A DNA stretch of 64,000 nt from Syntrophorhabdaceae bacterium. GTDB taxonomy: Bacteria > Desulfobacterota > Syntrophorhabdia > Syntrophorhabdales > Syntrophorhabdaceae. Position numbers and translations under genes: made by a program. Positions 1 through 64,000 of the stretch are shown piece after piece. Below the pieces are notes generated by a model, which did not search any database, was not told the DNA's origin, and saw nothing but the letters and a program-made list of their open reading frames with translations. Each line of letters begins with the position of its first letter. The stretch's first letter is position 1. Where the stretch lies: contig OY762209.1 of NCBI GenBank assembly GCA_963665295.1, positions 5,152,001 to 5,216,000 on the forward strand, read 5' to 3'.

Positions 1-2
1 TA

Positions 3-524
3 CACACTTTCTTTGAGGGGCCGTCTCGGCGTGTCCTTGGGTATTTCGTCAAAATACCCGAGAGGGGTCATCTCCACTACCGAGAACCCGTCAGGGATTT
101 TAAGTATCTTCCCCGCTCCCGGCGCGTCAAAGTTGCCTACATGGACGGTCCCGAGGCCGAAATTCCATGCGGCAAGGACTACATGCTCCATGGAGATGCC
201 CGAGTCGAACATGAACCAGTCCCCCTTGTCCGTCACGGGCACACCCTTGCGGCAACCCGACACTCCCAACCGGGCGACCACACAGATCACCAAGGGAGCG
301 CCGACCATGGCGTCCCTCGCGGGGTTGGCCGGGCTCAGAGTGTCTCTCAGCGCCTGCTTTATGTCCTGGTCTTTTACCACGATAAACAAGGGGACCTGTG
401 TGTTTGCCCACGACGGTGCGTGCCGGGCCGCGTCGAGAATCTCGACAACTATCTCATGCGGGATCGGGTCCGGGAGATACCTTCTCACGCTTCTCCGCTC
501 CCGCATCACCTTCAAAATATCCAT
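3..524 (-). CDS. Nitroreductase family protein (3' end runs off the window)
   Basis: Not in the ORF track. Manual translation gives MDILKVMRERRSVRRY...ARHAPSWANTQ...MFDSGISMEHVVLAAWNFGLGTV; GGAGGTG SD at 529-535; no stop before the window edge. Confidence 0.9.
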   Translation of the reverse strand, partial: MDILKVMRERRSVRRYLPDPIPHEIVVEILDAARHAPSWANTQVPLFIVVKDQDIKQALRDTLSPANPARDAMVGAPLVICVVARLGVSGCRKGVPVTDKGDWFMFDSGISMEHVVLAAWNFGLGTVHVGNFDAPGAGKILKIPDGFSVVEMTPLGYFDEIPKDTPRRPLKESV

Positions 525-605
525 GCGCCACCTCCGGTCGGAATCATCCAAATATAGCGCGGCCGGAAGGGAGTGTCAACAATGATGATCATCCGGGGGG
601 GTATA

Positions 606-959
606 CTACGGGGTGTAATGAAACGCAAGCCACACGGTCTCGTCGTCCGCGCCGGTCCACTCCACCCTGTGCCTCAGGTGGGGCGGGATAAATTGGTAGT
701 CTCCCGGCCGCATGACCCTCGCCTCTGTTTCCCCTTCCATGAGAAGGCCCGCGCTGCCCTTGAGGAGGATCACCCATTCCGCCGTTTCCTGGTCGTACCA
801 CGTTTCCGGGGCAGTGGCGTGTCCTTTTGAGACGATACGCTCCAGCCTGAACCCCTTCACTGCAAGGAGGGTTTCGAGCAGCTCTTCCTTAAGGACATCG
901 GGAATCAGGGAATAGATGTTTCCCTCATCTCCATCGTTTTTTGCGGTCCTCGCCATCAA
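606..959 (-). CDS. Cupin domain protein
   Basis: ERIVSKGH...WYDQ..EWVILLKGSA...PGDYQFIPPHLRHRVEWT cupin motifs; overlaps the stop of the upstream gene. Confidence 0.85.
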   Translation of the reverse strand: MMARTAKNDGDEGNIYSLIPDVLKEELLETLLAVKGFRLERIVSKGHATAPETWYDQETAEWVILLKGSAGLLMEGETEARVMRPGDYQFIPPHLRHRVEWTGADDETVWLAFHYTP

Positions 960-3900
960 CTCTCCATCTCGTCCTTCACGATTTCGAGGAACCTCACCAC
1001 CCTGTAGCCGGATCGTTCCGACGCTTTACACAGGGCCTCCACGAGGGTGTGGTACTTGTCCAGGTCCGCCGGGTCCCGGCCCGTATCGGCTGACTTCTTT
1101 CCGTTAAGCTTGATGGCCTGGACCGTGAGGAGAGAAACGAGCAGTTCCTGGAAGCTGTCCCTGCTGAACCAGAGGACTTGCCGGTACTCGTTCACTTGAA
1201 GGAATTGCGTGGTCTCTTCATCGCTGAAAAGCAGGGCAAGTCTGTCGCGCAGGCTTGTCGCGTCCGGGGCCTCGAGGGTCGCGCAATGTCTGACGAGGAG
1301 CTCGACCAGCGCCGTGGCCCGGAGCGCCAGTTGACGGTCAAGGCCAAGGCCTTCGAAGGTCTCCGTAATGACAGGTCTCAAGAACCACTCATCGATCAGC
1401 TTCCTGCCCTCTTCGGGACTCTCCTGGTTTCCCGTAAGCATACCGCCCAGGGCATGGATCAGGACCCATGCGAGGTATGTGTAAAAAGAAGCAGGATTAT
1501 CCGCTGGGTTGAGGCAGAGATATTCCGCGTCCTCCGCGGGAAAATCCGCTCTGGGGCGGCCCTTTTCCTCCTGAGGTAAAGAGGAGAGAAAGAGCAGTGA
1601 TTCGAGCTTTCGCCCCGTGCACTGCATGATATCCGTTTCGCTGCCGGGGCCGTTCCCGTGGCGCTTTATCTCCTGAAGGAGGCGGAGCATCCTTTCCTCG
1701 ATCTCCCCCATGAGGGGAGCGAGGAATTCCTGCTCTTCGAAACCGGGCAATGCCATGGCCGCTTCCCGCAATCTCCGGAACAAGTTGACATTGACCACGT
1801 CCCTGAAACAATGGAGCACGGGCTGAAGGAGCATCTCCTTCAGGGCCTTTCCCATGTCGGGGACCCCACGGCCGTTGAGGTACGCGGCAAGGCGGGAGTA
1901 ATGGCGCCACTCATTATCCACAACCTCCTGGAAATCGAGAAAGACATGGTAGCCATAGGCCCCAAGTTCCACGTAAAGTCCTTTTTCGTGGATTTGCCTG
2001 TTCCCCCTCACAAACCTGAGACCCGATACATGGTCTCTGAATATAGTGAAACAGCCCTCTCCGGACGGCAGGCCGAGACCCTCTCCAAGGGTTTTCTGTA
2101 CGAGGTCCCGGGCATCGCCTTCACCCCTCTTGACCAGATAGGCGACGGAGGTCCTGATCCACCCCGCGGTGTCACCGAATTTATTATGGTATGCCACAAG
2201 GGCCCGCTCTCCGCCAAGCCGGTTCGAATAGGCGTATACGTCTTCGTTCACTGTCCCCTCGGCGGTAAAGAAATCATAGAGGAGAAAATGCTCTACACCG
2301 GCGAAGAGGTGCCTCAGGTGAAGAAGGGGGAAGATCTCCCTTTCATGGCGATCCATGAGATACGGGTCGGGCGATTCTTCCCGGTATGCCCGCCGGTACT
2401 CCATGCCATACTTCTCCGTGAAACCCTCGATCTGCCCGTGGCCGAACATGGGAAGACCGGGCATGGTGATCATCACCATGCAGGAACCGAAGTATTTTCC
2501 GTCCTTGCCGAACTGGTCCACAGCGGTCCGTTCGTCGGGGTTGTTCATGAAATTCACGAAACGCCTGAGGATCTCGGGGTCGAATTCGAGGGTATTCTTC
2601 ATGACCTGGCGATATCCCGCATTGTCCTCGTCCCTGAGCATGTTCATAAAGGCGCTGTTATACACCCGGTGCATACCGAGAGAGCGCACAAAATAGCCTT
2701 CGAGAAGCCAGAAGGCTTCGGCAAGAAGCAGGGTGTCGGGGGCTTCCGCAGCCACACGGTCCACGACCTCCCTCCAGAACTCTTTCGGCATGGCTTCGTT
2801 GAACTCTTCTTTGGTAAGGCCGAACTCCGCCCTTGTGGGGATGGCCCCGCCTGTCCCGGGCTCGGGGAACCAGAGGCGCTGGTAGTGCTTCTTCGTAAGG
2901 GTCATGGCAGCGTCGAACCGGATAACGGGGAACTTTCGCGCCACGTGGAGGATCGTCCGGATCATGGCCTCCCGCACCTCGGGGTTCAGGTAATTCAACT
3001 GTGCCGTATCATTCCACGGCATGCTGGTGCCGTCGTTTCCGTGATAGACGTATGACTCGTCCCCTGTCCACCGGTCGAGCCTTTTAAACACGACTGCCGC
3101 GTCGGACTGGTTGTAATAATGGTCCTCCACGAAAATGCCGACCCTCTCGTCGTGGGAGAGGTCCACCCCGCTGAAGGTATACCAGGGAAAAGGGTTGTAG
3201 TCGAGGGATACAAACCAATCAGGGTGTTCCACGGTCCACTTGGAGTATATGCCCACGTGATTGGGCACCATGTCGCTCGCAAGGCGGATGCCCCGGGTCC
3301 ACGCCCGGTCTCTGAGGTTGGAGTAGGCTTCCTCGCCCCCCAGGTCCGCCGCGATCACGTAATCGTAAAGAGAGTAGGCGGAAGGAACCGCTTCGGGATT
3401 GCCGCACAACTGTTTGATCTTCTGAGATGAAGAGCTTCTTTCCCACACGCCGATAAGCCAAAGGCCCGAGAACCCCTGGCGGCGGAGGGTATCGAGTTCC
3501 TCATCCGGTATCTCGTCAAGGCTGGTGATCGACTCGCTGTATTTCTTCGAGAGTTGGTCAAGCCAGACGTAAATGTTCTTTGCAATGAGCACAAGTTCAG
3601 GCATCCACTCGCGGTCGGGGCTGAACTCCTCGGATTCGGCTTCGGCTTCGTACCCGTATCCTGCTGCGGCTGCCCCGAACTTCAATACCTGCGCCCGGCC
3701 CGGCCCGGCAAAGGTCATCTTTTCCTCTTCCTTGAACAGGTCGAGGGCCTTGAGGATTCGGCGGAGCAGGTTCTTGAGAATTATGCCCCAACGCTCACGG
3801 ATATATCCGAGTTGGCCGGAGAGGGAGTAAGGCACCATGACCGCCGGGCTCCTCAACATGTCCACAAGATGCTGACGAATGGGCCCAAAGGGAGGCTTGG

Positions 3901-4483
3901 TGTCAAAATAAGACCTGAGTCCCGAGATGATATGCGGATAGCTCGTGGTCTTGCGCAATACCGTATCGTCGAAAAGCTCCACAAAAGGTGAAAAGGCGGG
4001 GTTCATATTCGCAAGCCAGAGAAGAAGCATCTCTTCGAGTACGATCTCCCGGTTGGGCGTCCCTTCCGTAGCGCCGTCCAGGTAGGCCTCGAGGGTTATC
4101 TCTTCCCGGTACACGGCGATAGCGGGAAATTCGTCGGCGAAGGCCCGCAAAGTGTTGTCCACCGCGTCTTTGCCCAGGGTATCGTAAAGGGCTCCGAGGG
4201 CGTTTTTGATGGCATCTTTGTCGACTTCACGCCGGTACAGGGAGACAACGTAATGAAGGGCCTCGTCAATGAGCCCCATGGCGGTTATCTGCCCCGGTTT
4301 CACGGCTTGTTCCGGATGGTTCACCAGGTCCCTTTTCTCGTTCATCTTCTGGGCAAACACCCTTGCGGCGCGATAGTCGGCAAAAATCACGTTGCCGTTA
4401 AAGGAAAATATGGATTCGTCGAAGTCATACCGGGCCCTGGCGCGCCTCGACACGTGGAATTCCATAACCGTTGTATTTTTCAT
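956..4483 (-). CDS. Large alpha-amylase family (GH13) glycoside hydrolase
   Basis: GH13 regions ASDMVPNH, IRFDAAM, LLAEAFW, FMNNPDE; start moved to ATG 4483, just downstream of a sigma70-like promoter. Confidence 0.85.
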   Translation of the reverse strand: MKNTTVMEFHVSRRARARYDFDESIFSFNGNVIFADYRAARVFAQKMNEKRDLVNHPEQAVKPGQITAMGLIDEALHYVVSLYRREVDKDAIKNALGALYDTLGKDAVDNTLRAFADEFPAIAVYREEITLEAYLDGATEGTPNREIVLEEMLLLWLANMNPAFSPFVELFDDTVLRKTTSYPHIISGLRSYFDTKPPFGPIRQHLVDMLRSPAVMVPYSLSGQLGYIRERWGIILKNLLRRILKALDLFKEEEKMTFAGPGRAQVLKFGAAAAGYGYEAEAESEEFSPDREWMPELVLIAKNIYVWLDQLSKKYSESITSLDEIPDEELDTLRRQGFSGLWLIGVWERSSSSQKIKQLCGNPEAVPSAYSLYDYVIAADLGGEEAYSNLRDRAWTRGIRLASDMVPNHVGIYSKWTVEHPDWFVSLDYNPFPWYTFSGVDLSHDERVGIFVEDHYYNQSDAAVVFKRLDRWTGDESYVYHGNDGTSMPWNDTAQLNYLNPEVREAMIRTILHVARKFPVIRFDAAMTLTKKHYQRLWFPEPGTGGAIPTRAEFGLTKEEFNEAMPKEFWREVVDRVAAEAPDTLLLAEAFWLLEGYFVRSLGMHRVYNSAFMNMLRDEDNAGYRQVMKNTLEFDPEILRRFVNFMNNPDERTAVDQFGKDGKYFGSCMVMITMPGLPMFGHGQIEGFTEKYGMEYRRAYREESPDPYLMDRHEREIFPLLHLRHLFAGVEHFLLYDFFTAEGTVNEDVYAYSNRLGGERALVAYHNKFGDTAGWIRTSVAYLVKRGEGDARDLVQKTLGEGLGLPSGEGCFTIFRDHVSGLRFVRGNRQIHEKGLYVELGAYGYHVFLDFQEVVDNEWRHYSRLAAYLNGRGVPDMGKALKEMLLQPVLHCFRDVVNVNLFRRLREAAMALPGFEEQEFLAPLMGEIEERMLRLLQEIKRHGNGPGSETDIMQCTGRKLESLLFLSSLPQEEKGRPRADFPAEDAEYLCLNPADNPASFYTYLAWVLIHALGGMLTGNQESPEEGRKLIDEWFLRPVITETFEGLGLDRQLALRATALVELLVRHCATLEAPDATSLRDRLALLFSDEETTQFLQVNEYRQVLWFSRDSFQELLVSLLTVQAIKLNGKKSADTGRDPADLDKYHTLVEALCKASERSGYRVVRFLEIVKDEMES

Positions 4484-4489
4484 GCACCC

Positions 4490-4518
4490 ATGGTAACACA
4501 GGGGTATTTGAGAGTCAA
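4490..4518 (-). promoter_or_regulatory. Sigma70-type promoter of the GH13 gene (probably leaderless)
   Basis: TTGACT-N17-TACCAT, 6 nt before the ATG at 4483, no SD. Confidence 0.6.
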
Positions 4519-4655
4519 TAAATGGACACCCCAATCAGTCGATAAATTGAAATATCCCGGTGCCTTCGGGTGGGCCCCCGCCTCCCTGGGAGGCCGCGCC
4601 GGCAGCGGGTCGTTCCGCCTTGATCCGAGGCAGCGGAGGATACCGTGCCGTCGCA

Positions 4656-6447
4656 CCTTAATCCCCCACCAAAAATAATCAAAAACCCCGTTGGCCCCTA
4701 CGAATAGGGATGATAGAATGTAGTCACCACACCAAATTCCATCACCAACGAGGTGAATCAATTATGCCACAGGGCCTCCTTCCGTACAAGTATGAAGAAG
4801 AGAAAAGAGAAACAGGCATGACCTCCCTCGCAGGGCTCCCCCTCTACCTCGACCTTGCATCGGCCTTGGGCCTCGCCGGTTCGATCGGTGCTCACATGCA
4901 TATAAAGAGTGAAGGCTGGACAGACACGCAGATAATCCTCACCCTCATTCTTCTGAACCTTGCCGGAGGAGACAGCGTAGACGATGTAACTATCCTTGAA
5001 AAGGATGAGGGGCTGTGCAGAGTCGTGCGGCGAATAGAACAGAAAGGGCTTACCCGCAAGGAACGGAAAGCCCGGGAGCGGCAACGCACGTTCCCTTCCC
5101 CTTCCCCGATATTCCGGTATCTCTCCGCCTTCCATGATGCGCGGGAGGAGAAGAAGAGGGAAAAGGGGAAGGCCTTCATTCCCGCCCCGAACGAGCATCT
5201 TATGAACCTCATGAAGGTACACCGGGATTTCATCTGCTCCATAGTGAAGTCCGCCTCCCCAAAGGTCGCGACCCTCGATATGGATGCAACCCTGATAGAG
5301 ACGTTGAAGAGAAGCGCCCTCTTCAGTTATAAACACCATAAGGCCTATCAACCGTTCAATACCTGGTGGGCGGAACAGGAGTTGATTCTTCATACCGAGT
5401 TCAGGGACGGCAATGTCCCTGCGGGACATGAACAGTTAAGAGTATTCAAGGAAGCCCTCTCAAAGCTTCCTCCCGGTGTAGAGAAGGTCTATCTCCGTTC
5501 CGATACCGCAGGGTATCAACACGACCTCCTGAAGTACTGCGAGAATGGCGAAAATACACGCTTCGGCAGGATCGAGTTTGCCATAGGCGCCGATGTGACC
5601 TCTGAGTTCAAAAAGGCAGTGGCCCAGGCAGAAGAGTGGAGACCTCTCTATAAAGAAGGAAAGGAGACGGGAAGGGAGTGGACCGAAGTCTGCTACGTAC
5701 CCAATGCGGTCGGCCACAGCAAAAAGGATCCGGAATACCGCTACTTCGCTACCCGTGAGCTTTTAAAACAGGATATCCTTCCCGGCATGGAAGGGCAACT
5801 CTCATTCCCTACGATGATGATGACACAAAAGCGCTACAGGATATTCGGCATCGTCACAAACAGGGATATGGAAGGAGATGAACTGATACGGTGGCATTAT
5901 AAACGGGCAGGGAAATCGGAGGAGGCCCACTCTATCATGAAAGAGGACCTTGCCGGGGGAAGACTCCCAACGGGTAAGTTCGGAGAGAATGCCGCCTGGT
6001 GGTGGATAATGGTCCTCGCCTTTAATATCAATTCGGCATTGAAACGTCTGGTGCTGAAAGGATCATGGGCCACCAGGAGAATGAAGGCGATCCGCTTTTC
6101 CCTCATCAACCTGCCGGGAAGGGTCATGACCCACGCGAGGGAACTTGTGATCCGCATATCGAGAGAACACCCCTCCCTGGAATTATTGTTCGCAGCACGG
6201 CAACGCATCATGGAGCTTGTACTTTCGGGATAGATGATGAGAAGCGGGGAAGAGACTCTTTGTGGAACGAGACGGCGAAAGGAGGGGTGTGCCCAAATCT
6301 TACCCGTCAGAGAGGCGTGTGCCATGTCTGGATAGACGAAACGGAACGAAGGGTTCATATTTGATTCCGATTTAAAGGGTGGTGGGGAAAGACGGCTCGG
6401 ATGGAGGGCAAAGCAGCGGTAAGGGCGAGAGGGGTGGTGGATTATGG
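4656..6447 (+). mobile_element. IS1380-family insertion sequence, apparently complete (1792 bp)
   Basis: Left end CCTTAATCCCCCACC vs reverse complement of right end CCATAATCCACCACC (13/15 match); CGCA direct repeat at 4652-4655 and 6448-6451; one transposase ORF. Confidence 0.85.
4764..6233 (+). CDS. IS1380-family DDE transposase
   Basis: TSLAGL, TLDMDAT, EFRDGNVPA, YLRSDTAGY, HYKRAGKSEEAHSIMKEDL, FGENAAW motifs; GAGGTG SD before ATG 4764; TTGGCC-N17-TAGAAT promoter at 4691-4719. Confidence 0.9.
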   Translation: MPQGLLPYKYEEEKRETGMTSLAGLPLYLDLASALGLAGSIGAHMHIKSEGWTDTQIILTLILLNLAGGDSVDDVTILEKDEGLCRVVRRIEQKGLTRKERKARERQRTFPSPSPIFRYLSAFHDAREEKKREKGKAFIPAPNEHLMNLMKVHRDFICSIVKSASPKVATLDMDATLIETLKRSALFSYKHHKAYQPFNTWWAEQELILHTEFRDGNVPAGHEQLRVFKEALSKLPPGVEKVYLRSDTAGYQHDLLKYCENGENTRFGRIEFAIGADVTSEFKKAVAQAEEWRPLYKEGKETGREWTEVCYVPNAVGHSKKDPEYRYFATRELLKQDILPGMEGQLSFPTMMMTQKRYRIFGIVTNRDMEGDELIRWHYKRAGKSEEAHSIMKEDLAGGRLPTGKFGENAAWWWIMVLAFNINSALKRLVLKGSWATRRMKAIRFSLINLPGRVMTHARELVIRISREHPSLELLFAARQRIMELVLSG

Positions 6448-6460
6448 CGCACGAAAACCA

Positions 6461-6489
6461 TTGACGGAGCCCCCCTGTTCCCGTATACT
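6461..6489 (+). promoter_or_regulatory. Sigma70 promoter of the ilvB leader
   Basis: TTGACG-N17-TATACT. Confidence 0.75.
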
Positions 6490-6559
6490 GAATGTAAGAT
6501 TTATAAACAAGCTGAAAGGTACGGTGACTTTGAGAACAGACATCAGTGCAGGCCGTAAG

Positions 6560-6637
6560 ATGATCGTGGAAAAAGTAGTGCTCCTCGTCGTTGTAGTAAC
6601 GATCATATCAAGGTACGCACCGATGGGCCTCGGATGA
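6560..6637 (+). CDS. Branched-chain amino acid attenuator leader peptide (MIVEKVVLLVVVVTIISRYAPMGLG); may start at in-frame GTG 6524 or TTG 6530
   Basis: 12 of residues 2-16 are Val/Leu/Ile; lies between the promoter and an intrinsic terminator directly upstream of ilvB. Confidence 0.8.
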   Translation: MIVEKVVLLVVVVTIISRYAPMGLG

Positions 6638-6657
6638 GAACCATCTGAAAAGGGATC

Positions 6658-6698
6658 AAAAGCCCCTGTCGGTGCAAGCCGACAGGGGCTTTTTTATT
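6658..6698 (+). terminator. Attenuator terminator upstream of ilvB
   Basis: AAAAGCCCCTGTCGG-tgcaag-CCGACAGGGGCTTTT followed by a T-tract. Confidence 0.85.
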
Positions 6699-6717
6699 AC
6701 GTGAAAGGAGCGGTGAG

Positions 6718-8391
6718 ATGAGATTAAAAGGATCTGAGATTATCGTGAAGTCTTTGGAGAGGCAGGGCATAGAGATCGTATCCGGCATACCCGGGGGGTC
6801 CAACCTCCCCATATATGATGCCCTTCACAAAAGCACCATCCGTCATGTCCTCGCCCGGCATGAACAGGGTGCGGGCTTTATCGCTCACGGCATGGCGCGG
6901 TCAACAGGGCGGGCGGCCGTCTGTCTCGCCACCTCCGGCCCGGGAGTGATGAACCTTCTCACCGCCATAGCGGACGCAAAGCTCGATTCCGTACCCCTCG
7001 TGGCCGTCACCGGACAGGTGCCCCGTTCCATGATAGGCACCGACGCCTTTCAGGAGGTGGATACCTACGGCATGACCCTCAATATCACCAGGCACAATTT
7101 TCTCGTCAAGAGCGCCGCGGAGTTGGTCCGTCTCATGCCCAGGGCCTTCGAGATCGCCGAAGGGGGCCGCAAGGGTCCCGTGGTCGTCGATGTGCCGAAA
7201 GATGTCCAACTCCAGGAGGTGGAATTCGCCGATTGGCCCTGCCCGGCCCCGCGTGGGGCAACGCCGGGCCCACAGGATGCGGCGAAGCTGGAAAGAATCG
7301 CGGAGATGATACGGAAATCGAAGCGGCCCCTTATCTACGCGGGAGGAGGTATTGTCAATGCAGACGCCGGCGCGTCCCTCCTGGCCCTCGCGAGAAAAAA
7401 CTCCATCCCCGTGGCGCTCACCCTCATGGGGCTCGGGGCATTCCCGCCTGACGACCCCCTCTATGCGGGAATGCTCGGCATGCACGGAGCGCACTTCACG
7501 AATCATGTCGTTGATGAGGCGGACCTGCTCCTTGCCTTCGGGGTCCGGTTCGACGACAGGGCCATAGGCAAGGTCAAGGAATTCTGCCCGGGTGCCTCCA
7601 TAGTACACATCGACATCGACGATTCGGAGATCGACAAGATAAAAAAGTCGAATCTCTCCATGACTGCCGATATAGGACCTGCCCTGAGGGAGCTTGTGCC
7701 TCTCGTGGATACCCGGGTAAGGCCTGAATGGATGGCAAGGATCAAGGCGATAAAAGAGGAACACCCCTTCCGCCCTCCCCGTACCGCGGACCCTCTCCAC
7801 CCGGTCAACCTCATAGGCCGCTTAAGCGCCATGGCCGAGCCGGATGCGATCGTGACTACCGATGTGGGACAGCATCAGATGTGGGTCGCCCAGGCATACC
7901 CTTTCCACAGGCCGAGGCAGTTCCTCACCTCCGGAGGGCTCGGGACCATGGGTTTCGGACTTCCCGCGGCCATAGGGGCCGCCCTCGCCCATCCGGACCG
8001 TCAGGTCATCTGCGTGAGCGGCGACGGCTCGATCCAGATGAACATCCAGGAACTCGCGACCCTGGCGGAACTCAACCTCCGTGTCTCCATCGTCATAATG
8101 AACAACCAGCATCTCGGCCTGGTGAGACAGCAGCAGGAGTTATTCTTTGACGGGAATTACATCGCGTCGCGATTTGCGAGAAGGCTCGATTTCTCGGCTA
8201 TCGGCCGGGAGTTCGGCCTGAGGAGCGTCAATCTCGCCCATACGGGGGATCCACTCGGGGCCATTCGGGATATGCTTGCCGGACAGGGGCCGTGCATCAT
8301 CGATGCACCCGTTCATTTTGCGGAGAACGTGTTCCCCATGGTGCCCCCGGGGGCGGCAAACAGGGATATGATAGGGGCGGACCGCATGTGA
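6718..8391 (+). CDS. ilvB: Acetolactate synthase large subunit (biosynthetic type)
   Basis: GIPGG, RHEQGAG, TSGPG, DAFQE, RFDDR, TDVGQHQMW, SGGLGTMGFGLPAAIGA, GDGS...NN TPP motif. Confidence 0.95.
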   Translation: MRLKGSEIIVKSLERQGIEIVSGIPGGSNLPIYDALHKSTIRHVLARHEQGAGFIAHGMARSTGRAAVCLATSGPGVMNLLTAIADAKLDSVPLVAVTGQVPRSMIGTDAFQEVDTYGMTLNITRHNFLVKSAAELVRLMPRAFEIAEGGRKGPVVVDVPKDVQLQEVEFADWPCPAPRGATPGPQDAAKLERIAEMIRKSKRPLIYAGGGIVNADAGASLLALARKNSIPVALTLMGLGAFPPDDPLYAGMLGMHGAHFTNHVVDEADLLLAFGVRFDDRAIGKVKEFCPGASIVHIDIDDSEIDKIKKSNLSMTADIGPALRELVPLVDTRVRPEWMARIKAIKEEHPFRPPRTADPLHPVNLIGRLSAMAEPDAIVTTDVGQHQMWVAQAYPFHRPRQFLTSGGLGTMGFGLPAAIGAALAHPDRQVICVSGDGSIQMNIQELATLAELNLRVSIVIMNNQHLGLVRQQQELFFDGNYIASRFARRLDFSAIGREFGLRSVNLAHTGDPLGAIRDMLAGQGPCIIDAPVHFAENVFPMVPPGAANRDMIGADRM

Positions 8392-8407
8392 GCGCCGCCC
8401 CGCGATA

Positions 8408-8965
8408 TTACTTTGTGAGGTCGCCGATAGGCAATATGACTCTGCCCCGTGTCTCGTTCAGGACTTCGGCTATGGAAAGGTAGAAGGCGGAGAAGCCGCA
8501 TACGATGCCTTCCCAACCCGCTATCGTACCGATAGTGGCGCTACCCGTCCAATCACGTATGGCAAGGAGGAAGAAGAGCACTGCCAGACTCAGGAATACA
8601 AACTGGATAACCCTGTTCTTCCCGAAGGTTCCAAACCACATGCAGAATGTGAAAAGGCCCCACATGAAAAGGTACCATCCCACGAAGGCTTCGGAGTTTC
8701 CCGGGAGTCCCTTGAATATAAGCATAAAACAGAGGGTAAGCCAGAACAGGCCGTATGACGTGAACGCGGTGGTGCCGAAGGTGTTGCCTTTCTTGTATTC
8801 AAGAATGCCCGCGATGATCTGTGCCACGCCCCCGTAGAATATGCCCATGGCGAGGATCATGGACCCGATGGGAAAAAAACCGGCGTTGTGAATGTTGAGA
8901 AGGACCGTAGTCATCCCGAATCCCATTAAACCGAGGGGTGCGGGGTTTGAAAGTTTTTCTTCCAT
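8408..8965 (-). CDS. satP: GPR1/FUN34/YaaH family acetate/succinate uptake transporter
   Basis: NPAPLGLMGFGMTTVLLN signature, GNTFG..AFTSYG.FW; hydrophobic multi-TM protein. Confidence 0.9.
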   Translation of the reverse strand: MEEKLSNPAPLGLMGFGMTTVLLNIHNAGFFPIGSMILAMGIFYGGVAQIIAGILEYKKGNTFGTTAFTSYGLFWLTLCFMLIFKGLPGNSEAFVGWYLFMWGLFTFCMWFGTFGKNRVIQFVFLSLAVLFFLLAIRDWTGSATIGTIAGWEGIVCGFSAFYLSIAEVLNETRGRVILPIGDLTK

Positions 8966-9179
8966 TACAATATACCTCCCTTAAGATAATTAGTATGTCT
9001 CACCCCCTTTTGAAGCTTTCGGGGCCCGCACCAGTGTGCCCCACCAATGCGGACACGCTACAGAACATGGCCGTCCGGACCTTTGGTCACGCCATGTCTA
9101 CGCCTTCTGTTAGGAGGTGATATGCCGGATTATACTACTTCCGGCCGTCGATTGTACACAACTAAATACATCAGGGAAC

Positions 9180-9214
9180 CCGGGGGACACCCTTTGTATA
9201 CAGTTGTCCCCCGG
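9180..9214. terminator. GC-rich hairpin downstream of the hesB-like gene
   Basis: 10-bp perfect stem CCGGGGGACA/TGTCCCCCGG; weak U-tract. Confidence 0.45.
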
Positions 9215-9241
9215 TGATATACGGAAATACCTATGCCTGTC

Positions 9242-9553
9242 TTAGCAGCTACATGACCCGCATGTGTTTTTTTCTGTCAGTTTTGAGGTGATTTTGAATC
9301 CGCCGCCCGCTGCAGTCTCGACGAAATCGACTCCTATGGGATTCACTTCTTCAAGGAGCCCCTTGTTTACCAGGAAGGTTACGCCTTCCTCCTTGAAAAT
9401 TTCATCATCTTCTTTTGGCCCGTCCAGAGCCATCCCCAGTGAGGGGCCCGATCACCCGCCTCCTGCCATCAGAATCCTGATGGCGCTGTCAAGGTTCCTG
9501 TCTTTCAGGAAAGCCTTGATCATTTCACTCGCCTTCTCGGTAACCTGAAACAT
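9242..9553 (-). CDS. IscA/HesB-like selenoprotein (103 aa, Sec at codon 34)
   Basis: ATG 9553 with AAGGAG SD: MFQVTEKASEMIKAFLKDRNLDSAIRILMAGGG-UGA-SGPSLGMALD...CGSCSC. The TGA (9452-9454) is in frame at the conserved GGC position; hairpin TGGCTC-TGGAC-GGGCCA follows; TTGACA-N16-TATTAT promoter at 9611-9638. Confidence 0.85.
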
Positions 9554-9679
9554 ATCCCGCTCCTTGTCGTAAATTTGTCACCCCTGTGTGCAGTGACAGT
9601 GAATATAATAATAATACCTATTGGCAGTGCTTTGTCAATGCCCCCCTGTCACCCCCCGTAATACCAACGAAATCCTCCG

Positions 9680-11101
9680 TTATTCCTGACGGCGATGCGG
9701 GTGGTCAGGGGTCGGGCTTGAAGATGTGGCCAGTCGGCTGAAACGTCTCACAAAAAACGTGATGGACCACGCCAGTACCGGAGAAAGCCAGATGACCGCG
9801 GCAATCAGGTCATTCTCCGCCCACTCTCCGAGAATGGAATATCGAATGGTCACATGATAGGCGAGGAAGACCGCCCAACTCAGAACGAGTCCTGCCGGAC
9901 CGGCCGAGAAGGGAAGAAGGGCTGCAAGGTAAAGGGCGTACCATGGGTGAAGGGTGGGGGCAAGGAGGAGATAGACAAAAGTGACGAGATAGAGGGAATC
10001 CATCAGACCCGGGGCGACAGGACTTCCCTGTTGCCGTGTCCTTCTCCTGAACAGGATGGTAATCACCAGAATGAGCGCCACCGACAGGGAGGCAAGGACC
10101 ATCCTGGTTTGGCTGCCCGAATCGAGCAGGGTCCGGAGGGTACGAAAGGCGGCATTGGCGAACTCCCAGTTCTGGAGGTAGATACCCAGACTCGCGAGCA
10201 TATGACTCAGGTCGGGAAGGAAGGGGATGGAGAAGAGGGCCAACGCCGAAACACATCCTCCTGCGAGGTACAAGGGGGCGATTGCGGCACACAAAAGCAC
10301 GGGAAGATAGATAAGGGGAATCACTTTTACGAGTATGGAGAGGGCGACTGCCGCTCCCGCGCCTGAATGCAGGACAATCGTCTTCACCCGAGCCGTTCCC
10401 CGAAGGCCCTTTTTCAGGTCCGCCCCTTCGCCGGAGCGGATGACGAGGGCGACTGCCGCAAAAAGAAACAGGACTGCCGCCACGTCTATGTGACCCGACC
10501 AGGCAATCTCGATGATAGGGAGAGGGTGCCACGCATAAAGGACCGCCCGCCACACGGGCAGGTTCATAGTCCTAAGAAGCGCGATAATGACCATACACGT
10601 CGCCATGTCCAGGGTGACGAGAACGACCTTCAGGCCGCCATAGCCTTTCGCGAGGGCCGCCCCTGCGGCAAAGATCACCTGGGCTGCCGGCGGATAAATC
10701 GTGTGGAACAGGGGATGGTTGACCTTGTTCAGGATTGTCGCGCTCCATCCGTCAAAGGCAACGGATGCCGCGGGAGTCCGACTGTAGGGGTTGTTTCCGT
10801 GAAGGGTTTGCAGGCCATCCCACAGGTACCGGTAGATATCGTCGGAAAGCTGGGGCGCCTGGAGCACGAAAAGGAGACGGCAGGCAAGGGCGAAACCGAG
10901 AATGGCCCCGGGGGAGAGTTGTATCTCCTCTTTCCCGCCCCCATAGAAGAGGACCGCGAGGAGTATGACCGCCATGGCGGTAACGCCCACAAGGATGGGT
11001 ATTGACACAGGTACATCCCTGCGAAGGGCGAGAAAGAGGTAGTCCGCAAAGAGAAGTAACCCCACGACCCGCGGGAGGGCCGCCCTGCAACCGATTCTCA
11101 T
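9680..11101 (-). CDS. Polytopic GT-C fold glycosyltransferase (GT87/DUF2029-like)
   Basis: LSDDIYRYLWDG...NPY, TIYPP, YAWHPL..E..WSGH.D, HPWY motifs; many TM segments; TAATG coupling to the upstream gene. Confidence 0.75.
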   Translation of the reverse strand: MRIGCRAALPRVVGLLLFADYLFLALRRDVPVSIPILVGVTAMAVILLAVLFYGGGKEEIQLSPGAILGFALACRLLFVLQAPQLSDDIYRYLWDGLQTLHGNNPYSRTPAASVAFDGWSATILNKVNHPLFHTIYPPAAQVIFAAGAALAKGYGGLKVVLVTLDMATCMVIIALLRTMNLPVWRAVLYAWHPLPIIEIAWSGHIDVAAVLFLFAAVALVIRSGEGADLKKGLRGTARVKTIVLHSGAGAAVALSILVKVIPLIYLPVLLCAAIAPLYLAGGCVSALALFSIPFLPDLSHMLASLGIYLQNWEFANAAFRTLRTLLDSGSQTRMVLASLSVALILVITILFRRRTRQQGSPVAPGLMDSLYLVTFVYLLLAPTLHPWYALYLAALLPFSAGPAGLVLSWAVFLAYHVTIRYSILGEWAENDLIAAVIWLSPVLAWSITFFVRRFSRLATSSSPTPDHPHRRQE

Positions 11102-12585
11102 TACGCCTTCTCCGGCTCCCGTCCTGCGAAAAATTCCGTGAAGTCCATGCATATGACAAGGAGGAACCCGAAGGGAAAGACAAGGAGGAATGGAACGGCG
11201 AACCATGTATTTCTCGCCAGTGCATACCAGACAGGGAGCAGCGTGTACGCAAGGAAGAGGATGTTGATGAGGATATGGGAAAGGGGCCGCTCGCGATAGA
11301 GAAAAGAGAGGGCCGGCATCTTTCCCCGCCCCTTGATGGCGTATTTGGGGGTCCTGTCGAACACGCCGCCCTTCTTGAAGAGGCCCTTGAAAACGGAGAG
11401 GGCGATGCTCGGCGCAAGGCCGATGGAAAATACGGGAAGGACGAGAAGGGCGCGTAGGCGCACCCGGCGTTCCTGGTCCTTGCGATAGAGGGCAAAATAG
11501 AGAAGGATGGCGACGCTGCTCAGGATAAAGAGGGGCACGTCAATACGGATGATCTCGTGGGGTCCTATGGCGGTCCTTGCCAGAATCGTGGGGTAGAGGG
11601 TCAAGGTCACCACGGTTCCGAACACCCATCCGAGATTGGCGAGGAGATGGGCCACGGCCTCCAGCTTCACGGCCAAGGGGAGGCGGGCCCTGAGGAGGCG
11701 GGGCAGTATCTTTCTCGCCGTCTGTATCGAACCTTTCGCCCACCGCTCCTGCTGGCAACGGAACGATGACATGGTGACGGGCAATTCCGACGGCACCTCG
11801 AGGTCATCGAGGTAGCGAAACCGCCAGCCCGCAAGCTGGGCCCGGTAACTGAGGTCGAGATCCTCCGTCACTGTGTCGGCCTGCCAGCCTCCCGCCGATT
11901 CAATTGCACTCCGCCGCCACACGCCGGCGGTGCCGTTGAAATTGAAAAAGAGGTTCCTCCTGTACCTCACCCAGTGTTCAATTCCGAAGTGGGGGCCCAG
12001 AAGAAGGGACTGGACAGAGGTGAGCCACGAATGGTCCGTGTTCAGGAATCCCCATTTCGCTTGTACCATGCCGATATTCCCGTCATCGAAGCACGGTATG
12101 GTCCTGTGGAGAAACTCGGGAGAAGGGATGAAGTCGGCGTCGAAGACCGCGATGAATTCGCCTTTCGCAACCTCCATGCCGTGGCTGAGCGCCCCTGCCT
12201 TATAACCTCGCCTGCTGTTTCTGCGAATCACCTTCATATCGACGCCTTGCCCGGACCAGTAGGCCGCCCGTTCATCGACTATGAGGCCCGTGTCGTCGGT
12301 GGAATCGTCGAGGACCTGTATTTCGAGCCTGTTTCCGGGCCATTCCATGGCGGCGGCGGCGTCAAGAAGACGGGCCGCTACAAACCGTTCATTGTAGAGG
12401 GGTAGCTGAACGGTGACAAAAGGGGTGTCCTTCCACGAAAGCCCCTCCCCGTGACGGAGCGGTTCGACAGGCTCAAGCCTCTTCTCCCTGTACCAGTGGG
12501 AAAGGAGCCAGATCCGATGCAGCCCGTAGAGAGCGAGGCCGGAGATTGCGGCAAAATGGATCAGTACCCAATAATCGGAAATCAT
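11101..12585 (-). CDS. Cellulose-synthase-like GT2 glycosyltransferase
   Basis: TVQLPLYNE, VLDDSTD, KAGAL, FDADF, TEDLD, QQERWAKG (D,D,D,QxxRW); N- and C-terminal TM helices; GGAGG SD. Confidence 0.9.
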   Translation of the reverse strand: MISDYWVLIHFAAISGLALYGLHRIWLLSHWYREKRLEPVEPLRHGEGLSWKDTPFVTVQLPLYNERFVAARLLDAAAAMEWPGNRLEIQVLDDSTDDTGLIVDERAAYWSGQGVDMKVIRRNSRRGYKAGALSHGMEVAKGEFIAVFDADFIPSPEFLHRTIPCFDDGNIGMVQAKWGFLNTDHSWLTSVQSLLLGPHFGIEHWVRYRRNLFFNFNGTAGVWRRSAIESAGGWQADTVTEDLDLSYRAQLAGWRFRYLDDLEVPSELPVTMSSFRCQQERWAKGSIQTARKILPRLLRARLPLAVKLEAVAHLLANLGWVFGTVVTLTLYPTILARTAIGPHEIIRIDVPLFILSSVAILLYFALYRKDQERRVRLRALLVLPVFSIGLAPSIALSVFKGLFKKGGVFDRTPKYAIKGRGKMPALSFLYRERPLSHILINILFLAYTLLPVWYALARNTWFAVPFLLVFPFGFLLVICMDFTEFFAGREPEKA

Positions 12586-12598
12586 GGTCTGCCTCCGG

Positions 12599-13675
12599 TC
12601 AACCTTCGAAGTGGTGGAGGCGTTCCGGGCCGTTCCCGCAATATTTGCCGGCCTCACGATTCCCCGGCGACTCTACCTGGCCGAAACACCCGGAGCCTTC
12701 GCCCGCGGTGCAGGCAAAGCAATGGTCATCGAACCGGATGGGGATCACTTTCCGAAGCGCCATTTCCAGGTCACTCAAATGCAGGGGTCCCCCCTTATCT
12801 CCGGGCAAGGCCATCCCGACAGCCTGGTTGAAATCGCAGTTGTAAAGGTTCCCCGCCCAATCCACGTTGATAAGAGACCTGCACATGAGGAAAGGGAGGG
12901 TGGCGGGATTGAAAGTCTCCGCCAGGGTGCGCAGGTAGGTAGCCAGACCGCCCCGGGCAACGAGCTGACCCCGGAAACGGCCAACAGGGACATTAGTGAG
13001 GACGATAAGACGGGTGAAGCGGATGCCGAAGCCGGCCATAAGCTCCTGCCGGTACCGGGTCTCCAGGTCTTTCTGGGGGCCGGGAAGTGTGTCGCCCCCC
13101 GGGTTATAGACCAGAGTCAGTTCATGGCTATCTCCGTAGCCGAGGTCATTCAGTTTCCGCAGGACCGCAACAGACCGCTTGAAAACGCCGGTCCCCCGCT
13201 GCCGGTCAACGTTTTCAGGGGTAAAGCAGGGAAGAGATGCCACAAGGGCGAGATCATGGTCTCTATAGAATTCGGGAAGGCCTGTCATGCCCTTTTCTGT
13301 GGCGATGACCAGATTTGTCCTCACCGACCGCCGCATGCCCAGCCCGTCGGTCCCTGCGATGAGATAGGAGAAGTTCGGGTTGAGTTCGGGACATCCGCCG
13401 GTGATATCGAGGTCTATCCCCCCGTGTCTGCGAAGAAAAGCGACGGCCCCGTCAATAACCCCCTTGTCCATGATCTTCTCACCTTCCGGCGAGGCGCCAA
13501 CGTGGCAGTGGGCGCACGCAAGGTTGCACCGGTTACCCAGGTTGAGTTGCAAGGTGCGCAAGGTTTCAAACCGGGGAAAAGGGAGGTCTGTACTCCCTAT
13601 TCTCTCCCCGAAGCAAAAGGCGGGAAGCCGGGTAACATCGCCCGTCCCGGCGTGATCGGTAAGGTGAACTGACAT
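12599..13675 (-). CDS. arsS: Radical SAM/Cys-rich domain protein, ArsS-like (TIGR04167-type)
   Basis: TLQLNLGNRCNLACAHCHV, DITGGCPELNP, ASLPC, LVYNPGG, LMCRSLINVDW, CDFNQ, HCFACTAGEGSGC. Confidence 0.85.
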   Translation of the reverse strand: MSVHLTDHAGTGDVTRLPAFCFGERIGSTDLPFPRFETLRTLQLNLGNRCNLACAHCHVGASPEGEKIMDKGVIDGAVAFLRRHGGIDLDITGGCPELNPNFSYLIAGTDGLGMRRSVRTNLVIATEKGMTGLPEFYRDHDLALVASLPCFTPENVDRQRGTGVFKRSVAVLRKLNDLGYGDSHELTLVYNPGGDTLPGPQKDLETRYRQELMAGFGIRFTRLIVLTNVPVGRFRGQLVARGGLATYLRTLAETFNPATLPFLMCRSLINVDWAGNLYNCDFNQAVGMALPGDKGGPLHLSDLEMALRKVIPIRFDDHCFACTAGEGSGCFGQVESPGNREAGKYCGNGPERLHHFEG

Positions 13676-13707
13676 GAACGACTCCTTCAGGGGCTGCCAA
13701 GGCCCCG

Positions 13708-14223
13708 CTATTTTTTGTCACTGCATGGGTAAACAACGCCCAGGACTTTCTCTTCAAAGAGTATCCGACCGGGACGCCACGCGGTAAGACGGAGACGGCC
13801 GGCGGACTGCGCCGTATGGTTGCTCGGGACAAGCCATATTTTGCCGCGCCACAACCGCCATGTTCCTGTCAGGCCGAGTTCGCCCTCCTTATCGCTAAAC
13901 CCTTTCGCAAGAAGATCCCCCAAGGTTTCGCCGTCGTCGTGCCTCACCAGGGAATACCCCTTGAGGGGTTCCAGCTTCCGAGCGGTGAAGGTGAAGACGC
14001 CCGTACTCTCATCAAAAGAAAGGACACCTTTGGCTCCCCTGGAGACAACCTTCCATGTGGCCGGGTCTTTCGTATAGAGGTTCAGGGACTTCTGCGCGGT
14101 CCGGCTGCGGGCCGCCGGATCAGGAGGGCACTGGGGACCGCCCGACACGCGGCCCGGAGTGAAGGCGAAAAGCACCACGGAGACGAGGGCCCATCCCCAC
14201 AGGCGATGAGACAGGGTAACCAT
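13708..14223 (-). CDS. Exported hypothetical protein
   Basis: Signal-peptide-like N-terminus from ATG 14223; tightly packed in the operon; function not recognised. Confidence 0.65.
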   Translation of the reverse strand: MVTLSHRLWGWALVSVVLFAFTPGRVSGGPQCPPDPAARSRTAQKSLNLYTKDPATWKVVSRGAKGVLSFDESTGVFTFTARKLEPLKGYSLVRHDDGETLGDLLAKGFSDKEGELGLTGTWRLWRGKIWLVPSNHTAQSAGRLRLTAWRPGRILFEEKVLGVVYPCSDKK

Positions 14224-14233
14224 GCTCGTGCCC

Positions 14234-15097
14234 CTACCGGGAACCTCGTTTCTGCCACGCCGCCATTCCACCCTCGTAGTTGCGGGCCGTGGGCAACCCC
14301 CCCAGTTGGTGGACAAGCCACGCATAGCCCGACCGTATACCTCCATAGCAGTAATAGACCACAGGGCGGGAGGTATCGACTCCATGACTCACAAGAAGCT
14401 TCTTTACATCCGCGGGGGCGAGGGGCCGCCGGTCGCCTCCGCGGTAGAAGTCCTCCCAGGAGATGTGGATCGATCCCGGTATCTTCCCTTTCAGCCGTTC
14501 AAAGGTGGAGCGGACATCGACTATGACAGGGGACCCTTTTCCCTGCTCCAGGTCCTCGGTGGAAATGTCCAGTTCCGGCTTCAGACTGACTTTATAGCTC
14601 GCCTTGGCAACGGCTCTCTTCTCCGGCCCTTTCGCCAGAGGGAATTCCTGGGTACGCCACGCCTGAATGCCCCCGTTGAGAAGCCGGATGGGACCTTTAT
14701 GACCAAGCCACGAGAGGACCCACGCGTCCCACCCTTCGCCTCCCCAGCTCTTGTCGGCATCACCATAGACGACCACGGGCGTATTCTCGTCTATCCCAAA
14801 GGCTCCGAGGGCAAGGGCGAGCTCTTTAGGAGGAAAGACGCGGTACTCCACACCCGACGGGTCCGTCCGTGTATAGTTCTCCCAGCAAAAGGAGTGCGCT
14901 CCAGGTATGTGGCCTGCTTCCCACTCCGATCTCGGGCGTCCGTCCAGAACGACCCATCGCGACCGGTTCCCGTTTAGGGAGGCCGCATCGATGAGTCCCA
15001 GGTCAGGGGCAGGGGCGGCTCCCGCCGGGGCGAGGGTTCCCGCCGCAATTGTGAGGAGGATTGCCAGTGTGGCTGCAATGAGGGATTTGTTCAGCAT
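14234..15097 (-). CDS. Tandem-domain rhodanese/sulfurtransferase with signal peptide
   Basis: LDGRP...GHIPGA, VVVYGD, LLNGG, IVDVRS...IPGS, YCYGGIRS active-site loop, YEGGM..W; AGGAG SD. Confidence 0.85.
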   Translation of the reverse strand: MLNKSLIAATLAILLTIAAGTLAPAGAAPAPDLGLIDAASLNGNRSRWVVLDGRPRSEWEAGHIPGAHSFCWENYTRTDPSGVEYRVFPPKELALALGAFGIDENTPVVVYGDADKSWGGEGWDAWVLSWLGHKGPIRLLNGGIQAWRTQEFPLAKGPEKRAVAKASYKVSLKPELDISTEDLEQGKGSPVIVDVRSTFERLKGKIPGSIHISWEDFYRGGDRRPLAPADVKKLLVSHGVDTSRPVVYYCYGGIRSGYAWLVHQLGGLPTARNYEGGMAAWQKRGSR

Positions 15098-15111
15098 ACT
15101 TACTCCTTTTA

Positions 15112-15930
15112 TCATTTTTCCGCTCCCCTGCGAACAAAAGGACGAGCCAGGGAAATGGGATTCTTGTACCCTGGATTATCTTCTTCCAGCGCGGTATCCG
15201 CGCACCCTTCCCCCCGCCACAACTCCCGGCCGATGACCCAGAGTATCTTGGAGCCCGCACGGAGGACGCCGACCAGGGTGCGGCTTATTTTCGACTGTCC
15301 CGCAACCCTCACGTGATAGGGCAAGGGACACTCCACTGTCTTGAGATTTGCCCTGATCGCCTTGATCTGCATCTCCACCGTCCACCCGAAGTCCCTGTCG
15401 GTCATGTGCATGGCCATGAGCGCCCCCCAGGACACGGCCCTCATGGGGCCGAGGTCATGATATTCAACCCCCCAGAACAGGTCGATAAGGCGTGTGGCCA
15501 GCCAGTTTCCGAAACGCTGTTGCGGACTTAAGGCCTGTCTCGCGTCAGGCACTCTCCGGGCCAGGGCGAGATCGGCTTCATTATCAAGAAGAGGGCGAAC
15601 CAGAGTCGCGAGGTTCTCCACACCGTCACTGCCGTCCCCGTCGGCAAAAGCGACTATCCGGGGCGGGTCGTCTCTCAACGCGGCAATACCCGCGAGGCAC
15701 GCGCTTCCGTAACCGGGGGACCCTTCGAAGACCACCCGGGCGCCGTGGGAGCGGGCAATTTCGCCCGTCCCGTCCGTGGAGCCGTTGTCTACCACAATCA
15801 CCGTGCCGATCGAAGCAGGAACCCTTGACAGGACGGCGGGAAGCGACTGTGCTTCGTTGAGGGCGGGGATGATGAGCGCGATTCCATGAAGCGGGAACCG
15901 GGATAGGCCCTCTTGTAAGGCGTCACTCAC
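15112..15930 (-). CDS. GT2 glycosyltransferase, polyprenol-phosphate glycosyltransferase (DPM1)-like
   Basis: IIPALNEA, VVDNGSTDGT, GYGSAC, FADGDGSD, DLGPMRA, GWTVEMQIKA, R.AG.SKI; GTG start overlaps the upstream stop. Confidence 0.85.
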   Translation of the reverse strand: MSDALQEGLSRFPLHGIALIIPALNEAQSLPAVLSRVPASIGTVIVVDNGSTDGTGEIARSHGARVVFEGSPGYGSACLAGIAALRDDPPRIVAFADGDGSDGVENLATLVRPLLDNEADLALARRVPDARQALSPQQRFGNWLATRLIDLFWGVEYHDLGPMRAVSWGALMAMHMTDRDFGWTVEMQIKAIRANLKTVECPLPYHVRVAGQSKISRTLVGVLRAGSKILWVIGRELWRGEGCADTALEEDNPGYKNPISLARPFVRRGAEK

Positions 15931-17770
15931 CGGGGGCCTCCCCGGTCTTTCTACTCTTGAACCGTTTGTAGAACAAGGGAATGAGGGAAACAAGCACTAT
16001 CAACCCGACCCCGATGAGGGCCGCAGGTGAGACGCTCCCCCTGACGAGATCGAGAAGAGAACTGGAAAAGACGATAAAGGCGATACATGCGGGAAGCATG
16101 CAGATAAAGGTCGTTGCCACGTAATGAGTCAGTGGGACCTTGGTAAGGCCGAAAGCGTAGTTGACGAGATTGAAGGGAAACGCCGGGATGAGGCGCGCCA
16201 CGGCCACCGCCTTCCATCCATGTCTGGCTGTCTCTCTGTCCAGTCTTTCCCATTTGGGGCCGGAAAGCTTTTTAAGGACCCATTCCCTTGCCGCATACCG
16301 GGCCGTAAGAAAGGCGAGGGTCGCTCCCACTGTTGAACCGACAATAGTATAGACTACACCCCAGAAAGGACCGAAGAGGATGCCGCCTACAATGGTTATG
16401 GGTAGGCCGGGAAGGAAGAGGACGGGCGCGAGGGCATAGATGAGCATATAGATGGCGGGCGCGAGGCCGCCATACCCCGATATCAGGGCCCGCAGCCGGT
16501 CCTGTTGCAGGTAGTGCATCGCTCCCGACGCGTGGACGGAGATGATTGCCGCCGCGAGGACAATCACAAAAACCGCGAGCTTCCAGGGTCGTCTCGCGGG
16601 CCCCGCCTCGCCCGGTGTGAAGTTCCTTTCCCGTGTCGCCGCAAATCCCTCCATCCGGGAGTACGTCTTTTTGAGGCGAAGCCTGTTGAGGTACGTGAAG
16701 GGGGCTCGCGCCGCCTTGACCTTTCCCTCCAGGGCTTTTTCAGGTTCGAAGACGAGGTCGGCTACGTGGCTCGTTGCCGAGTGACTGCCAAGTGCGTTGA
16801 CGCACCCCGCACAGTAGGTGACCATTCGTCGTCCCCCCGCTTCTTTCTTGCGCATAAGTCCCCAATTTTCGGCCAGTTCCGGAGAGAGAAGATTGACTCC
16901 CCCGCCCTGGCCGCAACAGAGGGTTTCCCTGCCGCTGTGTTTCATCTCCTCCACGGTCAGACCAAGGCGTCTCAACAAACCACGCACCGCTTCGTGGGCC
17001 GGCTCAAGGTTCCGGGCCACACATGGGTCGTGAACCACCACCGTTCCCCGAAGGTCTCCGGTCATGGGTGTTCCGTTGTCCGCCAGGGCCTCATAGACGG
17101 TCTTCACCGCCGGCCCGTGATCGGGAGCGTTCAACATGTTATGGCAGTTGGCACACGCCACGAGGATTTCCTTCACCCCGTGACCGACAAGATACGCCAT
17201 CATTTCTTCGAGCATGGCCCGGGCGTGGCGCTCCCGTCCAAGGCTGTCGGAGGGCTTGGTACAGCAATCGAGGACAATGCCTGTCTTCGGGTCCGCTTTT
17301 CTCAGGGCGTCAAAGATTTGCTTTACCGCGGCGGGCCGCGAACCGGCGAGGCCGCAACCCGGAAAGAATACGGTGCTGCAGCCCTCGGGGAGCCCGTAGA
17401 AGGTGAAACGCCGGGATGTACCGAGTTTCTCGTAGGCAAGAAGCGGCTTATGTTCGTCGAAGGTTCCAAGGCCCCGGTCAACCGCTTCCCGCCGCATCTC
17501 AAGGAAGAGACCGCCGGGATCGATTCCCTTGGGACACAGATTGGCGCAAAGGCCGCAGAGGCTGCACTCAAAAGCACGGAGAAGGACCTTATCGCCCGAC
17601 CCGGCGAGTTCTTCGGCGATGGTCGCGGGGGTGCCGTACTTTTCGAGAAAAGCACATTCACCGACACAGATGTGACATTTCGTGCAGTCTGTCAGGGTGC
17701 GGTCAAGATGGGCCTGCAGAGGGCTCCGGTATGGGGTTGTGTTGGTCTCTCCTATCTCTGTCCTGTTCAT
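15923..17770 (-). CDS. Fusion of a 2x[4Fe-4S]/CCG-domain oxidoreductase subunit and a C-terminal TVP38/DedA (VTT) membrane domain
   Basis: CTKCHICVGEC, CSLCGLCANLCP, FPGC...DCC...CANC, HDPC...CCG...CAGC; then LPG.PIT..GG.LFGP..G, RLIP.FPFNLVNYAFGLT. Confidence 0.85.
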   Translation of the reverse strand: MNRTEIGETNTTPYRSPLQAHLDRTLTDCTKCHICVGECAFLEKYGTPATIAEELAGSGDKVLLRAFECSLCGLCANLCPKGIDPGGLFLEMRREAVDRGLGTFDEHKPLLAYEKLGTSRRFTFYGLPEGCSTVFFPGCGLAGSRPAAVKQIFDALRKADPKTGIVLDCCTKPSDSLGRERHARAMLEEMMAYLVGHGVKEILVACANCHNMLNAPDHGPAVKTVYEALADNGTPMTGDLRGTVVVHDPCVARNLEPAHEAVRGLLRRLGLTVEEMKHSGRETLCCGQGGGVNLLSPELAENWGLMRKKEAGGRRMVTYCAGCVNALGSHSATSHVADLVFEPEKALEGKVKAARAPFTYLNRLRLKKTYSRMEGFAATRERNFTPGEAGPARRPWKLAVFVIVLAAAIISVHASGAMHYLQQDRLRALISGYGGLAPAIYMLIYALAPVLFLPGLPITIVGGILFGPFWGVVYTIVGSTVGATLAFLTARYAAREWVLKKLSGPKWERLDRETARHGWKAVAVARLIPAFPFNLVNYAFGLTKVPLTHYVATTFICMLPACIAFIVFSSSLLDLVRGSVSPAALIGVGLIVLVSLIPLFYKRFKSRKTGEAPGE

Positions 17771-17778
17771 GTCTCTCC

Positions 17779-18624
17779 TCAGAAGAGCGATGTTTTGATG
17801 TACACGGCCAGGCTGAAGGTGCTGCCGGCCGATGTATTCTTACCATAAAGTTCCTTTATATACGAGCCCTCCAGTCCCCACGTCGGCCTCACTTTGTAAC
17901 CCAGGGCAAGATCGAGCTTGCCCAGGTCAAAATTATTCGTCGCCGTGGGATTGCCCCAACTTCCCATATTCGATCCGTTGTTGGCGCTTAAAGTCCCATC
18001 AAGCTTGGCCCTGCCGTAAAGCGGGGTTTTGCCGAAGTCCGAGCCGACTTCGGCGAGATAGCGGAACTCGTTTGACGGCGCTCCTGCCCGCCACCGATAC
18101 CCGGCCTCGATATTGCCGTAGCCCGGAATGAGAGGCCAGAAGGAGCGGCCGTAGAGCACTCTGGCTTCAAGATCATACTGGCCGTTGCCGAGCGGAAGAG
18201 CGTCGGTGCTGCCATAGAGACCCGGCACCTTGACGAGGACCTGCGTTGAAACAACGCCTTGTTTACCCTCAAGAAGCTTTATTCGGGCGCCGAGGTCGAT
18301 ATCGCCGAAACTCCTCGCGGCGAAATTGCCGCCCGTATAGTCGTTATGGAGCCATTTGTAGCTGAAGGAGGTGATGGCGGTGACGTAGTCGGTGATACCT
18401 ATCTCAAAATAATTACTGATGTTGCGGTCCTTGAACCTCCCATTGTTCGGGGTCCTTACCCGGTCTTTCGAAGAATCGAAGACATGGTCGGCATAGTAGT
18501 AGTTGAAGGCTATCTTCTCGTAGAAAACTCCCTTCGGCTGCGTCCAGGCGCCGGCAAATACGTTGGAAGAAAGGGCGGTAGCAAGGAGTAACATGACGAT
18601 AAAAGTTAACGAGGGTAATCTCAA
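17779..18624 (-). CDS. Putative outer-membrane beta-barrel protein
   Basis: Signal peptide ending FA-GAWTQPKG, alternating aromatic strands, GDIDLGAR, PLGNGQYDLE, C-terminal Phe; GGAGG SD with TTG start. Confidence 0.6.
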   Translation of the reverse strand: MRLPSLTFIVMLLLATALSSNVFAGAWTQPKGVFYEKIAFNYYYADHVFDSSKDRVRTPNNGRFKDRNISNYFEIGITDYVTAITSFSYKWLHNDYTGGNFAARSFGDIDLGARIKLLEGKQGVVSTQVLVKVPGLYGSTDALPLGNGQYDLEARVLYGRSFWPLIPGYGNIEAGYRWRAGAPSNEFRYLAEVGSDFGKTPLYGRAKLDGTLSANNGSNMGSWGNPTATNNFDLGKLDLALGYKVRPTWGLEGSYIKELYGKNTSAGSTFSLAVYIKTSLF

Positions 18625-18711
18625 CTTATTCCTCCAAGAATATACCGGGAAGGGCAGGCGGTGGTCCGCCCGTCCTTCCCGGCGGGTTCTCTTGCGTGGT
18701 CCCGTTCGGTC

Positions 18712-19773
18712 TTAAGGGGTTACCGCGGGATAAACTGTGGGATCCTGCCTGCTCCATTCACTCCAGGAGCCCTGATAATGCCTTACGGAGGTATAGCCGA
18801 GGCCAAGGAGGAGATGGGTTACATGAGCCGAGCGGAAACCACCCTCACAATAGGGAACGGCCGTCTTGTCCTTGGTTATCTCAAGCCCGGTAAACAGGGT
18901 GCGGAGGTCCGCCTCGCTCTTGAGTATCTTGATGGGCAATCCCGTGTCCGTATCGACAACCCCCGTGTCCGTGAATACATCTGTCCAGTTAAGGGCGACT
19001 GCATCGGGAATGTGGCCGCTCCTCGGGTTTCCCGACTTCACATCGGTGCCGGCATATTCACCCGGCGTGCGGGCGTCAACGAGCACGGTTCCCGTGACTT
19101 CACCGTTGACTACGGACAATACGTCGTATCTCGTAGCCAGGATATCCGCATAGGCGCTCAGGACGTAAGGCTTTGCGGTGGGATTGGGCGTCGGCAGGGT
19201 CGGGGTGGTGGTCAGATATTTCGCGCTCGTATTCTTGTCCACGAACTTCCATTTGGGAAAACCGCCGTCCATGTTATAGGCTTTCTGGTGACCATAGAGC
19301 TTGAGCGTCCAGACAAGCCGCGCCGACAGGCCCCAGTCGGCGTCGTCGGCATCGCCATAAGTGACGACGGTGGTGCTGGCCGATTTAATGCCCCAACTGT
19401 TCACCAGCTTGATAAACTCGGTGGGAGTCGGGGTCATGTAATGTATGATGGTCCCGTCGGTTCCCTCGGTTCTATTAACAAAATAGGTTGAACTGGGGAC
19501 ATTGATGGCCCCTTTGATGTGACCTGCGGCATATTTCGTGGCGCTACGGGTGTCGATAAGGAGAATTCCCCCCAGATGCGATTTTACCCATGCAGTGGTG
19601 ACGAAATATTTGCTGAACTGGGTGCTGAACTTCTGAGCCGGTGTTGCCCCTTTCTGTTCATACGTTTCGGAGCCGGACGCCGGTCCATCGGCCCTGACCA
19701 CGGGTATGAAGATCGATGAGAGCAGCATTAATACAGCAATAGGTACGATAACAAGACTGGTAACACGTTTCAT
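18712..19773 (-). CDS. Tandem-domain rhodanese/sulfurtransferase with signal peptide
   Basis: LIDTRS...GHIKGA, VVTYGD, MDGGF.KW, LVDARTPGEY.G, GHIPDA, YCEGGFRS, YQGSWSEW; AAGGAGG SD. Confidence 0.9.
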   Translation of the reverse strand: MKRVTSLVIVPIAVLMLLSSIFIPVVRADGPASGSETYEQKGATPAQKFSTQFSKYFVTTAWVKSHLGGILLIDTRSATKYAAGHIKGAINVPSSTYFVNRTEGTDGTIIHYMTPTPTEFIKLVNSWGIKSASTTVVTYGDADDADWGLSARLVWTLKLYGHQKAYNMDGGFPKWKFVDKNTSAKYLTTTPTLPTPNPTAKPYVLSAYADILATRYDVLSVVNGEVTGTVLVDARTPGEYAGTDVKSGNPRSGHIPDAVALNWTDVFTDTGVVDTDTGLPIKILKSEADLRTLFTGLEITKDKTAVPYCEGGFRSAHVTHLLLGLGYTSVRHYQGSWSEWSRQDPTVYPAVTP

Positions 19774-20259
19774 AAGCGCTTCCTCCTTATGTAATTGAAT
19801 GCCGTTACACCTGAATTTCACTGGCATTGCTCGCCTTGACGGAGATCCCGGAGCGGGCCCTGACCCGGCCCATGGGGAAGACCGGCGTGGTCACTTTTCA
19901 ATGCGTGCCCGGCCTCGACCCCGACCGGTGCTGCGGGCTCAGAAATAAAGTCGAGGAGATACAGAGGAGGTCCCTGTCGAAATCCGCACGGGCCACCGGT
20001 CAAATCAACATTTCATTCCCGCAGAAAGGCACGGCCTTCAAAAGCTCCTGTCTTTAGTTTGTTATTACTATCATAGGGTAGATGAATTAGTCAATAATTT
20101 ATTATTACTCTGATATACAAAATGAATCAGTAAACCGGGTAAATCAAAAAGCCTTATAGGAGGCCAATCGCCGTTGACTCGCGAAGGCCGGTTAATGTAG
20201 ATTAGAAATACGCCCGGCATCGAGGCGGCGCTCTCCAAAGGTAAGGAAAACAGAATACG

Positions 20260-21687
20260 GTGAAACTTCTCTTTCTCTCCTTCGACTACCTCACCCAACC
20301 ATTGGGGATCGCCACTCTTTCCGCGGCCCTTCATCAGGCGGGGCACCATGCCGAAGTTGCCTCCCTCGGCGATAAAACGCGACAGGAATCACTCTTAAGA
20401 GATTTCAAACCCCATATCCTCTGTCTCTCGCTGGTCACGGGTCAACATCCCCTGTTCCTTGAAAGGGCGCGGCAGATAAAGGCCGGGTACCCGCACCTTC
20501 TGGTGCTGGCCGGGGGTCCGCACCCCACCTTCTATCCGGAATGCATAGGAGAACCCTGCATCGACGCGCTCTGTCGGGGGGAGGGCGACGTTGCTTTGCC
20601 GGCCCTTGTCGATGCCGTGGACCGGACGGGCGCCATGCCGGAAAGCCTTGCAAACTGGTGGATCAAAGGGCATGACGGCTCCATTTCCCGTAGCCATGTC
20701 GCAGCCCTCGTCAATAACCTTGACCGCCTCCCCTTTCCCGACCGCGACATCTTCGACAGGGCTCGTCCGGGCCCCGCGCCGGTGACCGTCTTTGTCATGG
20801 CGTCGCGGGGCTGTCCTTTCAACTGCAGCTACTGCTTCAATCATGCGTACCGAAAGCTGTATCAGGGGCAGGGCGTCATGTGCCGCAGGCGGACCGTGGG
20901 CAATGTGATCGCCGAGATCAAAACGTTGCGGAAGCGCTACCCCTTGCAGATGGTGGTGTTCCAGGACGACACCTTCAACCTCGACAAGACATGGCTACGG
21001 GAGTTCGCGAAAGAATACGGGAGGGAGATAGACCTGCCGTTTCACTGCCATCTCCGTGCCGATCTTCTCGACGCCGAGACCGCGTACCTGTTGCGGCGGG
21101 CCGGTTGTCTTTCGGTCAAGCTCGGCCTCGAAGCCGGTCGCGAAGAGGTGCGTAACGGCATTTTGAAACGGGGCATGACGCTCCGGCAGTTCGAGAATGC
21201 CTGCACGCTGCTTACGCAGAGCGGTATCCGTCTTGCGACCGAGAATATTCTTGCAACGCCGGGCACAACCCTCGAAGACGACCTCTTCACCTATTCCGTC
21301 AACCGGCGCGTGAGGCCCCGGCACAGTTTTGCCACCCTCATGCAGATCTATCCGCGGACCGATATCGCCTCCTACGCCCTTGAGCACGGGTTTGCGGCTG
21401 CACCGGTTACGGATTTTCCCGCCACGTTCTACGAAGACTCGGCCGTCACCATCACGGATAAGGATAAGCGGGGCAGACTCCGGGCCCTCTTTGCCCTGGC
21501 CGTGAGCCTGAACCTGCCGCTCCGTGTGGTACGACTGCTGCTTGCACTGCCCTTCAGGGGAGTATATGAGTTTGTGGACCGGCTCTGGAAGGGGTACTGC
21601 CTGAGATTCCGCATCTACCCTTACACGCAAAGCATGGGAAGCTTTATGAGGGACGTGGGGAGCTACCTCCGGGGGAAATACTATTGA
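20260..21687 (+). CDS. Cobalamin-binding-domain radical SAM protein (class B-like)
   Basis: PLGIATLSA, GGPHPTF, RGEGD, LPFPDR, SRGCPFNCSYC, FQDDTF, GLEAG. Confidence 0.9.
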   Translation: MKLLFLSFDYLTQPLGIATLSAALHQAGHHAEVASLGDKTRQESLLRDFKPHILCLSLVTGQHPLFLERARQIKAGYPHLLVLAGGPHPTFYPECIGEPCIDALCRGEGDVALPALVDAVDRTGAMPESLANWWIKGHDGSISRSHVAALVNNLDRLPFPDRDIFDRARPGPAPVTVFVMASRGCPFNCSYCFNHAYRKLYQGQGVMCRRRTVGNVIAEIKTLRKRYPLQMVVFQDDTFNLDKTWLREFAKEYGREIDLPFHCHLRADLLDAETAYLLRRAGCLSVKLGLEAGREEVRNGILKRGMTLRQFENACTLLTQSGIRLATENILATPGTTLEDDLFTYSVNRRVRPRHSFATLMQIYPRTDIASYALEHGFAAAPVTDFPATFYEDSAVTITDKDKRGRLRALFALAVSLNLPLRVVRLLLALPFRGVYEFVDRLWKGYCLRFRIYPYTQSMGSFMRDVGSYLRGKYY

Positions 21688-21765
21688 CCCCGTCCTTCGG
21701 TTGTCCTCTCCGTGCCGCCCGGGGGCGGGCTCGACATATGTTCCGCAACAGGAAAGGGGTCACCA

Positions 21766-23127
21766 ATGGGCTTCGGTAGTCATATCCTCATATTCGCCCG
21801 ATACCCGGAGCCGGGAAAAGCCAAGACACGGCTTATTCCCGCCCTCGGGCCCGTGGGCGCGGCGCGGTTGCACCGGCGGATGACTGAAAAGGCGGTGGCC
21901 ACGGCGCGGGCCGGACTCGCGTCCTCCCGGGAAGTCGGTGCCCGCATACTGGTTTGTTGCACCGGGGCGCCTCCCGGCGCTTTCCGGGCGTGGTTGGGAG
22001 AGGACCTCCTTTACGCGGCCCAGCCTTCCGGGGACCTGGGCATCCGTATGGGCCGGGCCTTCAAGTCCGCCCTGCGCCATGGCGCGCCTGCCCTGGCCAT
22101 CGGTTCCGACGTGCCCGCCATAACCCCCGCGATCCTCGCTCAGGCCTTCGAAAGTCTGCATGATCATGATGTCGTTCTCGGACCGGCCGGGGACGGCGGC
22201 TATTATCTCATAGGGCTAAAACGCTTTAACCCGGAGTTGTTCTCAGGCATCGAGTGGGGAACGGGGGAAGTGTGGAATCAGACCTGCCACGTCCTTTCAA
22301 GGCAGGGACTGAAAGTTGCCCGGTTGCCGGTATTGAGCGATGTGGACCGCCCCCGGGACCTTCCCCCGCTGCGGGGCGATTCGCTCTTCGCGGACTGCTT
22401 CACGGGTAAAACACCACTTTCCATTGTCATCCCCACACTCAATGAGGCGGACGGCCTCGGCGGAGTACTCGAACGCCTTCATAAGGCAGCCGCCGCCCAA
22501 ATTATCGTGGCGGACGGCGGAAGCACGGATCAAACCCGGGAAATAGCCGCGCAGGCAGGCGCCCTTGTAATGGAAGTGCCGGGAGGCAGGGCCTGCCAGC
22601 AGAACGCCGGGGCGGCGGCTGCCGGCGGGCGCCTGCTCCTGTTCCTTCACGCAGACACGCTGCTACCCGAAAACTACGCCGACCTTATCCGGGAGACACT
22701 GGACAACCCTTCTATCGTGGCCGGGGCGTTCCGGTTTCAGACGGATGCTCCCGGTATGGCCATGCGCTTCATTGAATGGACCGCCAACCTGAGATCGGTC
22801 CTCATGCAGGCCCCATACGGAGATCAGGGTTTGTTCATGGAGAAGAGGGTGTTTCAGGAAATGGGCGGGTTCGCGCCTTTACCGGTCATGGAGGACTTTG
22901 ATCTCGTCCGCCGGCTCAGGCGCCGTGGCGCCGTAACAACCCTTCGCGCCGGTGCGGTCACCTCGGCGCGGCGCTGGCGGCAACTCGGTGTAATCCGCAC
23001 GACCGTGACCAACATGCTCATGGTGGGAGGTTTCTTTTGCGGCGTGCCGGTGGAAAAGTTGAGCCGCCTCTACCGGAAGGGCGGGGCCTCTCCCCCCGGC
23101 CCCGCCCCGAACGGCCCCGGTTCCTGA
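21766..23127 (+). CDS. Fused TIGR04282-type (DUF2064) and TIGR04283-type (GT2) rSAM/selenodomain-associated transferases
   Basis: N-half IFARYPEPGKAKTRL, GDLGIRM, IGSDVP, GPAGDGGYYLIG, DVDRP.DL; C-half SIVIPTLNEA, DGGSTD, LFLHADT, PYGDQGLF, MEDFD, TSARRW. Confidence 0.85.
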   Translation: MGFGSHILIFARYPEPGKAKTRLIPALGPVGAARLHRRMTEKAVATARAGLASSREVGARILVCCTGAPPGAFRAWLGEDLLYAAQPSGDLGIRMGRAFKSALRHGAPALAIGSDVPAITPAILAQAFESLHDHDVVLGPAGDGGYYLIGLKRFNPELFSGIEWGTGEVWNQTCHVLSRQGLKVARLPVLSDVDRPRDLPPLRGDSLFADCFTGKTPLSIVIPTLNEADGLGGVLERLHKAAAAQIIVADGGSTDQTREIAAQAGALVMEVPGGRACQQNAGAAAAGGRLLLFLHADTLLPENYADLIRETLDNPSIVAGAFRFQTDAPGMAMRFIEWTANLRSVLMQAPYGDQGLFMEKRVFQEMGGFAPLPVMEDFDLVRRLRRRGAVTTLRAGAVTSARRWRQLGVIRTTVTNMLMVGGFFCGVPVEKLSRLYRKGGASPPGPAPNGPGS

Positions 23128-23442
23128 GGAACCATCAGTCCTCCCGGCCCGGTATCCACCGGCCGCTTCACGTGTTTTCCTGAATGCCTGTGGATTTGTC
23201 GACTCAGTTCTGCTGAAGCTTTTCGCCAAACAAGGGAAATATCTTCCTATTCCGCTCATTAATAGATTTTCAAATGCTATAAAATGTATTATAATAGATA
23301 CAGAAACGTTAGACTGGGAAGTGTCGGGTTACGTTGGGAAAAGGCATAAAGACGGCGGCAGGAAAATCACAGGCCCATGTGGTAACCGATAATTCTGCGC
23401 TGAGGAAAGGAGAAAATCATCACCACCACTCGCTGTGATGAC

Positions 23443-25620
23443 ATGGAGAAGGAAGAGACCGGCGCAGCCCGGGTGAATGGCGTCGAGGAGACTGAGAAGG
23501 CCCTCAAGGAAAGCGAGAAGAATTTCCAGGCCCTTCTCAACGCGACCACCGACATGGCATTCCTTATGGACACGAAGGGCCTCATTCTTGCCGCGAACGA
23601 GAACACCGCCCGGGTGTATGATACCACCATGGATACCCTCATCGGCGCGTGTGTCTACGATTTCATGCCCGACCAGGCCGCCCAGAAGTCCATAGCGAAG
23701 GCGGAAGGGGCCGTCAAGTCCCGGATGCACGTACGGTTCCAGGGAAATCTCAGGGGAAAGATCTTCGACAACAGCATCTATCCTGTCTTTGATGAAAACG
23801 GCAACGTCACGAGGCTCGCGGTATACGGCAGGGATATCACCGAGGCCCAAAGGGTACAGGACGCCCTCCGGAAAACGGAGGAAAAGTACCGGAACATATT
23901 TCACAATGCCACGGAAGGCATATTCCAGATTTCACCCGAGGGACATTTCATAAGCGCGAACCCGTCTCTCGCCCGCATACACGGTTACGAATCGCCCGAG
24001 GAACTCATGAGTTCGGTGGCAAGCGTGACCACGCTTTACGTGCATCCCGAAAAACTTCTTGATTTCACGCGCCTTCTTCACCAGAAGGATCATGTGTCCA
24101 ACTTCGAGACCCAGATGCGCCACAAAGACGGCAGCATCCAGTGGATATTGATCAACGCCCGGGCCGTGAGGGATGAAGACGGGCGGATACTCTACCTCGA
24201 AGGCACCATGCAGGACATCACGGAACGGAAGAGCGCGGAAGAGGCCCTTGCGGAAAGCGAGGAGAGGTACCGGACGGCCATCGAACATTCCAACGATGGA
24301 GTGTCCATCATCAAGGGCGATACCCATCTTTATGTGAACAGACGGTTCGTCGAGATGTTCGGCTACGACCGCCCTGAGGATATCGTGGGGAAACCCATAG
24401 AGATCACCGTCCATCCCGACGACGTGGCCATGGTCAAAGAGATCAACCTGCGCAGGCACCGCGACGCACCCAATCCGTCACGTTACGAATTCAAAGGCGT
24501 CACGCGGGACAAGAAGATTATTTACGTGGAGGTTTCCGCCACCAATATCACCTACCGGGGGGCGCCGGTTTCTCTGGTCTACCTGAGAGATATTACCGAG
24601 AGGAAACGCGCTGAAGAGGCGCTCAGGCAATCGCACCTCGAACTGGAGAGGCTCAACAGTGCAAAAACCAAGGCGGTGAACCACATCTCTCATGAGTTGA
24701 AAACCCCCCTTGCCGTGGTCCAGGGCAACATACGGATCCTTAAACGGAAGATCGAGAGTACTTCCTTTGCTGAAGGGGTACGGGGTAATATCGAGGTCCT
24801 CGAACGAAATCTCGAAAGGCTTTTCAGCATCTCGAAACAGACCGACGAGATCTTCCGCGTATCTCAGGAATTGGAGGCCGGGGTCGTTCTGAGCGACCTT
24901 GACCGTCTATGGGAAAGAATGGAAGGCTTTCCGGAAATGCCTCCCGAGGTACGCGCCGACTGGTCTCGCGTAAAAAGATGGATCAGCCGGTACATGTCCG
25001 GCAGCCCCCTCTCCTTTCAGTCCATCGACCTCTATCCTTTCCTCCAGTCCCTGGTGGAGAAGGTGAAACAGAAAGCGCGCCACAGGAAGATCAGGTATGT
25101 CGTCGAGGGGGAGAACGATCTCTACGTCTTCATGGAGCCCGATATCCTGGGCGACGTGCTCGAGGGACTTCTCAAGAACGCCATAGAGAATACCCCTGAC
25201 GGGGGCGTCATCAAGGTCGTGGCGGACCAGAAGGACGAGACCATTTTGGTCCACGTCACGGATTACGGCGTGGGGATCGTGAAAGAAAACATCCAGTATC
25301 TTTTCGACGGTCTCTTCGATACCCGTGAGACGGACCTCTATACGTCCAGGAAACCCTATGATTTCGGGGCGGGAGGCAAGGGATTCGACCTTCTCCGGAT
25401 AAAGATGTACGGGAAACGGTTCGGTTTTGACCTCTCCGTGGAGAGTTGCAGATGTAAATATATCCCTCACGACCAGGACCTGTGCCCCGGCGATGTCGCC
25501 GAATGCACCCTTTGCCGCACCCCGGAGGACTGCACGGAAAGCGGAGGGTCCACCTTTACCATCTCTTTTCCCCCTGAAGCGAAGAGAAAACAGGAAATGG
25601 CCGCCGGAGGACTGCTGTAG
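23443..25620 (+). CDS. Soluble sensor histidine kinase with three PAS domains
   Basis: Three PAS/PAC units ending DITE; SHELKTPL H-box; KNAIENTP N-box; DYGVGI G1 box; Cys-rich C-terminal insertion. Confidence 0.9.
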   Translation: MEKEETGAARVNGVEETEKALKESEKNFQALLNATTDMAFLMDTKGLILAANENTARVYDTTMDTLIGACVYDFMPDQAAQKSIAKAEGAVKSRMHVRFQGNLRGKIFDNSIYPVFDENGNVTRLAVYGRDITEAQRVQDALRKTEEKYRNIFHNATEGIFQISPEGHFISANPSLARIHGYESPEELMSSVASVTTLYVHPEKLLDFTRLLHQKDHVSNFETQMRHKDGSIQWILINARAVRDEDGRILYLEGTMQDITERKSAEEALAESEERYRTAIEHSNDGVSIIKGDTHLYVNRRFVEMFGYDRPEDIVGKPIEITVHPDDVAMVKEINLRRHRDAPNPSRYEFKGVTRDKKIIYVEVSATNITYRGAPVSLVYLRDITERKRAEEALRQSHLELERLNSAKTKAVNHISHELKTPLAVVQGNIRILKRKIESTSFAEGVRGNIEVLERNLERLFSISKQTDEIFRVSQELEAGVVLSDLDRLWERMEGFPEMPPEVRADWSRVKRWISRYMSGSPLSFQSIDLYPFLQSLVEKVKQKARHRKIRYVVEGENDLYVFMEPDILGDVLEGLLKNAIENTPDGGVIKVVADQKDETILVHVTDYGVGIVKENIQYLFDGLFDTRETDLYTSRKPYDFGAGGKGFDLLRIKMYGKRFGFDLSVESCRCKYIPHDQDLCPGDVAECTLCRTPEDCTESGGSTFTISFPPEAKRKQEMAAGGLL

Positions 25621-25733
25621 CGGTTTTCCCCGCCCCTGTTCCGGATTAGCCGCGGCGCCGGGGGGTGCGTTTTCCCTTCAATCCGATCAACCTGCGGCTA
25701 CCGAACTTTTTTACTGCAATATCTTTATAAAAG

Positions 25734-26156
25734 GTGGTAAGATTTAGTCTCATGAGGACAGGACAATTGATAAGGAACGGCAGAGCGAGGCTGAAGGCTT
25801 CCGTGGGCCGGCGGCATGGGATGCAACTGGTTGACCTCTTCGTCGATCACACACCCGACACCGGAAATATACGGATAATAGGCGGTTACGGACCGATCAC
25901 CATGTCCGACCATCTCAAGCTCATCCTCACTCCCTTTGCGTGTTCGGACTGCGGGTCCCAAAATGTCACGAGCAGCTACCGGCCCAGTATGAAACAGTGG
26001 CTTCTTAAGTTTTCGGGAAGGAAGATCTTCCTCTGCAGCGACTGCGGCGCCACGCAGGTGGTTAAGGTCCGCAGGTGCGAGTGGGAGACCATCGGAACCT
26101 TTGCCGCCATAGCCGTGGCCTTCCTCGCCTTGACCCTTCATTGGGCTTTTCGGTAA
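25734..26156 (+). CDS. Hypothetical zinc-ribbon protein with C-terminal TM helix (start uncertain)
   Basis: CSDCGS...CSDCGA pair followed by a hydrophobic tail. Confidence 0.55.
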   Translation: MVRFSLMRTGQLIRNGRARLKASVGRRHGMQLVDLFVDHTPDTGNIRIIGGYGPITMSDHLKLILTPFACSDCGSQNVTSSYRPSMKQWLLKFSGRKIFLCSDCGATQVVKVRRCEWETIGTFAAIAVAFLALTLHWAFR

Positions 26157-26190
26157 CTGGTGTATTCTCATCTCACGTAGGGGGTTTCAC

Positions 26191-27387
26191 ATGCCGGTTC
26201 GGATGCCCGTAATAAGATTACTCACCCTGTTTGTTGCCATAGTCTTCACTTTCTCCACTCCTTTTCCCTCTTACGGAGCGAATAAGCCTCCTGTCAAAGT
26301 GGCGGCCCTCTATAACGTCACCGGAGGCATGGCGTCCATCGATGCCCCTGCCATGAACGGCGCGAAGCTTGCGGCCAAGCTGGCCAACGCCCGGGGAGGT
26401 GTGCTCGGGGGACGGATGATCGACATCGTTCCCTTTGACACGAGGACCGACCTCAAGGCAGCCTCGTCGGCAGCGGCAACTGCGGCGAAGATGGATGTTA
26501 TCGCCGGGGTAGGCTACGGAGATTCCGATTTCGTGCTGGCGGCCGCCCCCTATTTCCAGGTTCAGGGGGTCCCCTTCGTGACGTCGGGCGCTACGGACCC
26601 GTCCCTCCCGAGAAGGATCGGAAACCGCCTCTTCCTCGCAGCATTCGGGGACGACGACCAGGCCTCGGTACTCGCGGAATTCGCATACGAGCAACTCAAG
26701 GCAAGGCGGATCGTCATTTTGACGGACAGCACCACTGATTTCACGAAAACCCTCTCCCGCTTCTTCAGGGACCGTTTTGAGTCGCGGGGTGGTAAAATCG
26801 AGGAAGAAGCATTCTTCAAGTCGGGTGACACGAATTTTTCCGGCCTCACCGCGAGAATCAAGAGCGCCCGTCCCAAGCCGGACTGCGTGCTCGTCGCAAG
26901 CGGACCGGGGGAAGCGGGGCTCCTGGTCAAACAGATTCGAGGAGCGGGTATCACAGTACCCATACTGGGCGGCGACAGCTTCGACACGGACCTGGTCCTT
27001 TCCGTTCCCGGTCCGGAACTCGCAAACCAGGTGTTTTTCTCCTGCCATCTGTTCCCGGGGGACAAGCGTCCCGAAGCCCTCAATTTCGAGGCCGCCTATC
27101 AGCGCGAATATGGCGTCGCTCCTCCCAATGCCTTCGCGGCCCTGGGATACGATGCAGTCGGGCTCATCATAGACGCGATCAAGCGGGCCGATACCGCAGA
27201 TGTGGACCTCGTTGCAACGGCCCTGTCCAAAACCAACGGATATGACGGTGTCACGGGTCGGATATCTTACCTCACCAGACCGGGAACACCGATGAAACCG
27301 GTTTCCATCGTGGGTATCAAGAACGGCAGAAAAGAACTCATGGGGGTCTGGGAGGCAACCTATTTTGCCGTATCCTACTCTCACTGA
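26191..27387 (+). CDS. Branched-chain amino acid type (LivJ/LivK-like) periplasmic binding protein
   Basis: Signal peptide; TSGATDP.L, DDDQA, PILGGD, AALGYDA, GVTG.I motifs. Confidence 0.85.
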   Translation: MPVRMPVIRLLTLFVAIVFTFSTPFPSYGANKPPVKVAALYNVTGGMASIDAPAMNGAKLAAKLANARGGVLGGRMIDIVPFDTRTDLKAASSAAATAAKMDVIAGVGYGDSDFVLAAAPYFQVQGVPFVTSGATDPSLPRRIGNRLFLAAFGDDDQASVLAEFAYEQLKARRIVILTDSTTDFTKTLSRFFRDRFESRGGKIEEEAFFKSGDTNFSGLTARIKSARPKPDCVLVASGPGEAGLLVKQIRGAGITVPILGGDSFDTDLVLSVPGPELANQVFFSCHLFPGDKRPEALNFEAAYQREYGVAPPNAFAALGYDAVGLIIDAIKRADTADVDLVATALSKTNGYDGVTGRISYLTRPGTPMKPVSIVGIKNGRKELMGVWEATYFAVSYSH

Positions 27388-27455
27388 AAGAGACCTGACC
27401 CATTTCCACCGGGCATATACGCCCCTATGAAGGACATATTCCAAGGGAGGCAATC

Positions 27456-27737
27456 ATGAAAACGAGCAGCGTTGAAGGAAGCGGCGGCAGCGATATCATG
27501 GTCTACACCTTGAGCACCTGTGTCTGGTGCAAAAAAGTGAAACAGTTTCTCGACGACCTCGGGGTCGGATACCGGTATGTGGACGTGGACGGCCTTGCCG
27601 GTCAGGACAGAGAGGAAGCGCTCGAGGAGATGAAGCGTTGGAACCCCGGGTGTTCGTTCCCGTCTGTCGTTATCAATCAGGCTACGTGCATAGTCGGCTT
27701 CGACGCGGAAAAGATAAAGGCGGCCCTTACGCAATGA
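27456..27737 (+). CDS. Glutaredoxin/NrdH-like redoxin
   Basis: [29 protein letters not shown]. Confidence 0.9.
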
Positions 27738-28246
27738 CAGGGGACGGAACAGGGGACGGTCTCCACATAAGCGGACGGTGCGAGACCCTCCGCAAGGAAG
27801 CGGAGGCATCGGGCTACCATCTGAACGGGGACGAGTCTTTCGTCAGGGAACTGGCGGAAGGGCTCATGGCGAACGAAAAAAGGTACGGCTATCCCTCATG
27901 TCCCTGCCGCCTCGCATCAGGCGACAAGGAGGATGACCTCGACATCATCTGCCCGTGCGATTATAGAGACTCCGATCTCGACGAGTACGGTGCTTGCTTC
28001 TGTGCCCTCTATGTCTCCCGTGCAGCGCTCGATGGGTCTCAACCCCTTGGTTCCATCCCCGAGAGACGGCCGGCGCCGGACGAAAGGAAGCGGAGGAAAC
28101 CGCGGCCGGGCGGAGAAAGAGACTCCGCCCTTCCCTATCCCGTGTGGCGATGCAAGGTCTGCGGCTATCTGTGCGCCCGTGACGAACCGCCTGAGAGCTG
28201 CCCCATATGTAAGGCGAAGAAGGAACGATTCGAGAGGTTCCTTTAG
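27734..28246 (+). CDS. Ferredoxin:thioredoxin reductase catalytic-subunit-like protein with C-terminal rubredoxin-like domain
   Basis: CPCR, CPCDY, CFC motifs, then WRCKVCGY...CPICK; ATGA overlap with the glutaredoxin stop. Confidence 0.9.
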
Positions 28247-28251
28247 CCCCC

Positions 28252-29547
28252 ATGAAACTGAAGTACGGCCTCGACGAAACCCCGCCCCTTTTCGAAAATA
28301 TCCTTTTCGGTCTTCAGTGGCTCGCCATATCGGTCCCCGGGATCATAATCCTCGGAAAGATCGTGGGGAGCCTCCATGTGAGCGACCCCTACTACCAGAT
28401 CATCTACCTGCAGAAGATGTATTTTGTCACGGGTATCACCCTCTTCTGCCAGGTCATGTGGGGCCACCGGCTGCCCTTGATAACCGGTCCCTCCACGGTA
28501 CTTCTCATAGGCGTGATCACGGCGGGCGGCTTCAGCCTCAACGCGGTGTACGGGTCCGTGGCCCTGGGCGGAGCCCTTCTTTTTCTCGTGAGCGTTCTGG
28601 GGGTTTTCGGCCATATCCGGAAGCTCTTTACCCCGAGGGTCGTTGCCGCTGTGCTTCTTCTTATCGCGGTGACCCTTACCCCCGCCATCATAAGGCTCCT
28701 CACCACGAGCGATCGGGCGGCCACGGTTCCGGTAAACCTTTCCTTCGCCATGGTCGTCATATGTCTCATGTTTCTCCTCTACCGGCATCTCAAAGGCATA
28801 TGGAAATCGACCATCATCATATGGTCCATGACCGGTGCCACCGTCCTCTACCTCCTTCTCTTTCCCCTCGCACGGGGAACGGCAAAGGGCGCTCCTCATG
28901 CCCTCGTAGCCCCTTTTTTTCACGGGCTCACATCGGGACCGGACTTCCAGCCGGGGGTTATCATTTCATTTCTCTTCTGTTTCTTCGCCCTCTCGGTAAA
29001 CGACATCGGCTCCATCCAGTCCATATCGGAGATGCTCAAACCGGGAGAGCCTGAAAAACGGCTCAACAAGGGGATCACCGTCACTGGCCTGGCGAATGTC
29101 CTCTCCGGGATTCTCGGGGTCATCGGGCCCGTGAATTTTTCCCTCAGTCCGGGTGTCATAATGGCAAGCGGCTGTGCGTCGAGGTATGCCCTGGTTCCCA
29201 CCGCCATCGGACTTACGGCGCTGGCCTTCTCTCCTCTCGCGATGAGCTTCATGGGCAGCGTCCCTCCCGTGGTAATAGGGACTATGCTCGTGTACATACT
29301 CTGCTATCAGGTCGCGGCTGCCCTCATGGTCCTCTTCGAACCCGGCAAGGCCTTTCCCTTGGAGTCGGGCCTCGTCATAGGCTTCCCGCTCCTCCTGGGC
29401 GCCATCTTTTCGTTCCTCCCCGAAGACGCGATACGCACCTTCCCCACCCTCATAAGGCCTCTCATCGGCAACGGCTTCGTCATAGGCGTGCTGGCGAGTC
29501 TCATACTGGAACACCTCATATTCACGAAGACCTCCGCGACAAAATAG
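28252..29547 (+). CDS. NCS2 (xanthine/uracil permease-like) transporter
   Basis: LKYGLDE.PP...FGLQW, GHRLPL..GPS, DIGS, GLANVLSG, P.PVIG, NG...G motifs; many TM segments. Confidence 0.85.
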   Translation: MKLKYGLDETPPLFENILFGLQWLAISVPGIIILGKIVGSLHVSDPYYQIIYLQKMYFVTGITLFCQVMWGHRLPLITGPSTVLLIGVITAGGFSLNAVYGSVALGGALLFLVSVLGVFGHIRKLFTPRVVAAVLLLIAVTLTPAIIRLLTTSDRAATVPVNLSFAMVVICLMFLLYRHLKGIWKSTIIIWSMTGATVLYLLLFPLARGTAKGAPHALVAPFFHGLTSGPDFQPGVIISFLFCFFALSVNDIGSIQSISEMLKPGEPEKRLNKGITVTGLANVLSGILGVIGPVNFSLSPGVIMASGCASRYALVPTAIGLTALAFSPLAMSFMGSVPPVVIGTMLVYILCYQVAAALMVLFEPGKAFPLESGLVIGFPLLLGAIFSFLPEDAIRTFPTLIRPLIGNGFVIGVLASLILEHLIFTKTSATK

Positions 29548-29723
29548 GTCCGGCCTCGAAAGCAGGGGAGACATAATGGGATTCCGGTTTCGGACGCAGC
29601 GAAAGGTGGAGCGCAGGTCAGGGGGAGACTTCTTTTAGGCAGTCCGGATAGTCGGGTTAGGGATGCCCTTTTGCACAGGTACGCCCGGTGTCCGGGCATG
29701 TGGCCCTTTGACTTGATCGTGAA

Positions 29724-29759
29724 TTAAAGGGAGGGAAGGCGCCTTCGCCTTCCCTCCCT
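29724..29759 (-). terminator. Intrinsic terminator of the lipoprotein gene
   Basis: GGGAGGGAAGGCG-N4-CGCCTTCCCTCCC perfect stem, followed by TTTAA on the minus strand. Confidence 0.7.
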
Positions 29760-29816
29760 CGTTGATACTTATCATCAGTTGAGGCCCCGGACGCGGCCCC
29801 GTGTCTCTGTCTTTAC

Positions 29817-30560
29817 CTATTTGCCGCCGCCCATTCCCGGCTGCCCCTGGGGCAGTGTGCTGGTATCGTATACTGCAACGATACGCACGTTCTGGTAGCG
29901 GTGCTCGACCTGGGCCGATTCACCCTTGGGGGCATACATGTCGCCGATGCCTGTGACCTTGTAAAATGTGTGAGGCACGTTCACCAGGTACTGGTCAATA
30001 ATGGGAAGGGGCGCTTCCGAACGGGCGACGCTCAGCTTTTTGTTGTTCTGCGCGTTCCCGATGGCGGACGCACTCCCGATGGAGAGGAGAATGACCTTCC
30101 TGCCGCGGCTGGACCGCGAGAGGAAATCGAGGAAACCGATGAGGCGTTGTGTCTGCATGTGATCCAGGATGTGTGACCCGGTCTTGAAGAACAGCGTTAT
30201 CTGACCGGTGCCCTGTTCGTTCGAGAGTTTCTCGAGTTTTGCCAACGACTGCTGGGCTGTCTGCAATTCCTTGTTCTCCGTGGACTGCAACTCTGCCATG
30301 CGTTTGTCTTCCTTGTTGAGGTGTCCCTGCAACTTGTCGAATTCCTTCATGCTGTTGTTGTTCGCGTCCACCACTTCCCTTGCAAGGGCATCCGCCTGTT
30401 CTCCCGAGGCTGCGCCTGTCCACGTGCTCTTGGGTACGGTAACCTGCTGCTGCCCGCTGGGTTGCTGCATCGAGATAACCTGGGGTTGGGTGGCGCATCC
30501 GCCAAGAACCATTGTGCCGACGAGGACCGCCATTGCCGATAAAATTGCTTTTCCCTTCAT
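29817..30560 (-). CDS. Lipoprotein with coiled coil and degenerate OmpA-like C-terminal domain
   Basis: Lipobox LGGC; LFFKTGS..L, IGSAS..G...NN.KLS..RS resemble OmpA_C. Confidence 0.7.
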   Translation of the reverse strand: MKGKAILSAMAVLVGTMVLGGCATQPQVISMQQPSGQQQVTVPKSTWTGAASGEQADALAREVVDANNNSMKEFDKLQGHLNKEDKRMAELQSTENKELQTAQQSLAKLEKLSNEQGTGQITLFFKTGSHILDHMQTQRLIGFLDFLSRSSRGRKVILLSIGSASAIGNAQNNKKLSVARSEAPLPIIDQYLVNVPHTFYKVTGIGDMYAPKGESAQVEHRYQNVRIVAVYDTSTLPQGQPGMGGGK

Positions 30561-30666
30561 TCTTTGCCTCCTGTAGTATTTCAGCCGTCGATGACGACCT
30601 GTATACCTTGCGATAACCGGACTTCTCTGGGAACGTAACGACGAGGAATATCTTGTCTCTTTTATG

Positions 30667-30694
30667 ATTATATCGTTTCTCCTTGGCCTGTCAA
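30667..30694 (-). promoter_or_regulatory. Consensus sigma70 promoter of the lipoprotein gene
   Basis: TTGACA-N16-TATAAT. Confidence 0.7.
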
Positions 30695-30834
30695 GTCAAA
30701 TCCTGTGCTGCTCTTCAAAAACCCGGCATGGTCTTTCATAAAGCCGCCGGAAGAAAGCCTTTGGAGGTCATCGAATATTACCGGGTCGGCGTTGGGGTGT
30801 GAAGCGGGCTTACCGTTGCGGCGGGTTACGAGAG

Positions 30835-30860
30835 GGGCCGCCCGTTGACCGGGCGGCCCG
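30835..30860 (-). terminator. Hairpin after the FKBP gene
   Basis: GGGCCGCCCG-ttgac-CGGGCGGCCC. Confidence 0.55.
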
Positions 30861-30891
30861 ATGGATTACTTCCTTGGATTAATTCCCGGGA

Positions 30892-31602
30892 TTATTTCTT
30901 GTCACCCTTCTCCGCCTCTTTGACGGAAACCAACTCCATTTCAAAAACAAGGGCGGAGTTGGGCGGGATAACCCCCGCCGTGCGATCGCCATAGGCCAAT
31001 TCGGGCGGAACAAAGAGTTGCCACTTTGAACCCTCCTTCATCAACAAAAGGGCTTCTTTCCAGCCCGGAATCACCTTATCGATCCGGACGGTCATGGGCA
31101 ATCCCTTCTTGTAAGTGCTGTGGAATTCGGTGCCGTTGATATAGGAGGCCGTGTAACCGATGGTAACCTCATCGGCAGACTTCGGCGCCTTTCCCTTCCC
31201 CTCTTTGAGCACTTTGTACTGAAGGCCGCTGGGAAGGGCTACCACTCCTTCCTTCTTCTTGTTTGCTTCCATGAAGGCCTTGCTCGCGGCCAGGTTCTTT
31301 TCCGCTTTCTCTTTCAATTCCTTCTGACGGACCGCCGCAACCCTTGTCTGAATCTCGGACACCACTTTCTTGATGTCTTCCTGGCTGAGGGCCGGTTTCT
31401 TTCCGCCGAGGGCGTCCTTGATTCCCGAGGTATAAACATCTATGTTGATATCGAGGTTCTGGGTTTTCAGGCTCTGCCCAAACTGGTACCCCAGACTATA
31501 GCTCTCCTTATCCTTTTGGTTCTTCGGTTGCGCGGTTTCTGCCGCGAAACAAAAGCTCGAAAAGAGGCAAACACTCATAATAGCGACGAGGATATGTTTC
31601 AT
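30892..31602 (-). CDS. FKBP-type peptidyl-prolyl isomerase (FkpA/Mip type)
   Basis: Signal peptide, SYSLG, LPSGLQY, VIPGWKEAL, PPELAYG, IPPNSALVFE. Confidence 0.9.
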   Translation of the reverse strand: MKHILVAIMSVCLFSSFCFAAETAQPKNQKDKESYSLGYQFGQSLKTQNLDINIDVYTSGIKDALGGKKPALSQEDIKKVVSEIQTRVAAVRQKELKEKAEKNLAASKAFMEANKKKEGVVALPSGLQYKVLKEGKGKAPKSADEVTIGYTASYINGTEFHSTYKKGLPMTVRIDKVIPGWKEALLLMKEGSKWQLFVPPELAYGDRTAGVIPPNSALVFEMELVSVKEAEKGDKK

Positions 31603-31744
31603 TTCAAATCTCCCTATGTTTGGTTTTACTCGATAAGAGTAATTCTACATCGAAAATAAGCAGTCCCTTCCACCATGTCAAGTCAGCCGCCGCCAACACG
31701 TAAAGGCCGCCACGCAGGTAAGGTCACGCCCTGACCGGGTCTGC

Positions 31745-32230
31745 CTATTTGCTGCACATCCCCACGGACCCCTCTTTACAACTATTCCCATCAGTCCACG
31801 TGGCGCCCACGAGGTCCGCGTCGGCCAGGGATGCACCCGTAAGTTCCGCCGAGAGAAGGCTCGCCCGGTCGAAGGTTCCACTGTCCAGAGTCGCTCCCGT
31901 AAGGATTGCTCGCTCGAGGTTCGCGCCGGTGAAGGTCGCATGGGAAAGGTCCGCCCGGGAAAGGTTGGCCCCGCGGAGGTTCGCGCCGCGCAAATCCACG
32001 CCGGCCATATTGGCGCGTTCGAGGTTCGCCCCTGACAGGTTCGCTCCGGCCAGGTTTGCATCGGAGAGGTCGGCGCCCGAAAGGTCCGCCCGGGAAAGGT
32101 CGCAACCCTGGCACATATGGGTGGCCTTCAGTCGATCCAATTGCTTCTTATCAAAGGCCGTCGCCCCGGAAGGGAGGAACAAAGTTGCCGCAAACACCGC
32201 CATGCACACCGCAATCACCACCTTGGTCAT
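31745..32230 (-). CDS. Exported pentapeptide-repeat protein
   Basis: Signal peptide, CQGC, tandem A(D/N)LxG repeats. Confidence 0.85.
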
Positions 32231-32449
32231 AGCTCTTCTCCTTTTCGTGTCTTCATTTCCCTGCAAACCATGTCTAATTCTGTGATAATCATCTCATACA
32301 AGGATACGACGTATCCCCGAAAACTTGCAAGAAAATGATCACAGAGCTTCAGTGACTTCCACGTTTTCTCACGGGGCGCACGAGGCAATGGGGGATATTG
32401 TCCTTTTCGCCCTTGAGAAAAACACCTTGACGATATAGAATAGACTTAC

Positions 32450-32800
32450 ATGGAGTCTCTTACGAAAAAGACTGTCTTTGTATGCGTTCTCGCCGTGATG
32501 CTCATGTCCGTTCTGTCAACAACGTTGATGTGCTATTCCCTGATCCCTTGCAGTGGGTCGCGTAGCGGAGAAAGCGGTCTGTGGCGCCACGAAGGCAACT
32601 TCATTCCTCAGGAATGGGGTTTTCAGAGGACCATAACCAACGCCGCGTCCTCGAAGCCGGCATCGCCATATGCGGGGTTTATCGCGCAAATCGATCCGAC
32701 CCTCTCCAAACCCGCCTCCCACGGTGCCTGTGTGACTATCGGCATTGCACCCATGGCTTCAGGCCGCATCTATCTGAATAACCTTAACCTCCGCTTCTGA
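32450..32800 (+). CDS. Hypothetical protein with N-terminal hydrophobic segment
   Basis: ATG 8 nt after TTGAGA-N17-TAGAAT; fills the gap before the antiporter gene. Confidence 0.45.
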   Translation: MESLTKKTVFVCVLAVMLMSVLSTTLMCYSLIPCSGSRSGESGLWRHEGNFIPQEWGFQRTITNAASSKPASPYAGFIAQIDPTLSKPASHGACVTIGIAPMASGRIYLNNLNLRF

Positions 32801-32944
32801 TCCGGAGCGTCTTTGAAGCTGATCCAGTCAAGATAGGCTGCGTTTAAGGGCAGCAAAACAGTATTGAGGACCACGGCTTGAGAATTTGTGTCCCTTAGGA
32901 CCATAGGGTCATCTCCCGGCAGTTATTCTCGGAGGTTGGAAGCA

Positions 32945-34933
32945 ATGATTGTCGATTACCTTTATTTGCTTATCGCTATTTTCGGGGTATCCGGAATAAC
33001 AATCTACTTTCTCGGTAAAGTACGGATACCGTCGATTGTGGGTTTTCTCATGGGCGGTATCATCATCGGGCCGTCCTGCCTCAATATCGTCACTCATACA
33101 CAGGAAATAGAAGTACTTGCGGAAATAGGCGTTATCATACTTATGTTCACCATAGGCCTCGAATTCTCCCTGGGGAACCTCCTCAAGATGCGGACCCTCG
33201 TCTTCGGCGGCGGCGCGCTTCAGATTCTTCTCTCCGTCTCCGTCGCGGCAGCCCTTTCTTCCTTCCTCCTCTCCGAACCTTTCCCCAAGGCCGTCTTCCT
33301 CGGTATGGTTCTCTCCCTCAGCAGCACTGCCATCGTATTCAAGATGATCATGGACCGGGGCGAGATGCACACACCATACGGGAAAACCACGATAGGGGTG
33401 CTCATATTCCAGGACCTTTGCGTCGTACTCTACATGCTCCTCATACCGATCCTTGTAGGCAAAGACACCAGTCCTGCAGTTTTCGCGTTGACTATATTGA
33501 AGGCCTGCATAGTGGTCGGGGGCGTCCTCTTCTCCGCCAGATGGGTGATACCGTGGTTGTTGAGGGAAATAGTCAGGACCCGAAGCAGGGAGCTTTTTAT
33601 TGTCGCTATCATAGTGCTCTGCCTGGGAACCGCCGCTTTGACCTCGATGCTGGGCCTCTCTCTCGCGTTGGGCGCGTTCCTCGCAGGTGTGATCATATCG
33701 GAATCTGAATATTCATCCCAGACCGTATCGGACATTCTTCCGTTGAAAGAGAGTTTCAGCGCCCTCTTCTTCATCAGTATCGGCATGCTGTTGAATCTGG
33801 ACGCCCTGGTGAGAAATATGGGCACTGTCTCGATTATCGTGCTCACAATAGGGGTGGTGAAACTTGTTACGGCAGCCGTGCCCGCGTATCTCACCGGCCA
33901 GTCCGTCCGGAACTCGGTGCGCTCGGGCCTTTACCTTTCCCACATAGGTGAATTCTCCTTCGTTATTGCGGTAGCGGGAAGACAAGCCGGACTCATGGCG
34001 GACGACACGTATCAGATCTTTCTCTCTGCAGCGGTCCTCACTATGATGGCTACCCCCTTTCTCATTTCCGGATCGCCCCGACTGTCGTTATGGATTGCCC
34101 GGATCCCCTTTCTTCGCGCGCTGGATGCGGGCAGGAAGGACCATGAGGGGTATTACCCGGAACAGTTGAAAGAGCACGTGATTATCGTCGGCTTCGGGGT
34201 CAACGGGGGAAACCTCGCCAAGGTGCTCAGTCATTCCAAGGTCCCCTATGTGGTACTCGAACTGAACAGCGAGACTGTGCGAAAAGCCAGAAGACTGGGA
34301 GAGCCGATTTACTATGGCGAAGGAACAAGCATAACAATCCTCCGGAAGCTGGGCCTTCAATCAGCCAAGGCACTCGTAGTAGCCATCTCGGACGCATCGG
34401 CTTCCCGGAGAATCGTAAAGATCGCACGAACCGAAAACCCTTACCTGTTTATCCTCGCGAGAACCAGATATGTGTCGGAGGTAGACGACCTGATCAAGAT
34501 CGGGGCGAGCGACGTAATACCCGAAGAGTTCGAAACCTCGGTTGAAATATTCTCAAGGGTGCTCAACCACTATCATGTGCCCCTGGAAACCATCAGGGAG
34601 CACATCGACGCAATCCGCGCCGACAGCTACCGCGCCCTGAGAACGGTCCATTTTCCCCGAAAGCCCGATATGGATATGCACGCCGTAACAAAAACCTCGT
34701 ACATGGCCGGACAAACCCTTGCGGAGGTCGGCCTCAGGGCCAGGACAGGCATTACGGTAATTTCGATAAGACGCGAGGATAAGGTATACGAGTTGCCGTC
34801 ACCTTCGTTTAAGATAGTCGAGGGGGATGTTCTCGTTCTCATGGGTAAGAGAAGAGACATGGAGTCCGCTATTGCGTATATAGAGACAGGTCGTATGGAC
34901 CGGCAAATTCAAAAATCACATACAGAGGAGTAG
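32945..34933 (+). CDS. Monovalent cation:proton antiporter-2 (Kef-like) with TrkA-N and TrkA-C domains
   Basis: AEIGVI.LMFTIGLEFS, LSSTAIV, LIFQDL, LGAFLAG, IGEFSFV, HVIIVGFG; GGAGG SD. Confidence 0.9.
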   Translation: MIVDYLYLLIAIFGVSGITIYFLGKVRIPSIVGFLMGGIIIGPSCLNIVTHTQEIEVLAEIGVIILMFTIGLEFSLGNLLKMRTLVFGGGALQILLSVSVAAALSSFLLSEPFPKAVFLGMVLSLSSTAIVFKMIMDRGEMHTPYGKTTIGVLIFQDLCVVLYMLLIPILVGKDTSPAVFALTILKACIVVGGVLFSARWVIPWLLREIVRTRSRELFIVAIIVLCLGTAALTSMLGLSLALGAFLAGVIISESEYSSQTVSDILPLKESFSALFFISIGMLLNLDALVRNMGTVSIIVLTIGVVKLVTAAVPAYLTGQSVRNSVRSGLYLSHIGEFSFVIAVAGRQAGLMADDTYQIFLSAAVLTMMATPFLISGSPRLSLWIARIPFLRALDAGRKDHEGYYPEQLKEHVIIVGFGVNGGNLAKVLSHSKVPYVVLELNSETVRKARRLGEPIYYGEGTSITILRKLGLQSAKALVVAISDASASRRIVKIARTENPYLFILARTRYVSEVDDLIKIGASDVIPEEFETSVEIFSRVLNHYHVPLETIREHIDAIRADSYRALRTVHFPRKPDMDMHAVTKTSYMAGQTLAEVGLRARTGITVISIRREDKVYELPSPSFKIVEGDVLVLMGKRRDMESAIAYIETGRMDRQIQKSHTEE

Positions 34934-34940
34934 AAAAGAG

Positions 34941-35117
34941 ATGAACCCCTTCCTTGTTTCCATTGTAGCGACGCTCCTTCATATGAAGAGGATGTGCCCC
35001 AAGTGCAGGAGAGAACAGATACTGCCCCTGGCCGAGAAACACAAAACGGCGAAGTGCAGGTTTTGCGGGGCTGAAATGCCCCCTCCGCGCCATGGTCGCG
35101 GGACCCATGAGGCATAG
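34941..35117 (+). CDS. Small (58 aa) zinc-ribbon protein, below the ORF track cutoff
   Basis: MNPFLVSIVATLLHMKRMCPKCRREQILPLAEKHKTAKCRFCGAEMPPP...; GAGGAG upstream; 7 nt after the antiporter stop. Confidence 0.65.
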   Translation: MNPFLVSIVATLLHMKRMCPKCRREQILPLAEKHKTAKCRFCGAEMPPPRHGRGTHEA

Positions 35118-35242
35118 GCGGGACCCCGGATATTTGTCACGACGTGGAGATAATCGAGTCAGACGACGAGGCTCCCGGGCCTTAAGGCATCTTAACGGGC
35201 TTGCTCACCTGGTGACGGGGGAGGCAGAAGCCCTGCGATCCA

Positions 35243-35494
35243 TCACTCTTCTTCCCTGAGGAATAACTGGTGGTATTCGGATTCGGCCAGATGTTTTTTC
35301 AGCATCTTGCTTATGATATCAAATACCTCCTCCAAATCGTCATCGGTCATCCGTTTCAGGATCGTCTTCATCAAATCATCGTCGGAGAACTTCTGCAGGT
35401 ACACCTGTACCGTATCCTCATCGGATTGCCGGTCCAGGCCGTACCCTAAAAAACCGCCGAATGTTTCCACAAACTGATGGGAGTGCTTTGCCAT
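35243..35494 (-). CDS. Conserved-looking small hypothetical protein
   Basis: Natural composition (YLQKFSDDDLM...EYHQLFL); SD-like AAGGTG. Confidence 0.7.
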   Translation of the reverse strand: MAKHSHQFVETFGGFLGYGLDRQSDEDTVQVYLQKFSDDDLMKTILKRMTDDDLEEVFDIISKMLKKHLAESEYHQLFLREEE

Positions 35495-35571
35495 AACCAC
35501 ACCTTATTTCCTGTCTGTATTTAATTGTAATCACTTCCCGCCTTTTCTTGCGGCAGGAAGATACACGCCCT

Positions 35572-35823
35572 CTATTCGCCTGATTTCATAACCGTTCTCA
35601 GTGCAGGATTGTCCGCCGACAATATGTTGGCGGTTTCGGTCTCGTCATCATAAATCAGGACCGCCAATCCTTTTTCAAGTTTACCTTTTACCTGATTGAA
35701 TTTTATCTCCGCCGAAGCTTCCACCGCGCCATAATCGGTGCCGTCCCTGGAGATGAATTCCTCGATTACGCCCCGCAGCGCTTCAGGGCTGAGCCTATCA
35801 ACCGGGACTATATGAATAGACAT
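35572..35823 (-). CDS. YheU (UPF0270) family protein
   Basis: LSPEALRGVIEEFISRDGTDYG motif. Confidence 0.85.
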   Translation of the reverse strand: MSIHIVPVDRLSPEALRGVIEEFISRDGTDYGAVEASAEIKFNQVKGKLEKGLAVLIYDDETETANILSADNPALRTVMKSGE

Positions 35824-36173
35824 GTAAACCTGCTCCCCTTACCTCCGCCCACCGAGGACTGCGCATCAGATCCTGTATATCCTTCCTCGGAGGCTTAACT
35901 CTGTCATATCCCTTATCACTTGCCGTCCCCCAAGTCCAGGAAAATCCAACATGGGTTTGTTTCTCATTCAATCGGTCTTCTATTTCCGGTATCCATTATA
36001 TAAAATAGTCCAACTGCACCGGGTGGAGTAGGCGACGGCACAAGCCCTTCCTCTTTCTCTTTCTCCACCACCCACCGAACCCCGGCCCCTTTGCCGCCGT
36101 CCTTCCCGCGCCTCTTCACTGTGCAAATATGCGGTTGAACTGACAGGAAACCTGTTATAGAATTATAGTAGTC

Positions 36174-36455
36174 ATGGACGGTATAAAAACTATCGACGAC
36201 CTGATTGCATCCAAGAACCTTACCAAGGAGGAACTGGAACTCTTCGATGATCTGATCCGGGAAGCGCGGGAACGGGAAAAGCACTCCTCCGAACTCTCCC
36301 GCCTCACCAGGGACAACCTCGAGAGGCTCTCCGACGGCCTCAACATCATCGCGGAACGAACCGCCGAGATCGGCAAATCCATGGAACAACTCCTCGACCA
36401 CATGGAGACTCTCTATATCCGGTCCATGCCGGACTCCAAGTTCCACCGCGAGTAG
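36174..36455 (+). CDS. Hypothetical coiled-coil protein
   Basis: Heptad-rich 93-aa ORF; TTGAAC-N17-TAGAAT just upstream. Confidence 0.65.
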   Translation: MDGIKTIDDLIASKNLTKEELELFDDLIREAREREKHSSELSRLTRDNLERLSDGLNIIAERTAEIGKSMEQLLDHMETLYIRSMPDSKFHRE

Positions 36456-36490
36456 ATACCCGGTCCTCTACCTCTTAGGTTCCCCCGAGT

Positions 36491-36757
36491 TTACCGGTGT
36501 TTGATGGTGAGTATCAACGCATAGGAAAGAAGTGCGAAGGTGACGGCGTTTGCGAGAATGATCGGGATGGAAGAGAGGAAGAACCCATAGAGCAGCCATA
36601 GGAAGACCCCGGTGCAGTTCAGGCTCATCATGAGAAGCGAGATGTCCCCCGACGATCTCGACCGCGACATCTTGATCACCTGAGGAAGGAACGCGAGAGT
36701 AGTGAAGGTTCCCGCCATCAATCCGAGAATCGTTACCGCATCAACGTTCTCCATCAT
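36491..36757 (-). CDS. SemiSWEET (PQ-loop) transporter
   Basis: G..AG..TT.AFLPQV.K, DIS, G..LWL.YG, PII.AN; three TM helices. Confidence 0.9.
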   Translation of the reverse strand: MMENVDAVTILGLMAGTFTTLAFLPQVIKMSRSRSSGDISLLMMSLNCTGVFLWLLYGFFLSSIPIILANAVTFALLSYALILTIKHR

Positions 36758-36972
36758 GACCGCACCTCGTTAACCGCATATCTAAGGAAAAGTGAAGGTA
36801 GGCGTTTGCGTCCCGGAAGGCTGCCGTTTCCGGCGACCTGTCCCGGTGCCTGCGCGCCTGTGTGAAACGCGCCGCCCGGAGTCTCAGCGTTCTACCCGTT
36901 GCGGCCGCACCGCGGCTATCCCCACCGTTATGCGCCGCCTTTTTTTGGTAGAATCTGATTTAGTATGATCAG

Positions 36973-37001
36973 GCAGGCCCCGATGAGCCACCGGGGCCTG
37001 C
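36973..37001 (-). terminator. Hairpin after the cold-shock gene
   Basis: GCAGGCCCCG...CGGGGCCTGC stem. Confidence 0.55.
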
Positions 37002-37010
37002 TCGTGTGCT

Positions 37011-37211
37011 TTAGATTTTCACAACGTTTGCCGCATGCGGACCTTTGGGACCGTCAACCACATCGAAGCTTACAGCCTGACCTTCGGACAGAGATTTGAA
37101 ACCGCTGCCCTGAATTGCTGAATAATGAACAAATACATCCCCGCCTTCCTCATTGGTGATAAATCCGAAACCTTTTGACTCGTTGAACCATTTAACAGTC
37201 CCTTTTGCCAT
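37011..37211 (-). CDS. cspA: Cold-shock protein (CspA family)
   Basis: GTVKWFN, KGFGFI (RNP1), DVFVHYS (RNP2). Confidence 0.95.
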
Positions 37212-37443
37212 AAAAAAAATACCTCCCTTTAAAAATTAAAAAGTTGAAGATAACGGAACTGTCACAGATAGACTACAAAGCATAAATCTTTGCGGTTCAC
37301 AATAACAAAGCTTCCGAAACCCCATTTTTATTGTGGCACAGAATAAATCAAAGGTCAACATTATATTGAGGCCGGACGGGCAATCTTTTGCGCATTTTTC
37401 TCCCCCTTCACGGCCTTCATTTCCCCTTCGTGTCACCCTCTAT

Positions 37444-37815
37444 TCAGCTTGCCAGCTTAATAGTCTCCGCCTTGATCCGGTTCATATCATCTACGTACAC
37501 CTTACGCGGTTCAAAGGTTGCAAGCTCCGCTTCGGCGTAGGTCCCGTAAGTGGCAATGATGATTATATCGCCTTTTCTTCCCTTATGGGCAGCAGCTCCG
37601 TTGATACAGATAACCCCGGAGTTCCGCTCTCCCTTTATCGCATAGGTGCTGAAACGTTCCCCGTTCGTGACGTTGTAAATGTCCACCGCCTCGTAAGGGA
37701 TGATATCTGCTTTCTCCAGCAGGGCCTCATCGATGGTAATACTGCCCTCGTAGTCAAGGTTGCTTTCCGTGACCCGAGCCCTGTGGATCTTGCCTTTCAT
37801 CATCCGTCTCTCCAT
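37444..37815 (-). CDS. panD: Aspartate 1-decarboxylase
   Basis: [15 protein letters not shown] cleavage site, [13 protein letters not shown]. Confidence 0.95.
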
Positions 37816-37816
37816 G

Positions 37817-38662
37817 TTAAGCCTCCATCAGAATTGTGTTGTCAATAAGTCTCGTCTTGCCCACGCGACAGGCGATTGCGAGAAGGACCCTGTTACCGGT
37901 CTCTTCCAGCTCCTTGAAAGTGTCCGCGTGAGAAATACTGACGTACTCGATACTGACCCCTCCCTTGGAGTTCAGTACCCTTTCCACTTCCCCCCTTATC
38001 ACCGAAGCATTTCTCTCACCCGCCCTGAAAAGCGCTTCCGCCTTCCTGAGGGATGCATTTATAAGCAACGCCTTGTCCCGCTCTTCGGGACTAAGATACG
38101 TGTTTCTCGAACTCATGGCAAGCCCGTCTTTCTCCCGGACCGTGGGAAAAGGTACTATCTCCACATCCATATTGAGGTCCCTCACCATCTTCTCGATGAT
38201 TCTGAGTTGCTGAAAATCTTTCTGTCCGAAAACGGCGAAATGGGGTTTGACGATATTGAAGAGTTTGTTCACCACTGTCGCGACCCCGACAAAGTGGCCC
38301 GACCTCGTCTTGCCGCAGAGGTAGTCCTCCAGGCCTTTCACCTCGACAAAGGTCGAATAGCCTTCAGGATAGACATCTTCAGCCTCTGGGTAAAAGATAA
38401 TGTCTGTCTTCTCTCTGTCGAGAAGCGCGGCGTCTCTCTCAAAGTCCCTCGGATACCTGCTCAGATCCTCCGTGGGGCCAAACTGGATGGGGTTCACGAA
38501 GATGCTCACCACAACCACATCACTCAACTCTCTTGCTTTTCTCACCAGCGCGAGATGCCCCTCATGGAGGTAACCCATGGTAGGTACGAAACCGATCCGT
38601 TTACTCTTCCGTAAATCGTCGGCCAGGGACTGCATTTCTTTGACTGTTCTTACAACTTTCAT
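37817..38662 (-). CDS. panC: Pantoate--beta-alanine ligase
   Basis: [41 protein letters not shown]. Confidence 0.95.
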
Positions 38663-38663
38663 A

Positions 38664-39461
38664 TCAATGGAAGGAACGGGCGTCATCAGGGAAGACCCCT
38701 TCCTTCACCTCTTTTATATAGGCTTTAACCACATTGTCCATCTCCTCGCGGAGATTCATGTAGCTCTTCACAAACTTCGGCCGGGAACCCTTAAGGAGTC
38801 CAAGGAGATCGTGGATTACAAGAACCTGTCCGTCGCAATCCGGTCCCGCCCCTATGCCGATGGTGGGGATGGAAAGGATCTCACTCACTTCCTTCGCAAG
38901 TTGTCTCGGCACACATTCAAGAACAACCGCAAATGCACCCGCTTCTTCCACTGCCCGGGCGTCCTCGATGAGCTTCATCGCTTCCTCTCCCTTGCCCTGC
39001 ACCTTATAAGCGCCCATCCTGTGTATGGATTGCGGGGTAAGACCAACGTGTCCCATTACCGGTATCTCTATATCAACGATGGCTCTGATCGTCTCTTTCA
39101 TCTTGACGCCGCCCTCGAGCTTGACCGCAGCCGCGCCGCTCTCTTTCAACATCCTTCCCGCGTTTCTCTTTGCCTGTTCGATGCTCTCATGATAGGACAT
39201 GAAAGGCATATCGATCACGACGAGAGCCCTTTCCACGCCTCTCGATACCGCCTTCGTATGATGTATCATCTCATCGACGGTAACCGGTATGGTAGTGGAG
39301 TAACCCAGCATGACATTGGCGAGGGAATCTCCCACCAGTATGCTGTCGATGCCGGCTTCATCCACTATGCCCGCAGTCGTGTAATCGTAGGCGGTGAGCA
39401 TAGTAATCTTCTCTTTGCCTTTCTTGCCTTTGAAGACCGGCACGGTGACTCTGTCTTCCAT
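38664..39461 (-). CDS. panB: 3-methyl-2-oxobutanoate hydroxymethyltransferase
   Basis: LTAYD, LVGDS, DMPFMSY, VKLEGG, GHVGLTPQS, IGIGAG, DGQVLV. Confidence 0.95.
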   Translation of the reverse strand: MEDRVTVPVFKGKKGKEKITMLTAYDYTTAGIVDEAGIDSILVGDSLANVMLGYSTTIPVTVDEMIHHTKAVSRGVERALVVIDMPFMSYHESIEQAKRNAGRMLKESGAAAVKLEGGVKMKETIRAIVDIEIPVMGHVGLTPQSIHRMGAYKVQGKGEEAMKLIEDARAVEEAGAFAVVLECVPRQLAKEVSEILSIPTIGIGAGPDCDGQVLVIHDLLGLLKGSRPKFVKSYMNLREEMDNVVKAYIKEVKEGVFPDDARSFH

Positions 39462-39479
39462 TTACAACCCCCTCAAAAC

Positions 39480-39511
39480 AAAAAAACCTTCCGAACACGG
39501 TTCAGAAGGTT
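39480..39511 (-). terminator. Leader terminator upstream of panB
   Basis: AACCTTCTGAAC-cgt-GTTCGGAAGGTT followed by a T-tract, between promoter and start codon. Confidence 0.8.
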
Positions 39512-39531
39512 ATGACCACTCACATCTCCTT

Positions 39532-39564
39532 CCGTCTCGGTCCAGCATCATAGGATCCAAGCGG
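39532..39564 (-). ncRNA. pan RNA motif (cis-regulatory leader)
   Basis: CCGCUUGGAUCC-loop-GGACCGAGACGG stem with two bulged A residues, upstream of a terminator and panBCD; TTGACT-N18-TATAAT at 39574-39603. Confidence 0.75.
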
Positions 39565-39618
39565 TATAGGAAAATTATAAGACCTATCTTCGACTGAAGT
39601 CAACTATTATTTTCACTT

Positions 39619-40272
39619 TCAATCGACCCATTTTACAAAGGCGCCCACGTCCTCCCTCGGGGTCTTGAAACGGTTCAACGGGCTCTCCCAGTCGGGGTGC
39701 CCGAGGGCCATGCCTATGACCACGTCCTTGTTTTCAGGTATGTTCAGGTAGTCCTTGATTTCATCCTCATATGCGTTTATGAGGCCGATGGGACACGTCC
39801 CAAGACCAAAACCGGGGGTAATGAGGGTGAGGTAGCCAAGGACTATACCGATATCCACCAGACGGGCCTTTGAGAAGGCATTGTCAAGGCACAGGACCAC
39901 CGCAACGGGCGCTCCGTAAAAGTTGCAGCTCCCTTCGTTCACGAACCGGTCGAAGGAGAGGCCCATCTCCTCGAGACAGGGGTTCATGAGCCGAAAGGAT
40001 TCGACCCCTCTTCTGCTGAAGGTTTCGGAAAGGGGCTTCACGTTCCCGGGACTGCAGGATATCTGTTTCTCCCTGTACGACTTGACGAGCTTCCGGCTCA
40101 GCCTTTCCCTTTCCTCGTCCATTACCACGTAGAATTCCCACGGCTGAAGGTTGATGGCGGACGGAGCGTTGGTCGCGAGGCGGAGGATCTCCTCGACCGT
40201 CTTCCTGGGCACCGGGTCGGGTTTAAACGCCCTCACGCTCCTCCGTTCCCTTATCGCGTCAAATAAGTCCAT
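39619..40272 (-). CDS. Nitroreductase family protein
   Basis: AIRERRSVRAF, APSAINLQPW, FYGAP, GLGTCPIG. Confidence 0.9.
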   Translation of the reverse strand: MDLFDAIRERRSVRAFKPDPVPRKTVEEILRLATNAPSAINLQPWEFYVVMDEERERLSRKLVKSYREKQISCSPGNVKPLSETFSRRGVESFRLMNPCLEEMGLSFDRFVNEGSCNFYGAPVAVVLCLDNAFSKARLVDIGIVLGYLTLITPGFGLGTCPIGLINAYEDEIKDYLNIPENKDVVIGMALGHPDWESPLNRFKTPREDVGAFVKWVD

Positions 40273-40331
40273 GATGCTCTCCCTCCGTCATTGTGTGGTT
40301 CTCCTTGGGAATAACCCGGCAACGGGTCCCT

Positions 40332-41156
40332 TCATTTCGTAAGCTCCGCATAGATGTTCACGGTTTTCTGCTCTTCTCTGTGGTCGATACCGTTCAGGGG
40401 AGCGTGGGCGGATTCTCCGTAGCCGACGAACCTGATGTCCCGAAAGCCTATGTGCCTGCATACAAGGGAAAGCTCGTCCCTGGAGTAAAAATGCACGTGT
40501 TCCCACCTGGTGTAGGCGCCGTCCTTACCCTCCACGTAACCGTCGTAGGTCTGCTTCTGATAGTGTTTTGCAAGAACCCCCTCGAGTCCCGGGAAGGAGA
40601 GCCTCAAGACTCCTCCTGCTTTGAAGGTCCTGTAAGCTTCGGAGAGGAAAATCATGGAGTCACTCTGGTTCAGGTGCTCCAGAAAGTCCTCACAGAAACC
40701 GAACTCAAACCAGTCATCCGGAAACGGGTGAGGGCCAACGAGATTGACGTTTTCACAGGCGAATCCCGGCTGGGTCTTGAAAAGCAGTTCCGCGTCCACG
40801 TTGAGCCACCCCTCAAGCATATTAAAGCCGCACGCGTAATGTATCCTCTTTAACCCGCCCGTAAGGTCAAGGCCCTTTTGCCGCGCCGCAAGGTCGGTCC
40901 TTTCGAGTTTCCTGATCCCGTAGCCGAATTTCCTGAGACCCGCCTCCAGTCCTCTCTTGGCGAGGCCGAGGACATAGACCTCGGCAGCCCGTGCCTTCGT
41001 CGGTTTGTTGCCCTGATCCGTCCTTACCCCCGACGGCTCGGGTCCGGAACATTCTTTTGCAGTCGTTTCTTTCAAAACATGCCTCCCCAGGACATTAAAA
41101 CCGAGGATTTGTGCGCCCTTCTCCTGTTCCCCGGAAGGTCGCGGAGCGCCGGTCAA
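40332..41156 (-). CDS. Class I SAM-dependent methyltransferase-like protein (true start probably downstream)
   Basis: RIHYACG...GWLNVD, PFPD, FLEHL, RTFKAGGVLRLSFP. Confidence 0.7.
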   Translation of the reverse strand: MTGAPRPSGEQEKGAQILGFNVLGRHVLKETTAKECSGPEPSGVRTDQGNKPTKARAAEVYVLGLAKRGLEAGLRKFGYGIRKLERTDLAARQKGLDLTGGLKRIHYACGFNMLEGWLNVDAELLFKTQPGFACENVNLVGPHPFPDDWFEFGFCEDFLEHLNQSDSMIFLSEAYRTFKAGGVLRLSFPGLEGVLAKHYQKQTYDGYVEGKDGAYTRWEHVHFYSRDELSLVCRHIGFRDIRFVGYGESAHAPLNGIDHREEQKTVNIYAELTK

Positions 41157-41272
41157 TGAGCAAAATATACCCGGTGATACCCCGTATTGTCAAGCGCCCC
41201 CGGCTGTTGCCGTGGGGGAATAGATGTATTACATTGTTCCATGGAGCATGCTCCGGAAACAGGGGTGAAGCG

Positions 41273-42046
41273 GTGGCAATAAAGCTGGTTCTTGCATTGG
41301 TCCTTATTCTCGCGGGCTTCTCCGCCCCCGTCCATGCCATGACTTTGATGCAGTTAAGAGAACTGAAGGGGTTCGATCTCATTTCTTCCAGGGTGGATGC
41401 GATCCTGACCGACTACGGCATGCCCGCCGCGATCATAGACCACGGGACCATGGCGCAAAAGACATCCAAAGATGCAAAATGGGGCGCTTATACCCTGAAC
41501 CTTACCGATGACGATTGGACCCTGGTCTATTCCGGCGAAAGCAGAGAGGCAACCGGCCCAGGCCGCTGGATCAACCCGGAGCCGTCCATGCCCGCCAAAT
41601 TTTCCGGACTCAAGGCCCTGAGCCTCCTCACATACGGTAATGCGAGGGGCGTGATTCAAAAAGACAGGAGAAGTAACAGAATGATTCCCGGGCTGCCCGC
41701 GAATGTCTTCCAGACCCACCACGTGTACCAGGTGACTGCCGTCCTCCCTGCCGGGTCATCCTCGGAAAAGATCGTCGAGAAGTACGGGAAGGAGTACGAG
41801 GGCACAACGAATGCGGGCAGGCAGCACGTCCTGAGGTACTGGGTCAAGGGATACCGGACCCGGCGCGTTCCTCCGAACCTTTACGCCGTCGATTTCGAGC
41901 TGAAAGAAGACGGGTCCGTGGACACCTACACCATAACAGGCGTGAGGGTAGATGAGGCGACGGAAAAGTTAAACAGGATGATCGACAGATTCAACAGGGG
42001 CTGTCAGGAAGACAGCGAAGACGGCAGCCGTTGCCTGGGGATATAG
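41273..42046 (+). CDS. Exported hypothetical protein
   Basis: GTG start after GGGGTG; signal peptide ending PVHA. Confidence 0.6.
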   Translation: MAIKLVLALVLILAGFSAPVHAMTLMQLRELKGFDLISSRVDAILTDYGMPAAIIDHGTMAQKTSKDAKWGAYTLNLTDDDWTLVYSGESREATGPGRWINPEPSMPAKFSGLKALSLLTYGNARGVIQKDRRSNRMIPGLPANVFQTHHVYQVTAVLPAGSSSEKIVEKYGKEYEGTTNAGRQHVLRYWVKGYRTRRVPPNLYAVDFELKEDGSVDTYTITGVRVDEATEKLNRMIDRFNRGCQEDSEDGSRCLGI

Positions 42047-42313
42047 AACCCCTTCGCACATCTCCTTCCCTTCTCCGGAAAATGACCAACCTCCCATCAA
42101 CGCCTTTTCGGGACTGAACGGGTGACACGAAACTGACGTTTTCTGCCGGATACCTGACTCTTTTGTCGGTCATACGGCCTGTCCGTTGCGTAAGACCCCG
42201 ATATAATGCTTGTATCGCACCGGCACCTCTCTTGCATCCCTATCCGGCAAGGAGCGATAGCCGTCCGGATCTGATGGCGGCGTCCCCGAATAAATACTGA
42301 GCCGGAGGTTCCC

Positions 42314-42646
42314 ATGGCAGGAGATTACGCAAAGAAGAACGCCCTTATGACCCTTTCAGAATCATATCCGACACCTGAAGCGTACGTAAGCGGTCTCCTT
42401 ATGCCCCCTGTCCGGGAAAGGGGCGCAATCGCCCTCGCCACAGGAGGAGCGCCGGGCCGTTGTCCCATGGCGGCCGAGCGGGCACGGGCGGGGTCATCCC
42501 CGAGTCACGGCGCCGGTGATGCCGCCTCGCAGCCGACCTGCGAATTCCAGGATTTCTGCAATCACCTGTATGCAACCGAACCCACCTGCTATTGCATGGC
42601 GGCGTGGAAACGGCCCACCGCGATCGCGTTCCCCGTTTTCGCCTGA
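42314..42646 (+). CDS. Possible hypothetical protein with Cys/His-rich C-terminus
   Basis: GGAGG SD, sits in an otherwise empty 800-bp gap; composition atypical. Confidence 0.3.
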   Translation: MAGDYAKKNALMTLSESYPTPEAYVSGLLMPPVRERGAIALATGGAPGRCPMAAERARAGSSPSHGAGDAASQPTCEFQDFCNHLYATEPTCYCMAAWKRPTAIAFPVFA

Positions 42647-42842
42647 ACCGCGGACGGAGGACCCCGGATATATATTGAACTGAACTAATAAATTGTTTGC
42701 TTTCCCTTCCGGTTTGTGCGATACTGATTCTCAGGAGTATCGGAATTATCTGTTAGTAGTTACTTCAGGAATTAATATTTTTGTAGTCTCTTCGTAACAC
42801 GGTTCCGCTTTCTTCCGCATTCTAAAAAGGAGGTACATTTTC

Positions 42843-43043
42843 ATGGCAAAAGGAACTGTGAAGTGGTTTAACGAGTCTAAGGGTTTCGGTTTTATCACCA
42901 AAGACGACGGCTCAGACGTGTTTGTTCACTATTCTTCAATTCAGGGCAGTGGTTTCAAATCCCTGGCTGAAGGCGACAGCGTAAGCTTTGATGTTACAAG
43001 CGGTCCGAAAGGTCCCGCAGCAGCAAACGTAGTGAAAGACTAA
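42843..43043 (+). CDS. cspA: Cold-shock protein (CspA family), second copy
   Basis: [18 protein letters not shown]...[16 protein letters not shown]. Confidence 0.95.
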
Positions 43044-43052
43044 GTCAATCAG

Positions 43053-43087
43053 GCAGGTTCGGATTCGTCCGGACCTGCTGTTTTTTT
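43053..43087 (+). terminator. Intrinsic terminator after csp
   Basis: GCAGGTTCGGA-ttcg-TCCGGACCTGC followed by a T-tract. Confidence 0.75.
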
Positions 43088-43163
43088 ATCCGGCGCAACC
43101 CGACTCACCCCCACCAAAATCGCTTATTTTCCATTTTCTCTTCCTCCCAAGGGAAAGGGACCA

Positions 43164-44207
43164 CTAAATCGCGCCGTTCGCCTCCGCGGAAACGAGGGTT
43201 TGGAGAAGCTCCCTCTGTTCGGGGGTCGCGAGTATGAGCAGGTTCATGCCGCCCTCCAGGATGGTATCGGGATAGGGATTGTAAATCCAATCACCATCCT
43301 GTTTCCGTGCGGATATAAGGAGCGTGTTTCCGAGGTCCTTGAAGTCTATAACCCCCACCGCTTTCCCCACATAGGCCGAATTGAGAGGTACGTGCACTTC
43401 CTCGACCCTCAGGGGCGCATCCCGTTCTCTCAAAAGTTTATCGAGGAAGGAGGTCACGTTAGGCCTGACCATCTCGGAGGCCATCCTCAAGCCCCCTATG
43501 TAGTTGAGGGCCACCACCCCGTCCGCGCCTGCACGCTTGATCTTGTCTATATTCTTCGTGTCGTTGCACCGTGAAATGACCCTCAGGGCCGGGTTCAACT
43601 GTTTGGCCGTCAATACTATCACGATGTTGTCATTGTCGGAATTGGTCGTGGCAAAAAGCCCCTTTGCCCTGTGGATCATGGCCTTGTCCAGTATCTCGTT
43701 CTCCGTTGCATCGCCCAACATCATGTCCACATTGAGGCTCTGGGCCCGCATGGTCTCCATCACCTCTTCCCTCATGTCTATTGCCACCACATGCCTCTTT
43801 GTCTGGAACAACTCCTTGACAATGTAAAGGCCCACCATGCCTATGCCGCACACTATGTAATGACTCTTCATCCTCTCTATCCTCTTCTCCATAGTCCTCC
43901 TTCTGAAAACCCTTCTCAGTTCTCCCCCGATAATATACGCGGCGATGGACGTAAAGAGGTACGCCACCATGCCTGCGCCGACAAATATGAATAATATGGT
44001 GAAAACTTTGCCGAAAGGCTTGTTATCGAGGCCGATCACATCGCCGTAACCAACGGTTGAGATGGTAATGGCAGTCATGTAGAGGGCGTCGAGGAAGGTT
44101 GTCCTGCTGCCCCCTATGATCTTGAATCCAATTGTACCTATCAGGATGATGGCGACTATCAACAGAATAAGGTGCTGAAATTTTTTCGGAATCCCTTTGA
44201 GGTACAT
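43164..44207 (-). CDS. Potassium channel with RCK (TrkA-N/TrkA-C) domains
   Basis: STVGYGD selectivity filter, HYIVCGIGMVG, GDAT, NxxIVLTAK.LNP. Confidence 0.9.
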   Translation of the reverse strand: MYLKGIPKKFQHLILLIVAIILIGTIGFKIIGGSRTTFLDALYMTAITISTVGYGDVIGLDNKPFGKVFTILFIFVGAGMVAYLFTSIAAYIIGGELRRVFRRRTMEKRIERMKSHYIVCGIGMVGLYIVKELFQTKRHVVAIDMREEVMETMRAQSLNVDMMLGDATENEILDKAMIHRAKGLFATTNSDNDNIVIVLTAKQLNPALRVISRCNDTKNIDKIKRAGADGVVALNYIGGLRMASEMVRPNVTSFLDKLLRERDAPLRVEEVHVPLNSAYVGKAVGVIDFKDLGNTLLISARKQDGDWIYNPYPDTILEGGMNLLILATPEQRELLQTLVSAEANGAI

Positions 44208-44471
44208 TAATCACCATTATACCATCATAAATCCGTGGATTCATCCATAAAGCAGCAGAGGTCCGGGATGCGCCTCTGCGGGGCCCGGGAGAATCCTTGG
44301 ACGTCGCGGGAATATGCCGCGACGGGCCCCGCAGATAAATTCCGTAATTATCGATAATAAACTATTGACATTACACTTTTTTTCGCAGAAAATTGCAGTA
44401 TATCCCTTCTCTGTAACCGAAAGAGTAGAGCAGGGTTGGAGGGGGCTCCCCCGGAAGGGGAAATAATTATC

Positions 44472-45821
44472 ATGATGCATGGTCCCAATTCGTCCCACAA
44501 GCCCATGACAAGGCAACGATGGTCCCGAAACACCACGCTGCATGTCCGCGATTGCATCGTCCTCGTCGCGGGAGACAGCGACCTTTACGTGGACAAAAAC
44601 TTCATAAAGGTCTTTGGTTATGATGACCCCCGCGAGGTCAGCGAGAAGCCCTTCTCCATGCTCGTCCACCCGGAAGACAGGGACCGCGTCGAGGAAATCC
44701 ACCGGAAAAGAAGCCGGGGAGACGGGGCGCCCGACCATTACGAGTTCAAGGGAATTTGCAGAGACGGCACCTCCATCCACCTGGAGGTTTCAGCCACGAG
44801 CCTCAAGTATAACGGCCAGACCCTTTCCGCCATGTATCTCCGGGATATCACCACACGAAAGCGCTGGGAAGAGGAACTCAGGGAGAGCGAGGAAAAATAC
44901 AGGACCCTTTTCGAAAATTCCATGGACGCCATATACATCACCGGCAGGGATGCTCGCCTCGTCGACGCGAACGAGGCCTTCCTGAACCTTTTCGGTTATA
45001 CCCGGGAAGAAGCTATCGGTCTCAACGGAAAGGAGGCAATTTCGTCTCAAGACCTCGAACGGTTCAAGAGTATCGTGCGGAAAAAGGGCTATGTGAAGGA
45101 TTTCAGTCTCAAGCTCGCAAGGAAAGACGGAGAAACGATGGACTGTCTTCTCACTTTGAACCCCATGGTGGGAGAAGGCGGAAAAACCACGGGTTACCAG
45201 GGTATTGTCCGGGATATCACCGCATACAAGAAGGCCCAGGAGGCGGTGCAATACATGGCGTATCACGATAGCCTCACCGGGCTGCCCAACAGGATACTAT
45301 TCTCCGACCGTCTGACCATGGCGATTGTGAATGCGACGAGGAACAAACAGCGCATCGCGGTCATGATGCTCGACCTGGACAGGTTCAAAGACGTGAACGA
45401 CACCCTCGGCCATGACGTGGGAGACAGACTCCTCAAAGCGGTAGCCGACCGCCTGTTGGACACGGTGCGAAAGAGCGATACGGTGGCCCGGATGGGAGGC
45501 GACGAGTTTCTCCTCGTCCTGCCCGAGATAAACACGGTGAACGACACCATCGTGGTTTCCGACAAGATAATGGAGGCTTTCCGAAGACCTTTTTCCACGA
45601 GCAGCCACGAGCTTTTCATAACCTGTAGTGTAGGGATGGCGATCTATCCCGAGCACGGCACGGACCCGGAAGTCCTTATCAGGAATGCCGACACGGCCAT
45701 GTACAGAGTAAAGCATCTCGGAAGAAACGGGTACCGCCTGTGCGACACCAAGGTTTTCGAAGGTAACCCTCCTGTGGAGCCCCGCCTCTCCGATTCCACG
45801 CTTCACCCGATGAAGTCTTGA
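44472..45821 (+). CDS. PAS-PAS diguanylate cyclase
   Basis: Two PAS units, HDSLTGLPNR, DLDRFK.VND..GH..GD, RKSD I-site, GGDEF. Confidence 0.9.
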   Translation: MMHGPNSSHKPMTRQRWSRNTTLHVRDCIVLVAGDSDLYVDKNFIKVFGYDDPREVSEKPFSMLVHPEDRDRVEEIHRKRSRGDGAPDHYEFKGICRDGTSIHLEVSATSLKYNGQTLSAMYLRDITTRKRWEEELRESEEKYRTLFENSMDAIYITGRDARLVDANEAFLNLFGYTREEAIGLNGKEAISSQDLERFKSIVRKKGYVKDFSLKLARKDGETMDCLLTLNPMVGEGGKTTGYQGIVRDITAYKKAQEAVQYMAYHDSLTGLPNRILFSDRLTMAIVNATRNKQRIAVMMLDLDRFKDVNDTLGHDVGDRLLKAVADRLLDTVRKSDTVARMGGDEFLLVLPEINTVNDTIVVSDKIMEAFRRPFSTSSHELFITCSVGMAIYPEHGTDPEVLIRNADTAMYRVKHLGRNGYRLCDTKVFEGNPPVEPRLSDSTLHPMKS

Positions 45822-45968
45822 TTTTTTAAAGGTTCTGTATTATTAATAAGATTACTCGATGTTTTATCTTTCTCAGCCAAAAGGATGACAATAAAACGGC
45901 CGTCGGCCTGTCGGGTTGAAAACGGAAGGGGGCTGCCGGAAAAATTAAGCAAAACGGGGTGATAGATC

Positions 45969-47873
45969 ATGTCTGTAGAAAAATTTGAGTTTAAGACGGA
46001 AGTAAAACAACTTCTCGACCTCATGGTGCACTCTCTTTACTCCCACAAAGAGGTATTTCTGAGAGAGCTGATCTCCAACGCGTCCGACGCCATCGACAGG
46101 GCGCGGTACGTTGCCTTGCAGGACAGCGCGGTTCTCGAAAATGAAGCGGGCTGGAAGATCAGGATCGCAATCGATAAGGATGCGGCCACCTTGACGGTGA
46201 GCGACAACGGAATCGGCATGACGAAAGAAGAAGCGGTGGGCGCACTGGGAACCATCGCCCATTCGGGAACCAAGGAATTTCTTGAAGCGCTGCAAAGCAA
46301 AGAGCTGAAGGACAATCCGGAGCTTATAGGGCAGTTCGGCGTGGGCTTCTACTCGTCCTTCATGGTGGCGGACCGCATCACAGTCGTCTCCAGAAAAGCG
46401 GGCCAGCCGGGGAAAGGCGCGGTCCGATGGGAATCTACCGGCGACGGTGCCTTCACCGTGGAAGATGCCGAAAAGGCGGGCAAAGGAACCGACGTAATAC
46501 TCCACCTTAAAGACGAAGGGAAAGAATACCTCGAAGAGTGGGAAGTCCGGTCTATAGTGAAGAAATATTCCGATTTCATAGAACACCCTGTGGTGATGGA
46601 CATTGAAAGGGAACAGGACAGCGAACTCGAAAAAGGGAAAAAAGTAACGATCAGGGAAGAACAGACCCTCAACTCCATGAAGGCGCTCTGGCTCCGGGAC
46701 AAGTCGGAGGTCCCCGACGAGGAGTATAAGGAATTTTATAAGCACCTCTCCCATGACATGTTCGAGCCCCTGAGAGTCATTCACTACAAGGCCGAAGGCA
46801 CTACGGAATTCAACGCCCTCCTTTTCATTCCCTCCAGGGCGCCCTTCAATATCCTTTACAAAGACTACAAGGTGGGACCTACCCTCTATGTAAAGAGGGT
46901 CCAGATCATGGACCACTGCGAGGACCTCATTCCGCCCTACCTCCGGTTCGTGCGAGGCGTAATCGACTCCGCCGACCTCCCCCTCAATGTTTCGAGGGAG
47001 ATTCTGCAGAACAACCGCCTTGTTGAAATCATCAGGACGAATGTCACAAAGAAAGTTCTCGATGTACTGAACGACCTGAAGAAGGACGACTACGGGAAGT
47101 ATCGCGAGTTCCACAGCGAATTCGGCCGCATACTCAAGGAAGGTATACATTATGACTTCCAGAGGAGGGAGACCATTGCGGATCTTCTCCTCTTTCCGTC
47201 CACAAAGACCGAGGAGAACAAACTCACCACCTTTCAGGAATACGTGGACAACATGAAGGAAGGGCAGGATGAGATTTACTACATCACGGCGACATCCCTC
47301 AAGGACGCCCTCAAGTCACCCTACCTGGAGGTCTTCAAGAAGAGGGACTACGAGGTGCTCGTGTTCCTCGACGAGATCGACGACTTCGTCATGAACACGC
47401 TGGAATTCAAGGGAAAGAAACTGAAATCCGTCCTGAAAGGGGATGTGAAGCTCAAGCCCTCGGAGAAGGCGGAAAAAGAAGAGGGAGAAAAGAAGTATCA
47501 ATTGCTTCTCGATCTCATCAAGGACAGGTTGAAGGAAGATGTGAAGGATGTGAGGTTCTCGGGCAGGCTCACCGATTCACCATGCTGCCTTGTGGGTGAG
47601 GAGGACGACATGGACCCCCAGATGGAAAAACTCCTGAAGGCCATGGGTCAGCCCATTCCCGAGAACAAGAAGATCCTGGAGATAAACCAGCACCATCCCC
47701 TCCTTACCGTCATGAACGAGCTTTTCGAAAAGGACAAAGAGAGCGATCTCTTGAAGGACTATATAAACCTTCTCTATGATCAGGCCCTTGTGCTCAAGGG
47801 TTCGGCCCCTAAAGACCCTGTCATGTTCTCGAAAGTGATTGCCCGTCTCATGGTAGAGGGTGCTCCGAAATAA
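45969..47873 (+). CDS. htpG: Chaperone HtpG (Hsp90)
   Basis: HSLYSHKEVFLRELISNASDA, DNGIGM, IGQFGVGFYS, DLPLNVSRE. Confidence 0.97.
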   Translation: MSVEKFEFKTEVKQLLDLMVHSLYSHKEVFLRELISNASDAIDRARYVALQDSAVLENEAGWKIRIAIDKDAATLTVSDNGIGMTKEEAVGALGTIAHSGTKEFLEALQSKELKDNPELIGQFGVGFYSSFMVADRITVVSRKAGQPGKGAVRWESTGDGAFTVEDAEKAGKGTDVILHLKDEGKEYLEEWEVRSIVKKYSDFIEHPVVMDIEREQDSELEKGKKVTIREEQTLNSMKALWLRDKSEVPDEEYKEFYKHLSHDMFEPLRVIHYKAEGTTEFNALLFIPSRAPFNILYKDYKVGPTLYVKRVQIMDHCEDLIPPYLRFVRGVIDSADLPLNVSREILQNNRLVEIIRTNVTKKVLDVLNDLKKDDYGKYREFHSEFGRILKEGIHYDFQRRETIADLLLFPSTKTEENKLTTFQEYVDNMKEGQDEIYYITATSLKDALKSPYLEVFKKRDYEVLVFLDEIDDFVMNTLEFKGKKLKSVLKGDVKLKPSEKAEKEEGEKKYQLLLDLIKDRLKEDVKDVRFSGRLTDSPCCLVGEEDDMDPQMEKLLKAMGQPIPENKKILEINQHHPLLTVMNELFEKDKESDLLKDYINLLYDQALVLKGSAPKDPVMFSKVIARLMVEGAPK

Positions 47874-47890
47874 GTAACTCCACGGAATCG

Positions 47891-47922
47891 AAAAGGGGGC
47901 CGGTTTCCGGTCCCCTTTTTTT
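47891..47922. terminator. Bidirectional terminator between htpG and dnaJ
   Basis: AAAAGGGGGCCGG-ttt-CCGGTCCCCTTTTTTT. Confidence 0.75.
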
Positions 47923-47959
47923 GCGACAGGCTTTTGAAGGCCTGGTTCCGACCAATATC

Positions 47960-49045
47960 TTACCTGTCGAAAAAATCCCTGAATTTCTCTTTGAAACCCT
48001 TCCGGGTAGCGCCTGTATGGCTTCCGAATTCCCGGGCAAGCTCTTCCATCAATTGCTTCTGCCGGTCCGTGAGGCTGGAGGGAATGACTATATTGAGGTA
48101 TACAAGCTCATCGCCCCTTCCGTACCCGTTCGCTTTGGCCACGCCAAGGTTCCTCAGTCTTACGATCCTGCCCGGTTGGGTGCCTGCAGGTATGTCGATC
48201 TCCGTTTCTCCTTCAAGGGTGGGGATGACAATCCGTCCCCCCAGGGAAAGTAAGGGAAAGCTCACATCGACCTGTACTATGATGTTCTCCCCTTCCCGCT
48301 CAAAAACGGGGTGTTCCTTCACGTTCAAAACTATATAAAGGTCGCCGGGAATTGTGTCGCCCGGCCTCCTCATGCCTTCTCCCCGGAGTTTGAGCCGCGC
48401 GCCCATGTCCACGCCGGGTGGAATCTTCACGTTGATCTTCTTGTTTGTCCTGGTAAACCCCTTGCCGCTGCACGCTTTGCAAGCGTGTTTTACTATATAC
48501 CCTTCACCCCCGCACACCTCGCAGGTCCGGTTGATGGTGAAAAACCCGTGGGTATCCCTCACCTGGCCCCTGCCGCCGCAATGCTTGCACGGCGTCGGCT
48601 GATGGCCCGGCTCGATCCTTGTGCCGCCGCAGATGACGCACTTCTCGTCCTTGGGGATCTGGATCTCTTTCTCTACACCGAATACCGCCTCTTCGAATTC
48701 TATCTCCAGATTGTATCTGAGGTCGTCGCCTTTTCTTTCCCTCTGCCTCTGACCGCCGAAAAAATCACTGAAGAGGTCGTTAAAGATATTATCAAAATTC
48801 CCCTGGAACCCGAAATCAAACATCGAGCTCTCGTCTCCGCCGAAGCGCTCATACTTCATCCTCTTTTCGTGATCGCTCAGGACGGCATAGGCCTCGCTGA
48901 TCTCTTTGAATTTCTCTTCCGCTTCCTTGTTGTCGGGATTCCTGTCAGGATGATACTGAAGGGCAAGCTTCCGGTACGCCTTCTTTATCTCTTCGTTTGT
49001 TGCATCTCTCGATACATTCAGTATTGCGTGATAATCTCTTCTCAT
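47960..49045 (-). CDS. dnaJ: Chaperone DnaJ
   Basis: J domain with HPD, four CxxCxGxG-type repeats. Confidence 0.95.
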
Positions 49046-49065
49046 AAGCTAAACCGCGCCATGCT

Positions 49066-49662
49066 TTATTGAATTTCGGGTTTTTTCGAAACCGATACCC
49101 GCGAAGGCCTGACGAGTCTGCCATTGAGCAAATAGCCTTTCTGTACTTCCGATGTCACCATGTCGGGCTCCACGTCCTCCCTCTCTTCCTGATAAAGGGC
49201 TTCGTGGAGGTTGGGGTCAAACTTCGTCCCCAGGGCCTCAATCCTCTCGACGCCCGATTTCTCGAGCACCTTCAGGAACTGGTTAAGGGTAATCTTCACC
49301 CCTTCCACGATGACCTTTAAATCGTCCGCATGATTCGCGTGCGCCAGGGCCATCTCCAGGTTGTCGATCACGGGGATCAATTCCTGAAGGAGTGTCTCGT
49401 TGCCGTACTTCAGGGTTTCCTGTTTCTCCTTTACTTTCAGCTTCTTGAAATTTTCAAACTCCGCCTGAAGATAAAGCATCTTTGCCTGAAGCTCCTTGAT
49501 CGATTCGTCCTTCGCTTCCAACTGTTCCTGAAGCTCCTCGATCACTTCTTCTTTCTTCCTATTCTTCTTCTTATGGTCCTCATGGACCTCATTCTTCTCG
49601 GGCTTTTCCTTGCTTTCGCCGTTCCCCTCTTTATTCACGCCTTTACCCTCTCTTTTTTCCAT
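49066..49662 (-). CDS. grpE: Nucleotide exchange factor GrpE
   Basis: AEFENFKK, IDNLE.AL, FDPNLHEA, QKGY.LNGRL.RP. Confidence 0.95.
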   Translation of the reverse strand: MEKREGKGVNKEGNGESKEKPEKNEVHEDHKKKNRKKEEVIEELQEQLEAKDESIKELQAKMLYLQAEFENFKKLKVKEKQETLKYGNETLLQELIPVIDNLEMALAHANHADDLKVIVEGVKITLNQFLKVLEKSGVERIEALGTKFDPNLHEALYQEEREDVEPDMVTSEVQKGYLLNGRLVRPSRVSVSKKPEIQ

Positions 49663-49672
49663 TGTTCCCCTC

Positions 49673-50704
49673 TTACATTACGGACAGGATGTCTGTCAGT
49701 GTCTTCGCGGTATAGTTCACGATGGGTATGATTCTCGAATAGTTCATTCTTATGGGACCTATGACGCCGAGCACCCCGTAGCTCTTTTCACCGATACGGT
49801 ATGTAGAGGTGATGATGCTCAGATCCCTCATCTCCTTTATGTCACTCTCCGTACCCATGATTACATGGATGCCTTCCTCCTTGAGACAGCCGTCGAGAAG
49901 CCGAAGAAGTTTTTCCTTCCTCTCGAGGGTGTGAAACAGCTCCTTCAACCTCGCAAGGTCGGAGAATTCAGGCATATCCATCATTTTGGAGGTCCCCTCG
50001 ATATATATCTCTCTCTGGTCTTCCTCTTCCATGATGGTTTCGAGGGTCTCCCTTATCTTGGCAAGGAGTTTGCTGTAGTTTTCCTTATCCTTTTCCACGT
50101 CTTCGAGTATCCTCTCCTTGAGCGCATAAAAAGGTATGCCGCTGAACCTTTCATTCATGTAACGCTTCATGGTGTTAAGGACGCCCATGCTCAGGCTTTC
50201 GCCCGTATCCACGAGCCGTGTGTGCACGATGCCCGCCGACGTAACGAAGACTATGAGGATCGTGTTCGACGACAGCTTCACGAATTCGATCTCTTTGAAG
50301 AGCATCGTATTGACCCTCGGCTCAACCACTATGCTCGTAAATTTCGATATGGAGGCAAGGACTTTCGACGCATCTTCCATCACCCCCTCCACCTGGGCAT
50401 AGCGGGGTTTGAACAGGCTTTCCAGGACCTGCAGTTCTCTCTTGCCGGGGTTCCTCAGAACAAGCATGGTGTTCACATAGTACCTGAACGCCTTGTAAGT
50501 GGGGATCCTCCCCGCAACCACATGGGCCTTGTAGAGAAACCCCTGTTCCTCCAGATCGGCCATGATGTTCCGTATCGTGGCCGAACTGAGCCTGTTGCGT
50601 ATGCTCTTTGCGATAGTTCTCGATCCGACAGCCTCCGCGGACGTGATATAGCTGTCCATTATGAGTTCGAGAACCATCCTCTCTCTATCAGTCAGGGTTT
50701 CCAT
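49673..50704 (-). CDS. hrcA: Heat-inducible transcriptional repressor HrcA
   Basis: VGSRTI, SSATIRN.MADLE, GRIPT, GVIGP.RMNY; TTGACA-N17-TAAGTT upstream. Confidence 0.95.
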   Translation of the reverse strand: METLTDRERMVLELIMDSYITSAEAVGSRTIAKSIRNRLSSATIRNIMADLEEQGFLYKAHVVAGRIPTYKAFRYYVNTMLVLRNPGKRELQVLESLFKPRYAQVEGVMEDASKVLASISKFTSIVVEPRVNTMLFKEIEFVKLSSNTILIVFVTSAGIVHTRLVDTGESLSMGVLNTMKRYMNERFSGIPFYALKERILEDVEKDKENYSKLLAKIRETLETIMEEEDQREIYIEGTSKMMDMPEFSDLARLKELFHTLERKEKLLRLLDGCLKEEGIHVIMGTESDIKEMRDLSIITSTYRIGEKSYGVLGVIGPIRMNYSRIIPIVNYTAKTLTDILSVM

Positions 50705-50999
50705 AAAGCCTTCTAACCATTAAATAACTTAATAATATCTCATATCTTTGTCAAGAAATGAAATCCGCACGAATACCTCGGCTTACCTTATTATTATACA
50801 CTCTATCAGGCCGGGATTCAACGGATTAGAAGCGGCTGATGAGGCCGGGCCCCTCGGCGGGGATCACTCTGTCCGACGCCGGGCCCCTCCCCGCCTTCAC
50901 CGCGGCGGGAGGTGATGGGAAGGGATGAGAGAAACCCAAAACAGGGTGTGGGGAGCGCCCGGAGATCGCTCCTCTTCGGTGTGCCGGACATGGGGAATG

Positions 51000-51584
51000 T
51001 TACGTTCCGGATAGCGCGGCCCCGGCCTGCATCGCCTCGCGTTTCCTTCGGGCCATCCTGGAATATATATTGGTAAAGACAATGCCTATGACGATCACGC
51101 CATATTCGGATACGGTGAAATACCATTCGGGCGTTTCGTGGTGGATGAGTTTGGCCACATTTAACAGGCTGTTCACCAGAAACACACATGACCACGCGGT
51201 GGTGGTGATGAAGCAACCTCTTATAAATGAAGGGGAATTCCACAACTCCCTGGGCAAATTTTCGCGGGCGTAGTCTTCCGTAAAAGGCCGTCCCAAGAGA
51301 ATGGAAAGCTGCGCGCACACGAATAGGGTCCCCGTGGCGAGAATCCCCATATGACGGATTGCCCACATATTTTTGAGCCAGACCACAGAAATCAAGGCAA
51401 AAGCGAAAAAGAGGTATCCTGCCCACAGGATGGCGCCCCTGTGAAGTCTGGCGGCCGCCATGACAACCACTAATATGGCCGCCACGACGATGGCGAACTG
51501 AAGGCGGAAGATCGAATGGCCGGCAATAAACCAAAAAGCAAACCATGGGGCAAAAGCCAGCAGCAGCTTGAGTATCTCTTTCAT
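51000..51584 (-). CDS. Hypothetical integral membrane protein
   Basis: About six TM segments, FAPW, GRPFTEDYARE motif. Confidence 0.75.
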   Translation of the reverse strand: MKEILKLLLAFAPWFAFWFIAGHSIFRLQFAIVVAAILVVVMAAARLHRGAILWAGYLFFAFALISVVWLKNMWAIRHMGILATGTLFVCAQLSILLGRPFTEDYARENLPRELWNSPSFIRGCFITTTAWSCVFLVNSLLNVAKLIHHETPEWYFTVSEYGVIVIGIVFTNIYSRMARRKREAMQAGAALSGT

Positions 51585-51732
51585 CGGACCCCCCGTCGTC
51601 GTGTAAGCATATAATTACACGGTCTTCCGGAAATTATCAACCATTAAGTGCGCCGTCCGTGTGGTCGGGAGTGGGTCGTCCCGGCCACACCTTACACCGG
51701 TTCATTCCGTTGTGGGCTCCGTGGTACGTCGC

Positions 51733-52926
51733 TTACTCTTTCGTTTTCGACGCGATCTCATTTCCAAAACGAATACAATTCTCGACTGACGCAGTGTCGG
51801 GATTCCATTTTTCCCGTATTCCCTCATTCAGCAGTTCAAACCCGCCCTCTTTAAGCCTGTCCGATATAACCTTTACCGACTCTCCGCTCCAGCCATAACA
51901 CCCAAAGGCAGCCGCCTTTTTGCCCCTGAACCGCAATCCCTTGATTTCCTCAAGAATGGAGGCGCACGCAGATAGGATGCCCTGGTTTATGGTCGGAGAC
52001 CCGACCAGGATTGCCCTGGACTTGAAAATCTCGGTGATGATATCGTTTTTGTCCGATCTCGCGGCGTTGAACAGTTTCACGGCCACCGTCTTATCGACGT
52101 CGGTGATCCCCTTTGAAATGGCCTCCGCCATCTTTCTGGTCCCGTCCCACATGGTGTCATAGACTATGGTAATCTGGTTCTCGGCATAGGCGTTTGCCCA
52201 TTGGACATACTGGTTGACGATCTGTAACGGGTCTTTTCTCCACATTACGCCGTGGCTCGGACAGATCATGTTCACCGGCACATTCAACGCGACAACCTCC
52301 TTGATCTTCTTGTCAACAAAGGTGCTGAAAGGCGTCAGGATGTTGGCATAGTACTTGATGGCTTCCTGAAACAGTTCCGTCTGGTTCACCAGGTCATTAT
52401 ACATCAGTTCCGACGCGATGTGCTGACCGAAAGCGTCGTTACTGAAGAGGACGTTGTCGCCGGTCAGATAAGACATCATGCTGTCCGGCCAGTGCAGCAT
52501 CCGGGCTTCGATAAATATCAGCTCTTTTGATCCGAGACTGAGTTTATCTCCTGTTTTCACCACATGAAAATCCCAATCCTGATGATAGTGGCCTTTCAGT
52601 GAATTTACACCGTTGGACGTACAGTATATGGGCGTCCCGGGAATATGGCGCATCAACTCCGGCAGCGCGCCGCTATGGTCTGATTCCGCATGATTGGCGA
52701 TTATGAAATCGATCTTTTCAAGGGGGATCTCCTTTTTCAGGTTTTCCACGAATTCGCCTGAGAACTTCCCCCACACGGTATCGATGAGGACCGTTTTTTC
52801 ATCCTTTACCAGATACGAATTGTAGCTTGAACCGCGATGGGTCGAATACTCCTCCCCGTGAAATTTCCTCAGCTCCCAGTCGATCTTTCCGACCCATGAA
52901 ATATTCCCGTTGATTTTAAAAGCCAT
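51733..52926 (-). CDS. fprA: Flavodiiron protein (FprA-type NO/O2 reductase)
   Basis: GSSYNSYL, NHAESDHSG, HWPDSM, SNDAFGQH, PSHG, flavodoxin YDTMWDGT, GSPT, FGCYGWSGE. Confidence 0.92.
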   Translation of the reverse strand: MAFKINGNISWVGKIDWELRKFHGEEYSTHRGSSYNSYLVKDEKTVLIDTVWGKFSGEFVENLKKEIPLEKIDFIIANHAESDHSGALPELMRHIPGTPIYCTSNGVNSLKGHYHQDWDFHVVKTGDKLSLGSKELIFIEARMLHWPDSMMSYLTGDNVLFSNDAFGQHIASELMYNDLVNQTELFQEAIKYYANILTPFSTFVDKKIKEVVALNVPVNMICPSHGVMWRKDPLQIVNQYVQWANAYAENQITIVYDTMWDGTRKMAEAISKGITDVDKTVAVKLFNAARSDKNDIITEIFKSRAILVGSPTINQGILSACASILEEIKGLRFRGKKAAAFGCYGWSGESVKVISDRLKEGGFELLNEGIREKWNPDTASVENCIRFGNEIASKTKE

Positions 52927-52940
52927 GATATCCTCCTGAT

Positions 52941-53498
52941 TCAGTCCGAATATATTTTGCTCAGTTTCTTGAGCAAGCTATGAAACTCCTCATGCTTGCC
53001 GATTCCGATCCGCTCCACTTCTATCTGCTCGAACCCTTCAAATAATTCGTCCTGCCGCTTCTCCGGCAGAAGCCTGTCCGCCATCACGAACAAGACCGTA
53101 TTCTCCTTCTCCATATGGGCGTTCAACAATGAAATGTAGCCCTCCACGTTTTCAATAATGACCCCCGATGAAGAGCCGTCGCCCACCGTATAGGCGTCAA
53201 AGGCTTCGCTTATGGTTTTAACATAGGCCCTTCCCATTGTATGTTCCCGAAGCATAACGGCAATAGGGCCATCCTTCGGGACTCCGGCAGCTTCCAAAGC
53301 GGGGAACAACAGGTCTTCTTCCTTTCCATGGTGACACCTGTCCACAAAGACTTTCAGGAATTCAAGAATACCCCCGAAGTCTTCTTTGTTCACGTTTCCC
53401 GTTGCCTTCATTCGGCCGGATATCCGCCCCATGATACCGAGCATGATCTTGATGCCTTCGTGTTCGTCTTTCAGTTGCTGCGTAGCTTTCGAATTCAT
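52941..53498 (-). CDS. Hemerythrin-like (HHE) domain protein
   Basis: EHEGI, CHHGKEEDLLFP, EH..GR, HMEKENTVLF. Confidence 0.9.
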   Translation of the reverse strand: MNSKATQQLKDEHEGIKIMLGIMGRISGRMKATGNVNKEDFGGILEFLKVFVDRCHHGKEEDLLFPALEAAGVPKDGPIAVMLREHTMGRAYVKTISEAFDAYTVGDGSSSGVIIENVEGYISLLNAHMEKENTVLFVMADRLLPEKRQDELFEGFEQIEVERIGIGKHEEFHSLLKKLSKIYSD

Positions 53499-53674
53499 CA
53501 CCCCTCCCTTGTTCGGTTTTTTCCGCTCTCCCCCGGGGACCTGCGTGGTGATATTGATTACAGGCCCGATAAGCTGTCCAATATAACTTTAAGATCGCTG
53601 CGGGGATTTTGTACAGGGCGGCGGCGGGGAAAGGTCCCTTTTTTACCCGTGAGTCTTTGTCTCATGTATGACGT

Positions 53675-53690
53675 CTTGACTTAAGTCAAG
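53675..53690. promoter_or_regulatory. CRP/FNR-family-like operator
   Basis: Perfect palindrome CTTGAC-TTAA-GTCAAG between divergent genes; TAAGAT -10 at 53712-53717. Confidence 0.6.
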
Positions 53691-53754
53691 TACAATGGCC
53701 ATTCTGTATTATAAGATGAATGAAACCCAAAAGGAAACTCAAAAGGAGAACGCT

Positions 53755-54090
53755 ATGGCCGAGAATTCCACCCACACAGAAGGTTTGCCCTCCGTATTGA
53801 AACTCAAAGACATGATTGACTACCAGGAACACTCCGTCGTGAGCCGGGAGATCATCCGCAAGCCCTCGGGAACGATGACCGTCTTCGCCTTCGACAAAGG
53901 AGAGGGGCTCAGCGAACACACGGCGCCTTTTGATGCGGCGGTCTATCTGCTGGAAGGCGAGGCCGAGATTCGCATCGACGGCAAACCCTATTCGGTCAAG
54001 GAAGGGGAAATGATCGTCATGCCGGCCAACAAGCCGCACGCCCTCAAAGCCGTCACCCGCTACAGAATGCTACTGGTAATGATCAGGTAG
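53755..54090 (+). CDS. Cupin domain protein
   Basis: FAFDKGEGLSEHTAPFDA, MPANKPHAL; AAGGAG SD. Confidence 0.9.
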   Translation: MAENSTHTEGLPSVLKLKDMIDYQEHSVVSREIIRKPSGTMTVFAFDKGEGLSEHTAPFDAAVYLLEGEAEIRIDGKPYSVKEGEMIVMPANKPHALKAVTRYRMLLVMIR

Positions 54091-54337
54091 AACAAAATAC
54101 ACGGGGGACCCGATGGGTACACAAGCCGTTATGGAAAAGGCAAAAACCCGTGCAAAGGACGGCTAAATAGCGTGTATGCAAGCCCTGAAGATCTCCGGGG
54201 AGGAGGGTTTTTCGCCGAAAGACCCGGGCGCCCTTCTGAACGATCTCAAGGGCCGGCCGTGAACCGGAGTATTTGTCGCAGTATGGAGCGACGGGATTCC
54301 CTGCGCCATCGTCTGAATCAATTGTGTCGGGCCTCAC

Positions 54338-55315
54338 TCAGCGTGTCAGGGCAGTGCGCGATGTGAAATCCTCTTCGGTGTTCGCGCGCATCTCAACTGC
54401 CCGCCTCGACTCCCTGGCCGTCGAGACGGCGCAATTACGCCCCTGCGCCTTCGCCCGGTAAAGTGCGACGTCGGCCGTCCCCAATATCTCATCCACCGTG
54501 CTTCCGGCGACCGCGCAGGCCACACCGATACTCACCGACACAGACAGGGCGCCCGCCCTTGTCATGATTGTGCTTGCGGCAACCTGGGCGCAAACTCTCG
54601 TAAAGAGGGACATGTAATCGGTTTCTTCCTTCAATGGAACGATCATCAGAAACTCCTCTCCCCCCATGCGTCCCACGGAATCGTATTTCCGGAGGTTATC
54701 ATTCAGAATCTTCGTGAGTCCCCTGAGCACCTCGTCCCCAGCCTGATGGCCGTACGTGTCGTTGATACGCTTGAAATGGTCTATGTCGCACATTCCGACA
54801 GCCAGCGCCTCGCCGCGGCGAGTAGCCCGAGCCAGTTCCTGGTCCAGGTGGACAAGGATGGCACGGCGATTGAGCATACCCGTCAACGGATCGTGGGTGG
54901 CTTGGTGCGCCAGGGCTTCCCTGCTTTGGATAAGCGCGGCCCGCATCTCTACCATACGCCGGCCGACCTCCACGCGGGCACGAAGCTCTCCCGCATCATA
55001 GGGCTTCGCGAGATAGTCGTTGGCGCCGGCCTCGAGTCCGGCGATAATGTCCGCCTTCTCGTCTTTCGACGTGAGCATGATAATGTAAGCCGGCAGGTCG
55101 CTTTGCAGGGTACGGACCCTGCGCACCACCTCCGGTCCATCCATCTCCGGCATCATCCAGTCAAAGATGGCGAGCTTCGGCGCATCGGGCTTCTGCATAG
55201 CCTCCCAAGCCTGAGCGCCATCCTCCGTCGCCACCACCTCATGACCCTGCTTTTTCAGTACTGCCGTAAGGACAGTGCGCGACGTTAAGTCGTCTTCGGC
55301 GATCAATATTCTCAT
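54338..55315 (-). CDS. Response regulator-diguanylate cyclase (REC-GGDEF)
   Basis: ILIAEDD, DWMMPEMDG, DYLAKP, DPLTGMLNRR, RKYD I-site, GGEEF. Confidence 0.92.
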   Translation of the reverse strand: MRILIAEDDLTSRTVLTAVLKKQGHEVVATEDGAQAWEAMQKPDAPKLAIFDWMMPEMDGPEVVRRVRTLQSDLPAYIIMLTSKDEKADIIAGLEAGANDYLAKPYDAGELRARVEVGRRMVEMRAALIQSREALAHQATHDPLTGMLNRRAILVHLDQELARATRRGEALAVGMCDIDHFKRINDTYGHQAGDEVLRGLTKILNDNLRKYDSVGRMGGEEFLMIVPLKEETDYMSLFTRVCAQVAASTIMTRAGALSVSVSIGVACAVAGSTVDEILGTADVALYRAKAQGRNCAVSTARESRRAVEMRANTEEDFTSRTALTR

Positions 55316-55343
55316 GGGTACTGCCTCCTTGTTGTCTGATTCG

Positions 55344-58300
55344 TCATTTTCCACTATCCGTAAATTCCTTCATCGCTTCCTTCAACAGGTCAAACTGCTT
55401 TTCCAATTCCGGCAGGCGGGCCTTGATAGCCTCCACGCTGCCGCCTTTTCCGGCTTTCTCCACCTTGAAGGCCGCGGCGCGTAAGGCCTCGCCGCCCAAA
55501 TTGGCAGACGCGCCTTTGATGGAATGGGCCTGACGCTCGACGTTTTCCGTGTCTCCCGCATCGAGATAGCCCTTGAGCACCGCGATCTGTCTGGGGATAT
55601 CGTCCAGGAAACCGGCCACCACGGTATATGCCAGATCCTCGTCATCCATAAGGCGGGACATCATCCCCGTCTTGTCGAACACCGGCGCCCCGGCCTCGCC
55701 TGTGCCGGCTGAGATATGGGTTTCAGGCTCCCCGGGCGTGCATTCCCTTGTCGGTTCTTTAGGCAGCCACTTCTCCAGCGCCTCGGCCAGCACTTTGGGT
55801 GAGACAGGCTTACTCACGTAATCGTTCATCCCTGCTTCCAGGCATTTCTCACGGTCACCCTGCATGGCGTGGGCGGTCATGGCAATGACCGCTACCTCGT
55901 GATTACGCACCTGAGATGAACGATCGCGGATTCGGCGCGTCGCCTCCAGTCCGTCCAACACGGGCATTTGAACATCCATGAGCACCAGGTCGTAGGGCAG
56001 GGTTTCCAGGGCTTTGATGGCTTCCGCTCCGTTGGCCACTGCGTCCGCGCGGAGACCCAGTTTCTTGAGGATGCCCACAGCCACCTGTTGATTGGTTATA
56101 TTATCTTCAGCCAGGAGAATGCGCATTGCTCCCCGACGTAATTCGCGGACTGTGTGGCGCGTGACGATGGACTGCGCCGGCAGGCTCATAGCAGTCCCGG
56201 CCAACACGGCGGACAGGCAGCCGAAGAGTTCGGACTGACGCGCCGGTTTGGTCAGGTAGCCGGAGAAACCGATATCCTCCATCTTCCTTGCGTCACCCCG
56301 TAGTCCCAAAGAGGATAAAAGAACGAGAGGCGTGTCCTTGAATGCAGGATCTGCCTTGATAGCGCGTCCCAGGGCCGTACCATCCATGCCCGGCATCTGC
56401 ATGTCGAGAATAGCGATCCGGAAAGGATCACCTGTGTCTTTGGCCAGATAGAGCGCCTTGAGCGCCGCGGGTCCGTCTTCGGCCCCTTCCACACGCACGC
56501 CCCATGCTCCAAGCTGGGCCGTCAGGACCTCACGATTGGTGGCGTTATCATCTACCAATAGGATGTGGACCCCGTGCAGTTCGGCGGGAGGCGCGATGTT
56601 CTGTTCTCGCTCGGGCTCCCTGGTAAAGCGCGCCGTAAACCAGAACTCGGAACCCCGGTCCTCTTCGCTCTCGACACCGATCTCGCCACCCATCATCTCC
56701 GCTAACTGCTTCGAGATGGCCAGCCCCAATCCGGTGCCACCGTACTCCCGTGTGGTCGAAGCGTCTGCCTGGGTGAACTTCTGAAACAAGGCTTCCAGGT
56801 TGTCTGCGGATATGCCTATGCCTGTATCTCTTATGGAAAAACGCACCACGGCTTCGTCATCTGTTTCGGAAACCAGACTTGTCCTGACGGCGATCTCGCC
56901 TTCATGGGTGAACTTTACCGCATTGCCCGTCAGGTTGGTGAGAATCTGGCGCAGGCGACCGGGGTCGCCGCGGACGTAGGCCGGCATCTCCGGCGCCGCG
57001 GCACAAATGAACTCGAGCCCTTTCTCGTGAGCGCGAAGAGCCATCATGGCAGCGAAGTCGTCCAACAAGGCGCGAAGGTCGAAACCAAGCGCCTCCAACT
57101 CAAGTTTGCCTGCCTCGATCTTGGAGAAATCCAATATGTCGTTTATGAGCGCGAGGAGCGACTCTGAACTGTTGCGCACGGTCTCGGCATAGTGCCGCTG
57201 CTCCACGTTCAGGTCCGTATCAAGCAGGAGGCCTGTCATGCCGATAACGCCGTTCATGGGAGTGCGGATTTCGTGACTCATGTTGGCGAGGAACTCGCTC
57301 TTGGCCACGTTTGCCATCTCGGCCCTCGCGGTGGCATCCTCGAGCCGGTGATTAGCCTCCCGAAATGCTTCCTCGGCCTTCTTGAACTTGGTAATGTCCT
57401 GGTTTGCGCCAAACCTCTTTACAACACGGCCTGAATCATCCCTGATGATCCTTGCCCGCGCCAGGATATGCCGCACTTCTCCATCGCGACGGATAATACG
57501 GTGTTCAATGTCGGCAACCCATTCGGGGCCCTGGTTTGAGTCAATTTGTTTCAGGAATTGAGCATAAGACGGCAGATCGTCGGGATGCAGGAATTGTTTC
57601 ACATATGATTCCCTTGTCATTCGATACCCTCCTTCCCGCTCGGCAGTGGTGCCGTAAAGCGCATAGAAGGGATCGTTAAAAACGTATACTTCTGCGGCGG
57701 GGTCAAATTCCCAGTACGCGATATGGGCAAGGTCCATTGCTTCGGACAACTGAAGTCGGCTGGCATATAAGGCTTTTCCCGATCTCCTGCGTTCAGTGAT
57801 GTCCCGAAATGTCCAGATTCTCCCGTAGTCCTTCCCATCCTTGCCGATGACAGGGCTGCTGTATCTGTCCAGAACCGTTCCATCTTTAAGTTCAATCTCA
57901 TCCCGGATCGCTTCGTCCGGATGGGCATGCATATACGCCGCCTTCGCTTGAAATTGCACAGGGTCCTTGGCCAGTCCCTCGACCCACCCCATCTGTGATT
58001 CTTCGTCATCGCTCTCGGCGATGTGTCCGGGAAATTTCAACAGATCCCTAACTTGCCGGTTCTGAAGGATCTTCCTGCCCTTGTCCACCACTATGATTCC
58101 ATCGAGGGACGCGTTTATCTGCGCCTCAAGGAGTGCGGTCTTTTGTCGTAGCCGCTCTTCCGCCCGTTCATATTCGGTGATGTCGTAGATGGCCCCTGAA
58201 ACGGCCGGGCGTCCCTTATAGAACACAAACGATCCGAGGACCTTCACAGTGATAATCTCCGTGTCCTTCCTGATAGCCCTCATTTTGTATTCCATACGGT

Positions 58301-58895
58301 CTACTTCGCCGGACAGACGTTTTTGAAGGTTATTTTCCACGAACCTCCTGTCTTCCGGAAGGATCAAATCCAGAGGGTCTACCTTATCGACTACCTCATC
58401 GTAGGTATATCCATAAATATCGCACCACTGTCTATTGACAAAACGAAGGAGGTCATCCTGTATGATATAGACACCGACAGGGGAGCTGTCCACCAGGGCG
58501 CGGTACACCGCTTCCGATTCGAGGAGCGCCTCCTCCACCCGCTTGCGCTCGGTAATGTCCCGCATTGAACCAACGATGTACTTTTCATCCGTTTCGTTGA
58601 GATACAGTGTCCTTTTCGTCACGACTGTCCGTACGTTGCCGTCGGCGCCGGTGAACTGCTCCTCATGGGAACCTTCTTTTCCTGTCTCAAAGACACAGTC
58701 ATCGTTTCTCCGGAAAATATCTGCGTACTTTCCCGGAAATAAGCCATGGTCCGTTTTTCCGAGCAACTGCTCGCGGGACTTACCGAACATCCTGCATGCC
58801 GCATCGTTGACAAACACGAACCCATGCCGCCGGTTCTTAACAAAAACAGGATCTCCTCCACGGGAGATCACCGCCTCAAGATACTCTGAAAACAT
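55344..58895 (-). CDS. Hybrid sensor kinase: 4 PAS, HisKA, HATPase, 2 REC, HPt
   Basis: MSHEIRTPMN, NAVKFT, DTGIGI, GGTGLGL, two D.QMP..DG receivers, AHSIKGASANLG. Confidence 0.93.
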   Translation of the reverse strand: MFSEYLEAVISRGGDPVFVKNRRHGFVFVNDAACRMFGKSREQLLGKTDHGLFPGKYADIFRRNDDCVFETGKEGSHEEQFTGADGNVRTVVTKRTLYLNETDEKYIVGSMRDITERKRVEEALLESEAVYRALVDSSPVGVYIIQDDLLRFVNRQWCDIYGYTYDEVVDKVDPLDLILPEDRRFVENNLQKRLSGEVDRMEYKMRAIRKDTEIITVKVLGSFVFYKGRPAVSGAIYDITEYERAEERLRQKTALLEAQINASLDGIIVVDKGRKILQNRQVRDLLKFPGHIAESDDEESQMGWVEGLAKDPVQFQAKAAYMHAHPDEAIRDEIELKDGTVLDRYSSPVIGKDGKDYGRIWTFRDITERRRSGKALYASRLQLSEAMDLAHIAYWEFDPAAEVYVFNDPFYALYGTTAEREGGYRMTRESYVKQFLHPDDLPSYAQFLKQIDSNQGPEWVADIEHRIIRRDGEVRHILARARIIRDDSGRVVKRFGANQDITKFKKAEEAFREANHRLEDATARAEMANVAKSEFLANMSHEIRTPMNGVIGMTGLLLDTDLNVEQRHYAETVRNSSESLLALINDILDFSKIEAGKLELEALGFDLRALLDDFAAMMALRAHEKGLEFICAAAPEMPAYVRGDPGRLRQILTNLTGNAVKFTHEGEIAVRTSLVSETDDEAVVRFSIRDTGIGISADNLEALFQKFTQADASTTREYGGTGLGLAISKQLAEMMGGEIGVESEEDRGSEFWFTARFTREPEREQNIAPPAELHGVHILLVDDNATNREVLTAQLGAWGVRVEGAEDGPAALKALYLAKDTGDPFRIAILDMQMPGMDGTALGRAIKADPAFKDTPLVLLSSLGLRGDARKMEDIGFSGYLTKPARQSELFGCLSAVLAGTAMSLPAQSIVTRHTVRELRRGAMRILLAEDNITNQQVAVGILKKLGLRADAVANGAEAIKALETLPYDLVLMDVQMPVLDGLEATRRIRDRSSQVRNHEVAVIAMTAHAMQGDREKCLEAGMNDYVSKPVSPKVLAEALEKWLPKEPTRECTPGEPETHISAGTGEAGAPVFDKTGMMSRLMDDEDLAYTVVAGFLDDIPRQIAVLKGYLDAGDTENVERQAHSIKGASANLGGEALRAAAFKVEKAGKGGSVEAIKARLPELEKQFDLLKEAMKEFTDSGK

Positions 58896-59083
58896 CGGAA
58901 AAGCCTCCCTCTCTCTGTCTTCTCCATGCAGCCGTCCCGGCCCCACTCGTCCTCATTGATCTATAGCCTGATCTTGTGAGACCGTGGAGGGGCTGTGTGC
59001 CCGTCTCGCATCTTCCCGGCGGCGCCTTTTTTCGACAGGCCCACGCTGCTATGCCGCCGTTGCTACGTCCATTGGCTGCCCCT

Positions 59084-60793
59084 CTAGAATCTCTCGAATT
59101 CATCATCCAGGTTGTCATGACCGGCGCTGAGATCAAGGGCAACGCCCGTCTTCTTGCTGCCGATTCCGCTGCGCCGGGTCGGCAGCGTAGCGTGTTTGAT
59201 GGGTTTCAGGTGCGCAGCAACGGGTTTCGGCGCGGCTTGAGCCGCGGCGTGGTCGATCCTGCGGGCTTTGATGCCGGCCTCGTCCACCCTGAAGAAGGAG
59301 ATGGAGTCCTGAAGTTGCTCCGCCTGGCTCGCGAGTTCTTCTGAGGTGGAGGCAATCTCTTCTGTGGCTGAGGCGTTCTGTTGAATCACCTGATCGAGTT
59401 GCTGGATCGCCATGTTGATCTGCTCCGCCCCTGTATTCTGTTCGTTGCTTGCCGCGTTGATCTCACCCACCAGTTCCGCGGTCCTCCGGATGTCGGGGAC
59501 GATCTTCGCGAGCATCTCACCCGCTTTTTCCGCAACCTGTACGCTGCTTGCGGAAAGCTTGTTGATCTCACCGGCGGCTATCTGACTTCTCTCTGCAAGT
59601 CTTCTCACCTCCGTAGCGACTACGGCAAAACCTTTTCCGTGTTCGCCTGCGCGGGCCGCCTCGATTGCCGCATTGAGTGCAAGGAGGTTAGTCTGCCTGG
59701 CTATTTCTTCAATGATAGTGATCTTCCCTGCAATCTCCCTCATGGCCGCGACGGTCTCTGTTACGGCCTGGCCGCCTTCCTTTGCGTCCTCGGCGGACTT
59801 GAGGGCTATCTTCTCCGTTTCCTGGGCGTTATCTGCATTCTGCCTTATATTGGACACCATTTCTTCCATGGAGGATGAGACTTCTTCCGCCGAGGCCGCC
59901 TGTTCCGTTGCGCCCTGGGACATCTCCTCCGACGAGGCGCTCATTTGTTTGCCCCCTGACGCTACGTTATCGGCGGCAGCCTTGACGTCGGCGACTATTG
60001 CCTTCAGTTTGTTCGCCATGTTCATCATGGCGCTGAGGAGCTGACCCGCCTCGTCGGCGCTCTCCGCGTCCGCACGAGCGGTAAGGTCTCCTTCGGACAG
60101 GCTGTTGGCCAGGATTACCGCTTTCCCCAGGGTTCTGGTAATGATTCTGGTTACAAAAAAGGCGATACATAATATGAGGGCGGCCACGACAATGGCGGCA
60201 ACCAGTATCCTGGTGCGCAGGGCCGACACTTCGGCATTCACATCGTCCACATAGATGCCGGTGGCTATCGTCCAGTTCCAGGGAGCGAAGAACTTGGCAT
60301 AAGAAAGCTTGGGCGACGGTTTGGTCTCATTCGGTTTGGGAAACATATAATCCACAAACCCGTCACCTTTGGCCCTCGCGACCTCAACCATTTCTCTTAC
60401 GAAGAATTTGCCGTGAGAGTCCTTGAGGACCTCGTCCTTCATATCTTTGCCCACCAGTTCCTGTTTCAAGGCGTGCATGATTACCTTGCCGTTTCCATCG
60501 ATGATGAAAAAATACTCGTTCGTGTGGTAACGAACGCTTCTTACGGTTTCCAGCGCCCGCTTCTGTGCCTCTTCATCTTTGATGTCCCCCGCTCTCGCCT
60601 TCGCCTCCAGCGCCGCAATCGTACTGTAGGCCACGTCGGTGACATATTTCGTGGCGCTCTTCTTCTCCTCCATGAGTTTCCTCTCCATGAGGGGCAATAT
60701 ATAGAAGAGTATACCCGCCAGGACTATGGCGATAGTCAATACCGATATCCCCAGAATCTTTGTGGCTATTCTCCAGTCTTTGAACCTTTTCAT
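59084..60793 (-). CDS. Methyl-accepting chemotaxis protein (Cache, HAMP, signalling domain)
   Basis: Two TM helices, Cache motifs (YFFIID, GFVDY.FPKP, KLSY), [31 protein letters not shown]-terminal EFERF. Confidence 0.95.
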
Positions 60794-60846
60794 AAGTTCC
60801 TCCTCATGCTCCGTGACGACATTTCTTCATCCATGCCTCTGAAAGG

Positions 60847-60873
60847 ATATCGGATTTGTGGACTTCAGGCTAA
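60847..60873 (-). promoter_or_regulatory. Possible sigma28 (FliA) promoter of the MCP gene
   Basis: TTAG-N15-TCCGATAT resembles TAAA-N15-GCCGATAA. Confidence 0.5.
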
Positions 60874-60917
60874 AGGTGACTTATTGGAGATATAATGGGT
60901 ATATTTTCTATCCTGTA

Positions 60918-63458
60918 TTATTTGAGCGAGCACAGGTAGGAGTGGAGATTGACCTTCTTCTTATTTAATCCCAGCTTGATCCTGATGCTCTTCCTGTGGG
61001 TTTCGACGGTCCCTGTTCCGATATTGAGCATTTCGGCAATCTCTTTGTTCGACCTGCCTGCCCTGATCAGGACGGCAACCTGAAGTTCCGTGGGGGTGAG
61101 TTGAGAGTGTATTGCAGACATCCTCTGCAAAAAGGGGGAAATGATGTCATTCAGATGGGACCTCACAATGTTGATGTACGCCTTCTGGCCCTCGCTCGGG
61201 CGGGTGCTTTCCAGCTTGTCGAGATAAGGGAACACCAACTCTCTTACATTGGCGATAATGGTGTCTTCGAGGGTCTGTTTGTCCCTGTCCTTATGCTGAA
61301 GCAATACCTTGAGCGCAGTATATGCCTCTTCGAGGTTGATCGATTTACTCTCCAGGTCCTGTTCTCTCTTCTTAAGGATCCGAAGGGTGTGGGTCCGTTC
61401 GGTGATGTCCTCGAGGGTCTCGATGGCGCCGATAATGCTCCCCTTTAAATCCCTGATCTGCGCGGCGGTAGAATGGAGCCATTTTTCTTCTTTGCCCGGG
61501 ATCCGGATAAGATCGGTGGCCTCATAGGCGCCCCTGACAACGCTTGACCGAACGGGCTTGCCGGGCCACCCCCGGGACGAGATATCCTCCGCTTTATCAT
61601 CCACCACGAGGTCCGCCAGGCATGGTCTCTCCCCGCGGTAAAAGACTTTCGAGTGACCGTCGGTGCCGATCATTTCTTCGCCGCTGACGCCGGTCAGATC
61701 TTCCAGAGCTTTGTTCCAATACATAACCCTGTGATTCCCGTCAATGACTAACTTGGGGACGGGAGAACCGTTAATTATTGCCTTCAGAATCTCCTCCCTT
61801 TCCTCGAGTGCCTCGGTGGCTTTCTTCTCGGCAGTGATGTCATTGCCTATGCAGAGAATGTCCGTCACCCGGCCCTGCTTGTCAAATACCGGCCTGTTTG
61901 TCCATGCAATCCACACCCGTTCGCCGTCACGCCGCATGTTCTCGTTGATGTTGGTGGGATAATGGTTGGGGTTCCGTCCGATATCCGCAATGAGTCTTTT
62001 CAGGTCAAGTCCCGACGAATCCTGTGGGGGCACTATGGTCCCTATCACACTCTTCCCCAGTATCTCTTCTTCCGTGTACCCGAAGAAGCTCTGGGCAAAT
62101 TCGTTGAAAAAGGTGACGACTCCCGCGCTGTCCATTCTCAATATGATGCTGTTCGCGTATTCCACCAGTTCCCGATATTTCTCCCTGCTTTCCCGGAGGG
62201 CTTCTTCTGTCCGTTTGCGGTCGGCGATGTCCACCACGATTGCCCTGTACCCCACCACGGAGTTCTGCCGGACAATGGGGTTGGAGTGCACCTCTGCCGG
62301 GAACGTGCTGCCGTCTTTTCTTTCCACTGTATATTCACTGCCCGTGAGCCTTTCCCCACGGAACAGCTTTTCGATATTTCCCGCCAGCTTCGCGCGGTCC
62401 TCCCGTATCACCATCTGGAACACGTTCAGACCTCTTTCGAAGTCTTCTTTCGTATATCGGGAGACCAGAAAACCATTCCGGTTCAGAAATGTGACATTGC
62501 CTTTTTCATCCAACTCCAGGACTATTTGCGGCAATGAATCGGCAAGTTCCCTGTATCGCCTTTCCGCATCCTGCAGTACTTCTTCTGCCTGCTTACGGAT
62601 GGTCATGTCGCGAAAGTACCAGATCCTTCCGTAGTAGGTGCCGTCGGACCCGAACATGGGCGATGAGTATCGGTCAAAAGTCCTGCCATCCGTGAGGGCA
62701 ATCTCATCCCGGCTCGTCTCACTTCGATGGGCATACAGATGGCTTACCCTCCGGACAAAGGTCTCAGGATCTTTCACCTTGGCGCACACGGACTGTAGAA
62801 CAGGCGCGTCTACCTGCCCTTCGAGTATTTCGGGAGCTATGCCCCACATGTCTCTGAAGCGCTTGTTGAACAGGAGGATTCTGTCGCTCTCATCGACAAT
62901 CAGGATGCCGTCGATGGAAACCTCCTGCTGGACCGAAAGAAGCGCGTTTGTGAACTTCAGTTCCCCCTCCAGTCTCTTGCGCTCCGTTATGTCGTCGATG
63001 CTTGCGACAAAATGGTCTATATCTCCGTCATCGTTTCTGACAGGGGACGCCGAAACCTTCACGGGCAAGAAAGACCCATCCTTTCTGATGAAGCTTTTAT
63101 CGAAAATGCTGCTTTCCTTCTTCCCGTCAAGAACGCTACGGAGCATTTCAAAGTCCGTCCGCAATTCGTCTCCTGGGGTCAAGCCCTGCCACGTCATACT
63201 TCTCAGTTCATCACGGCTATACTGAAGCATGGAACAAAGCCTGTCATTCGCTTCCACCCAATGTCCCTCCGCGTCGACTATGGCAATCCCCATGTGGGGC
63301 AAACCGAAGTATTTGCGAAATCGACCTTCGTCGCCACACCTTGAGGCCGGGGCCATCTCGCCATGTTTCGCCTGTAGCGTTTCGAGTTCCCCTACTCGCA
63401 GACGTAACCTTGCCAACTCATCCAGGAGTTGTTCCTTTGTCCTGTCTTTACCACCCAT
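60918..63458 (-). CDS. Multi-PAS (five) LuxR-type HTH transcriptional regulator
   Basis: Five PAS/PAC units; C-terminal LTPTELQVA...GRSNKEIA..LNI...TVETHRKSIR.KLG. Confidence 0.9.
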   Translation of the reverse strand: MGGKDRTKEQLLDELARLRLRVGELETLQAKHGEMAPASRCGDEGRFRKYFGLPHMGIAIVDAEGHWVEANDRLCSMLQYSRDELRSMTWQGLTPGDELRTDFEMLRSVLDGKKESSIFDKSFIRKDGSFLPVKVSASPVRNDDGDIDHFVASIDDITERKRLEGELKFTNALLSVQQEVSIDGILIVDESDRILLFNKRFRDMWGIAPEILEGQVDAPVLQSVCAKVKDPETFVRRVSHLYAHRSETSRDEIALTDGRTFDRYSSPMFGSDGTYYGRIWYFRDMTIRKQAEEVLQDAERRYRELADSLPQIVLELDEKGNVTFLNRNGFLVSRYTKEDFERGLNVFQMVIREDRAKLAGNIEKLFRGERLTGSEYTVERKDGSTFPAEVHSNPIVRQNSVVGYRAIVVDIADRKRTEEALRESREKYRELVEYANSIILRMDSAGVVTFFNEFAQSFFGYTEEEILGKSVIGTIVPPQDSSGLDLKRLIADIGRNPNHYPTNINENMRRDGERVWIAWTNRPVFDKQGRVTDILCIGNDITAEKKATEALEEREEILKAIINGSPVPKLVIDGNHRVMYWNKALEDLTGVSGEEMIGTDGHSKVFYRGERPCLADLVVDDKAEDISSRGWPGKPVRSSVVRGAYEATDLIRIPGKEEKWLHSTAAQIRDLKGSIIGAIETLEDITERTHTLRILKKREQDLESKSINLEEAYTALKVLLQHKDRDKQTLEDTIIANVRELVFPYLDKLESTRPSEGQKAYINIVRSHLNDIISPFLQRMSAIHSQLTPTELQVAVLIRAGRSNKEIAEMLNIGTGTVETHRKSIRIKLGLNKKKVNLHSYLCSLK

Positions 63459-64000
63459 GCCTTCTCTGTCCTCCGGAGATTATGGATTGTCCTCAATTTG
63501 ATGCATAACAATGCGCGGGTCGCCACAAGAAAACAGTTCACGCACAGGGACGCCGCTTCGCGTCCGGTTTTCGATATTCCTGGACCCTTCGCCATCACGA
63601 AACCATTCGAGGCCCCGACGCGGTAAGACTAACCGGTTGACCGGACAAAACCGGCGTATTACCCGTGATTTGCTCCTGCAATAGGCGGCACAGGGAGAGG
63701 GCAGAAGACAGACTGAAAGGAAAAGCACTGCAATTGAAGATGATTTCCAGGATAACGCGCCATGAATTCCCATAACGGTGACTCCCTGCCCCCTAGATGC
63801 TCAGCAATAGAGAAATGATTGTGCCCCACGTTGCGTCCACCAACTATGCACAGAGTTGCGAGCGCCATACACCCTTTACCGTCATTATCGCACAATCAGC
63901 CTGTGAGTTTAAGAAAACTTTTCGCCCGGCCCGTGGGTCTTTGTGGTTTCAAGGGTGTATAACCCCAATAGACCGCGAACCTATTGCTCAAGGTCCTCCT

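Follow-up and report, generated by a model that had tools for sequence, protein, structure and literature searches.

An ArsS-family radical SAM enzyme within a conserved envelope sugar-attachment module

What does an ArsS-family radical SAM enzyme do inside a gene cluster that otherwise points to envelope sugar attachment? The window (the whole stretch of 64,000 nucleotides analysed) contains such a cluster, which the initial annotation had read as a candidate undescribed pathway, built around ArsS, for modifying the envelope with an arseno-, thio- or seleno-sugar. The available portions of three reports name enzymes for just the two opening steps of arsenosugar synthesis, ArsM and ArsS, and describe that the 5′-deoxyadenosyl radical of the cyanobacterial ArsS adds to dimethylarsenite and that the enzyme adenosylates DMAs(III) to DDMAA (PMC13598754, PMC12159101, bioRxiv 10.1101/2022.09.23.509062). 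The cluster gathers candidate enzymes for the unassigned late steps, which would comprise activation, loading on a lipid, flipping and transfer outside, together with a possible methylase as a replacement for ArsM. The analysis indicated that its 11 genes are one real, conserved system, in which an arsenosugar-type radical enzyme is combined with envelope sugar attachment.

Eleven open reading frames were found in 9680..23127, in the order and orientation first described, and both coordinates and gaps agreed with a divergent layout with tight or overlapping leftward junctions: with plausible starts, the eight junctions of the leftward arm measured 87, 8, -8, 14, 10, 32, 13 and -1 nt. In each of two public runs, either of which may be the source sample, a single contig spans the region 8025-25500 with zero differences, and an assembly artefact is thus excluded for the cluster. 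The arms are separated by a divergent intergenic region (19774..20259), where each strand has sigma-70-like sites that are weak (9 of 12) and no evidence of function. An Rfam search of the 64-kb window returned zero matches, a look-up for RNA data listed zero holders of the stretch, and none of the 11 genes contained an in-frame TGA (Sec codon), so the selenium version of the proposed pathway found no support here.

The radical SAM gene of the leftward arm (12599..13675, minus strand) was confirmed as ArsS: its product scored 363.5 bits against TIGR04167 (cut-off 300), comprises Radical_SAM and DUF3641 (PF12345, E 3e-44) domains in the Cys rather than the Sec form, and carries the motifs CNLACAHC (CxxxCxxC), YNCDFN and CFACTAGEGSGC, with the C-terminal Cys motifs intact. 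These Cys motifs are the same as those of cyanobacterial ArsS proteins encoded next to arsM, to which the enzyme shows 37-41% identity from a separate clade. No solved ArsS structure was found in the structure search. The genome encodes two ArsS proteins, the window copy being the second, and another TIGR04283-04282-VTT set elsewhere, both of which the initial annotation missed; the first ArsS adjoins TIGR04169. In two quick, midpoint-rooted trees, the window copy clustered with Geobacteraceae-type enzymes, and by one of the trees ArsS came into module loci from at least four separate clades (the window/slot group, L241, L160 and L224); the window ArsS was likely acquired laterally. As had been claimed, arsM is lacking: a profile search found no ArsM among the 11 genes and none over cut-off in the genome, where the best scores were 138 of 263 bits (NF008823) and 43 of 400 bits (NF038099). 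In the better match, a TGA replaces the codon of one Cys, and two other Cys of the ArsM motifs are missing. Because arsM adjoins just 11 of 80 ArsS loci, its lack in cis is usual.

The rightward arm consists of two genes. The second (21766..23127, plus strand; ORF open from 21712, 471 aa) fuses a TIGR04282 half (DUF2064, CofC-like; 206.7 bits, cut-off 134) to a TIGR04283 half (GT2; 242.9 bits, cut-off 182), both named arsenosugar biosynthesis glycosyltransferases by NCBIfam, which bore out the fused transferase proposed at the outset. In genome G015 this gene is truncated and the other genes are intact, and a whole TIGR04282 lies elsewhere in that genome. The first gene (20260..21687, plus strand) encodes a B12-binding domain followed by a Radical_SAM domain, a layout also found in non-methylases, and its product is a candidate methylase of an unnamed, module-linked subfamily. 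It reached the cut-off of none of the named NCBIfam families (BchE, HpnJ, PhpK, ArsL and others), scoring at best 90 of 481 bits, and 32 of 450 bits against ArsL. Of six metagenome loci with an orthologue, five have it adjacent to module genes, which ruled out an unrelated neighbour. None of the 20 loci from the order of G201 has an orthologue, and three of these 20 have ArsS in the same slot; ArsS is thus not dependent on the B12 enzyme in cis. A B12-type protein at L256, considered as ArsL-linked, was dropped as it matched no NCBIfam family at E 1e-20.

The remaining genes, all on the minus strand, encode the envelope proteins, for which Pfam confirmed Rhodanese twice, VTT with CCG and Fer4, and GT2 twice. 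Both rhodaneses (14234..15097, loop CYGGIRS; 18712..19773, loop CEGGFRS, ORF open to 19827) have signal-like N-termini and two domains, and the Cys of the CxxGxR active-site loop, the rule for rhodaneses, lies in the C-terminal domain, so that sulfurtransferase activity is predicted. The outer-membrane beta-barrel of the initial annotation (17779..18624) was confirmed by a structure model with pLDDT 88, which Foldseek placed in the COG4313/FapF type (4rl8, E 1e-10, TM 0.70; FapF, E 2e-9; 12% identity). The gene at 15923..17770 fuses 2x[4Fe-4S] and a CCG (HdrD-like) redox domain to a VTT/DedA membrane domain. The likely exported 171-aa protein (13708..14223) has a predicted Cu/Zn-SOD-like beta-barrel fold (Z 10.5, rmsd 3.0, 103 aligned residues); no invariant His was found among 16 sequences, contrary to the ligands of a Cu/Zn superoxide dismutase, and ESM Atlas returned unnamed clusters only. 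The soluble GT2 at 15112..15930 resembles DPM synthase and is a predicted polyprenyl-phosphate glycosyltransferase (best NCBIfam match AglJ, 96 of 325 bits; zero matches in a PDB sequence search). The BcsA/CesA-like GT2 (11101..12585), with C-terminal membrane segments, scored below cut-off against the CelA equivalog (112.5 of 699 bits); with its D, DxD, TED and QxxRW motifs, it may work like cellulose synthase. The last protein (9680..11101; start 11101 abutting the upstream stop, ORF open to 11206) has about 11 hydrophobic segments and a conserved LSDDIYRY loop. It is likely a membrane glycosyltransferase of the GT-C fold class, and its assignment to GT87 or PIG-M is uncertain: the protein itself matched no Pfam or NCBIfam family, and a profile of 13 orthologues matched GPI mannosyltransferase 1 (PIG-M) at E 7e-5. 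Of the family assignments put forward for HMM confirmation, TIGR04167, TIGR04282, TIGR04283, VTT and CCG thus held; GT87 was matched by 4 of the 13 orthologues and not by the window protein.

The neighbourhood check demonstrated that the genes are co-conserved, the module recurring in other genomes and in metagenome loci. On the metagenome contigs L258 and L259, the barrel, CCG-VTT, DPM-like, rhodanese, exported-protein, ArsS, BcsA-like GT2 and TIGR04282 genes and the B12 orthologue (74-76% identity) are co-directional; since ArsS, TIGR04282 and the B12 orthologue lie inside the envelope operon there, both arms belong to one system, as had been supposed. The cluster is not, however, built around ArsS. 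With ArsS as bait, the module appeared in 1 of 80 loci, and it emerged only with the BcsA-like GT2 as bait; ArsS was then present in cis in 4 of 20 module loci sampled from one order, and in 1 of 20 in each of two further samples. The conserved core is the envelope module, namely the periplasmic rhodaneses, the COG4313-like barrel, the CCG-DedA fusion, the DPM-like GT2, the SOD-fold exported protein, the BcsA-like GT2 and the GT-C protein. ArsS occupies the same slot in L243, L245 and L247, and is replaced in other module loci by a BioB-like enzyme, an rSAM-ArsM-DUF5714 fusion, or SPASM or B12 enzymes. The genome analysed here has its own BioB-like radical SAM enzyme, 64% identical to the module type, in an unrelated context.

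Genome-level counts extended this picture. Among 251 genomes of the phylum, TIGR04282 occurred in 21 of 22 with a BcsA-like orthologue versus 101 of 229 without (p 1e-6, a value that ignores kinship, the genomes not being independent), and ArsS showed no enrichment in module genomes (8/22 versus 84/229, p 1). ArsS is present in 92 of these 251 genomes, most of which lack the module, so that in anaerobes the enzyme may act on something other than arsenic. The rSAM-ArsM-DUF5714 fusion was found in 9 of 22 module genomes versus 9 of 229 others; it forms part of the module at L161 and L169, adjoins TIGR04282/04283 in L196, L199 and L202, and keeps the Cys motifs of its ArsM domain. In the order of G201, ArsS was present anywhere in the genome in 27 of 28 module genomes versus 125 of 173, which weakened the notion that ArsS is irrelevant as rare in cis; the one exception has a BioB-like radical SAM enzyme with TIGR04282/04283 in the operon (L248). 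ArsM adjoins the BcsA-like gene in 2 of 20 Bacteroidota-class loci. In genome G159 the module is accompanied by neither ArsS nor the rSAM-ArsM-DUF5714 fusion, and no ArsM-like match was seen at E 1e-35; no recurring arsenic-resistance gene was found among the ORF clusters of module loci.

Directly seen are the gene content, the protein families and their motifs, the co-conservation and the association with TIGR04282 across genomes. From these we tentatively favor, at somewhat short of probable, a reading in which the cell makes and activates an arsenosugar-type ribosyl unit in the cytoplasm, loads it on a lipid carrier and transfers it to the far side of the inner membrane. Without ArsM, a methylated As(III) acceptor would come either from the B12 radical SAM enzyme, serving as methylase, or from outside through the barrel, and the 5′-deoxyadenosyl radical would add to dimethylarsenite, a reaction known for cyanobacterial ArsS and extended here by family membership. 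Adenine would be removed by a nucleoside phosphorylase encoded elsewhere, and the sugar phosphate might be activated by the CofC-like TIGR04282 domain. TIGR04283 and the DPM-like GT2 would load the unit onto polyprenyl phosphate, the DedA domain would flip or recycle the carrier, and the GT-C protein would transfer the unit in the periplasm onto an acceptor from the BcsA-like GT2; the lipid-carrier and periplasmic route already suggested is the natural one. The periplasmic rhodaneses, fed by the CCG Fe-S domain, may set the sulfur or redox state of substrate or product. The likely outcome is a sugar conjugate of an unusual kind, which may bear arsenic, located beyond the inner membrane, where the unit is likely attached to a glycan or glycolipid. 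Against this reading weigh the absence of an ArsM over cut-off, the lack of ArsS enrichment across the phylum and its rarity in cis, the missing B12 orthologue in the order of G201, the absence of a recurring arsenic-resistance gene, and the gene complements of G159 and G015. A bolder version, which we consider distinctly improbable, is an ArsM-independent organoarsenical pathway of anaerobes, in which the B12 subfamily methylates arsenic, ArsS adenosylates it and GT-C displays a (thio-)arsenosugar glycoconjugate on the envelope, with the swappable radical SAM slot changing the sugar.

The same chassis might serve without any metalloid, building an envelope glycan or glycolipid for which the interchangeable radical SAM enzymes and TIGR04282 would provide a sugar that is deoxy, methylated or adenosyl-derived, the family label "arsenosugar" then going back to one cyanobacterial case. 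The varied occupants of the slot, the glycosyltransferase trio without ArsS or ArsM in most loci, and the absence of ArsM from G000 and G015 speak for this; we hold it somewhat unlikely, in that two recruited partners, ArsS and the ArsM domain with its Cys motifs, are arsenic-linked families, and ArsM itself occurs within or close to the module at L224, L231 and G275. It is unlikely that the rhodanese persulfide ends in the product, as a thio-sugar or thio-arsenosugar (or a selenium counterpart) on the envelope. Consistent with such a product, tandem rhodaneses that keep the Cys loop occur in 19 of the 20 loci from the order of G201 and in 10 of the 20 from the phylum, Cys/Met PLP lyases neighbour the module in both G015 and G201, and the CCG domains are of the heterodisulfide-reductase type; against it, the signal-like N-termini of the rhodaneses, absent from ArsS, make direct sulfur donation to ArsS unlikely, the tandem rhodanese is found in 0 of 20 Bacteroidota-class loci despite the glycosyltransferase trio, and the 11 genes lack a Sec codon. 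A chance joining of an ArsS cassette and an exopolysaccharide operon of separate functions in a transferred block, to which the module's presence in only 2 of 41 own relatives, gene GC of 0.54-0.64 versus 0.547 for the genome, an IS1380 transposase 3.4 kb away and the divergent arms could point, is very improbable: the co-directional genes of L258 and L259 largely refute it, and the shared ArsS slot and the TIGR04282 association also count against it.

The genome-level dependence of the module on TIGR04282, with swapped radical SAM partners, offers a testable model for the role of this widespread gene set, ArsS included, in anaerobes. If arsenic ends on the envelope, that would be an arsenic sink so far overlooked in digesters and anoxic sediments.

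No description of the cluster was found in the literature searched, for which the term "undescribed" holds. Geobacter rhodanese GSU2940, considered as linked, was rejected, the available portion of PMC10599522 giving no tie to the operon. With Xanthomonas xagABC, reportedly the subject of PMC3609779, the cluster shares a GT2 polymerase-like gene in the same operon and barrel homologues that one source labels "protein XagA"; the label is automatic, and the modelled fold of the window barrel is COG4313/FapF. The common ArsS cassette of the phylum comprises ArsS, TIGR04169, VTT, a MerA-like flavoprotein, DUF3047, DUF547 and TIGR04282/04283; of these, the window shares ArsS, VTT and TIGR04282/04283, whereas TIGR04169, the flavoprotein, DUF3047 and DUF547 are missing and the envelope module is present. 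With the cyanobacterial arsM-arsS arsenosugar pathway of Synechocystis, reportedly the subject of Xue et al. 2019 and Cheng et al. 2021, it shares ArsS over cut-off with the same Cys motifs and TIGR04282 with TIGR04283, and with the cyanobacterial ArsS loci L116 and L126 a nearby VTT domain; it differs in having no arsM in cis or over cut-off in the genome, and adds the B12 radical SAM enzyme, three envelope glycosyltransferases, two exported rhodaneses, the CCG domain, the barrel and the SOD-fold protein. The E. coli ydjXYZ-ynjABCDE genes presumably also bear a likeness to it. In polyprenyl-phosphate/GT-C envelope glycosylation, a DPM-type GT2, a flippase and a GT87 or PIG-M enzyme act together, and the window has their counterparts in its DPM-like GT2, DedA/VTT domain and GT-C protein with a conserved DD loop; unlike those systems, it couples them to a BcsA-like GT2, rhodaneses and radical SAM enzymes.

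All 11 open reading frames initially noted at 9680-23127 were recovered in the window with the same order and strands: nine leftward genes (19773 to 9680, minus strand), separated by gaps of -8 to 87 nt, and a rightward pair of genes (20260 to 23127, plus strand). The proposed ArsS assignment of the radical SAM enzyme was confirmed at 363.5 bits against the TIGR04167 cut-off of 300, and the last rightward ORF exceeded the cut-offs of both TIGR04282 and TIGR04283, as suggested for it. The interval 8025-25500 was covered by a single contig with zero differences in each of two public runs, which are not independent of the assembly. The flanks are ordinary genes: to the left an IS1380 transposase, an acetolactate synthase and an acetate transporter, to the right a PAS histidine kinase. 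The transposase, at 4710-6233, is separated from the cluster by 3.4 kb.

When loci were collected by ArsS, the envelope module (rhodaneses, barrel, CCG-VTT protein, DPM-like GT2, exported protein, BcsA-like GT2 and GT-C) was found at 1 of 80 loci and an ArsM-like neighbour at 11, many of these loci being short. The BcsA-like GT2 used as bait matched 22 of 251 genomes of the window's phylum. Of the 20 other genomes, all but G186 contributed a locus and G245 contributed two; these 20 loci, several of which stop at contig ends, carried GT-C in 13 cases, the DPM-like gene in 12 (plus one partial), barrel and tandem rhodanese in 10 each, TIGR04282 in 8, CCG in 5, a NapH-like ferredoxin in 4, a BioB-like radical SAM enzyme in 3, an rSAM-ArsM-DUF5714 fusion in 2, and ArsS and the orthologue of the window's B12 radical SAM enzyme in 1 each. 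In the order of genome G201 (28 of 201 genomes matched; 20 loci chosen for long contigs), gene order was mostly that of the window, with DPM-like (20), GT-C (19), rhodanese (19), barrel (18), VTT (17), exported protein (16) and CCG (13) genes; ArsS occurred at 4 loci, three times in the window's slot, TIGR04282/04283 at 1, and ArsM and the B12 orthologue at none of the 20. Named homologues of the barrel came from Geobacter, Geotalea and Oryzomonas. Twenty loci from the Bacteroidota class of G283 (25 of 121 genomes matched) carried the DPM-like gene (17), GT-C (11), NapH-like ferredoxin (6), ArsM (2) and ArsS (1), and tandem rhodanese at none. The initial annotation's cluster around ArsS holds as far as the module genes are co-conserved, but not with ArsS as its centre, present at 4 of 20 loci at most. 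By these counts the conserved core is the envelope module, most stable in its glycosyltransferase trio, and its radical SAM slot is variable.

Several local variants were also observed. In one module branch (L165, L171, L172), a NapH-like ferredoxin replaces the CCG protein, and the recurring genes include lipoproteins that fuse rhodanese to YdjY as well as a small unnamed protein. In L173, L175, L176 and L177, the gene immediately 3′ of the BcsA-like one encodes GT-C and a TIGR04283-like GT2 domain in a single protein. At L241:11190-16435, the operon contains an insertion between the DPM-like gene and the rhodanese that comprises TIGR04169, an ABC uptake system and an ArsS belonging to another clade. 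Eggerthellaceae ArsS (L117:8960-10969 and eight similar loci) has a 370-aa N-terminal extension for which neither Pfam nor NCBIfam gave a match under the thresholds applied; the next gene, of 500-550 aa, is unnamed.

The two arms belong together, as first proposed. The B12 enzyme, which reached no named-family cut-off, falls in a tight group of ~70 proteins (identity ≥54%), and its orthologue was found in six metagenome loci. Two of these (L258/L259) carry both arms' genes on one strand, in the order barrel, CCG-VTT, DPM-like, rhodanese, exported protein, ArsS, BcsA-like GT2, TIGR04282, a second B12 enzyme and the orthologue, followed in L258 by GT-C; GT-C also adjoins the orthologue in L260-L262, while L257 spans 2 kb and holds the orthologue only. 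In G112, whose module contains a BioB-like radical SAM enzyme, the orthologue (54%) follows GT-C. The second B12 type (23-24% identity to the window's) lies between BcsA-like GT2 and GT-C at L252:12068-13486, L258:8556-10001 and L259:8571-10001.

At the genome level, TIGR04282 was present in 21 of 22 module genomes versus 101 of 229 others in the phylum (p 1e-6, overstated because kin genomes are not independent, as are all these co-occurrence p-values); the exception, G241, was the weakest match. ArsS was not enriched (8/22 versus 84/229). The fusion was enriched (9/22 versus 9/229), again among non-independent kin and with a query taken from a module genome after the fusion had been seen there. 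In the order of G201, ArsS was found in 27 of 28 module genomes versus 125 of 173 others, and TIGR04282 in 27 of 28; the module genome without ArsS carries a BioB-like radical SAM enzyme and TIGR04282/04283 within the operon. The fusion, a 1,000-aa radical SAM/SPASM, ArsM-like methyltransferase and DUF5714 protein (L169:6426-9476 in G049; also L161/L194, L195-L200 and L202), occurs in 18 of 251 phylum genomes, every one of which also has TIGR04282 while just 2 have ArsS; TIGR04282/04283, VTT and a MerA-like flavoprotein are its frequent neighbours. It looks like a one-protein substitute for ArsM plus ArsS.

Among 41 kin genomes, the BcsA-like orthologue was limited to the window's own and G015, which has the leftward genes in identical order (53-81% identity) plus additional rhodaneses; its B12 enzyme is 78% identical and its TIGR04282/04283 gene is truncated (L053, titled Syntrophorhabdaceae, gave identical matches and was counted once with it). 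In two quick, effectively unrooted trees, the ArsS of the window and that of G015 nest among Geobacteraceae/Desulfuromonadales (support 96-98), separate from the native ArsS clade (99-100); this placement and the patchy spread point to lateral gain of the window's ArsS. A cystathionine lyase pair adjoins the module in G015 (L134:10565-12948) and an O-acetylhomoserine sulfhydrylase in G201 (L159:16274-17665). Next to the native second ArsS (406 bits, C1:4958423-4959319, L039) are an OMP_b-brl barrel gene and the peroxidase-like TIGR04169; TIGR04283, TIGR04282 and VTT form a run of their own 1.6 Mb away at C1:3.364 Mb. As anticipated, the cluster has no arsM, and no match in this genome reached the ArsM cut-off, the best scoring 138 of 263 bits. 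That match (C1:5022802-5023383; L040:8893-9486, minus strand) has an in-frame TGA within a WLA-U-ISG motif and is likely a selenoprotein; two cysteines of the usual ArsM motifs are missing. One Acr3-like SBF and three nucleoside phosphorylase matches occur elsewhere.

The membrane protein at 9680-11101 had no Pfam or NCBIfam match of its own, and is likely a GT-C because an LSDDIYRY loop is common to 13 aligned orthologues, whose profile matches GPI mannosyltransferase 1 (E 7e-5) and four of which match GT87. The GT2 at 11101-12585 has the D, DxD, TED and QxxRW motifs, with BcsA as closest PDB entry (E 5e-24) and a score far under the CelA cut-off. The barrel is predicted to be a COG4313/FapF-type channel, both folds matching its model (pLDDT 88). 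For the 171-aa exported-type protein (nine other close homologues), the top 15 structural matches of the model (pLDDT 70) were Cu/Zn-SOD folds (best Z 10.5, rmsd 3.0, 103 aligned), with no invariant His across 16 sequences. Like most tandem rhodaneses at related loci, both of the window's have a hydrophobic N-terminus and a CxxGxRS loop; judged by eye and hydropathy, they look exported.

The gene pattern fits a three-stage line, in which the radical SAM enzyme would produce a modified ribosyl unit, TIGR04282/04283 would activate and then transfer it, and the module would put it on a lipid carrier and move it to an outer acceptor. An arsenosugar-type product is our best guess, at slightly less than an even chance, because characterised ArsS acts on DMAs(III) and because ArsS (at least four clades), ArsM and the ArsM fusion recur at the module. 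Several points count against it: the window's genome has no ArsM over the cut-off, most module loci have no arsenic gene in cis, the module genome G159 has none of those searched (ArsS, fusion, ArsM-like), and three slot-ArsS loci are without the B12 orthologue. A product with no metalloid is unlikely but deserves weight. A sulfur-bearing product appears rather improbable. No accessory signal in the window's phylum is stronger than that of sulfur, but because the rhodaneses look exported and none occurs at the Bacteroidota loci, the likelier place for sulfur to act is outside, on substrate or product, and not at ArsS. Chance neighbourhood is very improbable. The suggested seleno-sugar found no support in the window; TGA is present in other ArsS, outside it.

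In the covered parts of PMC13598754, PMC12159101 and bioRxiv 10.1101/2022.09.23.509062, characterised ArsS adenosylates DMAs(III). No account of the cluster or of post-ArsS steps appeared in the literature searched, including the covered parts of those three and of PMC13188914, PMC10599522, PMC13077682, PMC3609779 and bioRxiv 10.1101/2024.02.01.577332; subscription papers (among them Xue 2019 and Cheng 2021) and supplements lay outside the search, and neighbourhood figures there may show part. Compared with these accounts, what is new is a B12 radical SAM subfamily tied to the module, the module's dependence on TIGR04282, the interchange of ArsS with the ArsM fusion, predicted folds for two unnamed proteins, and a likely transfer of ArsS into a genome alongside a second copy.
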